From: Cycas panzhihuaensis
Lineage: Eukaryota > Plantae > Cycadophyta
Assembly: GCA_023213395.1 (NCBI GenBank)
Contig: CM041465.1
Location: 163,129,741-163,193,740, forward strand
Reading direction: 5' to 3'
Length of the DNA stretch: 64,000 nucleotides
Under the pieces are notes generated by a model. The model did no database searches, was not told the origin of the DNA, and saw only the letters and a program-made list of their open reading frames with translations. Of the stretch, positions 1 through 64,000 are shown piece after piece (the stretch's first letter is position 1; each line of letters starts with the position of its first letter). The translations under genes were made by a program, and so were the position numbers.

Positions 1-3000
1 CTAATTAGCTAGCTTATCTGTAGCCCCATTTGCCTCCCTGTAAGTATGTTTTACCTAGACATTCTTCCATCTCTTTAAGGTATCCTATATATCTCTAATC
101 AATGTGGCTAGTTTCCAATATGGCTTTGTCATCCCTTTGAGCATATTAATAACATTTAAGGAATCCCCTTCTATGATCAACTTCTTACACCTTAGCTCAC
201 TATCCAAGTCTATGGCTTTCTGCATAGCTACCATTTTAGCTATGTGGATAGTCTATTGACTATAGTAATTTGCCAAAGCCCACTTAACTTCCCCTCTAGA
301 GTTTTTATAGATACCCCCTTCTCTAACCTCCCTAGGGTTTCCTTTAGTTGTGCCATCAAAAGTTATTTTCACCAATGTTTCCATAGGTAGAATCCAATGA
401 TAGTCTTTCCTCAAATCCCTAGATATTCTAGGCCTTATCCCCCTTCTCTCCATTATGGTTCTTTCATAATCTAGGATAAATTTCTCCTCTTTAGGTTTAG
501 TAGTTTCCCCTATTCCAACCTTGATAATTCTAAAAGTGCTCTATTCATCCCTCTGCCTATCTTGAAGTATCCTCCTATTTCTCTCCTTCTATAGATTCCA
601 CATTATGATAAGCAAAGATATTCGCCACATATGAGCTAATGTTCTACTCTTAAAGGGATTAGTCCAAGCCAACAACTGGTCCTTGAGGGTTTCAACAGTC
701 ACCCACTAAACATCAAATTGAGCCCATATCATCTTCCACACCCTTCTAGAATATGAGTAATAAAGGAGTATATAATTTATCAACTCCTCATCCTCCCGGT
801 AAAGCACTCACCAGTTTGCCATAGTAAAGCCCCTCCTCCTCAAGTTATCCACCATTAGGATCTTATTCCTTAGGCACAACCATCAAAATATTGCTATCTT
901 AGGGGTCAGGCCTATTTTCCATACCCCATCTAGGAGTGGGTATTTTCGATCCCCTCTTTCTTAATATAAAAATAGGTATCCCCATTTTGCTAAGTAATCT
1001 CTAGAAGGGTTTAAAGGCCATACCATTGAGTCCTCTTCTACTCTTCTTAGAATATAACATTGGCTAATTACCTTTTTTAAAGTTTTTATTTAGTCTTGGA
1101 CCATTTGCTCTCCTTGGAGCTCATGAAAGTCCCTCCGCCTAATGATCCGATCCTGGATCACCCAATAGTCCATAACCTTTGTATCATAGGTCCTCTTGTA
1201 AGGACCCTAAAGGGGACCTACTTTGGGCCTCCCCTTAAGCTGCAAGTCACCACACCATGCGTCCTCCCAAAAGTTTATAGTATTACCATCCCTTAGCTTC
1301 CACTGCACTCTTATGTCAAGCATCCACCTCAAATGAAACACACTCCTCCAAATTGATAATCCATAGGGAGTTAGAGAGTTGTCATTTAAGAAATGCTCCC
1401 TTTGGAGATACTTATGGGACAAGATTCTATCCCATAAACCCCCTCCTTTCTTAGCCAGGTGCCAACTAAGCTTAGCCACTAGAACTCTGTTAAAAGAATC
1501 TAATCTCTAGAGATTTGAGCCACCCACCCATTTGGGATGGAACACTTTCTCCCAGTCCACTAGGTGAATTCTATCCTTTTGCTCCATCCCAAACTAGAGG
1601 AAACACTTCTAAATAAATTCTAGGATAGACCTGGCTTTGAAGAGGATCTTGAAAATGGATATCATTGAGACCATAATACTCTGTAAAGAAGCAACAACCA
1701 GCTAAATCATACCAACTTGATTAAGTAAGGAACCCTTCCAACCAACTATCTTCCTTTGCGTCTTGTCAATTATGGGATTCCATAATTCCTTTAACATCTT
1801 TCCAGTGAACAAAGGTGTACCCAAGTAGGTCATTGGGAGTTTGCAGATCAACATCTTGAGAATCCTATTAATCTTCTTTTGAACCCTTTCCTTAGTGTTT
1901 GCAAAGAAGATATTGCTTATGTTTAGATTTACCCATTGATTGGTGGCTCTCTCAAACTTATCCAAGCCTTATTTAAACATCCATGCTTCCCTCAAAGTAG
2001 CCTTACCCAAGAATATGTTATTATTGATGAATTGATGATGAATGATATTCTCAATACCTAATGTAGGCCTAATCCCTATGACCAACCTTAGTCTCCTAAC
2101 CATCTCAGTTGCCCTACCCAACATCTCAACTTGGATTATAAAAAGATAAGGGGAGATAGGATCTCCCAGTCTCAACCCTCTGGATCTTAGGAAAAAACTT
2201 GTTGAGATACTGTTAATAAGGATTCAGTATTAAGGATTTGTTATACATGAATCCATCCAATCTCTTCATTTTCTACCAAAGCCAAAGGCTTTTAAGCATT
2301 CCAATAAGTAGCTCCAGGAAACTCTATCATATGCTTTAGATAGGTTAATTTTAATTATCATGCTTAGCTTATTCCTTTGGTAGGCTAAATAAACTATTTT
2401 ATGGATGATAATTATGCCATCAGTGATTTACCTACCCTTCACAAGGCCATCTTGGTTAGGGGAAATAATCCTAGGGAGGACCACCTTGAGTCTACTAGCC
2501 AGTACTTTGGTCATAATTTTATATTTTATATTGCACAAACTAATTGGTTGAAAGTCCTCCATTCTTATTGCTCCTTCCTTCTTTGGGATCAACACGAGGA
2601 AGGTGGCTTGCCATTCCCCTAATAGCTTCTAATTCTCATGAAACTCCCCCATTACCTTCATGAGATCCTCCTTGATTATGTCCTAGTATTCCTAAAAAAA
2701 GCTTGGGGGGAAGCCATTCGATCCAGGCACTTTATTGTTCTTCATTTTGAATACTGCTCTTCGAATTTCCTCTATAGTGAATGAGGTCATAAGCATTCTA
2801 TTCTGATCCTCATTCACCAAGCCAAGGATAACATTCAAAAACTCCTTTTTAGCCTCCTTGTCTTGACATCTCAGCTTAGTAAGCAGCTCTTTAAAGTAAT
2901 CTGTTACCATATTTTTCATATCATCCACTTTATTAATTTCCTATCATTCTCTATTATGCAACTTGCTTATCCTATTACTAGCTCTATGTTTCACTGCTGT

Positions 3001-3901
3001 CATATGAAAATTTTTTGTGTTTCTATCCCCTTCGACCAATTAGAGGGCCCTAGATTTTTTCCTTTAGTGTATCTCCTCCTTAACCAAGACGTCCTCCTAG
3101 TTTTTAATGAGGTCTCTCTCTATCTAATTCAACACCTGGGACATGCCTTCCTCTTGGATCCTAGCCTCAACTACTTTTATCTTCTTATGTAATTGGTTCT
3201 TAACTTCAAAAATATTTCCATAAACCTCTTTGTTCCACTCTTTCACCCTTCTTTTAACCCAGTCTAATTTCTTTGAGAACCTATACATGGCACATCCAGT
3301 TATTGATACTTTCCACCATTCCTCAATCAACTCCCTAAGATTTAGGTGTTTTGTCCACATCAATTCAAACTTGAATGGCAACCCCACTTGCTTCTGAGTA
3401 TCAAAGAATTCAAACAAAAGAGGAGAATAATCTGACATCATCTTTAGGAGGGCTTCCAACCTGAAGTTATTATGACAACTAGTCCAGGCATAATTGATTA
3501 ACATTCTGTCTGATCTCACATGTATATGATGGTTTCCAATCTTCTTATTTGTCTAAGTATATTTATCCCCTTTAAGGGGGACGTCCATTAGTCTCCCTCT
3601 CTACAAGAAGGTGCCCAAATCACTCATACTACTCATCCAATCTTTGTGGCTTTCTTTCTTCTCTCTAGGAGATAGGGTAGTGTTAAAATCTCCTATGACC
3701 AACCATTGTCCTTCCCACTCCTTGTGCTCCTTTAGGATCTTATCCCAAAGAGTCCTCCTACCTTTTGCTTGGGTAGGGGCATAGATATTTGTGGCCATCC
3801 ACCTTACATTCATCCTCTTGCATGCGACCCAAGTGGATATGTAATGCTCTTCCATCCTATATATCTCTTTGTGCCACTCCTTTAGGTTCCATATAACTGC
3901 T
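1..3901 (-). pseudogene. L1-A ORF2, 3' part (APE C-terminal half, RT, zf-RVT, RNase H), many stops
   Basis: ORF track 3601-3855, 3124-3519, 2692-2928, 1969-2175, 1702-1965, 1207-1479 and 253-453 fall in canonical plant L1 ORF2 order. Confidence 0.92.
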
Positions 3902-4109
3902 TATAAAAGGTAATGTTTTACCTTAGGTTATAATATTTAATGTAAGGGTCATGTACCACTTTCTCCTCTTTTCTTAAGTTGACAAGTGGCATTACATAGT
4001 TGAGCGATTGCCATATGTACCCACCTTGTACTTGTATATATATGTAATGAATCATCAATAAAAAATACATTGAGACAGTGAATTTATTCCTCATCAAGGA
4101 TTTGTTACA
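3902..4109 (+). repeat. Copia-1 5' LTR (TG decayed to TA)
   Basis: Direct repeat of 8947-9150, ends ...TTGTTACA and is followed by the PBS. Confidence 0.95.
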
Positions 4110-4121
4110 TGGTATCAGAGC
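4110..4121 (+). promoter_or_regulatory. Primer-binding site, tRNA-iMet type
   Basis: TGGTATCAGAGC immediately after the LTR terminal CA. Confidence 0.95.
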
Positions 4122-4808
4122 AAGCTCTTAGGTCCTCCTGCCTGTGAAGAAGCAAATTTAGGCTTCATTAAAAGGAGAAGAGGAATACTGGAGACAAACT
4201 GTTATTATAAGAATCTATTGTGTGAAGACAAAATTATCCAAGCGAGTTTGAAAGAAGAATCGTACAGATTTGTACGATTATACGAACTTGTACGGATGCC
4301 AAAAATTAAAGTTAATAGAATTCGACAAAACTCACCCAGATCGAAAATCAGAGCTTCCTCTACATCTTTCTCTTCTGCGACAACATCATTCAGAGTTATT
4401 TCGACCTAGTTTCAGGCCAAAATATAGGCGCGTGGGTTTGGAGCCTTCTCTCAGTATTTTTTCAAAAAAATTTCAATCAAAATCCCTAGTACAAGTACTC
4501 AAATCTTTTCTCATCCCTAGACGAAGAATTTTAGTGATTACTTACATAGATTTGAGTTGATTTTTTTGGATTTTTTCTCAAAAATAATAAAAACCCTTGG
4601 GTGCAGGTTTACTTCTTCGTTTGGATTTTTCTCTTACATTTAAAGTTAATTCAAGAAAATAAACACATATTCGAACACCCATTTGCAAGTTCTTTCATTA
4701 AGACCAATTTCATTTCAATCTGTACAACTACAGTTCTGTACAAAATTCCGTACAGCAGGTCGTACATATAGTTAAATTTGGTTTGTTTGTTTCCAATCGC
4801 CCTTAATA

Positions 4809-7800
4809 ATGGCCTCCTCTACTGGTTCACTGAATGAAAGTGAGAAACTTACAGAAATAAATTTTAGTATCTGGAAAATTAAAATTGAAGGGTTATTGAG
4901 AGCAAAGCAAGCCTAGAAAATCACTATTGGTGCTAAAAAATATCCTGCTAATGCAATAGCCTTGACTAGTTGTGAGGAAAGGAGTAATGTTGCTATTTCA
5001 ATCCTCAAACTCTCGATTTTTAACTCATTATTAGTTTATGTAGATGGCCTAGAAGATGCAAATGAAATTTGGTAAGTTATGAATTCAATGTTTAGTAGAA
5101 AAAATGAAGCTAGAATTATGGCATTAAGAGAAGAGCTTTATAAGTTGAAAATGAGAGAGGGACAAACTGTGTCAGATTTCTTAACCAAGTTAACTAGCAT
5201 TAAAATTGTCCTTCTCACAGCAGGAGAGAAGTTAACGGACACAAAACTAATTCACCTGGTGCTCAATAAACTTCCAAAATCCTTTGATAACATGGTAAAT
5301 ATGTTGATAGGAGGAGGATATACAACCACAATATCTTTTGATACTCTGACGGGACATATGTATGCTCAAGAGCAAAGAAATCAAAGGTATAAAGAAGAGT
5401 TAGAAATTGAAGATGCACTCATTTCTAAACTTCAGATAGGAGGCAGAGGAAAAGGCCAATTTAATCCTAGATCAAGAGGAAGAATGCCAGCAAGTCATAG
5501 GGGACGTTGGATGGAAGGAAGAGGACGAGGAAGAATGATCAACAATCCACCTTCAAGATGCCATAGTATGTTTTAACTACAGAAAACCAAGTCACTTTTC
5601 AAGTAACTATAGAGATTTTGATGTTTGTTATCATTGTGGCTAAATAGGTCATTACCCCTATCAGTGCTACAAAAAATGTGCAAAAAGGAAAACATCAGGT
5701 ATTCAGAAGTTATAGCAAAGAAAAAGACATACCAGAAGAAGAGATTAAAACTATTTTTATTGTAGCCCTAGCAGAAAATACAAGTGCAACAGAGAACTGA
5801 TATATAGACTCAGGTGCCTCACATCATATGACAGGAGTCAAAGAATGGTTTAAAATCATCAAACCTTATGAATGCAACACATCTATTGAGCTAGGAGATA
5901 ATTTTCCCTTACACATAAGGGGAATAGGACAAATTGCCATATACATCGATGCAAAAATTCAACATATTGGCAATGTCTTTTTTGTACTTGGAATAAAAAA
6001 GAATCTCTTGTCAATTTCATAATTGAGTGATAAAAAGTTAAGAACAATATTTGATGAATAAGGATATTGTTATATCCTTGATATGAAAAGAAATGGGATA
6101 ATTATAGCTAAAGGAGAAAAATGTAATAGGTTGTATAAACTCCTATAATGCCTGACAAAGGCCCCACCAAAATGATTTCTGATGTAAAAGCTTTTACTGT
6201 AGATAGCACTGATAATAATGAAATTTAGCATTTGAAGTATGGTCATATTTCTCATGATAGGTTAGAAAGATTAAAAAAATATAATATGGTGAATGGTCTA
6301 CCAGATATCTCATTTAACCATTTTATATGTAAAAGTTGTATGATGAGAAAACAACATAGGACTCCATTTCAAAGAGTACCTGGCGCACACAATGCAAATT
6401 AGAATTAATATACACTGATCCATGTGGTCCATTTATACCCATCTCGACAAATGGATTAAGGTATGTCTTGACCTTCATTGATGATTTTTCTAAGAAAACT
6501 TGGGTGTACTTTCTATCTAGCAAATTAGAAACATTTGGATATTTCAAAGAATTTAAAGCTGTAAGTGAATTGGGAAGCAATCAAAGGATCAAATATGTTT
6601 GTTCCGATAGAGGTTGAGAGTTTATGTCCAATGAATTCATTCATTTATGCAAAATACATGGAATTCAAAGACAGTTCACAACTCCTTATACACCTCAATC
6701 TAATGGAGTTGCAAAAAAAATGAACAAAACAATTGTAGAAATGGCTCGTTGCATGCTAAATAATAAAGATTTAGCAAAGAAATATTAGGCAGAAGTTGTG
6801 CATACAACTACATATTTGATCAACAGAAGCCCTACTCAGTCCTTAGACAATATAACTCCTGAAGAAGCATGGTCAAGACACAAACTTGATATAAGCCATT
6901 TGAAAATATTTGGTTGCAAGGCTTATGTTCATATTCCAAATAAGAAAAGAGCTAAATTAGACAATAAAAGCATAGAATACATAATGGTTGGATATAGTAA
7001 CCATTCAAAGGCCTACATGTGCATGGATATAAAAATAGATAAGCTTTATATCAGTAGGGATGTAATCTTTGATGCGAAAAAGAAAAATATTAATACAATA
7101 GTATGGATCGATGAAGATCATTTGGATATATATCCTATCTAGTTGGAAGACAAGTCAAATATAACCTTAGAAAGAATTAAGAGAGGAGAAGATTCTTTAG
7201 AAAATGAGAATCCAGATAAGCAACTAACTAGTAGTTGCAACCTCGAGTCAGATAACAACTGTAATTCTAGAGATGAAGAAAAATTATTACAAAAATGCAC
7301 CTAAAAAAGAGTACCAAGGTGGTATCTTAAAACTCTTAAAGAAATAAAAGGAGATATATTTAAACATTGAACAAGATCATAGAAACCTCAGGCATTGTTT
7401 TGTTCCTTGAACCAAACTCTTATAAAGAAGCCAGTAGCTTCCAAAATTAGAGAATTGTAATGGATGCTAAAATTGAAGCCATACAAAAGAATAAGACATC
7501 TGACCTCGTCCCAATTCCAGAAGATAAACCTATTATAAACTGCAAATGGGTATATAAGATAAAAGAGAAGCCAAACAGAGAATTAGAAAAATACAAGGCT
7601 AGACTGGTAGCAAAAGGCTATACTCAAACAATAGGAATCAACTATGAAGAAACATTTTCACCAGTGGCAAAATTGAACACGGTAAGAATAGTGATTGTCC
7701 TTGTTGCTCAAAAGGGTTAGGAAATCTATCAAATGGACATCAAAAGTGCGTTCTTGAGTGGAGACCTACAGGAAGAGATGTATATATATCAACCAGAAGG

Positions 7801-8930
7801 ATACATAAAACTAGGACAAGAAAATATGGTTTGTAAATTGAAGAAGGCACTATATGGGCTTAAACAAGCTCCAAGAGCCTGGTATGCTAAATTAGATTCA
7901 TACTTAACAGAGAATAGCTTTCATCGATGTGAATCTGATCATAATCTGCATGTAAAAGGTAATTCAGGATCAATCTCCATTGTTGTAGTGTATATGGATG
8001 ACATGCTGATTACTGGAGATGATAAAAAATTCAATAGCATTCATCAAAGATAAGTTTGAAAAGGTATTTGAAATGATGGATTTGGGAATGTTGCATTATT
8101 ACCTTAGAATAGAAATTAAACAAAACAATTCTTCCATTATTCTCTCATAAACAAAGTATGTAAATAACTTATTGACCAAGTTTAGAATGGAAAATTGTAA
8201 TAGTGTCAGCACACCAACGAAAACAAGGGTCGTGTTAAATACAGAACAGGATGCAGCTTCAGTCGATGCCACACAATACAAATAACTGGTTGGAAGCTTA
8301 ATCTATCTCACAGCCACATGACTAGACATATCATATGATGTAGGGTTGATTTCCAGATTTATGGAAAATCCTAAAATCCCACATTAGAATACTATAAAAA
8401 GAATCTTGCGTTACTTGAAAGGAACCATGAATAGTGGCCTGAGATATAATAAAGAAAATAATACACAATTAATAGGTCTCTGTGATTCAGACTAGGCTGG
8501 AGACAAAATAGATAAAAAGTCAATGTCAGGGTACTTCTTCCTTGGAAAATCCTTGATCTCCTAGAGCAGTAAAAAATAGTCAACGGTTGTATTGTCCTTA
8601 ATAGAAGTAGAATACAAGTCAGCAGTCAACGCCACTTGTGAAGGAATATGGATTAGACAACTACTGAAAGAACTAGGAGAAGAATAAACAATGTCTACTC
8701 GAATATTTTGTGACAATCAAAGTACCATAAAAATGACGAAGAATATTATTTTACATACCAGAATAAAGCATATTAAGGTACATCATCATTTTATTAGAGA
8801 AAAGGTACAAAATATAGAAATTGAACTTTAGCATTATCCGTCAGAAGATTAGATTGCTGATATGCTCACTAAACCTCTTAGAAAAGAGAAATTCAGTGTC
8901 TTCAGAAACCTACTAGGGTTAAGATAGGTA
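4809..8930 (+). pseudogene. Copia-1 gag-pol pseudogene
   Basis: gag (ELYKLKMREG), protease DSGASHHMT (~5806-5833), integrase (NRSP, ISRDVIFD), RT (YKARLVAKGY, LYGLKQAPRAW, YMDDML), RNase H (CDNQS, ADMLTKPL); many stops and frameshifts. Confidence 0.93.
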
Positions 8931-8946
8931 AAACATTAAGAGGGGG

Positions 8947-9150
8947 TGTAAAAGGTAATGGTTTACTTTAAGTTATAATATTTAATGTGAGGGTCATGTA
9001 CCACTTTCTCCTCCTTTCTTAAGTTGACAAGTGGCATTACATGGTTGAGCGATTGCCATATGTACCCACCTTGTACTTGTATATATATATATAATCGTGA
9101 TAAAAATACATTAAGAGAGTGAATTTATTCCTCATCAAGGATTTGTTACA
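8947..9150 (+). repeat. Copia-1 3' LTR
   Basis: TGTAAAAGG...TTACA, preceded by the PPT and followed by TSD CTGCC. Confidence 0.95.
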
Positions 9151-9357
9151 CTGCCAAACCCCCTGACCCTAGGCATCCATCCATTTCTAACATATTTGCC
9201 TTCTTCCATATCTTATCTTTAACTCTTGCTCTATTTTCCTTAATTAGTTTGGTTTCCTACAAGAATAATATATCTAGTTTTATTCTCATGTAGAGGTCTT
9301 TCACAACTCTCTACTTAGAGGGAGCATTTATCCCTCTGATGTTCTAGAAGATAAACT

Positions 9358-10640
9358 TCATCTCTTCTTCCTGGTCCTCCAACTTTCCCCTCATTCTTCT
9401 TTCTGGGGTTCTCTGCCCTCCCCTCTAACCCTTAATCTTGGTCCCTCCTAACCTCCCTCCTTGAGAGTTCTCTGGCTTCCTTGGTCTATTTGCAATGCTA
9501 CCTCTCTCTCCTTTATCATCTTGAGAGTGGGCCTTTCCATCCTTCTGTTAGTTCCTACATTGGGGTCTTTATTTTGCCTAATACTGCTTTGGTCCTCCTA
9601 GAGGTCCTTGCCTTTAACCTTCTAGATCCTCGCAAGGCCTTGTGTAGCCTCTTGTGCTAAGACACTAGACTCCTCCTCTAGCCTTTCCTGGTCCTCTTGG
9701 GGTATGTCCTCCTCTTCCATCCAGAGTTCCTCCCCCTCCTTAAGAAGAGTATCATCATCTTCTAAATTAAGGTCAAGTCTTCTTTCTTTAGGCTTCTCTT
9801 GAGGGTTATCTTGTCCCTCTAGGTTCTGGGTCATCTCCAACTTATTCTTTTTAGTAGCTTGAGGCTCCTCTCCCTCCTACTTCCCCATATCATCCTTCCT
9901 TTCCCCTTGGTAGTTTTGTTGTAGGTGTCCAATTCTTCTATATATAGGGCACCTAATATTTTCCACTTCATAAAATAAGGGTTGCTCCTTACTCTATTCA
10001 TCGAATTCAATCCTCACACAATCCAAGAGAGGTTTATCATATCTAGCTAGTACATAAAATTTAGTGTTGATCAATTAACTTTTATTCTTAGTAGTTGAAT
10101 CAATGGCCAAGAGGGGACCAATAGCTTTTTCTATCCCCTTTATAATGTCAAAGTCCCATACTTGGAGAGGCATGCCTAGCATTTGCACCCAAATTGGAGC
10201 CTCTTTTATAACTGCCACTGTCAAATCAAAGTTTGGGTGCCATTTCTTTAGAATTAAGGCTTTTCACTTGATCACCTAAAGGGATTTCAAAAGAGTACTA
10301 ACCATATCCTCTTGGTTATCAAATTTAAATAAAGCACATCCCCTCATTAGGGCCATCACCTCTATCGAATTTCTAGTCTTCCATTTGGTTCTAATCTAGT
10401 TCCTTATAACATTAAGCCCAGGTCTAGGTCCTAAAAACCTACCCATAAGGTTGTTTTCCTAATGCTTTTCTGTCCTCTCCAAAATTTTCTTTGGTATAAG
10501 GATTATAATAGTCTGGTCTTGCCTGATGGGGGTTATATCACAAGTTTTAGGTTCCTCATTTCTAAAGGTCTCTAAGCAGGTCCTTCCTAGTGAGGTATTT
10601 TGACTCTGATAATGGGTCATAGTTCCTTTCTCCATTATGA
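9358..10640 (-). pseudogene. L1-A ORF1 remnant (DUF4283-like region, CCHC knuckle, acidic/basic tail)
   Basis: Manual translation gives PIWVQMLGMPLQVW and EQPLFYEVENIRCPIYRRIGHL. The acidic ORF 9622-9840 is in frame with the terminal TGA at 9360-9358. Confidence 0.8.
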
Positions 10641-11319
10641 TTTTAACTGGTTACAAAACCACACAACAATAAAACATCTCTTTCACATCTATAACTTATT
10701 AATAGTCTTAAAAGTCTCACCCAGATTGTAGAGTAGACAATTGGAATGTCTCCCTTCCCTTGCATTACCAGTTGACACAAGGGCAAATCTAGCCTTTAAT
10801 TTTCAAGCCAACTCCATCCTATCTTCAATTTGATAGGTCAAGTCCTTTTGTATAAGTCTTCATACACCAACAAACTCTTTGTGCCTCCTCTACATTCTCT
10901 CCTCCCACCTCACGACCCATCCTTTGCACGACTACTTGTAGATCCTCCTTTTGATAGGGGGAATATGTCTGTATTCCTTTAGTCTCTATTAGGTCCAACC
11001 TCTTATCTGCATTCTTGGCCTTCTCCTTCTAATAGGTTCCTCTCATTTCTCTCCTTATTCCTTTACTACTCCATAGCCATCAGGTGTTATCAAGCATTTT
11101 GCTTCGTGCAACCTCCCCTCTGCTTCCTTTCACTGTAGGCCCTCCATTCAGCTGGTATCTCCTCTAAGCAACTTCATGAGCACTACATTCTAATTGGGTC
11201 GCTTCACTACCCACTCACTCCTATTCGGATCCAATCTGAGGACCCTTATTATTGCTTGTTCTCCTCCATAACAAAAATCGCCGATAAAACCCTATGAGAG
11301 CGGCAGCTAAGAATTCATG

Positions 11320-11558
11320 ATGGAACCTTTGTTAATATGATTAGGAGCCACTAGTTATTATTTAGCAATGTCAGAGATGTAATATTTCCTTCTTTATCTA
11401 AGATTAGCAGCTTTGTTTGAGTTAGAGATTGAGTTCCCAACTTATGTTTTAAATAAGATATATGGAAAACATATCAAGGGCATAAGTAACTTCACTAACT
11501 TTTTTTTGGTATGTGATAGGGACCATAGAAGTGAGGGCTATGTTTCATCTACTTAGAT
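11320..11558 (-). pseudogene. Gypsy-A integrase C-terminal (GPY/F) remnant
   Basis: Reverse translation SPHFYGPYHI..KVSEVTYALD / FHISYLKHKLG. It continues the EFSEGDWVY segment at ~20350-20420 across Copia-2. Confidence 0.75.
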
Positions 11559-11876
11559 TGTTGGAATATATTACATACTAACTAATGTTTAATATGTGGA
11601 TATTATGTGCGAATAATGTATTAATGTAATATTATGTTGTGAGTTGATAAATATAAACTTGATAAAATATTGATGCACTTTAGATCTATAAATATAGATC
11701 TAATATCCATTGTATTATACAACATTAAGATTTGGGAAAAAAGTGATATAATATTATTTTAATGGGTTTTCACCCGAGAAGGTTTCCCACGTGTGTTCTT
11801 TGTGCATTCATTTTACTCAGATCTATTGTGTGTTAAAGATTCTTTTATCTTGTTTACATAGAAGTGTTTCCTAACA
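11559..11876 (+). repeat. Copia-2 5' LTR
   Basis: TGTTGGAATATA...CTAACA; direct repeat at 20027-20344. Confidence 0.93.
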
Positions 11877-14473
11877 TGGTATTAGAGCTGCAGGAGGTGC
11901 ACAAGCAAATGAATGTTATTTAGATTATCCAATTGTTTGAGCCAGATCATGCTAACTTACTCAGCGAGGATTGGTTTATCTGACAACTCATAGAACTACC
12001 ATGATGGTACAGATGATCATGTGAGGATCCCATAAGCCTTTTATTCTTTGTTTTATAGGATTTCATTGCTCTACAGAGGTGTGCAGATAAGTATGTAGGC
12101 TTGGTTACTCCATTGCCAATAGTAGGTACCTATTTTAAGCCTGTTGAAGGTGCTAGATCTATTGTTTAGTATTACCACTAAGTTTGCAATGAAAAAGACC
12201 CTATAACAATCCTTTTAGGAGGAGAAGATGTAGCAAAAGAGGTGTGTTTGTTTATTGAGCCATAGTCTAGTGTGTATAGATGTCCCCGAAGAGTGTAACA
12301 GAGCCATGGGTGACAAATTAGCATAAATAAGAGTATTTCATTTTTTTTTTGCCCATATTGATTTAGATAATGAAGTCGCCCATTCCATTTTTTGGACTGT
12401 CATTGCAGTCACGTGGTGCATTTGAATCGCCCAAGCTTAATTTTTATGTTGCCACTTATTTATTGAGTAGCTACATATGATATTACTGCAACCATATTGA
12501 CATTTGTTTGTGTATATTTTCATCATTGCCACAATATATTTGATATTGGTAACGTTTGATATATTCAATCTACTGTTGAATTAATTAATTTATTAAATCA
12601 TTTAATTTAATATTACGTTGCACCTATTTACAAAATGACCCAATATATAGTTGCATTGCTCATATACCTTGATATTAAATCATTTGATTTATAAAGTTAT
12701 TTGATTAATATTGAAATTGCATATTGTCATTTATTAAGTCATTTTGATTTGGCGATTTATTAAGATGCCTTTAATTAAGTCTGCCCATTACTTTTCTTAA
12801 ATCCCTTTTGAATAGTTCAACTTTTGTTACCTTATCACATATGGTTTTCTTTGCCTTAAGTTGCCTTTGAAGTGATTTGGCATATAATGATGTTATGAGG
12901 TGTTAAGATATGGCAATGATTATATGATAATTTAAATGGTGACTATTTAGTGACTTTGAGGCATTAGGATGATCTCTTACATACAATTGCATGAGAGATG
13001 GGTGATATTAGGCTCTTTAGCATGTGATTACTTTGGAGAGTGAGTTGGGTGATGTAGGCAATAAGAGGCAATGGTCTGAAGCTCTTATTACATGTGGATA
13101 CATGGCAGAGTTTAATGGGTGGAGTAGTCAAAGTAGGGAATTATCACTAATTCGCTAGAGTGTAAGAAAGGGTAAAAGAGGGCATGTTTTGGGTGAGAGT
13201 TGTCAAAGTAATGGAGTTCACTAGTTGACAAGAGGATGAGAATAGGTGAGAAGGGCATGCTGTCAAGGAAGTGGTGTTCACTGATTGATAGGAGGGCAAA
13301 AAAAAAGTGAGTTTGATAGAGATGCTGGGCAAACAAATATTGATGAGTGGCATACATCATTGAACATTATCTTATAGATGTGGTTTATTCATTATATAAT
13401 GGTGTTGTTATTTAGTTATAATAGAGTTCTTTTACATTAAATGTGTGTGATAAAGAGGTTCAGAATTTACTGCTTGTATAAGTGGTTATCAATGTTGGTA
13501 GACCATTATACTTTAGCTAGTTAGACTAATATTAGCATGAGGGTTTATGGCCTATTTCATGTTGGTTCAACGTGTATATATATTTGAATAAGTCTAATGT
13601 AGAATCATTAGTGTGATTATACAAAATTGAAGTGTGAATGGAAAGGTTTATGATGAGAAGCCTTAAAATTAGTTCTGCCTTTGTCATGGTATGGAATGGG
13701 AGTTAGTTGTCCTATATACTCCTTATTAGATTGAGTTATAGGTATTATGATGCAGATGAAGAGGTGTTTGGTGTATGTTAAGGTTTTCCTCCTATGTTTG
13801 TGGTAGAAGTTGTTACATACAGTTGTTTATAGGCCCATTTCTAAAGTTATTTATAGCATATCCCCCATTATATGTTAGACCAGTAAGAAACCTATCATTT
13901 AATTCTTGAGTGTATTGGAGTACACATATCTTAGATGAAGATCACAATAGTAGGGTCACAAGAGTTTTAAGTAAATGGGTTTGAACAAATCTTACAAATA
14001 ATGTGATTTGTAGGGGAGAGCATTGTGATTAGTTTAGATGTCAAAGTTGAAGAGTTCATGATATATCATGCTGAGTATCATCTGATTACATGTTTTATCC
14101 TTCATTTCTTACACTTTCTAAGATGTGGTTTAATAGGTGTGGAGGTTTGTTTACCTAATATTATGTTTGAGATGAAAGAAGGATCAAGTAGAAGATTTAT
14201 GATGAGGAGCCATTATAAGAAGAGATATGGATTGCAATCTCATATTCCATTGATGGTTGAAGACCTTGAGGATGATTGAATAATGTGGATCAACATGCTA
14301 GTTAAGTTTGTGATAGACACCAATATTCCAACGAGTGGAGATTCACAATGGAGAGCTACATTAATGGAGGAGTAATATATGTGGGATTTGGGTCCCTTAC
14401 CTCCCTGAAGAACCTGGTTAGTTTACAAGTTAGCAAAGCTTATTGTGTAAGATTTCATACAAAAAGAAGGATT

Positions 14474-17400
14474 TGTTAAGACAAAGACAGAGGAGAACAA
14501 AGAAAATTTGAGAGAAACTCATTGTGTTGTATTCATGAAGAAGATGTACATTTATACAATGTCAGGAACCAACCACCTAACTCCCATAATGAGAAGTTGA
14601 CAAGTGGCCTTCTTTAACTTAATGACTTTGGATTAGTGATATAACATTATATTCTAACACCCTCTCTTAATGTTTTATCTGACTAATCCAATTTTGTCTC
14701 TTAATATTTGGAAACGATCCTTTCCTAAGGGTTTTGTTAGAATGTCTGCCACTTGATTTTGAGTTGGACAATATTTTAGATCTATTTCTTTATTTTGGAC
14801 CTTTTCTTGAATGAAGTGGTGCTGAACTTCTATGTGTTTTGTTCTTGCATGGAATACAAGATTCTTTGTTAACATGATGGCACTTTGATTATCACAGAAG
14901 AGGTTTGTAGCTATTGCTTGTGATACTTCGGATCTTCGAAGTTGCACGAGCCAAACCGCTTACGTGGTGGCACTACTGGCGACTTGTATTACTTACATTG
15001 ATGGCGATTACTACAGTTGGTTGTTTCTTGTAGCTCCAAGATATTGGTGAAGATCCTAGAAAGAAGCAGTATCCACTAGTCGATTTTCTTTGTTCCTTAT
15101 CACCGCCCATCTGAGTCATGAGAACCCATTTAAGTGAAAGGGATTTTCTCTTCAGTACTTTAGCTTTAGATCTATTGTCCCTTTGAGATATCTTAAGATT
15201 CATTTGGCAGCATTCTAGTGTCTCTGCTTGGGTTCATGTATGTATCTGGAGATCAAGCTCACAGCATAGGCAATATCAGGTCTGGTTGCTGTGAGATAAA
15301 TCAAACTTATGATAAGTTGTCTGTACAAGTTTGAATTGCTACTTGCCTTTGTTGGATCTGGAACAAGGTTGTAGTTGACTTCCATTGGGGTTGCGCAGGA
15401 ATTGCAGTTTTCCATTTTAAACTTAGTTAACAGATCACTGACGTATCTACTTTGATTCAGGGTGATTGAGCCATCTTACTGTTCAACTTGAATTCCCAAA
15501 TAATAGTTTTGCAATCCTAAATCTGTCATTTCGAATTTGTTCCCTAGTTATTTTTTGATGTCTGCAATAGAATCATCATCATTACCTGTGAGAATCATAT
15601 CATCCACATATACTGCTATTATAGTTATTTTATCATTCCTCGACTTTGTATACATGCTTGAGTCAGCACTGCTCCTTTGGAATCCATACTCACACAGATG
15701 TTCATCAAGCTTGGCATACCGGGCTCGAGGTGCTTGTTTCAACCCATACAAGGCCTTTTTTAACCTGCAGACTAGATGTTCTTGTCCTGGTTCAATATAT
15801 CCTTCAGGTTGAGACAGATAGACTTCTTCTTGAATTTCTCCATTTAGGAAAGCACTTTTAACATCTAATTGATATACTTTCCATTTTTTTTGTGTTGCCA
15901 ATGCAATAATTGTTCTGATTGTATTTAGTTTGGCAACTGGTGAGAAGGTTTCTTCATAGTCTATGCCTTACATTTGAGTGTATCCCTTAGCAACAAGTCT
16001 GGCCTTGTATTTTTCTACTTGGCCATTTGAACCTCTTTTAATTTTGAAGATCCACTTGCAATCCACAACTAATTTGTTGGGAGGCAAATTAACTAATTCC
16101 CAAGTTTGATTTTTGATAATGGAGTCAAATTTAATGTCCATTGCTTTTCTCCATTCTGCATGATCTTTGGCTTCTTCAAAGGATTGTGGTTCTATACTGC
16201 ATGCCAAGGCTTTTGGTTTTTGACTTCTGGTTCTATGGGGGAAAATTTCCCCTTTGCTTTCTTCTATGGTTTTTAAATACCATTTTGGAACTTTCATTAC
16301 TTTCTCTGTTGGGTAACTCCCGTCAATTTCCTGATTAGAATCTAAAGTGGAATCTGAAGACGAAGATTCATCTAAAGTTGATGTGTTTGAATCCTTTACA
16401 TCTGGAGCAAGATGAGGAATCATTTCAATTTCTCGAGATTGTCCAGAGTTTTTATTTTCTTCATTGAAAACAACATCTCTGCTGACATAGATCTTATTAG
16501 TTTTAGGATCTATACATTTGTATGCTTTTGAGTTTTTACTATATCTGATCATTATGCATTCTAGACTTTTTGAGTCTAATTTCAGTCTTTTCTTGTCTGG
16601 AATGTGAATAAAAGCTTGACTACCAAATACCTTTAGGTGACTTATGTCTGGCTTCCTTCCAGTCCATGCTTCTTCTGGAGTGAGATTTTCAACTGCCCTT
16701 GTTGGGATTCTATTCATCAAATAGCATGTTATACTTCTTGCTTCATTGATACATTTTGATACATTCTTTGAATGTATCATGCAACGTCCATTTCAACAAT
16801 GGTTTGATTCTTTCTTCGGTAACCGTTGGGTGAGTTGTGTATGGAGTTGTGAGTTGTCTTGAATTCCTCTGGATTTGCAATAGTTCATAAAATCATGTGA
16901 GATGTATTCTCCCCTCCGTCGGATCGAATGCATTTGACTTGGTGTTGCTCTCAATTTGGCTTGACTTTAAATTCTTTGAATGCATCTAAAGCTTGACTTA
17001 GTATGTAAGAAATAGACCCACTTTCCTTGTTAGGTCATCTATGAAAGTAATAAAGTATTTCTTTTGCTAATGAAAGAGGGGTAAATGGTCCACAGAGATC
17101 GGTGTGGACTAGTTCTAATTTCTCCTTTTACGCCATTTACTTTCTTGAAAGGGCATTTTGTGTTGTTTACCAAATTGACAATCTTTGCAAAAGAATTGAT
17201 CAGATGTGAAATGTGGCAAGCCACTTACTAATCTAGTCTTCTCCATATTTTTCAACTTATCTATGGGAAGATGACCATACTTAAAATGCCATATTTCGTT
17301 ATTGTGGTTCGTAACAGAAAATGCTTTTACATCAGATTGAACAGGTTGCGAAAGCAGCCTGTACAGATCATTTTTTTCGATTCCTTTTGCAATTAGATTT

Positions 17401-19511
17401 CCTTTGCTATCAAATATAAAGCGAAAACCCTTTTCATCAAACACAGTACACAATCCTTTCCTTTTGGTGAAAGCGAAAGGAGATTCATTTTCAGACCTAG
17501 TACATAGAGAACATTTTCAATTCGCCCTGTTCTATTTTCAATTGTCACTGCCACGGTTCCAATGCCTTTGATTTCAAGGGGGTACTTATCTCCAAGTTCC
17601 ACAGATTTATCGGTATATGGACGCGACTCTTCAAACCATTCTTTATGACTGGTCATATGTCGTGAGGCTCCTGAATCAATGTACCATACATCTTTGTCTT
17701 GAAGGTTGACCGATAATGTAGCTATAAGAGCAATGGGCTCTTCTTCTGGATCACTATCATCAGATTGTTCTTTGCTATAGTTGACCATTGGTTGTTTCCC
17801 TCTTTGTGTTTGAGCTTTCTTGCATTGATATGGATAATGTCCTAACTGACCACAATGATAGCAGGTGTCAAAGGTTCTACAAGAATTTGCAAAGTGTCGA
17901 GTCTTACTACAATTGTAGCATATGATATTTCAACCATGTCTTCTAGAATCAGACCATCTCCCACGGGATGAGGAACGTCCTTCAGCTACTCTGCCTCTTG
18001 CTCTGCTTCGTCATCTGAAACCAAAGCTTAGCTTTGATGCAAAAGCATCTTCAATTTCAGAGGAATCTTCATATCTCTTATTCCTCTGTTCCTGTTGGAG
18101 TAACATCCTAGTTAATGTATCCAAGGTGATTGTTGTCATTTGATTAGTATTAGAAATGGTGTTAATCGTAACATCAAATGACTTGGGCAACTTGCCGATG
18201 ATGAGTTCTACTATTTCATGTTCTGAAAGAGGGTCTCCAGCATTGGCAAGATTGTTTCTGAATGATATTATTTTGTGCTTAAACTGTGTGACAGTCTCCG
18301 TTTATTTCATTTGAACATTGAAGAGTTCTCTTTTAAGAGCAATAATTTTAGCTTTATTTTTCTGTCCGTACATATTTTCTAAATATTTCCAAATGTTGTT
18401 AGTAGAGTATAAATTTTTAATTTAAACAAGCAGAGGATCTGAGATTGATGGTTTCGATACAATTACTCTGGCATTGTCTCGTTCTTCCCAATTTATTTGT
18501 GCAGCACCAGCATCTTTGGGTTTATCTTCACTCCCAAGAGCAATTTGCTAGGTATTTTTAGCCCTAAGCAATGTTTCAACTTTTATTTTCCAGACATGAT
18601 AATTATCATTAGTGAGTTTATCACCATCGGACAGAGCTAGAATGGAAGAAGCCATTAAAAACCCCAAAATCTGATTTCTGAGATCTGGGACCGTACTATT
18701 GTACAGATTTCTATATGGTATAGAATCTGTATGGATAGGTACAAAATGTACCTCAAAAGTAGCGCTTTTTCAGGGCGTCTAGGGTTCTAAAGCCAGTTTT
18801 TGATTTTGACTTACAAAATTTTAGAAAATTGCCTTGGAACAGAAATTGGGCGGTTAGGTTTTTAAGCAAAAAAATGCTTAAAAAAGCTTGAAAAACCACG
18901 GATATTGTACATAATTGTACCCAGCAGGGACGCAATAAATGACCCTTCAATTTCAGACAGATTTCTTAAGGAAATTCGAAGAAAATTTAGAGAAAAATGA
19001 GGAAATCTGTGAAAACCGTGTTGACCTTTTTTTGGGCAAAACACCTTGAAAACAGCTTTGAATCCACTCATCACAGAAGAAAGAAATGTTGGCGATGATC
19101 AGATCTAGATGCTGGCCAAATTTCATCTCAATCAGAGAAGTTTGATTTTTTGTCAAATGCATTATGCGGTTCGCATATAGATCCGGAATTCAAATCTTGA
19201 GGTCTGACACGCAGAAGATAGCCCTGTGACTTAATTACTCCTTATTGAAGTGTTCTTGAATCCTTCTTCTTGAAATGTTCTTCAATTTTGATCAAATGGC
19301 TCTAGGGTGGCCCGCTCTGATACCATGTTAAGACAAAGACAAAGGAGAATAAAGAAAATTTGAGAGAAACTCATTGTGTTATATTCATGAAGAAGATGTA
19401 TATTTATACAATGTCAGGAACCAACCACCTAACTCCCATAATGAGAAGTTGACAAGTGGCCTTGTTTAACTTAATGACTTTGGATTAGTGATATAACATT
19501 ATATTCTAATA
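14474..19511 (-). mobile_element. Copia-3: full-length, relatively young Ty1/copia element
   Basis: 186-bp LTRs at 14474-14659 and 19326-19511 (6 mismatches counted); PBS 19314-19325; PPT 14660-14668; perfect TSD GGATT (14469-14473 / 19512-19516). Confidence 0.97.
14675..18655 (-). pseudogene. Copia-3 gag-pol (frameshifted)
   Basis: WYIDSGASRHMT, WHFKYGH..C..CQFGKQH, YKARLVAKGY, YVDDMI and ADILTKPL appear in the ORF track; ATG at 18655. Confidence 0.95.
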
Positions 19512-20026
19512 GGATTCAGGTATAAGGAGATATTTGCACCAATCTTTGTGTTATTAGTTCATTTGATTCTTACCTTTAGTAGCTATATTATTGGGAGCCA
19601 TATCATATAAATGAGATATCAATATTCCTTAATGGAGATTTGAAGAGGAGATTCACATGGCTCAAGTGGCTCATCCTCTTGGTTTAGTCAAAGGAAAATG
19701 GCTATATTTTATGGACTAAGTGTTGATATAGAGAGAGAGTTATATAGTTGTAAGGATTATTGGAGTCACATCCAAGGAATCAAGCACATACAAGGCATAG
19801 CACTATTACATTTGAAAGTAGATCAGATCATGGAAGATGCAAGTAGAAGTTTGTTAGAGTGATGATCAACTTGAGGACATGTTCACTAAGCCCTTACTAA
19901 AGATCGCTTCATCAATGTTCATGTATATTAGGAGAATTATCCTTGAGAGGGGATCTATCAATAGGTATAAAGATAAACCAAGCCCTTGAGAAGACTTCAT
20001 GACCCTATATTTACATTAAGAGGGGA

Positions 20027-20344
20027 TGTTGGAATATATTGCATACTAACTAATATTTAATGTGTGGGTATTATGTACAAATAATATATTAATGTAATAT
20101 TATGTTGTGAGCTAATGAATGTAAACTTGATGTAATATTGAGGCACTTTAGATCTATAACTATAGATCTAATGTCTATTGTATTATACAACATTAAGATT
20201 TGGCAAAATGTGATATAATATTTATTTTGGTGGGTTTTCACCTAATAGGGTTTCCCACTTGTGTCTTGTATGCATTCATTTTACTTAGAGCTATTGTGTG
20301 TTAAATATTCTGTTATCCTATTTGCATAGAGGGGTTTCCTAATA
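20027..20344 (+). repeat. Copia-2 3' LTR (terminal CA decayed to TA)
   Basis: Direct repeat of 11559-11876, followed by TSD TAGAT. Confidence 0.93.
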
Positions 20345-20349
20345 TAGAT

Positions 20350-21920
20350 TTCTTTGGAATAGTTTATTTATAGGATTAAAGGTATGGATAGACCCAATCT
20401 CCCTCTGAAAATTCTTATTTAGTTTAGTGTAGATTAGCTTGCTACTATATTCGATTTTGGGCATTAAAAGGATGTTCAAATAATAGGTTGATTATACTTT
20501 ATGATTATTGTAGATAACTACCCACTACAAGAATGCGTGAATTAGTAGTAGCCTAATGTTTAAATGAGATAAGGTCATATCCATATAATACCTTAAAGGG
20601 ATACATCTTAATGGCTATGTAGCTTGTTGTATTATACCATCCTTTAGCCAAATATAATCATTTATCCTAACTACCAATTTTATTTGCTATAAAACTATGA
20701 AGGTATATTTGAGACTTTGTTGACAACCTTAGTTTTTCCATTTCATTAGAGATGGTAACTAGTACTTCTATTTAAAGTTATGCCTACTTATTTAAACAAT
20801 TCCTACAAATAATTACTTTGAAACTTGGGATCCCGATCATTGATAATTACTTTTGGCAATCCATGGAGTTATAAATCTCTTTGATAAAGATTTATATTAC
20901 TCAATAGGCTTTATAACTAATATGTATGGCCATAAGAAAGGCATATTTAGTTAGCCAATTAACCAACATATAAGTGTAATACTTATTATCTGGTCTTGGT
21001 AAATCAAAGCTTATGCCTTCTCATTTAGTATGAGGGATAGATAAAGGTTATAATAATATGAGTGGATGAATATTTTAATATTTTAAAGTTTAGAAGATTT
21101 CACATTTAGCTATATATTTTTGGATATCACTTTTCATACATTTCCAAAAAAAATTATTATCACATTTGGCAATGAGTTTTATAAAATCTTGTATGACTTG
21201 TTAAAGGTATTGTATGTGCTTCCTTTAAAACTATTTTTTTTTTCATTTAGAGTAATCTTCTAGATAAATGTTTCTTTTATTACCATAAAATGTCAATTTT
21301 CCATTCAAAATTTTCTTGAGGGTTTCTCTAGATATTAGAGATTAGTTAACTGATTAAAGAATCCTTAACATATTCAATATGTATGTTGTCTAACCAATTT
21401 AGATTGATAAATATAATTACATTAATTTGATGTTCCTTACCTCATCAAGATAAAATGTCAGCCACAACATTTATTTTTTCTTTATTATATAAAATCCTAA
21501 AATCATAAGCTTGTAGTTTACTAATCCATTTTAATTATTTCAAAGAAAAAGCTTGTTAATTTAAGAAATCTTCAAGACTATTATTGCTAGTTTTAGTAAG
21601 GAATCTATTGCCTCACAAATATTGTTTCCATATGCATAATGCATGCATAATTACCAACACCTCTTTGTTGTATATGGACTTAAGTTCTTTATGTTTATTT
21701 AATGTTTGACTTTCATGTGTAATAAGATGTTGCTCTTGCATTAATACTATACCTCCACCTAATCCTGAGGCATCATATTTTGTTATAAAGATTTTTGTAA
21801 AGGCTAACAATACTAAGAATTAGAGGGTTGCCATAATTGACTTGAGATTTTCAAACATGCTTAGGATTCATCAGTCTAATTGAATTATTTACTCTTAAGT
21901 AATTTATTCAAAATAGATTA
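20350..21920 (-). pseudogene. Gypsy-A pol remnant (RT-RH linker, RNase H, integrase)
   Basis: ORF 21613-21810 reads DASGLGGGIVLMQ..ESQTL..SIYNKE; integrase-like remnants at 20400-21200. Confidence 0.85.
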
Positions 21921-22432
21921 GATGTAATCCAAATTGAATTGAAAAGTAACAACTTAATCCAATTGAAATAACTCAAATTCAATATTACATAATATCTATA
22001 TTTTACATTTGAATTATTCTTATAAAAATTCATTTATTTACACATTATTAAGCATTTTCTTAACTGCTACAACATCCTTAGGATGGATAAAAGAGTTTTG
22101 GGCTCTTTCTTGACTACTGCGTCCTCTTTGAAATATTTTTTAGTAATCTTTGTGTGAGGATTTTTCCCTCTATTTAGTTGCAACTCACTTTTTGGGATGA
22201 GTAAGTTGGCAAGGATAAGTTCATGATCATTAGATCCCTTTTTTTTTTCTGTCAGTTACACCTAGTTACATTTAGTCATACTTAGTAATGCATTTTTTTT
22301 TTCATTTTTAAGAGTACAAAATTCTATTTTTTCACTTGTTGAGTATTAGAAACACTTATGAGACTCCATCCATAGGTATTTATACTCTTTTTTGAAGGGA
22401 AATAAGGATTTAAAAGGATCTGATTCAGATCA
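21920..22432 (-). repeat. Putative Gypsy-B 3' LTR
   Basis: Non-coding block between Gypsy-A pol and a PPT-like CTCCCTTCT (~22436-22444). Only ~28 nt of the partner LTR survive. Confidence 0.55.
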
Positions 22433-22474
22433 AAACTCCCTTCTATTTTAAGAGTTCATGGCCTCATGAACATC

Positions 22475-24280
22475 ACAATTGCAAGTAAGAGAACTTGATT
22501 CTTCCCTTCTCCTTATTATACCATCTTGTTTTGCTGGGTAGTTATCATTTCTCTTTAATCCTAAAGGACTCAAATTTGCCTTTTTTGGTTATGGTTTGCT
22601 TCCTTTGAAGAATGTAATTAGTTTACAATGATTCTTCTTTCTCCACTCGTAACTCCTCTAGATTTGGCAAGAGAGGAACACCATCTTCCTCTTCATCTAA
22701 TATAGATGGCTCGAATATCTTTAAGTTCTCAACATTCATAATTGAATATATTTTTATAAATTCTGGTAATTTGAGTTGAAAAGCATTTTTTCCAATTTTC
22801 TTCAAGATTTTAAAAGGACCATAACGTATAGTCTTTAACTTTTTACCTTTATCCTATAATCTTTTCTTGGTGAGATGCAACCAAACTCAATCTCCTTCCT
22901 TGAAGGAATGACTGGTTCTATGCGTGTCATGCATTTATTTATATTTCTATTGAGATCTTTAAAGCCGCTCCTTAACTTGTTGATATATTTTTCTAATTCT
23001 TTCTAAGAATCTTTGTGCCTTCTTTTTTCCTTCTTCCTCCTTTCTATTTCTAGCAGCAAATTGGGCTAAAAATTCTAAATCAAATGGGTTTGAAGGAAGA
23101 AATCCCAAACATACCTTGAATGGTAACTTTTGAGTTGAGTTATGAATTACTCTATTGAAGGACAATTGTAGGTATGAGAGACTTTCATACTAAGTATTTA
23201 GATGCTTGCCATTGTATCCTCATAGTAGTTGCACTAATATCCTATTGACAACTTTAGTCTGGTTATCCATTCGAGGATGGAAAGCCATGCTCATCCTCAA
23301 CTTTGTATCCATCATCCTCCAAAAAGCTTGCTAAAAACAACTAAAAAATCTACTGTCTTGATTAGAAATGATAGAGTTGGGAAGTCCAAAATGTTTCTAA
23401 ACATACTAGAAAAATAATCTGGCTATGTTTTCTCCTGTATGTGTCTTCTTATAGGGAATCAACATCATTGTTTTACTAAATCGATTAACAACTATAAACA
23501 AATAATCCATACCATTTTTTATCTGTGGTAGTCTTATGGGGAAATCCATGGAGATACTCTCCTATGGTTGTGATTGAATGGGAAGTGGAGTGTATAATCC
23601 TAACTTCTTATTAGCCAGCTTTGATATGCTATACAATGTACATCCTTGTACCATTGTAGTCATGTTTTGTTACATATTAGGCTAATATCAACAATAGTTT
23701 TCCTACCCCAAAGTGTCCTGCTACTCGAGAGGTATGAGATTCTCTTACCGACTTCATTCTGTTTACTTGCTTTAAAATATAAAGCTTATTATGCTTAAAG
23801 AGTGAACCATTTCTTAGCTAAAAATCAACAACTATCTTTTCTTATGATAGCTACTCCAAGATGGGCTTCAATGCCTCATCTTCCATATATAAATTTGCAT
23901 ACTCATCATGGCAAAAAGGGTGAAATTGTATAGCTATTAACAAGCTAGAAATATCTTATTATTGAGGAGATCTAGATAACAAGTTTGTACTTTTATTTAT
24001 TATGCCTTTCTTGTACTTGACTATGATGTAAAATTGTTATAATTAAGATATCTACTTCATGTGCTTAGCCTACTACAATTTGGACTATGTCTGCAAGAAT
24101 TGTAAAGGCATGTGGTCAATGTGGATGACCACCTCTCTTCCTAATAAGTAAGGTCTCGAATGCTTAATTACTTGATGCAATGCATAAAGCTCCTTATCAT
24201 AAGCTAGGTAATTTATCACAGATTTATTAAAAGTCTCTAAATGATATATCACTGGTCTTCCCTCTTACTTCAACACTGTT
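22475..24280 (-). pseudogene. Gypsy-B RNase H-integrase-chromodomain-like tail
   Basis: YDKELYAL, SMDFPIRLP, FHPRMDNQT, YGPFKILKKIGKNAFQLKLP; C-terminal ILQRKQTITKKGKFESF..PSKTRWYNKEK resembles a degenerate chromodomain. Confidence 0.8.
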
Positions 24281-25063
24281 CCCATTGTTGGGTCAAGGAT
24301 TTAGTTGCCACACTCCACTATACTAAAGCAATGGCACATAATAAGAGCAAAATAAAGAGAATAAGATTGGGAGGCAAAATGAGAGGTGATAATTATGACT
24401 CTCCCTTTCTCATTTAGCCTTATACATTAGAGGATGTGTATTAGGGTTTTCAAAGGAGTTTCCTACCTAATGACATGATCCTAAAATTTCATTTAAATGT
24501 AAATGAAATTACATTTAACTATGTGACTTAGTTAACTTAAAGTCACCTTCATATAATTAATCTAATGACCTTAATATATTAACATCTATCAATCCCCCTC
24601 TTAATGGTAAAAGATCATTATGATAAAATATATTTTATGAGGCCTTAATTTGAGCCTCATTATTATATTGACACTTTTGTGGGAAAATCCTCACAGGGAA
24701 TAAAAACCCACGAACTTTCTAAGATCTATAGCCCCTTAAATCAAAATGGCTAAGGTGATTCTTGACGTAGCCTAATAGCCAAGTAGCTTAAATGTGTAGC
24801 TTGATCTACGAAGTCTCCATATACAATGTGGTCATCCCCCATGCCCTTTTAGGTTTTCATAGGTTTTAATTTTTTAAGACTAGTACCACCCTTATCCTTC
24901 TATGCCCATAAGGAGTTTGCAGAAATAGGATAGAGTAGAGACTTATTCTTATTATTTTGTACCCATAAGAGATTTTGATAAATGGAATATAGTATGATGA
25001 TCACATTGTTATCTCCTTCAATCAGTCAGAGATGGAGGCTTGGAGGCTGAGCTACCTATAAAA

Positions 25064-28000
25064 CTATTCAAACTCCATCTTTTGTAGTAGTTTGGTGAAG
25101 ATATCATCCATTTGATTTATTATGGGGTGGTAATCTAGTTGAATTATGCTGTCATGAACTAGTTCGCAAATCCTCTGGACTTTCATACTTATGTATTTAG
25201 TATAATCATGAAATACAAGAATTTTTGCCAAGTAGATTGTTGATTGATTATCTACACGAAGGCTAGTAGGACTTGTTTTGGTGATATTCAATGTTTCAAA
25301 TAATTTCCTAAGCTATATCACCTCCTTGTTGGTCTTAGAAGTAGTATTGTATTTAACTTTGGTAGTTGAATCAGCAATTATCTTCTATCATCTAGATCTC
25401 CATGATATTGGTGTTGTTCTAAGAAACATTACATACCTAGACATACATCTCCCTATGTGTTTATCTTCAGCAAAGTTTGAGTCAGTGTATACATATAGTT
25501 TAAACTCTGAATTAGGTTCATACAATAGACCATATTTGACGGTCGTCTTAAGGTACCTCAACACTTATACCACTTCTTGCCAATGATTCTGCTTAGGATT
25601 TGTCATATAACGAGCAAGAATACTAATAGAGTGTGCAATATCAAGTCTTATATTAGTAGCATATATGAGACTGCCTACAAGTTTCATATAAAGTGTTGCA
25701 TCTATCTCTCAATCATCACAATCAACTGTCATTTTGATATTGGATTCTATTAGAGTGGCTATAGTTTGAGTATCTTCTAACTAAAACTTTGTTAGAAGAT
25801 CATTGATGTACTTTTCTTGAGAAAGAAAGATTTTGCCATCTTTTTGAGTGACTTCAATCCCCAAGTAGTATTTCTAAGGTTAAATTGTTTAAATATTTTA
25901 GCTAAGTCATGCTTTAGTTCACTGATTAGTTGTTCATTGTTCCCCATTATAAGCATATCATCCATAAAGATTAAGAGATATGTGACTTTATCTTTTCAAC
26001 ATTTGATGAACAATGTTGCATCAATATCTTGGTAATCAGAAACTTCATATCCAAGTTACCTAATTTTTTCTGACAACTTGGTGAATCAAGTATGAGGGGC
26101 TTGTTTAATGCTATATAAGGACTTTTTAAGCCTACACACCTTATGGTCTAGACTAACAATTTCAAATCCTTAGGCTAAGCCATGTAGATTTCTATTTCAA
26201 GATCGCCATTGAGAAATACGATTTTTACATCGAGTTGGTGAATCTTCCAACCCTGTTGAGCTGCCAAGGCCATAAGAGTTCTGATTGTGGGCCACTTAGT
26301 TGTAGGTGCAAAGACTTGAGTGTAGTCAGTGCCTTCCCTTCATGTGAATACCTTTACTACCAACCTTGCCTTATGTTTTTTAAGGGTGCCATCTGATCTG
26401 TATTTATTTTTATACATCCATTTGTTTTGAACTATCTTTCTTCTAAGTGGTAGGTTGACAAGCTCCCATGTACCATTTTTTATAAGAGATTGATACTCTT
26501 CATTTATGGCATTCCTCCAAGTTATGTATTTTATAGCTTCTTGGTACGAGAGGGGCTCTTCATTGAGAGCAAGATGCAATTCTGTTGGTTCTAACTCAAT
26601 GAAAAGTGATTTCTGTATCTTAACTTTATAGGCACTTTGAGTGCTAATTTTGCCTACCTCATTAGGTCGTATATCCTTATTTAGCTGGAGAGCTTCACAA
26701 GGACCTTAAGTTGGGAATGAGGTCTTCATTTCTCTAACTACATGGACTTCATTTGGATCCTAAAAAGGATCATTTTTCATATTTGTTAAGGAGGATATTG
26801 ATACATCTAGGGAGCATGGTCCATCTGCCACTACTTTACCTTTGTCAACTCTACTATTCTCGAATGGTGGTGCATGATGTGCACTCATTAGTTCAGAGTC
26901 GTAACTACTATCCTCTATGGATCTATTGTCAGATTCCAATAGTTTGAGTAACTCTTGAGTGTCTCCCCCCCTGAATTTTAGAATCTGTACATCATATTGA
27001 GTAGTATTATAATAATGGCAGTTTAGTATTTTGGAGTCTAATTGTAATAATTGATCCTCTATTTCAGTAAACACCACATCCTTGGTGATGATAATCTTCC
27101 ATTATGAAGGTATAAAGACCTTGTACCATTTCTTATCCATAGGGTATCTAATAAAAATGCCTTTAGTTGCCCTGGGCTGGAGTTTGTTTCTATCTCTATC
27201 CAATATATGGGCATAATATATTGAGCCAAATATTTTGAAGTCATAGGCAGTGGGGGCCTATCTAGTCCACTGTTCATTAAGAGAAGTTTCTCCTTTAGAT
27301 GGGCTGACAACATTCATACAATAAACAACTATCCAAATTACTTTTGTCCATAGGTAAGCAGGTGCATTTTTATAAACTAGCATAGGTCAAGCCATATTCA
27401 TAATAGACTTATTCATGCACTCGACAACTCTATTCTGTTGGGGGGTGCCTGCTATTATAGTGTGATGCTTGATATCGTTGTCTCATAGATAGGTTTCAAA
27501 CTCAGTAGAGGTATATTCTTTACTATTATCTGTTTAGAGACACTTAATTTGATAACTTGACTCATTTTTAGTGCGAGTTTTAAAAGCTTTAAAGACACCA
27601 AATGCCTCATCTTTCCTAGTTAGAAAAGCCACGTACACTTTCCTAGTAAAATCATCAATGAAGGATATATAATATAACTTCTGTTTCAATGATGGAATGA
27701 GCATTAGTCTACATAGATCAGAGTGTACTAATTGAAGAGGATGACTCGATTTCCATTGACTATCAATAAAGGGCTATCTATGAGATTTGGCTATGATACA
27801 TACTTCATATTTAGAGGGCTTGGAGGAGAACTTGGGCAGGCTTCAAAGGGTATGACAAAGATCTCTAAGTTGATTGATATGAACATGGCTCATGTGAGCA
27901 TGCTAAAAGCTTCTAGGGATAACTTAGGGTATGTCAAAGTGGTAATAAAAGTAAACTCTTTATCAACAGAAGGGCTTTAAGCACAATTAGCTTCAAAAAA

Positions 28001-29540
28001 TGGGAAGTCATTCAACTTAAATAATTTGCCAGTAAGTTTTCCAGTCAAGACCACTTAATTTGTTGGAGGGTTAATGACCTGGAGAGTTTGGTAATTTATA
28101 GTAACACTAAGATCGAATTCATAAGAGACGAGTGTGGATAAGGAGAGTAGGTTTTATTTTATATTATGAATATATAGGACATCAAGTAATGTAAAGTCTC
28201 TCAAGCCTAGGAGTTTCAAGCATATGTTTTCAATACCTTCAATTAGTTGTTGGGATTTATTAGCCATATGAATGACACCATATATATTAGAATCAAAAGT
28301 TTGATATAGTTCCTGATTGCAGGTCATATGTTGTGTTGTTCCTTTATCCATGATCCATAAGGAGGTGTTTGAAGTTATGTTATTTATAACTCTAAGAGGG
28401 GTTTGCATTAGTGATTCAAAATCACAAGTGGCATAGCCACAATGAGCTTCAAAATACCTCTTAGTTTGATCAATAGTTCTTTCCTCAAGTCTTTGAATGT
28501 GTGCTTGAGTAAAACCTGTACCACCAAATTGTTCTTCACATATTTCATTAACATTATGAGCCTTGTATTTCTATTGAAACTTAGGTAACTTGTATGCAGG
28601 TATACGACAATCTTTTGTAAGGTGTTCTTTTCTATTGTACCTTTTACACATGATAATCTAATTTCTAGTTCCTAAAGTATTGGTTTAGCTTGACTATTTT
28701 GCATTAAAAGGTGGCACTTGGCCTTAAGACTGTCTAGGCTATTGTTGTTGAGGGTTTTATTGACCTTGTGGATGATTTCCTCTACCTCATTCTTTACCTC
28801 TTGCTCGGTTATTTCCTCTACCACGAGAGAGACCTTGATTCTTTGAGAAGTATACTTCTTCTTCCACATCAAAAGCTGCATCCAAAAGAGGATCTAAAGT
28901 TGCAAAATTAGTATCAAAGGTCTTATTAAATTCTATAACCTTCTTTGTAAGAGCTTTAAAGTTAAATGTCTTTAATGTTCCACTTCATTGAAGACTCCCA
29001 AGAAAGTTCTTATAATCAGGTACATGTAGATATGACAATATGAAGAATGCCCATATAATACATTAGGTTTTAAAATATTTGCCTATTGCTTGTTTGATTG
29101 GTCGAAGGAGGTTGATTATTTCATATGCACATCCCTTCTGCATCTTCATCTTATTCATCGTTAAGACTAGATGAACAAATTCAAGGTCAGACTTTGCATC
29201 AAAATTCTTTTTAAGAACCTTAAGGACTTTTTAGGTTATATCATGTTGTTCTTCATTTATTAGATTGTGTAGGGAGTGATAAGTCACCAATAGAATACTT
29301 GCATAAATATTCTCATCATCGGTCTTCTATTGTAATTTAGTTGCAAGATTTGTTGGAGCTACAAGTAGCATTTCTCTAGATGTAGGTGCCATTACTATCA
29401 AAGGAATGACGTGTAAGCTATAGATGGGCTCTCCAAAGGCCCTCATACTTAGCAACATTCTTGAATCCAGTATATCATAGATCCTAATTATCTATCCTTT
29501 TTAAGATGTAGTTTATATTCTACTTAAATGGAGAAGATAT
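25064..29540 (-). pseudogene. Copia-4 gag-pol pseudogene
   Basis: WIMDKGTTQHMT (protease), EPLSYQEA..KHKARLV (RT), RVDNQS..DIFTKL (RH). Confidence 0.9.
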
Positions 29541-32449
29541 GGTGAAGATAACGAAGTAAAAGAGATAGTAAAGAAATAGTAATTAAAAATACCACTGAAA
29601 TGTGTGGCTAATATACCTGGCACAGTAGGGAAAAATATGATTAAGTATCAAGCAATGGTGATAGGCCACCGACACTTATGGCAAATACTCCTAACGCAAT
29701 AGGGTTTGATGATGTGTACAAATAGTAATATAAGGATCACAAAGATAAATGATATATCATGTGATTATAAAATCAAGATTACGTGCATGTAGAAGCCATC
29801 GTGTGGGTACACATAACTAAAAAACCAAGTCTGATGTAGGATGTGTGAACAAACCTAAGCCTCTATCTTAAATATGAAGTAGTTAAGGTGTTAATACTTA
29901 ATGGGGCTTCTGGTATACGCATTAGGGCCTTCACTTATGATACCCGCACCTACGCTTAGTGATGAAATCTAAGTCACAATAGAGCCTAGGTATTCCCAGT
30001 CCTTACCTAGTTCACTAGTGAGTAGCTAGATACCTCCTCCAAAGAGTCAAATGGTACGTGTGTATCCTATGGCTATGATGGATATTAGACCAGGTATATT
30101 TTAATCTTGATTAAAGTTTTTACTTTTCTGAGGTGGTTATCAGGATTATCCCTGATTGGAGGTCGTAAGTATGGCTAACCCATCCCTTCACCATTATTTC
30201 AATTAAAACCATACCCAGTATGAAACTTATACCTCCCTTATAACCCAGGCTTTGACCAATTGTAGTATATTTCAACCAAGGCAAGTATGCATATAAGCAA
30301 AAAACTAGCAGTATTAGTTGTATAGATGAGATTTCTTTTAGGAAATAATGCAAGTTATTTATGAATAACTTGAATTGAACTAAAATGGAAAGATAGCAAA
30401 TGTACTTGCTTGCTTTGTTGTTATTGCTGCTTTATATGTTACTTTACACTATGTGTGGAAATAAAAAGAGCATGCTAGATTTAGTAGAGAAACTAGATGT
30501 TGCTTTCAATCTAAGGTTTTCCTTGCTTTAGTATAATGCTTCTAAATATATTTTAAGAAATTTCAATACAAAAGCCACAAAGGGCCAAAATGCAGATTAA
30601 CTTGCCACTAAAAAGTTAATTTTTGTAAATCTAGATGCATGCTATTTTACCTTATTTTATGATTTTTTTTCTACAAAATTTATAAATAAAAATAAATAGA
30701 CAAAATTTTCTAAAAATTACAAATATGGAGGCCTAAATGATGGAATTTGAATGTATGACAGAAGAAAAAAGTATTCAGAATATTATTTTTGATAAGATAG
30801 TGAAGTCAGATTTCTAAAAAGACATAAAAAAGTTTTGCCTGAAAAAAGCACAAAAGTAGAATCTTACTAGATTTAAAGTCTCATAATCCAAACTTTAGTA
30901 TGTCAAAAGCTTCATCTTGATATGAACATCAACTTTTCCTTCTACATCGTCTTAAAAAATGGCAACAAAACTACTCAAAACACCCTTGCAACATTTTTTA
31001 TGGGGTCGAGTAGGCAAATTTAGCATCCGTCAGAAAACTGCAAAGATCCTATTAACTAGTGGATAAAATTTGATGAGATTTATCTCAAAGTGCTCCAAAT
31101 AACTAGATCCCCTTGGCAAGGTAACCCTACATATTAAATTTTATCAAAATATGAGATGGTCAAATTTGTCATAAAATTTTAGGCCTTCAATGCTTCTAGG
31201 GTTGTTTTAGCAACTAAATAGCTTAAAAAATCAGTCCTTTTCACCTCTAGAATTCTACAAATAGAAAATGTAATAACATACAAAATAATATAATTTTAAG
31301 CTCTATAATACAAAATAAAGTTCTTAAATAAACTCTTAACCTTACATGAATTATGAGTGAAATGCATTAATAGCTTCGTGCAAGCTTAGTGGGAAAATGT
31401 AGTCAACAATGGCTCTGATACTAATTGTTGGGTGAAGGATCTAGTTGCCACACTCTACTACACTAATGTAATAGCACATAATAAGAGTAAAATGAAGAGA
31501 ATAAAATTGAGAACAAAAATAAGAGGTGAGAATTATGACTCTCCCTTTCACATTTAACCTTATATATTAGAGGATGCGCATTAGGGTTTCCAAAGGAGTT
31601 TCCTGCATAATGATATAATCATAAAATTACACTTAAATATAAATGAAATTATATTTAACTATGTGACTTAGCTAATCTAAAGTCACCTTTATATAATTAA
31701 TCTAATGACCTTGATGCATTAACATCCTGAAGGAAAAATAATCATGGAGAATAGGGCAGGACATGAAAGAGATAATCATAAATCAATACATCATTATTGC
31801 ATAGTAGCATGAACATATAAAACTTGTATATTCAATCCATCGTTGTAGAAGAACATTACAAATTTCAATATTGTAGGTGGTATCTAAAGACACTAGGGTT
31901 ACATACCCCTCAAAATATATTGTTTGGGGGAGGAGGGAAATTCCTCAACCCCTAAAATTTAAATAATAATAAAATAATATAAACTTACTCAAAATAAACT
32001 TAACTCAAATAAACTAAACTTACCTTATACTTACCTACATATGTGAGCACCCACATATATAAATTGAAGAGTGTGAGGTGTGCACTCCTAGTTGGAAGGT
32101 GAGAGTGGGGTGATGAGTATTAACCCCAACATTCTCCCCCTCAATAGTCATCACGAACAATGTCTTCTGTTTAAACTTATAGAATTTGTACTTGAAAAAA
32201 ACTTTGAAGATTTATCTTTTAGGTTGATCATTATCAACTATTCTTACCCTTTTAACAACATGTGTCCTTATACCATTGAGTGGCACAAAAAAACTGCAAG
32301 TAAATGAAGTTTGATTCAAAGGTGGATGCATGGCTGTAACTTTGACTTTGTCAACTAGAACATTAAGAAAACTTTGAACTTGAACTTTGTCTTTTGAAAA
32401 TTTTATATTATGAACAACTATCAAATCATCATAACTCTCCTTTATCATA

Positions 32450-34216
32450 TCATAAGATTCATTCTCCCCCTCAAATCGAGGATCAGGTTCTTGTGTAACA
32501 AGATGATCATGTATTTGATTTGTATCTTGGTTTTTTCATTATAATCTACTTGTTCTAGCACCTGTCTCACATGCTCAACAAAATTAATATCAAATACATT
32601 GAGGGTATCTCCTCTATAAGTAGAAATCAAAACATCCCATACAGATTTAGAAGTTGTTAATTCACAAACTTAAAAAAAGACATCATCATTTATAGTGCAA
32701 AATATTAAAGCTAATGCTTCATTATCCTTTTTAATGTTTTCTTTAATACTAAAATCACATTCGTGTTATAAATATTTCTAAAGATTATGTGTAATAAAAT
32801 AATCTTGCATTAGGCATCTTCAAGATCAAAAGTTTGCTCGGTAAGTGCTACATTCCCCGTCTCCCTACTGCGGACTCGATCGTGTGGCCACTGAGCCCGT
32901 CTGGGGTCTACTCTGTAAAGCAAGGGTATCTCTACTTGTGTCGAGCAAGGGGGGACGAGAGAAACCCTATCTTGGAGGGGGTTTGGAAGCTCCCTATCAT
33001 CCCAAAGATTGCTGTCTTTTGGTGGACCTGCTTGAGAAATAAAATTCTTACAAAGTGATAACCTAAAAGAAGGGGTTTACACTGCAAACAGATGTACTTT
33101 ATGTTACCTTGAGGAGGAGTCTATGGACCACATCTTTCCGGGAGTGTTCTTACACGAGGGAGGTTTGGGTATGTTCTTTGGGAAGCTTGAAGTAAACCGG
33201 ATATTCTCGGAAAAGATAAGGGATTCTTGGTTGGCTCGAGAAGTCCTTTCGTGAGTAGGACGTTGTGTTGCATATGGGTTAGTGCTATGCCGATTCTTGC
33301 CTGGAACATATGGAAAGAGAGGAACCGTAGAATCTTCCGCATAAAAGCGGATGGACCGGATCTCTATATATTATAGAATTTGTGAAATTAGAGAGAATGT
33401 TAGGCGTGAAAGAGAAGCCCCGCTGGGTCGAGAGAAGGATTTTGAGCAAGTGGGATATTGCTCCTACCTTCGGGGTGGAAAGGAATAAAGACGTTAAATG
33501 GCTGCCGCCTGAGGAGTCTTGGGTCAAGATAAACTTTGATGGTGCCGCTTAAGGGAATCCTGGCCGGGGAGGTATCCAGGGACCACTTAGGGTCTCCCCT
33601 TTGGGCTTTCATTGAATTTTATGATTGCCGACAAACCATTATCTTTGAGATGCACGCTATGCTTAAAGCGCTGGACCTCATGGTGGAAAGTAATCATCGG
33701 AAAGTGATTATTGAAGGGGATTCTGAGGTTGTGGTGAGGTCCCTGAAAGGGGAGGTCACTCCATCGAGATTCCAATTGCTATTCAATGATGCTAAGGAAA
33801 TCATCAAAAGAATGCTAGATGTCCGTATTAAGCATACGTTGAGAGATGGGAATAAACCACAGATTTTCCGCAAATTGGGAGTGAGACAAATGGCGTGTCA
33901 AATTTGGAAGTCGGATTTTCCTGTGGATCTTTTGGTTCGATAGAGAAGGACTTGATGATACAAAGATGTAGCCGTGGGGCTTGTCCCGCTTTTGTTTTCT
34001 TGTTTCCTGCCTGTTCAGGGGTCATCACGGACTTATACTTATACCCTTTGCCGCGACACTTTTATGATGTACTAGGTTGTGGGATCCTCTCCAAAACCCA
34101 CTAAATTTCATTTTTATTTAATAAAAAAAAAAATAATCTTGCATTGTTCTATGCCACTAGGAAAAATTATGGCCATCAAAAATAGGAAATTGTACTTGAT
34201 CAAGATTGATTGCCAT
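32450..34216 (-). pseudogene. NA-5 truncated copia gag N-terminus, split by L1-B
   Basis: ATG 34216: MAINLDQVQFPIFDGHNFS*WHRTMQDYF, continuing after the L1 with ITHNL*KYL..KKDNEALALIFCTINDDV (DUF4219/UBN2-like pattern). Confidence 0.8.
32812..34129 (+). mobile_element. L1-B: young 5'-truncated L1 (zf-RVT + RNase H + 3' UTR + poly(A))
   Basis: 16-bp TSD AAAATAATCTTGCATT (32796-32811 / 34130-34145); poly(A); WPLSPSGVYSVKQGY, PKIAVFWW, VKINFDGA.KGNPG, IIEGDSE; GC- and CpG-rich compared with its flanks. Confidence 0.95.
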
Positions 34217-35491
34217 TTTATTAATAAAAACTTTAATACATAAAAGGATATACATTTACCAAGCTAAAGAAGTTAATAAATGACAAACTGATATGATTTC
34301 AAATATATATTTTTGAAAGAAATGTAATGCCCTTTGAAAATGAATTAACTAAATGCAACTTTTATAGGTGCAATAGGGAAATAATTTTTTAACAATGATG
34401 AATAAGAAATGTATTTCAATAAATGTATACCTTTTGAATAAATGATAACCTTATAAGATATAATTTCAGATAAAATTTAATATAATGAATATATAAGCAA
34501 ATTTAAAGTGTAACAAATATCCTCTTAAATATGTAAATATGAAATAAACTTTGAAAATGAAAAATAAAATATTAGAATAAGGTATATTGGTGTATCTTAA
34601 ATACTCAAGTTTAGTAGCTTTAAAGCTATACTACACAATATCAGAATAACATGTAACTTTACCAGTATGAAGATTAATGAAAGAACTACTCAATGGAACT
34701 AACTATTTTGAAAACGGGTTCCTGCAAGTCAATATTTTGATGAACTAAATGTATAGTCCTTGTTTTAAGGCCTAACAGGAGCAAAGAGCTCGAAATAGTA
34801 TAAAAATACTAATAAAACTTTATAGAATGCTGTAAAATAGTCAATTGTAGTTTATAAGGTCGTTCAATATACTTTTCAATTGAAAATTTGAGAAATAATA
34901 TATATAAAATGTGTAATAATGTCAGATTAGAGGCTATTATGTACTTCAACTTTAATGGTTTTAAAAATCTAAAAAACCACTTCAAAACTTATAAAAAATA
35001 ATGTCAGTTCGAAGAGGAGTGAGTCAGCTTCCTAACAAAACTAATGGAATTGAATTATATTATAAAAGAAAAAAGTTATAATGAAAATGGCAACAAGTAC
35101 TTTTATGGTAAAAATGTTTAAAAAGTGCTAAAAAGCACTAAAGTGTGACTTTGGTCGATTAAAATAATTCTTAAAAAATAAAATAAATAAAAGGTAATGA
35201 AGCTTGTTGATAATAAATAACTACAGAATAGATCCAGGTAGAAAATAATCTCCCGGTGAGAAAATATAATCTGATAAAAAAAGGTTTTTATGAAAAAGTT
35301 CAAAATGGCTTAAAAAATGAATGACCGACTTTAAACTGACTGATAATGGGTCAAATCAGCTCCAAATGGGTCATATGACTAGTCAAAATTGCACTACAGA
35401 AAATTTTAGATATAATATGATAGGTTTTGTTAGAAACTAATGATCTAGTGAAGCATTATGGCAAAAATTTGCCAATTACCCTATCTAAAAT

Positions 35492-35535
35492 GAAAAAAAA
35501 GAAAAAAAGAAAAAAAGAAAAAAAGAAAAAAAAAA
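35492..35535 (+). repeat. (GA7)n A-rich microsatellite
   Basis: GAAAAAAA repeated about 5 times. Confidence 0.85.
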
Positions 35536-35849
35536 GTTATAATTTTTAAATTGGCCCCTTTAGTAATATGCTATGATCACATAAGAGGGAATGTGACCAA
35601 GGAGCTAAGGTTTGAGGGGGCTTATACCTTTAAACCCCAAATTTGAACTTTTATATAATAAAATTTAATTTTTTGAAACTTTAAAAATAAAAAATATATG
35701 AAACATACAAAAATGAATTGAAAAGAGCATCATCGTCTGGGCTGCCACCTTCGCTGTTGCATGAGGAGCCATTGGGAGACACTGTCACTCTCATCTGCAC
35801 CGCCTTTGGAGATCACCAATTGCAGGGATAGTGGCATTGGACAGTGGGT

Positions 35850-36066
35850 ATGAATGAAGCCTACCATGTGTTTGACAAAATGTCTATCAGAGACGTGTTT
35901 ATATAGACTACGATCATTATAGGATATGCTCAGAACTAGCAGGGCAAGCAGGCCTTGGATTTGTTTTTCCAAATGCAATGGGATGACATTAAGCCTGACC
36001 ACTTCATGTTTACCAATGTCTTGAGCACATGTACCAGCGTGGAAGCTCTGAAACAAGGGAGAGAGA
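35850..36066 (+). pseudogene. PLS-class pentatricopeptide-repeat (PPR) gene fragment
   Basis: A single frame reads MNEAYHVFDKMSIRDVFI*TTIIIGYAQN*QGKQALDLFFQMQWDDIKPDHFMFTNVLSTCTSVEALKQGRE, matching the S-P-L motif consensus, with two in-frame stops. Confidence 0.9.
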
Positions 36067-36784
36067 GTGCATTGGATAGGGCAGAGGATAGAGCAACCGA
36101 GAGGGGAGGGTTTATGTTGTCTGCGCAAACTATTTTTTTTCAGCCTCAAATTAAGTTGACCAAGCAGGAATTTGAGGAAGGTTTTGAATCTCGTATCCAC
36201 CACAATGCATCTAGAAGTGGCACATGAGCAAAAATCACATGCAGGTTAATAGTTGTCGAGATCAGAGTTTTCTTTATTTACTTGTCATGGGATGGAAAGT
36301 AGTTTTCCAGTTCAAGCAGGCACAGACTGAAATCGACAGATATTTGAAAACCATTCTTCTCATTACACTTGTTAACACTATGCTGAAGGAATGACTATAG
36401 GTCATTGATAAAGACCAGAGGGAATACACGCTTAACAAGGAGGGGGAGAAGTTTAGCTCAAGTGAGACTACCTGTCTCACTAATTATGCTCAACAATTTT
36501 TAGACAATAGTGCAATAATTATTCAATGCTTACATGACATACACTGAGTTGCATAGTTCTTGGAAAATTGGATATTTTGGCAGTACTAACTTGGTAGTTT
36601 AATTATGAGTACATGCCTTGACTCGTAGTAGGACAGACTCAAGAAATGAGAAATGACATGACCATTTTCCTTTGTTATTATTATTTTTTTGCATACAATG
36701 CTTTATTCTATTGAAGTTAGGGCACATTCATATATCCATTATTGGTGAATGCACAAGTTCTTCCCATTATCATGCAAATTGAGT

Positions 36785-36845
36785 GGGCTTAGTTATCATG
36801 GGGTGCAATGGCCTGCAATAAAGCTCCTTGAGCTTTTTAATGAAG
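36785..36845 (+). pseudogene. Possible second PPR motif remnant
   Basis: GLSYHGVQWPAIKLLELFNE resembles G(Y/L)AxHG..EALELFNEM; short and degenerate. Confidence 0.4.
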
Positions 36846-37619
36846 TACACGTGTGTACCTGTTGATACCAAATGGGGTATTAAGCTTGAATCTGTTGTCA
36901 AATCCTTGGAAGAATATAATAGTAATCAAGAAATTGCTAAAAAAACTTTGTAGAATGGTTTAACACCCTAGAGATACAAGACCATGTATAATTTCTCTAG
37001 AGGAGACTTGTCAAGCTTTTCTTTCTATCCATCAATGCACACACATATCATTTTTTTTTTTGGGTGAAAAAAAGGAATGATGGTGGTTTTAAGCTCCTAA
37101 AACAACCAAGAGTCTAAAAAGACTAAATAGATATATCAAAGAACCATGAAGGCTCTTTCTGAGTTGAACATATACCAAACTCAAAATCTTATAAGTTTAT
37201 TCCAAAAAATAAGGAAAGATAAAAAAAAAATATTGAAATCTGGTTCAAGTGCTTTTGAGTACTTTTCTCTTTTATTTTGTTTGTTGTTTTTTTGGTGATT
37301 CAATAGAGCGCAAATAAACTAGAAAATTTTCAAATACAACAGAAATATATCAAATAAATAAAATGCGTATATATTTGAATTTGAAATATTTTAAATATGT
37401 GAAGCAGATATATCAGATAAATGAGAGATATATGTTTTAGATCTAAAAATAAATATGAAAAACCTGGTAAACAACTATAGAACTTTTAAGGACAAGATCT
37501 TCTTCAAACTTTCAAATGCATTCTTCTAATAGATAGATCTGCTCTATATGCTTCTCTAGAAAGATGAATATGCCCCAAAATTTATAGATTTAAAAGAAGA
37601 ACTTAAAAAAATGGTTAAA

Positions 37620-38200
37620 TATATGAAAAAATATACAGATCTGAAAGAAAACTTAAATAAATGTTGTAGATATAAAGTAAATATGGCAGATCTGTAGCCA
37701 ATATTACAGATCTGAAAGAATGTATAGCAGATCTAAAGTAAATATTATAGATCTGTAGTCAGTATTGCAAATCTAAAATAAATCAACCAGAAAATGGTGA
37801 AATAATTAATAAAATAAGCAAGTCTAAAAGAAAACTTTAATAAATATTGTAGATCTTAAATAAGTATAGCATATCTAAATAAAATATTGTAGATCTAAAA
37901 TAAATAAACTAGAAAATAGTGAATAATTTATAAAATAAGCAAATCTAAAAAATATATAGCAGATATGAAAAAACATATAACAGATATGAGAAAATATATA
38001 GAAGATTTGAAGGAAACTTGAGTAGATATTGTAGCTGTAAACAAAATAAACCAAAAAACTGTTAAATATTTGATAAAATGAGCAGATCTGAAGGATATAT
38101 AGCAAATCCAAAGAATATGTACCAGATCTAAAGTAAAATATAGCAGATTTGAAAAACTTTAAATAAATATTGCTTGCAGTTGAAATCCTGTGTAGATATG
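37620..38200 (-). repeat. Degenerate ~20-bp tandem array with AGATCT core in the NA-5 leader
   Basis: Repeated AATATT(A/G)CAGATCT(G/A)AA units; homologous to 63150-63440. Confidence 0.85.
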
Positions 38201-39023
38201 AAAAAGTATTAGATAAAAAGACGAAATATGCTTGAAAAATGCCAAATATATGATAAAAATATATAAAACTTGTTAATAAAACCTCTTGTGGAGTGATAAA
38301 ACTTGATGTTTACTGTTTGTAGCTATATACTTACATAAATCTGGAAAAAATCTGAAATATCTTTGTTATAGCACAAGTATATCTTCAAGAATAATCAAAT
38401 CTATGATAAAAATATATAAGAATTTGCTGAAAAAACTTGCAGAGAATGAATATAACCGATATTTCTTACTTGTGAGTAAATTTGCTGTAGATATCAATAA
38501 ATCTTCTTACTTCTTCAAAGAAAACTTCAACAATGGATCATAAACCCGGTCTAATACCAAATGAATGAAAAATAATTCAGCTAAACTTGGCTCTGATACT
38601 AGATGAAGGAAAAATAATCATATAGAACATGGCAGAACATGAAAGAGATAATCATAAATCAATACATCATTGTTGCATAGTAGCATAAATACATAAAACT
38701 TATATATTCAATCCATTATTGTAGAAGAGCATTACAAATGTCCAATATTATAGGTGGTGTCTAAAGACACTAGGGTTGGACACCCCTCAAAATATATAGT
38801 TTGGAGGAGGAGAGAAACTCCTTAACTCCTAAAATTTAAATAATAATAAAATAATATAAACTTAACTTAAAATAAACTTAACTCAAATCAACTAAACTTA
38901 CCTTATACTTACCTACACATGTGAGCACCCATATGTATAAATTGAAGAGTGTGAGATGTGCACTCCTGGTTGGAAGGTGGGAGTGGGGTGATGAGCATTA
39001 ACCCCAACACATCCATCACCCAT

Positions 39024-41800
39024 GGAATAGCCTAAAGTATTAGTCTCCAACTCAAATGGTTTTTGTAATGATGGTAAGGTTAATATTGAAACTTCACAAA
39101 TTTTCTACTGTAGAAGCTTGAAGGCTTTCTCTTGCTTATTCTCCTAATGAAAATTTGTATGCCCTCTTGTCAATGCATGTAGAGGTACTACAATTTGAGA
39201 GAATTTAAAAATAATTTTTCTTAAATATTGACAAACACCAATAAAACTCCTTATCTCTATGATTATATTGGGTGTGAACTAATTGAGAATGACTCTACTC
39301 TTTATTGGGTCAATCTTCAATTCTCCTTCTCCAACTATAAATCCCAAGAAGATAAGAGATTGCTTCCTAAACTTGCAATTATTTAGGTTAAGTTTTAGCT
39401 ATTGTTGTTAAAAAACTTTGAGTACTTACTTAACATGTTGGAGGTGCTCTTCCCAAGTCTAACTAAAAATTATAATACAATCCAGATAAACAATAATAAA
39501 ATCATCATTAAAAGGTCTCAATACTTTATTCATCAACCTCATAAAGGTGGCAAGTGTGTTGCATAAACCAAAAGACATTATTATCCAATCGAATAACCCT
39601 TGGTTTAATTTGAAAGCTATCATCCAAGTGTCCTCCTCTCATATTTGAACTTGATGGTAGCCTGATTTCAAGTCCAACTTGCTTAAATATCTTGTGGACT
39701 ATAGCTGGTCTAATAAGTCATCTATCCATGATAGGGGATGCTGATTCTTTATAGTGATCTTATTTAATACTCGATAGTCAATGCACATTCTCCAATCTCC
39801 ATCTTTTTTTGGCACCAAAATAGTATGTGAACTGTAAGGGAAATAACTTGGCTTGATCTCTCCTTGCTCTAAGAGTTCTTGAATCATTATCTTAATCTCC
39901 TCATTCCCCAAAATTGAGTTCCAATAAAGACTATGATTAGGCAAAGGTGAATTGGAAATTAGCTAAATTTCAAGCTCAAATTCCCTCTTAGGGGCATCTC
40001 TTTTGGCTCTTAGAATACCTCATTATACCTATTATTTAGGCCTTCAATCTACTGCAATGATTTTCTATCCATTACTTGTGTTAAGGACTTTATTTGCTCC
40101 TTTTCTTCCATCTTTTGCTTTACCATCAATAGCATAAAGTTTTTACAAGCATTAATTAATCACTTTTCTTGTTGGGAGGATATGACGGAGAACTTCTTTT
40201 GAGGTTTTGATACATTAATTAGATATGCTTTACTATCCTTGATGAGTCGAATCTTTCTCAACCTCATGTGATGAACTCCATCTCTATCATAGAGATATGG
40301 GCTATCAAACACAACCTATGAAACATCCAAAGGAACCACTTTGTATTCAACCTTATCAATGAACCTTTCTGAAATTATAAACTTGAATTTGCATTAGTGA
40401 GTAACCTGTAGTTCTAAATCTTTTTGTAGCCATCCAAGAGAATATGGTTTTGGATGTGCATGCATCTTTAATCCTAACTTCTTCATTAATGCCTCTGAGA
40501 TTAAATTCTTTTGGCTTCCTCCATCAAAGATGGCATCAACCATACTTTGTTTCACCTGGATTCTCACCATGAAGAGCTCCTCTTTAATATATGGGTCAAC
40601 CTTTTGATGGATGTCTTTACATTCAACATTAGCCATGAGTATCAACTTCCCATTGGCTCCTTTAGTACTACAAATGTCTTCTTCTCTTGTAGTATTGAGT
40701 AAAGCTTTGCCTTCAATTTTAGCTTTATCTTTTCCCTTATTCTTAGGCTACTTCTCTAGATGTAAAAACCAATGATGTTCTATGCTATATCCTACCCACT
40801 TGCAATGCATGCAAGAAACTTTGATTTGAGTGGTACTGGCTTGCTTCTTCTTGCTAAAACCCCTAATTGGTTGTTATCTTGCTTTTCATGAAAACTTCTT
40901 TCCTTGTGGAGATTTATTACTATCTTCTTGAGGTATAGACCTATTCCTCTCTGCATAGATCTTCTTATTCCTCTTCTCGATAGCAATTACTTTCTTGTTA
41001 GCCTCATCAAGAGTTTTCACTTTGAACAACTAGAGTTCTTATTGAATATGTTGGTGTAGACCTCTAATATATTTCAACATTATATCTTTACCAAGTAATA
41101 AAATGCCCAACACAATAACTTACTTTTGAGATTCTATTATATAATCTTAGATATTTTGACCCCTTTCTTGTCTATAGTATTGCCATTTAATCCAATGTTA
41201 TTCTTCATGTCTAATGGGATAGAATTACTTCTTGATAAGGGATTTAAATTACTGCGATATTATCTCAGCCACATCATGGGATTTAAGATACATATTCCAC
41301 TAAACCAGTACGTGCTTAGAGGGTTTTAGCCTAGAAAAAGTGATCCCTTACTAGTTCATATACCCATATATTAAGAAATATGTTTCTAATTGATCTAATC
41401 GATTACCCAACTTCTCAGCATCTAAAGTTCTATAGTAGATGGGTAATTCCAATATTATCTCAACTTTAAATGGATGTGCTATCATGGACTTCTCTAAAGA
41501 TGGATTTTCATATCTTCCCTCCTCATCTTGCTAGCCATTTGTAGGCCCTTCTTGGGTACCTTCACTTGTATCCTCTTTTATCAGTTCATCTTCTTCTTTC
41601 TTCCTACCTTTGGCTATGGAAGAGGATGCACCCTATTGAGATACAAGTTATGCCACAAGCTGAGTCAATCTTTTAAGATTTTTCTCCATCCTCAAGAATC
41701 TTTCCTCCATATCTTCCTCTGGATCTGTCATATTCCTTTATTATATATGCTCCCCTTTAAGAGGTTCAGTCAAAGGCTATCTAGTCACTTACTATTTAAA
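39024..41800 (-). pseudogene. Gypsy-B gag-protease-RT pseudogene
   Basis: ORFs 40394-40645 and 39699-39944; LDLKSGYHQ and YLDCII motifs on manual translation. Confidence 0.88.
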
Positions 41801-41920
41801 CCTAGTTTTCATAAAATATTTTTAACATAACAACAGATGAGTTTTCTTGCCCCAACTCCTAAGGGCTGAAAACCACACTTTGATACCAAAAATATTGATC
41901 TAAATTAAATGGAAAAGTAA

Positions 41921-44900
41921 TTTTTTTGTTTTGATTAGATAAAAGAAAGAATCTTGGGTTTTGAACTAGGATCCCAAAACCTTTTACATCAAGTTCGCAT
42001 CAATCTAATTAGCAAGGTGGCCATGATAAGCCCATGGCCTAACTAAACCCTCTCAGAATAGCAAAACATCCTTGCCATGACAAGCCTAGTGGCTAGCTCT
42101 ATTGCTTCACTCTATTCCCATCTTCCTCAACCAGTCTCTTTATTTCCTTTAGTAGATCCTCTCTGTAGACTCAAGCTCTTATGTGATTAACCCCTAGTTA
42201 GGTAATTTATCTGCCACTCTATTACCTTCTCTGTAGGTGTGTGTCAAGTGATAATTTTCAAGTCCTCATAGAACTTCTTGAGTATCCTTAATTATATCCT
42301 GAGTTCTCCAATCTAATATAGATATACCTTTAAGCAGGTTGATCACATTAAGTGAGTCCCTTTCTAGGATCACCTTGTTATGACCTCCTTGTATAACCAT
42401 ACAAACAGCTTTCCTCATAGCTTCCATCTCATCCTTGTGGTTTATCTGGTGACTATAGTACTTAGCATAGCCCACATAACCTTCCCTTTTAAATCTTTAT
42501 AAATACCCTCACCCCTAGCTTCTCTTAGGTTATCTTTCGAGGCCCCGTCAAAATTAATCTTCATCCGAGGGTCTTTTGGGGGGTTCCAAATACAACTTCT
42601 TTTCCACTCATTTGAAATCCTTGTGGTTATTCCCCACCTTTTCAAAATAAAGCTTTCTCTTAGCAATGCTTTTTGATCCTCTCTAGGCTTCATATTTCTC
42701 CCTATCTTCGAGGTGATGATGTTAAAAATTCTAGTCTCATCCATCTGCTTATTTTGGAACACCCTCATGTTCATCTCCTTCCATTGATTCCACATCATTA
42801 ATAGAAGGGGGGCTTTCCAAATGCTAGATAATCATATGCTTCTGAACAGGTTGCTCTAGGCTAGCCATTGATCTACCAAATGTTTTTAAGGGACCCAACA
42901 AACCTCAAAGAGGTCCATTATTGACCTCCACACCCCTAATAAAGATGTAATGGAGGACAATATAATCTACTAACTCCTCCTTGTTGCAATAGAGGACATA
43001 CTTATTTAGCATTACAAAACCTCTCTTCTTAAGGTTATCCACTGTAAGAATTTTACTTTTTAGACATGTCCACCAAAATACTATAATCTTAGGAATCAGG
43101 TCTAATTTCTAGACCCCTTCAAAAAGTGATAACTTTCAATCTCCCCTTTCGAGGCACAAGAAATGATATCCTTGTTTGACTGTATAGTCCCTAAACTAGG
43201 ATGATAACCATACCATAGAATCTGCTACCCCTCTCTTTGGGATATAATACTTCTTAATTTCTTTTAATAAGACTTCCACCCTTTCCTAAACTGCAGCCTC
43301 CCCTCGAAGGTCCTTAAAGCTCCTCCATTTTCTCTCCAATCCCTCCCCACTCTAATAATCCTTCATGTAGGTCCTATAGCTTCTCCTGCACAAGGGCTAC
43401 AAGGGGGCTAACTCCTCCCTTCTACTAAATTTCTCATCTCCACACCATACATCCTCCCAAAATTGTATGGTTCTCCCATCTCCCAGCTTCCAATGAGCTC
43501 CAGCCTTTAGCATACTTCTATATTTTAGGATGCTCCTCCAAATGGTAGAACCATTGGAGGGGAGCAGGTTCTCTTTTAAAAACTGACTACCCTAGATATA
43601 TTTATGAGAAAGGATCTTGTCCCATGTGCCCCCTTACTTTTTGGTCAAACGCTAGCTGATCTTTACCACAAGAGTATTATTATATAATGGTAGTTGTCTA
43701 AGGTTGAGTCCTCCTGCCCATTTTGGGCGGCATACCTTCTCCCATTTTACCAAATGAATTCTATCTTTCTCCTCCATTCTCGACCATAGAAATCTCTTCT
43801 AGATAGACTCCAACACTAATGTCACCCATGTCGGTACTCTAAATATTAACATCGAGTAAACTGGGATACTTTAGAGAGTTGTAGCTACACATTATAGTTT
43901 CTAAGCTTGACTAAGAAGAGCTCCTTTCCACCCAACCAATTTCCTTTGAATCCTATCTATGATAGGGTCCCATATTTCCTTTATCATTCCTCTAATAAAT
44001 AAAGGCATTCTAAGGTACGTGGTCGACAACTTCTTGACTGCCATCTCAAGGATTTTGTTGATCCTTCATTGAACATTCTCTGGCATGTTGATGAAGAACA
44101 CACTGCTTTTATTGAAATTTATCTTTTGATTTGTGGCTCACTCAAACCTTTCCAGACCTCCTTTAAGGGTGCAGGCTTCCCCTAGTGCTGCCTTACCTAA
44201 GAAGATATTATCATCCACAAATTGATAATGAACCATGTTTCTGACACCTGAGGTAGGATTTAGTCCCTGAATTACCCTACATCTCCTAGCCTCTTTCGTG
44301 GTCCTACCTAACATTTTTGCCATGATAATAAATAAATAGGGGGATAATGGGTCCCCTTGCCTCAACCCTATAAAGCCTTGGAAGAATCTTGAAGACTTTC
44401 CATTAATAATAACATAATATTGTGGGTTAGAAATACATAATTTCACCCACTCCCTCCAAATATTTCCAAAGCTAAAAACTTCCATGCATTCCATTAGGCA
44501 TTCCCATGAAACTCTATCATAGGCTTTCGACATATCAATTTTAATTAACATGCCAACTTCCTTTCTTTGGTTGGTCAAGTGGAGGGTTTCGTGGATAACT
44601 ATTATGCCATCCATAATCTGTCTGCCTTGCAAAAAACCATCTGATTCTTAGAGATGATCCCTGGGAGGATCTTTTTTAATATGTTAGCTAGGACTTTTGT
44701 CAATATCTTATACTTAACATTGTAGAGGCTTATGGGGTGAAAATCCTCCATCCTTCTTGTACCCTCCTTCTTTGGGATCAGCATTATAAAAGTTGCTTGC
44801 CAATCTCCCAAAAGTTTCTGATTCCTTTAGAACTCATGCAAGGCTTCTATCAAATCCCCTTTTATTATATCCCAAAAGTCCTGTAAGAAGCTAGGAGGAA

Positions 44901-46953
44901 AACCATCTGGTCCCAGTGCTTTCTCTCTCTTCATGCCAAACACTACTTCTCTTAATTCCTCCATGGTGAAAGGGGCTTCCATCTTTTCATTTTGATTTAC
45001 CTTGCCTAGCTTAGGGATTGAACTCAGAAAGTCCTTCCTAACATCCTTATCTATAAATCTTGGTTCTTCAAAAAATTCTGAAAAATATTCAATAGATGTA
45101 TTCTTTAAGCCTTCTAATCTATTTACTTCCTCCATGTCTTTCCCATGGAGGCTACGTATTTTGTTGCTAGCTCTATGCTTCACCATTATCATATGGAAAA
45201 ATTTAGTATTCCTGTCTCTCTTAACTAACCGAATGGCCCTAGACTTTTGTCTCCAATGGACCTCCTCTCTGCTTAGGATCTCCTCTAAGTTCTTCACCAG
45301 ATCTCTCTCCTCTTTATCTAGCTCCTCAGTTCTACCTTCCTCCTAGATCTTATTTTTAGTAGTTTTCAAATCTCTTAACATTTGGTCCTTTTCTACAAAT
45401 ATATTTTTAAAGACTTCTTTGTTCCACCTTTTTACTTCCATCTTAATCTAGTCTAGCTTCCTCAAGAATCTATACATTGCATAACCATGAACTGGGACTC
45501 TCCACTAGTCCTTAGTAAGCTGCCTGAAGTGTGGGTATCTAGTCCACAACAACTTGAATCTAAAAGGGGATCCTTTATGCTTCTCAGAGTTAGAGAACAC
45601 AAACTGGAGGGGAGAGTGGTCTGATAATGTTCTCTGAAGCACTTCTAGGTAAAAGTCGTTGTATCTTGCTGACCATTCATAGTTAAGCATCACCCTATCT
45701 AGCTTCACTTGGATATGTTGGTTACCCAATCTTCTATTTGACCAGGTGAAGTTTGCTCCTCTGAGCGGGACATCCACCAGCCCACCCCTTTGCATAAAGC
45801 TACTAAGGTCTTGCATGTTGCCCGTTTACCCCTCCTAGCCCCCTCTCTTTTACCCTAGTATAAGGGGAGTATTTAAGTCCTCCACCACTAGCCAGGGGGT
45901 AATGCAACCTCTGTGATCCACTAGAATCCTTTCTTAGAGAGATCTTCTCCCCTCTGGCTGATTTGGAGCATAAATATTTGTAGTTAACCATTTTGTGTTT
46001 GTCCTCCTATAGGTGAGCCATATAGAGATATATAACCCTCTTGTTTTGAAGACTTCTCTTACCTAATTTGCTAGGTTCCAAAGCACCATCAAACCCCTTG
46101 TACCTTTGTTACTATTTATAACACCAATTTTAACTTTTTTCCATACTTTTTTCTTTAACCCCATTGTTATTATCTAGCTTGGTTTCCTGCAAGAAAATCA
46201 AATTTGGTTGTTCCCTTAACCTTAATTCCTTCAGCACCTACTGTTTTGAAGGAGCATTCACCCCTTTGATATTCTAGGAGATTATCTTCATCTCTTTCTC
46301 CTAGGTTTCCAGATCTCCCTTGGATCCTCTTTGTGCAGTTCACGACCCTCATCTCTGGGTCTTAGTCTTGGCCCTTCCAGGAAACCATCCTTTAGAGTCT
46401 TTTGGTTTCCCTGATTTACTTGGAGAGCTACTTCCCTCTCTTAAAGTATCTTAAGCGAGGGTCTACCCACTCTCCTCTTTGACCTAATGTCCACCATCTT
46501 CTTTTGGCCAGTCTCCCTTTGCTCCTCCAACGTTAACTCTCTCTTCTCTTATTTCCTCTTCTCCCTGTTTCCCTACTGATTCCATTTTCTCATTTAAGTC
46601 TTCCTCTCAGCCTTCCTTGAGGGGGTCTTCCTTCCCTTCTTCCTTCTCTTTCTCTTGGTCCTCTTCACCCTCTTCTAGGGTATCCTCTAGGTCCAGTTTA
46701 AAATATGTCTTGAAGCTGTAGTGTTAGGTCTCTCATAAGGCTCTACCTTGGTATTTTCCTTAGTGGTATCATTCTCCTCTTACCTCTCCTTCTCCTCTTT
46801 TCTAATCTCTGGGAATTTTTGGGGTAAGTGTCCTATCCTTCTACATGCCGAGCACCTAAAGTTTTCCACTTCATAAATTAGAGGTTAGTCCCTGCTCTTA
46901 TCCTCCATATCAATCCAAACATTCTCTAGGAGTGGTTTGTCAATTCTTGCTAA
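41921..46953 (-). mobile_element. L1-C: degenerate L1 LINE with complete ORF2 span and 3' half of ORF1, related to L1-A
   Basis: Poly(T) at 41921-41932; ORF2 ATG at 46291; APE (FTWSN, LDRVM, SDHSP), RT (KIDMSKAYDRVSW, GLRQGDPLSPYLF, QFVDD), RNase H (KINFDGAS); ORF1 knuckle (CSACRRIGHL) at ~46825-46870. No TSD found. Confidence 0.93.
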
Positions 46954-47297
46954 GGTTTAATGTCACAAACGATGGCTACTGATTTAGAATCTAGAGTCAT
47001 TACTTACTAAATAGGTTTTTCTCCCTCAAGGCCCAAGGCCTTCAATATAATATAGGGCATCACATTATGTGAAGCACTAATATCCACAATGTAATTATAC
47101 AAGATAAAATCATCATGAATATTTAGGGAAAACATAAAAGGGATTATCTTTGTATCTCAAAGATAAAATAATAGCAAAAATAATTCTATTTAGAATTTGA
47201 TGATTTATATGAGGTTGTCTTATCCTCTAATATAATTAGTCTTGTCCTCTATTTAGGAAACTCCATGGCCTAGTAAAGACTTAACCCAATAAGATAT
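46954..47297 (-). pseudogene. Gypsy-C aspartic protease remnant
   Basis: Reverse translation PFMFSLNIHDDFILYNYIVDISASHNVMPYIILKALGL (decayed DSGAS-type motif). Confidence 0.75.
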
Positions 47298-50200
47298 TAT
47301 TACCACTTATTTTACCCTTTAATTAAAAAGAGGTGTTAGTGAAGGAGTGTTGACATGTGGTTTTAATAAAGGATCAAAATATATACCTCAGAAGGTGGAT
47401 GGTTAGGGTTATAATTTAGAGGATTATAGGGCTTAAAAATTATAACAGGATAAGTGTGTTCGATTAACATCGAATGAGTGATCAAGCTCAAGAAAAAGTG
47501 ATAATGTAAAGATGATGATTAAATGATAAAGTAGTAAGTGTAAAGGAATTAGTGAATTGAGACATTAATGGTTGCATAGGATAAAATAATGTAGGAAAGG
47601 AATAGTGATTAAGTAATTCTCATAAGCTGTTATTAAAGACTTTATTTGAGAATATTTCTCAAGAAAAACGATTATTATCATGTGGGGAATTTTAGTGTAG
47701 TAAATATCTCATGCAGGAAAGACTAGTGCAAGAAAGTAAAAAAATGAGAGATAGTTCCCATAAGCTATTATTTTGCAAGGTGTCATCTATTTGGGAACAC
47801 TTTTTAGAAAGTGAGCATTTATGGGAAAGACCAATGTGAAATAAGAGCACGTGAGAAAATAAATATTATGCATTATTCCCACAAAGTGAGCTCCTATAGA
47901 AGTACTCAATTTAAAACATATTTATCTAAATAAAATTGTATTTAGAATCATAAGAGTAAGTGTAAAAAACATCAATATAAAAAATAGCATGTGCGGAAGA
48001 GTAAATATATAATAAGAGGAATGGAACAAAGTAGCACTCACATACTTGCTTCTCATAAATACCACCTTTCTCTCAATATTAATAAGATAAAGAGAGTTAT
48101 TATCTGAACTATTACACAAGAAGTGATTACATGGGGCTATATTCTTGAGACACATATTTATAAATGAATAGATTTGAGTGAAAGTTTATAAAAGGACACA
48201 TAGGGTGCATAAATATCAATGAATTTTGAGCCCTTGATTCATGATATATTTTAAACTAAAACCCTTGATCTTCTGTTTTATATCATGATTAAGGTACAAT
48301 TACTTAATATGATGCAATGATGCCTTAATGATTTTGGTAATTTTGATATATCATTAACACCATTGAATATCTGACCTATCAAACATAAATACATGATCAC
48401 AAAACGTTATGATTCATGACACAGACATTAATTAAAACCATGTGTTATATCTCATTCTGATGGCTATAAAGTTATGTTTTAGGGTATAGGAGACTATATA
48501 AGGTGCATAACTTATAGGTGAAAGTGTTGGAATGTAAACTTGAGTTATTTAAAAATAGCAACTTTTGTTTACTAAAGATCAAAAAAATGTCATGGAGGGC
48601 ATGCTTTAAGAAGATTTATAGGATGTAGTATGCCCTTGGTCATGGGATATTTATAGAAGACATGGATCATGGGGTATTTTAAGGTGTGCCTTGAGTAAAT
48701 AACTAATTGTGAAAAAATGGATTAACTCAAAACAAGTTAGTATCTAATGAGAAGGCAATCCCTTATTTAGGATTGCAGTGTGAGAAAACACTCAAGTCTA
48801 AGGAAGTCATATACCATTATGTAACGAGTAGATCTTAAAGATAAAAATCTAGTTATGAAGACTACCATAAGTAGAGGATGGCAAGTATCATGCAGTAACA
48901 TATTCATCCATCCATTTGCTATCATCAAATCCATAACAAATTAGTCATAGAATGGTCAATGTATGAGATTTAAGTGTAATGCCTACGTATGACTAAAGGA
49001 TTACTTCCATCATAAGCTAACTTAGGTGGTAGTCATCTAATTCCTATCATGGGTAATATTCTAATAATAATTAAGGGTCATTCTCTAATAATACCATAGT
49101 GATCAAGACTACTACAATGTTTGCACTCACCCTTAATTATAATAACAACACCAATCTATAGGGAATATCATCGAATTGAATATCTGGCACAAAATATATC
49201 ATCTCATTAAGAAGTAAAGGTCCTTCCTTAGCACAATGGTTACTAATCAATATGGTAGAGAAAAGGTCTAGGTTGTCATTAGAGATATTTTACACCAACT
49301 TATAGCCCAAGTGGTTAAAGCCTATGAGAGAAGTCATTATAGTTTAAAAAGTTATTCTTGGGAGAAAAATGGGAGGCAAACTTCTCTTTTCTTCTAGGAT
49401 TATTTCTCTTATTTTGAGTATTTTCTTGCCTTCTTAGATCTCTTCTATCTATCTATTCTCCTTTTTTTTTCTTTGTATATGTTTATATATATATAATCTA
49501 TTTAGTATTAATATTTTTGGTAAGAGACATTTCTACACATAACAAATCTCATGAACCTGAGAGTACTTAGTAAGTGTATTTGTTGCCAAGGGCCTTAGTT
49601 TTCATCATGATAATATCAATCTATATTAATTAATTTTACTTAGCAGTATTCAAAGCACTCAGGGATCCTATTGTATGCATGACATCTTTATAATGAAGCA
49701 TAGATTACTTTGATAAATGGTTGTATATTTTAACTCATTAAGCATTTTGTCTGAAGTTTGATATAAACTTTCCATTTTAGAAGAAGGAAATATATATCTT
49801 ACAAATGTTTTATTACTTGTTAATGATCCTTTTATGTTTTCCTCTATTTTCATGCTTCATAGTTACCTAAGTGCACACTAGGATATTCTAACTATATTCT
49901 TGATACTTTAATCTTAAATAATTAGGAAAGCACATAAACTATTTTTTTTAGTGATGTATGTTTGGCCCATAATGAAGGGATTTGATAAACGATTAGTAAA
50001 TGTGTTTAAAACCAATATTCCTTATCATTTTATTTAGAGGTTTATGTCTACTAGTTTATTTGAGGCAGATCAAGACATGGATCTACTTCTTTTGGCAAGC
50101 ATATATAATAAAGAAGTTGAATCCATTCCTCTTCATTCTTTCTCAATTTTATTTCTCCATCTCCTTATCTTTTCATATTTAGATTTGCCCCTTCTTTTTC

Positions 50201-50413
50201 ATCTTTCTCATCATACCATAAAAAATTTCTTTTAGCACTTTGTTCAATTTTAACTCTACATATTATATACATTATTGTATTGTACAAGCCCATAAATGAG
50301 CCAAAGTAGGACATATTATGGTTGTTTCACTACCATTATTTTGTTGAACAAGATAACCCAATCATACTATACCTAATCCTCAAGGGAAGTAATGATGGTT
50401 AAAACTGAAAATA
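47298..50413 (+). repeat. Element 6 5' LTR
   Basis: Collinear with 53188-56309 along its whole length, e.g. GATTAACTCAAAACAAGTTA and CTCATTAAGAAGTAAAGGTCCTTC. Confidence 0.88.
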
Positions 50414-50699
50414 GTTAGCAACCATACTAGGGAAATCCCCTACATTATTTTTTCCTCTTTTTCATTTTCACTATTGTAATATTAGATCTAATGTTTTACT
50501 ATATGAACACCCTAGTGAGGAGGTCATACACACAACCATTGGAAGCTAAAATCATTAACAACAATATATTGAACTCTATTCAAAGAAAGAATATAGAAGA
50601 AGGCCTACCAAGAATCTTAAAATGATTGAGTATATAGAAAAAAATAGATAACCTCATAGGCCTATAATTCATAGGATTATGATTTATAGAAAATATGGT

Positions 50700-51270
50700 A
50701 GATTAGGAAGATGTACTTACTAAGGTCTATAATGGTCATTTATACCATCATAGCAAATTACATCATATTCTAGATAAAGTTTTAAAATATTGTCATAATT
50801 TTAATGGGGATGAAGTAATTTCAATAGAATGACATATTGCAGATTTTTCTATGACATACAAAAAGTTTAGAATTAATAAGCCTAATGCTACCATTAGTTT
50901 ATTTGTTCATTCTTTTATTAGAGAAGCCATTTCTTGGTTTCATTCCCTACCATGTACTTCTAGCTAAAATTTGAATGACTTAATATAGGTTTTTAGAATG
51001 AAATATTATAACTAGGAGACCAGTGCCATGCTTCTAAGAGAATTATCTAGTATAAAGAAGGAATCTATAAAAAATATCACTAAGTATGTGATGAGATTTA
51101 ATTAAATTCTCTATCATATTGGAGTTGAATTCAACCGTGCATAATGGTTCGTTATAGATAGGTTCATGGATGGTCTAGATGTAGATGTAAGGATCTAGAT
51201 CATTCTTAATTAACTAATAAATCTTCAAAGTGCAAAAGTTATTGCTCTTCATTTTTAGTCAATCATAGAT
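50700..51270 (+). pseudogene. Element 6 gag remnant
   Basis: FNGDEVISIE*HIADFSMTYKKF..TISLFVHSFIREAISWFHSLP, a Retrotrans_gag-like pattern. Confidence 0.7.
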
Positions 51271-53187
51271 AGTTGGAAGATACTTTGCTCTTCTTAAGAA
51301 GAATAAGATAGTCCTAGTTGGTATAGTGAATTTGATATTATGATGATAGATGAAGAATATATAAAACTAAAAATCAATTAGAAAGGTGATAGGAAAGTAT
51401 AAAGGAATAGCCTTAGATAGCTCTCAAAATTTTTGAGATCATATTCTTGATTAGGAAGAACAAGTTGTTACTAATCATAAAGATCTTATTTTTCTTTCAT
51501 AGATGACATAAGGCAATGATTCATCTTCAATTTTTAATGTACTTGGTGTTTTTTTGCAAACATAGAATAGCAGTATATTAACATGAGATAGGGAGTTGAA
51601 CATGAAGGCACTAAGGGTATTGTAGAATTCCCTACTATATACATACATACAATCCCATCTTCATTAGATATTATGTCACCTATAGAGGAGAGATATGACA
51701 TTTTAAATATAATATTTATCTTATTTTATAATGAGGAGATAACTATTGCATGATTGATTTTGACTCTTAATATGATTCATAACTCATTGAAATGATCTTG
51801 TAGATGTCAATAGTTCATCATGCAGTTATTGCAACCATTGGAAATTCCTTAGAGATTATTATTGATTATAATAATTATTATCGAGATTTGACTTTAGAAG
51901 TATAATGGGATAAATATATTTTTGAAAATGAAGAGAAAACATGGCCTCCTATCCTTAAGTATGAAGAGTTCACCAACAAGTTAAAGGCTTATCAATAAAT
52001 CAAAGTATGGGAAGGAGCTGAGGACATAGCCCTAAACTCTCTCAAGGGTTGGTTGCAATAGGATAGTGTTTTTGATGGATTTGAATTAGTATAAAATCTT
52101 TTTAGAGAAGCAAGAACTAAAGACTACTTAGATTCAATGCTAGATATGGATTTTAAATATGTATATATATTTTTATCTAATCTACATGAACACTCTTTAT
52201 ATGACTATGAAATTTAAATCATATAAGTGTCTACATCAATCTATATGAACTCATCTCAATATTTCATAAATGGACAGTTGATATTATTCCTAATAAGACA
52301 ACAAGAAAATAACATTATTGTTAGAGCCCTTATGGAGCAAATTTTAGAGGAAGTTGTCATGGAAGGAACTCACAAATAAGAAGATCTTGTAAAGACACCT
52401 AATGGAGTGAATATATAAATAAATAATTTGCTTATTAGTTAGGAACCTTTAGATCTCATTTACTCATATCCATACTTGACTTGCTTCAGTTCCTACTTTG
52501 AAACTAATTTCTACCCTATATCATGTGATAAATAGTAGAGGTTAGTTTTGAGCTTGAAATCTCCACTAAAAGTATGGATTAAAGGTTTTCTATTTGTGAA
52601 AGGATATTGTTGCTATCCTTTTGTAATTATAAAAGAAGTACATTCACCATATAATTGCCACTTCAACAACCTATAATTGATTGAGAAAAAAATAAAAGGC
52701 TTTATTTTATAATTATAGATTTCATAGGGTAACATGATGTTTATCCTTGTGAAAGGACAACATTTTGAACCCCTACATGCATCCTTGATACCCTCATTTT
52801 ATACATAGTAGTGTAGGGTTTTTTGTCTTCAAGTTGCCTTGAATTGCATTAACTCACAAATTATGAATAAGTGCAAGAGAGCGATATAAAATAAAGAGAG
52901 TTGTAAGATTAGCAACTTCGCACTAAATGTTTATCTATTATATATAAGAAAAACTAGACAATGTAGTCATTCTCATAGTTATATAGACTATGAGAGTTAT
53001 AACATAAGAATTAAAAATTATTAAATGTTTCTAAATTCAAAAGAAATCAACTAGTTCATCCAAAATAATATACATAAGTGTTATAGGTCATCATGCTCAT
53101 AGTTTAGGATTCGTATAAAGAAGAAATTATCTTCATATTTTTGTGTTTATCAACTCGTTGGGGATTAATGAAAGCAAGGAGGCCAAA

Positions 53188-56100
53188 TGTTACCCCTTTA
53201 TTTTTAGTATTTGTTTTAAAAAATATGTAAGTGAAGGAATATTGACATGTAGTTTCAATGAGGGATCAAAAGATAGGGATGATTAGGGTTATAAGTCAAA
53301 GGACTATATGGCTTAAAAGTCATAATAGGACAAGTATATTTAGTTAGCATTGGATGAGTTATCAAGCTTGGGAAAAAGTGATAGTAATATGAAGATGATG
53401 ATTAAATGATAAAGTGGTAAGTGAAAAGGAAATAGCGATGTGAGACATTAGTGGTTGTATTGGATTAAACGATGTGACAAAATAAATAATGATCAAATCA
53501 TTCTTCTGAGTCATCATCCTATAAAAAAACTCTATTTAAGAATATTTCTTAAGAAAAGAGGTGATCACATAGGGAGTTTTGATGTGGGAAACATCTCATA
53601 TAGGAAGGACCAATGCAAGAGACCAAAAGAACAAAAGATAATTCATGTGGTTTATTGTTCCATAAGGAGGCCTTCTCTTGGGAGCATTTTTTAAAAAGTG
53701 AGTGTCAATGCTAAATAGACCAATAGGGATGAGAGCACATGGAAAAAGAAAAGTTATGTACAATTCCTATAAAATGATCCCTCACATAAGTGCTCATTTT
53801 AAAGCATATGTCTCTAAACAAAATAGCCTCTAACATTGAGGAGTAAGTGTAGAAAACATCAATGTAGGAAACGTGTATAGGAGAGTAATTATATAATAAG
53901 AGGAATGAAAAAAAAATATAATACCTAGATACTCATTTCCTGTATACACCACCTTTCTCTTAATATCAATAAGATAGAGAGCTATTGTATAGGAAACTAT
54001 CACATAGGAAGCCATTACATTGGGCCAGACTCCTGAGACATAGATATTTATAATGGAATACATCTTAGATTAAGTTTATAAAAGGACACATAAGATGTAT
54101 GAATACCAATAAAATCTAAGCCTTTGATTCATAATACATTTTAAAGTACAACCCTTGACTTCCATTTCATATCATGATTAAGTGCCAATTACTTAATGTG
54201 ATGTGATGATGCCTTGATAATTTCGGTAATTTTGACACATCATTAATGTGATTGAATGCCTGACCTATTAGAAGAAAATGCACGATCAGAGAAGGTCATG
54301 AGGTAAAACATAGGAATTAATTAACACCATGTGTCCTATCTTATTTTTATGGATAAAAAATTATATTTTGGAGAAAAGGAGACCATATAAGGTACATATC
54401 TTGGAGGTGAAAATGTTGAAATATAAGCTTGAATTTTCTAAAAAGGGTTACTATCATTTACAAAAGATAAAGAAAATGTTATGGTGAGAAAGTTTGAAAA
54501 CGATTTATAGGATTTTTTATGTCCTTAGTTACATGATGGTCATGGGAAGGAAAAATCATATGACATTCTAAGGAAACCTTGGGTAAATAATTAATTATAG
54601 AAAATTGGATTAACTCAAAACAAGTTACTGTCTAATGAGAAGGAAATTCCTAGGCCAATATTACAATGCCATAAAACACTCAAATCTAATAAAATAAAGT
54701 TAGATACCATCACATAAGGCCTAGATCTTGAAGGCTAAAATCTAGTTGTGAAGACAACCATAAGTGGAGAATGACAAGTATCATGGAGTAAGGCTTTCAT
54801 CCATCCATTCCCTATTGTAAAGTCCCCAATGGATTAGATAAAGTAAGGTCAATACATAAGATCAAATCCAATGCTTATGCATGAGTAAAAGATTACTCCC
54901 ACTACCAACTAACCTAGGTGGTAGTTGATGGATTCCCATCATGAAGACCATCCTAATGGTAATGTAGGTTCATTTTTTAATAATACCATAGTATTTATGA
55001 TTGCTACAATAGTTTCACTCATCCTTAATCATAATAATATCATTAACCTACAAAGAATGTCATCAAACCAAATATCTAACACAAAATCTATTACCTCATT
55101 AAGAAGTAAAGGTCCTTCATTATCATAGTGGTTACTAATCAATAGAGTAAAGGTTTAAGTTAACATGCAGAGATATTTTATGTTAGCTTGTAGCCAAGGT
55201 GGCATAAGCCTATGAGAGAAGACATTGTAGTTTAAAATGAGTTATGGGGAACAAAAGGGTATGGGTAAGGGGTGCTTCTCTTTTCTTATATAACTATTTC
55301 TCTTCTTCTAAGATTTTTCTTCCCTTCTCAAACCTCTTTTATCTATCTATTCTCCTTTCTTCTTACTTACCTATATATATCTCTATATATAATCTAGTTG
55401 GAATTGACATTTTTTATAAGAGGCATTTCTACATGTAACAAATCTTATGAACTTGAGAGCACTTTGTAAGTACATTTACTACCAAAATCCTAAGTTTTCA
55501 TCATGATGATATCAATCTATATCAATTTATTTTTCTTGGTAGTGCTCAAAGCACTCAAGCATCCTATTGTATACATGACATCTTTATAATAAAGTGCATA
55601 TTGCTTTGAGAAATATTTGTTTATTTCAACTCATTAAGTTCTTTATTTTATGTTTGATATAAATTTTCCATTTTAGAAGAAGAGGATATATATCTTATAT
55701 ACATTTTATTGCTTTTCTATAATCCTTTTATATTTTTCTTTGATTTCAAGTTTGAGAGTTACCTAAATGCATGCAAGGACATTCTAACTATATTCTTAAT
55801 ACTTCAATCTAAAATAAGTAGGGAAGCACATAAAATATATTTTGTTTAGTGATGTATGTTAGGTCTTTAATAAGGGGATTTCTTAAAAGATTAGTAAATG
55901 CAAACTGAAGTTATATTCTTTATCATTTTATTTAGAGGTTTATGCCTACTAGTTCAACCCAAGTAGATCAAGACATAGACCTACTTCTTTTGGTAGGCAT
56001 ATGTAGTGAAGAAGTATTTATTCCTCTTTATTCTTCCTTAGTTTCATTTCTCCTTCTCCTTGTCTTTTCAACTTTATATTTTTTTCCATCTTTTTTGCCT

Positions 56101-56309
56101 TTCCTATCATACCATGAAAAATGTCTTTTAGCACTCTATTCACTTTCAACCTTCTATAGTATGTATATTATTATATTGTATTAGCCTATAAGTGAGCCAA
56201 GGTAGGACATATTGTAGCTATTTCACTATCATTATTTTATCAAACAAGTAGACCCAGTCATATTATAACTAATTCTTGAAGAAGGCAATGATGGTTAGAA
56301 CCAACAATA
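53188..56309 (+). repeat. Element 6 3' LTR
   Basis: Starts TGTTACCCC after the purine tract; homology to the 5' LTR ends at ...AATA. Confidence 0.88.
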
Positions 56310-56314
56310 GGTAT

Positions 56315-57830
56315 CTCTTCATTTCTCTAAAGATATCATATTGATCTTCTTATTGCTCATCTAAAACCCTAAATTTCCTATTAATAGGGACTTTCACATC
56401 TACATCAATAATAGGTATGCTAGTAATCTAAGGAGCTCTAATTATAGAATTACCTCTTACTCCTTTAGAAATATTTCCTAATTTCACAGGGATAGTAATA
56501 ACATCCTTTTGTTAACTAATAGGGTAGTCTCCTTGTTTTTCTTAAGATCTACTCAAGACTGCTAAATTGCCATGAAGAAACTTTATTTCTTGATTATCCT
56601 TAAAAGAGGCCATTATAGCTCTAGCAACTCCATAATTTGATGTTGATGTTTCTACACAAGCACCTAAGTAGCTTAGAAAGTTTTAAATTTTATGTTCTAT
56701 TTAATAACCATAGCATCAAATCCACTATCCCAAGTTGTATTAACTTGCTCTTCCCTTAGCCTTGTCAACATAATAATGGCTTAAGTTTGAGGCTCTTTAC
56801 CTTTATCTTGTTTCTTCTAATACAATAATTTATTATTTAGTTTCCTAATAGTATTCTAAGTAAGTTCTTTTATTGGTTGTTGGACTAGAGATAGAGCTCC
56901 CCTTTTAGGATTAGCCTGAAAAGGAGGAGGAGTATTCCCCATGTATCCATAATTACTTCAAGTTCAAGAGCAAAGGTTTTTGCATCTTGAAGATAAGTTG
57001 GCTCCTTAAGAATGACCATCATTTTAGTTTCAAAATCAAGTACACCTAAGAGCCACTCTATTAAAATAAGTTATGCATGTCTATGTCCAACTTCTAGTTG
57101 CTTGAGAGTCTTTTTAAACCTTCCAATATAAGTAATGGTGATCTCCTTTGCTCCTTTTCTAATGTTTAATAATTCTCTGGTTATGGTAGTAATGGGCTTT
57201 CTCTTTCTATATTTAGATCTAAATGTTTGTATCAAACCTTTCTAATCCCTAATATAAGTAGTAAGCAAATAGTAGAACTATGTACATGCATCTCTAGTTA
57301 GTGAATGAATAAAGATTCTAATAGTCACATTTATTTAAGTAATTCTAAGCATTATACATATGATAGAAAAGTTTTTAATATGTTGTTTAGTAGTAACTAA
57401 TTTGTCTCCATTGAATTTAGGATAGTCCTATGGGGCTTTGCTTGGCATATTATGATGTTCTCCTTGTAGATTAAGAGGATCATATTGAATCTAAGGGAGA
57501 GTGTTTCTTTGGGTTGCTTCCTCTTCAACCATTATTAATGTTACTTTTTCTAAAAAATTTGTTTTTGAAAATTAATGATCTAAATAAAGATCTTATTCTT
57601 TAGTTTCTTTAGTGGCCCTAAGCTTACTACAAGATCCTCTTAATTTTATTTCTTGAGTAGAGCTTTGTAGATCTTCTTATATATCTTAAGCTTTCAATGA
57701 CTAAGTATATAGCCTTCTAAAATGATCAACCAACTTTAAAAATAGTAAACCCTACTAGTATATATAATAGAATTCTAAAATGACAAAATGAATATTTTAG
57801 AGGAGAGGGTCCCTAATATGGTCTCTAGTT
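56315..57830 (-). mobile_element. Gypsy-C 5' internal region (PBS, leader, gag)
   Basis: PBS-like TAGAGACCATATTAGGGA (rev. 57810-57827); gag YDPLNLQGEHHNMPSKAP*DYPKFNGDKLVTTKQHIKNF..IRIFIHSLTRDA at ~57490-57290. It joins the protease at 47297 across Element 6. Confidence 0.78.
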
Positions 57831-58589
57831 TTATTGCCTCTTATTTTTATGCTCCCTAATAAATTGATCTATAAGTTTCTAGCCTTCAAAGTATTCAAAT
57901 GATAAAACATAAAGAATCATGGGACAACTGCAAAATATTCAATTCCACGATGCATTAACTAGCTTATAGAATGAATGAATAAGTTTATTCACATTATCTA
58001 TAAGGAAAGAATTTTCAACGAAAGAGCATTTTTGGTGAACTTTTTTAGAGTATAGGAACGACTAAAATATGCAATATGCATTGAAAGAGAAAGAAAAGGA
58101 AACAAAATTAAAAGATGATATAATGATAAACAATAATTATTTTAGGCCTCCAAAATTAAAAGATGATACAATCGATGGAATGCCAACAGAGCTAAGTTTA
58201 TCCACATGAGTTACATCAAAATATTACAAACTATAGATATCAATAGAGCTAAGTTGATCTTATCATGTCTTAACAAATTTTAACATTAAAAAAACCAAAT
58301 AAAAATCTTTAAACCATTAAGAGTCTTGACAATAATGAAAGAACTCAACTAGATAAAGCAAATGTAAGTGCTTAAAATTATCAAGATAAAGAAGATTTAT
58401 ATTAAATAATTCATTAAATCCTCTTCTGTACACAAAATAAGGTCCAGGAAAAGCCCCTTAGTGCCCCGGATTAGTTATAAGGGTTTATTCTAAAAATGCT
58501 CTAACATATGACGATCTGCAAATGAAAAAATAAGAGAAAATAATAAAAGAAAGGATTTAAAATTGAAGAAAATAGAACCAAGATTGTAC

Positions 58590-59450
58590 CAGTAGCCCAA
58601 GTAATAATCTTTCCAATCCTTATTTCTTTATTGTGTTGCCTTTTACACATGCTCTATTGAATAATAATCTTATTATAATGGTAATATTTTTGGTTACATG
58701 AAATGATTCTTATTAGTATTTATTTGTTAATTTTCTACTCTTTTAATCCAACCATGAATGATTTGTGTCTAAACTTTGACAAATGGCAATTTGTTTCTAT
58801 AGGATGAAAGGAATGGTATCGATATGAATAATAACTATTTTTATAATAATTAAAACCCTTTATTTGCTTAACTGTGTAGAGATCCATCCATATGAAATAA
58901 ATGTTTGATCCTTGTTAAATGGTAGAAATCATATTGTTAATCTAATTCTTTAAACATTTGAGTCATTTGATCACCTTGCTATGAATTCTAATGTGAAAAG
59001 TACTTTCAAATGCCTCTATAATCAACTTTTGATTTGCTTGTCATCTTTCATATCTATATTAAATTTATTTAGGTGCCATTTTGTCCTTTAAATTAATACT
59101 TTTTTTTTTTTTTTACACATTTCATGATTTTGGGGATTAATGTTTATTGAACAACCTTCATTTTGTCCATTTGTGAAAATGTGAGAGAATTATTATGACT
59201 TTTTCTTCACATTTTATAGTTTCAAAATTGAGCATCTATCTACCATGTTGTCCTACTTCACAACTTCAAAATGATTGCTTGAATATGCCTTGTCATTACC
59301 ATGCCTATGAGATTGTAAAAATATATGAGCTCATTCTTCCTAGAATCTCATAATTTTATAAGTGAGTAAGTCTTGACTTGTTTTTCCTTCATCTATTTGT
59401 AATGTTATAATATCTAATCTGTAAATTGATTTGATTTCATCTAACAATGT
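58590..59450 (-). pseudogene. Highly decayed copia gag to pre-integrase fragment (inverted relative to the adjacent pol)
   Basis: Reverse translation LDIITLQIDEGKTSQDLLT (compare Copia-1 ELYKLKMREGQTVSDFLT), knuckle-like SHIFTNGQNEGC..NP, and ACVKG near 58640. Confidence 0.45.
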
Positions 59451-59459
59451 AGGTCTTTA

Positions 59460-61963
59460 GAAGTTAGTATTTCATCAGAAAAAATATCATTTTGATGGAA
59501 CCCCCTTTTTGGACTAAGTTCTAAGACTCTTATCACTTGCTGATAAGTTCTATAAACTATGAGCATTTGCTACTACATAGTATTATTTATTACATCCTTT
59601 GAGTAAGGAGAAAAGGGGGAAATAAGTTCAATTAATGTTGAGGAGTTAATTGAGGATAAGGCCAAATGCAAATTTTCAAGGGACATTAATCAACCTAAAT
59701 TTGAGTTATTTGATAATGGTGAGGTAGCAAAGTTAGAATCTTTCTTATTTCTAGAATTAAAATATGAACTAAATGTGAATATTGAGTTAACTCCTAAACC
59801 AAAGAAGCCTTCCACACCTTTGCCTTCATCTTTGGGGAAGAAGTTGTCTCAATGGTATTTAAAAACTATAGAGGGTATAAATAAATTATTATCTAAGATA
59901 AAGAAAAAGAAAAAATCCAAAACACAACCTTCTAAATAGATGACTATTACTGTGTGGCGTGTATGTTAAGTATAGATAAACCTTTATAATCAAAGAGGTA
60001 GTTGAAAGAAAGTAATTAATTATAAATGAATCTACATAACCAAGTATAAATTAAATGGGTTTATAGATAAATACAAGGCTAAACTTATAGTGAAAGGTTT
60101 TAATCAATAAAAAGGGTTTGACTACTAAAAAACATTTACTTTTGTTCTAAAGATTAATACTATTCAATTTATTATGATGATGGATGTGTAATTTAATTGG
60201 CAGCTTCACTAAATAGATGTGAAAAGTGGATTTCTAAGGGGACTGGACAAAATATGTCTATATGGATCATCCACCTAGATTTTTTAAAGAAGGTTAAGAG
60301 CACTTAGTATGCTAACTTACAAGGGCCAAGTATATCTTAAACTAAGCTCCAAGAGCCTAGTATAAAAGGATTGATTAATGCTTTCTCAAAAATAAATTTA
60401 GGAGATCTTTAACTAACTCAAACCTATATATTAAGGTCATAAATGATAATGTAAGGTTAATGGTTTTGTACATTAATGACTTATTAATCATGGATAATGA
60501 CATTCATATAATATTAAACTTAAAAGTAAATATAGGTCACATCTTCAAGATAGATCTGGAAGTACTACATTACTTCCTTAGAGTAGAAGTATAGATAAGG
60601 CTTAAATATATCTTCATCTTTTAGGCAAAATATACATGGGATATTTTGAAGAAATTTAGAATGAATAATTACAAGATTATATCTACCCCCATGGAGATAG
60701 GTTCTAAGTTAATAACTCAAGATGTTGAAGATACTATAAATGTAACATTATAGATGAAACTAATATGTCATCTAATATACTTGATTACTACTAGATCTAA
60801 TATTTTATTTATAAATGGAATGATATTTAAGCTTGTCACAGTACTAAAATAGGGTTACTAGAAATATGTAAAAGGGATACTCAAATACTTGAGGAACGCT
60901 ATATAATGTAAACCAGAATTTATATATAATGACCACTTCAAGTTAGAAGGATTTACATATTTTAATTGGGTTAAATGTTTAGAAAATAAAAGGTTGACTT
61001 TTAGATACTATTTCAAGTTGGTATTAATTGTAATTATGTAGAGTAGTAATAAGTAATACAATGTTGTTTTATCCTTAATTAAAGTAGAGTACAAGGTTGT
61101 GGTTGCATTAGCTACTAAAGCCATTTGGTTATGTTAGATTCTAGTGGATATGGATCTACATCAATTAAAACCAACTAAGTTATGCTATGATAATTAAAGT
61201 ATATTAAATAACAAATATCACTAATAACCTAGTGTTCCATACTCCCACTAAGCACATTAAAGTGCACATTTACTTCATTTAAGAATTGATTTAAAACAGA
61301 GAGATCGAAGCATTGTACAAGCCAATAAAAGAATAATTGACTAACATCTTCACCAAGTCACACCTATAAGATAAATTTTAAATATTTAGAGATGGTTTAG
61401 GTACTAAAATTAATGAAATAAATCTTAAGTAGGATTGTTAAACTATTAATATTTATTAGGTTTAGAACTTTGAGTTATGAGCCCCCCCCTCATAAAATGT
61501 ATTTTAGTTTTTTGTTCTTATTATTGTGGAAATGATGAATCATCAAGGTTTATCTTAATATTATCTTTTATACCTAATATATGTATTTATTAAAAGTTAA
61601 TATGTTATTACAAAAGGTTTGATGAAATGGACAATTGCCTATTTCAATAAACCTCTCTCCTATAATTATTCTAGAATCTTTCATACATGTTTTAGCTTAG
61701 AAGATTTAGGAGGTTGGTATGGTAATGTAAGAATATGAAGTCAAGGCTGGTTAAAACTATAGAGAGAGGATGAGATCCTCATCATCAATCTTTCATGTAT
61801 TCATTTTATTATTATTATTATAAAATTATTATTTAAGAGGTGTTTTTTTCTCCTCTAAAGGGGTTTTCCACCTGCCAAATTTTGTGTAAATATGTGATTA
61901 CTTCTATGGTTGATATTTTGATGATTATACATGTGTTTAAGTAATGATACCCTCTCCCCCATA
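59460..61963 (+). mobile_element. Copia-7: decayed copia 3' half (INT tail, RT, RNase H) with putative LTR 61436-61963
   Basis: QWYLKTIEG, YKAKLIVKGF, DVKSGFL, LYINDLLI, VEYKV, HTKHIKVH, NIFTK; decayed PPT then TGTTA at 61436; PBS-like TGGTATTAGAAC at 61964-61975. Confidence 0.8.
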
Positions 61964-62446
61964 TGGTATTAGAACTAGGGCAGCATACGAGCCATTAAGT
62001 GTAGCACTTACTATTCCTCCAACTATGCCTACTCTCTCTCTAATGCCTGATTTGATTATATGTTGGGTTCCATGATAATTTGATGGTGAAATTTTATATT
62101 GTATTATATTGAGAGCATGATATTAATCATATTATTCAGGGTAGGTTATAATATTATTGACAAACTAAAAAATATGACAGGCAGATTTATTCATGTATAT
62201 TAAGATCAAAGTATTATATTATTTAAATATGTTCTATTTATGAAGCCCTATGCTCAGATTCTGTGCAGAGGAGATGATGTCCTTCAGCCATGATCATAAC
62301 TAACTATGACCAACCACCGTCCGTTGAAGAAATATAAAATATAGAGTCACTGACAAATCTAAGAAACTATAATTGCCCAGATACCCACAGCCAAATAAAG
62401 ATATGCATAGCACCTTGTTCATGTCCTCATGTTCTAGGAAACGATG

Positions 62447-64000
62447 TATTTAGGTTAATGATCATCACCCCACTCCCACCTTTCAACCAAGAGTACACAC
62501 CTCACTCTCAATAATTTACACATGTGGGTGCTCACATATGAAGGTAAGTATACGGTAAGATTTGATTTAATTTGAGTTAAGTTATATTTTATTGTTGTTT
62601 GAATTTTAAGGGTTGAGGAGTTTCTCTCCTCCCCCAAACTATATATTTAGAGGGGTGTGTAACCCTGGTGTTTTTACACACTGCCTACATTTGGGCATTT
62701 GTAATGCTTTCTCTAAAAAATAGAATGAACACAAAAGCTCTTGTGTTTATGCAACAATGATGTATTGATCTATAATTATTTGTTTATGTTCTGCCCTATT
62801 CTTTATCACATTATTTTCCTTCATTTAGTATCAGAGCTTGGTTAAGTTCCATCATCTGATATTAGAGCCAAAGTTTGTTAGCCTATTGAAGTTTTTATGA
62901 AGAGCAAGAAGATTTATTGATATCTGCAGCAGATTTATTCACAACAAACAAAGATTGGTTATATTCATTTTCTGAAAAGTTTATTAGCAATTTCTTGTAT
63001 TTTTTTATTAGAGATTTGATTATTCTTGAGTTATACTTGTGAAATAACAAATATATTTCAGATATTTTTTTAGATCTGTGTAGGAGCATAGCTACAAACA
63101 ATAAATATCAAGTTTTTATCAAATATTTGATCATTTTCTGGCATATTTTTGTTTATTTATCTAATATTTTTTTCAGATCTGTGTAGAAGCACAACTGCAA
63201 GCAATATTTATTCAAGTTTTCTTTAGATCTGCTATATATTCTTTAGATCTACTTATTTTATCAAATATTTGATAAATTTCTAGTCTATTTTATTTATATC
63301 TATAATATTTGCTTCAGATCTGTAATATTAGCTTTAGATCTGCAATATCTTCTTCAGATCTACAATATTTTCTTTAGACCTATAATATTTTTTGTAATAT
63401 TTTCTTCAGATCTGTAATATTTGCTTCAGATATGTATATTTTATTAAATATTTGATAATTTCTTAAATATTTAGTCCACTTACTCAATATATTTTTTAAG
63501 ATCTAGGCAAGTTTTGGTGTATATTCAGCCTAACAAGCTCTCTAGAGAAGTTATATTATAGCAAATCCGTCTACTAGAAGAATTTAAAGTCTATTTTCTG
63601 CAAATCAACCACATATGCATTACCAAGTTCTTCGTATATTTTTAAATTTAAATATTTATATATTTCTGGGTTCTGTAACATATCTTCTCCAGTATATTTA
63701 AAAGATTACAGATACAAATATATGTATGTTTTCATATTCAACTCTATGTGAGCTTTGTCTAACAAGGGGTCACTATTCTTAGTCAGAGATTTGATCTAAC
63801 TTCTATTACTGGTTTGATAAGCACTCTTCCATTTGCATGAACATTTGTATTTAAGATAATACTATGTCTTCCTGTGATTGCATATAAACATTACTGTTAG
63901 TATATTGCTCCATACATTACATTCAAACATTAGTTTACTCTATTCCTACATCCTCACTAGATCTCATATTATGCTTGGTTCTTATATACGTTTTAAAGAA
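62447..64000 (+). mobile_element. NA-8: second, diverged member of the NA-5 family (5' LTR, double PBS, repeat array), running off the window
   Basis: 62447-62823 is the reverse-complement homologue of the NA-5 LTRs; PBSs at 62826-62837 and 62857-62869; leader homologous to NA-5 38540-37360. Confidence 0.9.
63150..63440 (+). repeat. 20-bp tandem array (consensus TRYAATATTTKCTTYAGATC)
   Basis: Four consecutive 20-mers at 63301-63380 with exact period, plus degenerate flanking copies. Confidence 0.9.

What the first reader, a model, noticed from the sequence alone, without database searches (positions are those of the whole stretch)
31728..39009. Non-autonomous LTR family with an apparent cargo slot carrying antisense host PPR fragments (NA-5/NA-8)
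Seen: NA-5 is a complete TSD-bounded unit, reading 5' LTR, double PBS, 20-bp palindromic array, ~1.8 kb of non-TE-looking sequence with PPR motifs, AT-rich leader, truncated gag, double PPT, 3' LTR, with no pol. NA-8 aligns with it through LTR, both PBSs, array and leader, then stops aligning at about 37360 vs 63730, just where the PPR-bearing region begins. Established: LTR elements can transduce host gene fragments. Inference: this may be an undescribed gene-capturing shuttle family with reinforced cis signals and variable payload, mobilised in trans by a copia partner.
Basis: partly seen in the sequence, partly recalled or inferred. Interest (0 to 1): 0.8.

Follow-up and report, generated by a model that had tools for sequence, protein, structure and literature searches.

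The report
Retrotransposon carrying backwards host mRNA mosaic
A dead plant jumping gene without copying enzymes holds a 1.2-kb patchwork of pieces from at least five host messenger RNAs, the three identified ones pointing backwards; it likely picked them up while being copied, and parts of the patchwork recur at other genome sites, which makes it a known kind of gene capture with an odd orientation.

Summary
NA-5 (31728-39009, minus strand) is real: LTRs 370/404 identical, CATCC target-site duplication, copia gag stub, no pol. It is not a PPR tract but a ~1.2-kb mosaic (35850-~36950) of at least five host transcripts: one PPR motif, two unidentified transcripts, MCA1 and TIM8. The MCA1 piece crosses an exon junction that holds an intron in 9 of 9 genomic MCA loci, so capture was from RNA. 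Public DNA contigs show amplification after capture: 3 distinct contigs bridge the PPR/second-gene joint, and 8 of 9 contigs at one MCA1 site share this copy's change of a conserved proline. Cargo depth is about 1-3% of leader depth, so only a small subfamily carries it. A fixed slot with swappable payload is not shown: relatives diverge at several points, and NA-8's last 270 bp show no host gene. No partner was found. Multi-gene capture by LTR elements is known (Bs1, mouse 'Super' retrocopy, conifer surveys). The odd point: 3 of 3 identified pieces are antisense, whereas the standard switch gives sense.

The parts
31723..31727 (.). 5-bp target-site duplication, left copy (CATCC)
31728..32131 (-). 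3' LTR of NA-5
   Evidence: 370/404 identical to the 5' LTR, K2P 0.091
32134..32144 (-). polypurine tract next to the 3' LTR
32464..32474 (-). second, upstream polypurine tract (15-bp exact repeat of the first; the gag frame runs into it)
32604..32741 (-). copia-type gag stub (PF14223 positions 32-77 of 172), in a frame with stops
   Evidence: E 7e-7
32796..32811 (.). 16-bp TSD of the LINE, left copy
32812..34129 (+).
34130..34145 (.). 16-bp TSD of the LINE, right copy (16/16 identical)
34146..34216 (-). start of gag (ATG at 34216); recognised by eye from a recalled copia gag N-terminal motif, no Pfam hit of its own
34217..35725 (.). AT-rich non-coding leader between cargo and gag
   Evidence: no Pfam hit in 6 frames
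35726..35849 (.). GC-richer segment of unknown origin; almost no RNA or DNA contigs lie on 35741-35805
35850..36059 (+). cargo piece 1: one PLS-class PPR motif with flanks, two stops
   Evidence: PPR_2, E 1e-5; 46% identity to Ginkgo Gb_04028
36061..36175 (+). cargo piece 2: 115 nt of an unidentified 3221-nt host transcript (84% identical); + orientation likely (open frame continues into the host letters on both sides, read by eye)
   Evidence: record 10; searches found no name
36170..36232 (.). cargo piece 3: 63 nt of another host transcript (90%); 6-nt overlap with piece 2; orientation not determined
   Evidence: record 11
36240..36448 (+). cargo piece 4: spliced MCA1 (MCAfunc) mRNA piece crossing the exon 1/2 junction at 36389/36390, two stops
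   Evidence: (E 2e-24), 28, 29, 32, 39 record 12 (90%)
36449..36836 (+). cargo piece 5: TIM8 C-terminal coding part (to about 36547) and, inferred, its 3' UTR
   Evidence: (E 0.006), 37, 38, 39 records 13-16
36883..36950 (.). probable cargo piece 6 (RNA contig begins at 36883; right end approximate)
   Evidence: tables 2 and 7
36976..37300 (-). subfamily-variable leader; relatives leave this sequence at several points
   Evidence: tables 2 and 7
37301..38547 (-). family-wide leader with a degenerate 20-bp array (12 AGATCT cores at 37439-38129); shared with NA-8 to 37369; high depth where laid (to 37600)
38548..38559 (-). second PBS-like motif, part of a duplication of LTR end plus PBS
38590..38601 (-). 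PBS (tRNA-iMet type; consensus recalled), 1 mismatch
38604..39009 (-). 5' LTR of NA-5
39010..39014 (.). 5-bp TSD, right copy (CATCC)
62445..63723 (+). NA-8: related 5' LTR (62445-62823), two PBS motifs (62826, 62857), array and leader
63724..64000 (.). NA-8 tail to the window end: no match to NA-5 on either strand, no Pfam hit

Best explanation
NA-5 is a pol-less copia-type LTR retrotransposon whose leader holds a mosaic of at least five host mRNA pieces, which reverse transcriptase likely stitched together by jumping between co-packaged RNAs, and which was likely copied onward as passenger of a small subfamily that a partner's enzymes would have mobilised. Shown: insertion as an LTR unit (TSD), no pol, pieces of at least five transcripts abutting, one piece spliced, several diverged genomic copies sharing derived changes and one inter-gene joint. 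Inferred: capture inside the particle by microsimilarity-guided template switching; linkage of the sister copies to this LTR family; trans-mobilisation. For the backwards orientation I favour, at about 40%, switching onto mRNAs during plus-strand synthesis, which predicts that every piece is antisense to the element. The cargo is decaying (stops, conserved residues lost) and is best read as neutral passenger. A LINE later inserted into gag.
For: Spliced origin: 9 of 9 genomic MCA loci (about three distinct sequences) have a GT..AG intron exactly where the cargo reads through; the host RNA contig aligns across it at 90% while a host genomic contig stops at exon 1 (records 12 and 4). Mosaic: RNA contigs tile 36061-36836 with loose host sequence at the joints; MCA1, TIM8 and PPR identified. 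Microsimilarity: 6-nt overlap at piece 2/3 and 6 shared letters at MCA1/TIM8 (not tested against chance). Amplification after capture: 3 of the 24 listed pieces are DNA contigs of 84-88% identity bridging PPR/piece 2 by more than 31 letters each side; at 36357 (conserved Pro lost) 8 of 9 contigs carry the window's allele and only the host-gene contig the host allele; same pattern at 36285 (conserved Ala lost; host allele depth 5.1 of 61.6); a contig from a second organism shares these alleles. No TIR, CACTA end pair or TSD around the cargo (longest direct repeat 8 bp, the shuffle mode). Overlapping short contigs run from 36587 to 37580 into the high-depth leader in two organisms.
Against: No single contig spans cargo and LTR; all bridging pieces are 100-230 nt, so family linkage of the sister copies is a chain inference. 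Depth along the cargo is patchy (0 at 35741-35805 and about 2 at 36131-36260 in run X1), and one bridging contig stops matching at 36175, so the whole mosaic is not shown to be constant. Only one exon junction was tested. The standard minus-strand switch predicts sense pieces, so the orientation needs an extra step. No partner is in hand, and no whole genome was available.
Confidence: 0.72

Rival explanations
1. The mosaic was built in sense inside another retroelement (LTR or LINE chimera) and entered this family's leader backwards as a DNA block, by nested insertion with later loss of its ends or by inversion, then spread with the subfamily.
For: Explains uniform orientation with only the textbook mechanism. 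Nested insertion is common here: NA-5 sits in another element's LTR and holds a LINE.
Against: No + strand PBS within 2 mismatches inside the element; the + strand PPT-like hits near the cargo lie upstream of it (35612) or inside it (36438). No TSD above chance. The TIM8 3' UTR lies inside the mosaic, not at an A-tailed end. NA-8's tail does not match NA-5 inverted.
Confidence: 0.3
2. A dedicated shuttle family with a fixed cargo slot whose payload is exchanged between members.
For: The leader is variable beyond about 37170-37370: 10 contigs in X1 and 2 in X7 share one alternative sequence at 37172, and NA-8 diverges at 37369. Cargo depth tends to fall with distance from the leader, and one sister copy stops matching at 36175, which fits stepwise change of cargo.
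Against: At least five breakpoints rather than one; three alternative sequences tested have no match in the window (0 of 3) and none is shown to be host-derived; NA-8's tail has no Pfam hit; cargo depth about 1-3% of leader depth.
Confidence: 0.12
3. A Helitron or Pack-type DNA transposon carrying retrocopy fragments inserted into this copy and is multi-copy on its own.
For: Helitrons often hold several gene fragments with a bias to one orientation.
Against: No TIRs or CACTA end pair; the MCA1 piece is spliced; contigs chain from the cargo into the family leader. Helitron ends were not formally scanned.
Confidence: 0.08

Closest known systems
LTR-mediated retrocopies, including the mouse 'Super' retrocopy of four genes (Tan et al. 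2016, PMC5131818; abstract and passages read)
   Same: Partial spliced mRNA pieces from several genes inside an LTR pair, about 6-nt microsimilarity at joints, further copying shown by shared differences from the parent gene.
   Different: Here at least five donors in 1.2 kb, placed in the leader upstream of gag rather than replacing an ORF, and antisense to the element, whereas that model gives sense pieces.
Maize Bs1 (Elrouby and Bureau 2001, 2010; paper not held; seen only as cited in PMC5131818 and PMC7264820)
   Same: Plant LTR element with pieces of three unlinked host genes.
   Different: Bs1 is cited as forming a hybrid protein; this cargo is antisense, has stops and has lost conserved residues.
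Gene capture by maize Sireviruses (Muyle et al., bioRxiv 10.1101/777037; passages read) and by TEs in gymnosperms (PMC13477047; passages and section 12 read)
   Same: Copia-type elements with captured exons; 15% of capturing Sireviruses and 13.7% of capturing TEs in the 23-plant survey hold two or more fragments; Sirevirus captures show no orientation bias, so antisense pieces are known.
   Different: In the passages read, those surveys do not show spliced, multi-donor, uniformly antisense chains; the gymnosperm paper's main text has no hit for 'antisense' or 'orientation'; the maize study found no high copy numbers after capture.
TR-GAG elements (Chaparro et al. 2015, PMC4350172; passages read)
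   Same: LTRs, 5-bp TSD, PBS, PPT, PF14223 gag, no pol.
   Different: Gag here is an N-terminal stub of about 130 codons with stops and a LINE in it; the element is 5.9 kb without the LINE (TR-GAG under 4 kb) and carries host cargo.

Membership tests
Non-autonomous copia-type LTR retrotransposon | Paired TG..CA LTRs with 5-bp TSD | tested here: met
Non-autonomous copia-type LTR retrotransposon | PBS and PPT present, no pol | tested here: met
Non-autonomous copia-type LTR retrotransposon | Autonomous partner with related LTR | tested here: inconclusive
   only NA-8 matches in the 64-kb window; no genome held; 0 hits in metagenome and viral contigs
LTR-mediated retrocopy (Tan et al. 2016) | Partial, intron-less mRNA inside the LTR pair | tested here: met
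   MCA1 exon 1/2 junction, (one junction only)
LTR-mediated retrocopy (Tan et al. 2016) | Microsimilarity at switch points | tested here: inconclusive
   6 nt at 2 of 4 inter-gene joints inspected; no chance test; element-side joints not resolved
LTR-mediated retrocopy (Tan et al. 2016) | Secondary copying with shared differences from the parent gene | tested here: met
   8 of 9 contigs share the derived allele at 36357; 3 contigs bridge one joint
LTR-mediated retrocopy (Tan et al. 2016) | [quoted passage not shown] | tested here: not met
   PPR, MCA1 and TIM8 read on +; gag, PBS and PPT on -
TR-GAG | One ORF for the Gag precursor | tested here: not met
   N-terminal stub with stops, split by a LINE
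TR-GAG | Length under about 4 kb | tested here: not met
   7282 bp; 5948 bp without the LINE
Pack-MULE / Pack-CACTA | TIRs and own TSD around the cargo | tested here: not met
Helitron with captured fragments | 5' TC, 3' hairpin and CTRR end (recalled) | not tested
   no dedicated scan was run
LINE-made processed pseudogene | A-tail at the 3' end of the last mRNA piece and a TSD | tested here: not met
   no TSD above shuffles; the nearest A-run (37218-37227) lies in higher-depth leader with no RNA match

The most novel reading that the evidence does not exclude
This family captures host mRNAs backwards because reverse transcriptase jumps onto co-packaged mRNAs while extending the plus strand, hopping across five or six transcripts; backwards cargo brings no poly(A) or splice signal into the element's RNA, so it survives, spreads and may grow piece by piece at the hypervariable leader. 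Each copy would then transcribe antisense RNA to several host genes.
Probability: 0.3. Interest if true: 0.65.

Novelty: new variant of a known kind. Interest (0 to 1): 0.42.

Why it matters
Gene capture by LTR elements is common in large plant genomes, but surveys rarely separate RNA from DNA routes or record orientation. This is a clear, checkable case of an RNA-derived chain of at least five donors that faces against its carrier and was copied onward. If such chains are generally antisense, the textbook minus-strand switch is not the only capture route, and these elements are candidate sources of antisense or small RNA against the donor genes. Practically, such copies inflate counts of PPR, MCA and TIM8 'genes' in annotation.

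Tried and rejected
A 25-nt LTR motif found 0 matches in metagenome and viral contigs. A second PPR motif near 36780-36850 was suspected by eye and rejected (tblastn E 0.08, no Pfam hit; RNA contigs place the stretch in a likely UTR). A DYW domain was suspected at 36380-36450 and rejected: it is MCA1/TIM8. A similarity of 36900-36970 to the element's own leader is not above shuffles (score 43, shuffle median 39). A CACTA-like motif at 35392 has no matching end. Weak Pfam hits VDE, SIKE, PAP2_3 and SRA_like were treated as chance. Inversion test with NA-8's tail was negative. Three loose-end sequences of relatives have no match in the window, so no 'empty slot' allele could be mapped. No RNA holder was listed for the stretch, which says nothing on expression; RNA contigs are host transcripts, not transcripts of the element. 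Reads were laid only on 35676-37600, so LTR, gag and LINE copy numbers are not measured. Earlier notes by place and by sequence: none. Host clade is not settled: the best of 8 PPR hits is Ginkgo, while the MCA piece is about equally near Ipomoea (60%) and Picea-cluster (57-60%) proteins. Literature: 10 searches found no paper on this family or on plus-strand capture of mRNA by plant LTR elements; most subscription papers are outside the library, and I did not open the supplements of PMC13477047 (Tables 38-39) or see those of the bioRxiv paper (Fig. S11c), which may bear on novelty.
Full report
Structure. NA-5 spans 31728-39009 on the minus strand. Its LTRs are 370 of 404 sites identical (K2P 0.091) and CATCC lies on both sides. 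It inserted a few bases from the outer end of the LTR of an older element (24284-39018), whose sister LTR shows the empty site and which has its own CCCAT duplication. PBS, PPT and gag all read on the minus strand. All 30 read-through frames over the interior were scanned with Pfam (15, 15): the hits that matter are a gag stub (PF14223), PPR, MCAfunc, Tim10/DDP and two LINE domains. A tblastx against the rest of the window, which holds several decayed copia pol genes that a control pol finds, gave only LINE matches and noise.

Cis signals. The second PBS belongs to a short duplication of LTR end plus PBS, in NA-5 (22 of 27 identical) and in NA-8 (17 of 22). The two PPTs are a 15-bp exact repeat 330 bp apart. 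The array is a degenerate 20-bp repeat with a 6-bp palindromic core, 12 times in NA-5 and 10 in NA-8. Whether any of these helps mobilisation was not tested.

The cargo. Eight PPR proteins hit only one place in the window, 35850-36065; the best is Ginkgo Gb_04028 at 46%. Pfam found an MCAfunc piece (E 2e-24); a full HMMER search returned 60 MCA-like proteins, the best named MCA1. Directly behind it, in frame, lies the C-terminal part of TIM8 (Pfam E 0.006; only PDB hit is TIM8, E 0.34; top three atlas hits Tim10/DDP at 0.83-0.87). Laying four public runs on 35676-37600 showed that contigs of a probable RNA run of a related organism tile the cargo: a 3221-nt transcript at 36061-36175 (84%), a 674-nt one at 36170-36232 (90%), MCA at 36240-36448 (90%), TIM8 at 36449-36654 (90%) with further pieces to 36836 (likely its 3' UTR, inferred), and another from 36883. 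Each continues with host sequence unlike the window beyond its joint; the TIM8 loose end reads as the upstream TIM8 protein (by eye, motif recalled). So at least five donors abut within about 1.2 kb. The three identified pieces read on +, against the element; piece 2 probably does too; pieces 3 and 6 are undetermined.

RNA origin. Nine genomic MCA loci from public contigs (about three distinct sequences) all have a GT..AG intron at the point where the cargo reads straight through (9 of 9). Many gene calls made on genomic DNA, including distant ones, break off at the same residue (not counted). In run X1 a 1008-nt host-like contig matches only exon 1 (36237-36377), while the RNA contig crosses the junction. 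Only this one junction was tested. Two of four inter-gene joints inspected show about 6 shared letters, the size reported for template switches; this was not tested against chance.

Copied after capture. Of 24 listed pieces (1577 not shown), 3 X1 DNA contigs bridge the PPR/piece-2 joint by more than 31 letters each side at 84-88% identity. At MCA site 36357, where the window has lost a proline conserved in all 12 proteins compared, 8 of 9 overlapping contigs share the window's letter and only the host-like contig (depth 5.1 of 72.7) has the host letter; sites 36272, 36285, 36298 and 36367 show the same split. A contig from a second organism (run X7) shares the window's letters there. One X1 contig appears to span the spliced junction (inferred from the distances in tables 3 and 4). 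So a clade of pseudogenised, cargo-type copies exists in at least two organisms. Divergence among copies (12-16%) is at or above the LTR divergence (9%), which fits cargo present before NA-5 inserted (inference). Against a constant cargo: depth is patchy (0 at 35741-35805, about 2 at 36131-36260 in X1), which may be biology or the 80% cut-off on short contigs, and one bridging contig stops matching exactly where piece 2 ends.

How common. Summed contig depth is 1700-7200 (X1) and 180-740 (X7) on the shared leader, 126-451 (X1) on 36976-37300, and 0-117 (X1) or 0-4 (X7) on 35741-36845. Of 41 raw reads in X23 none lies on 35741-36650. Depth is no copy number, but a gap of one to two orders says the cargo marks a small subfamily of a large family. 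No contig links cargo and LTR directly; short contigs overlap in a chain from 36587 to 37580.

The slot idea. NA-8 is a more distant relative (LTR K2P 0.16-0.17) and aligns to 37369/63723; its last 270 bp match nothing in NA-5 on either strand and no Pfam family. Relatives in the runs leave NA-5's sequence at 37120, 37172 (10 contigs in X1, 2 in X7), 37206, 37291 and 37296 (299 more loose ends not shown). Three of these alternative sequences were sought in the window and not found. This is a hypervariable leader, not one shown slot, and no second payload is shown. NA-5's LTR matches only NA-8 in the window, so the partner is hypothetical.

Mechanism. The best reading is capture inside the particle by reverse-transcriptase template switching, followed by passive spread (0.72). 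The usual switch during minus-strand synthesis puts mRNA in the element's sense. Uniformly backwards pieces follow if the growing plus strand jumps onto mRNAs (my inference, about 40%); the main rival is a sense mosaic built elsewhere and moved in backwards as a DNA block (0.3), for which no ends remain. Survival bias against sense pieces, which would bring poly(A) signals such as TIM8's, could add to either (inference). With only three or four oriented pieces the uniformity is suggestive, not proven.

Comparison. Multi-gene LTR retrocopies are known: Bs1 (three genes; seen only as cited) and a mouse retrocopy of four genes plus an Alu. Sirevirus captures show no orientation bias and 15% hold two or more fragments. 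Gymnosperm TEs hold about 400,000 captured fragments per genome. The element works like an LTR-mediated retrocopy but fails the sense-orientation feature, and it fails two TR-GAG features. The host is a large-genome land plant, possibly a gymnosperm (weak). Earlier AI notes on other genomes describe similar chains; they are leads only.

Verdict. Real, richer than first described, a new variant of a known kind; the shuttle-with-slot reading is not shown. Interest 0.42.

Noticed in passing
window 24284-39018: Older minus-strand copia-type element with CCCAT target-site duplication; NA-5 inserted a few bases from the outer end of its 5' LTR (LTRs 87% identical).
   Followed up: partly
window 32812-34129, 131-3435, 42324-45624: Three related LINE copies; the one inside NA-5's gag is a 5'-truncated 3' end with a perfect 16-bp TSD.
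   Followed up: partly
window 47300-50417 and 53190-56313: A 3.1-kb direct repeat, 75% identical, 5.9 kb apart, with no Pfam hit in six frames of the first copy; possibly very long LTRs or a tandem non-coding unit.
   Followed up: partly
window 3904-9150 and 14474-19509: Two decayed full-type copia elements with iMet PBS and LTR pairs 92% and 97% identical; their LTRs are unrelated to NA-5's, so neither is an evident partner.
   Followed up: partly
window 36441-36448: The MCA1/TIM8 joint contains the same purine octamer as the element's PPT, on the opposite strand; chance or a role in priming or switching is untested.
   Followed up: no
window 36911-36975: Narrow spike of DNA contig depth (1536 in X1) at the leader-side edge of the cargo; source of the repeat not found.
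   Followed up: partly
window 59900-61430: Decayed copia pol upstream of NA-8's LTR (control tblastx hits); relation to NA-8 not examined.
   Followed up: no
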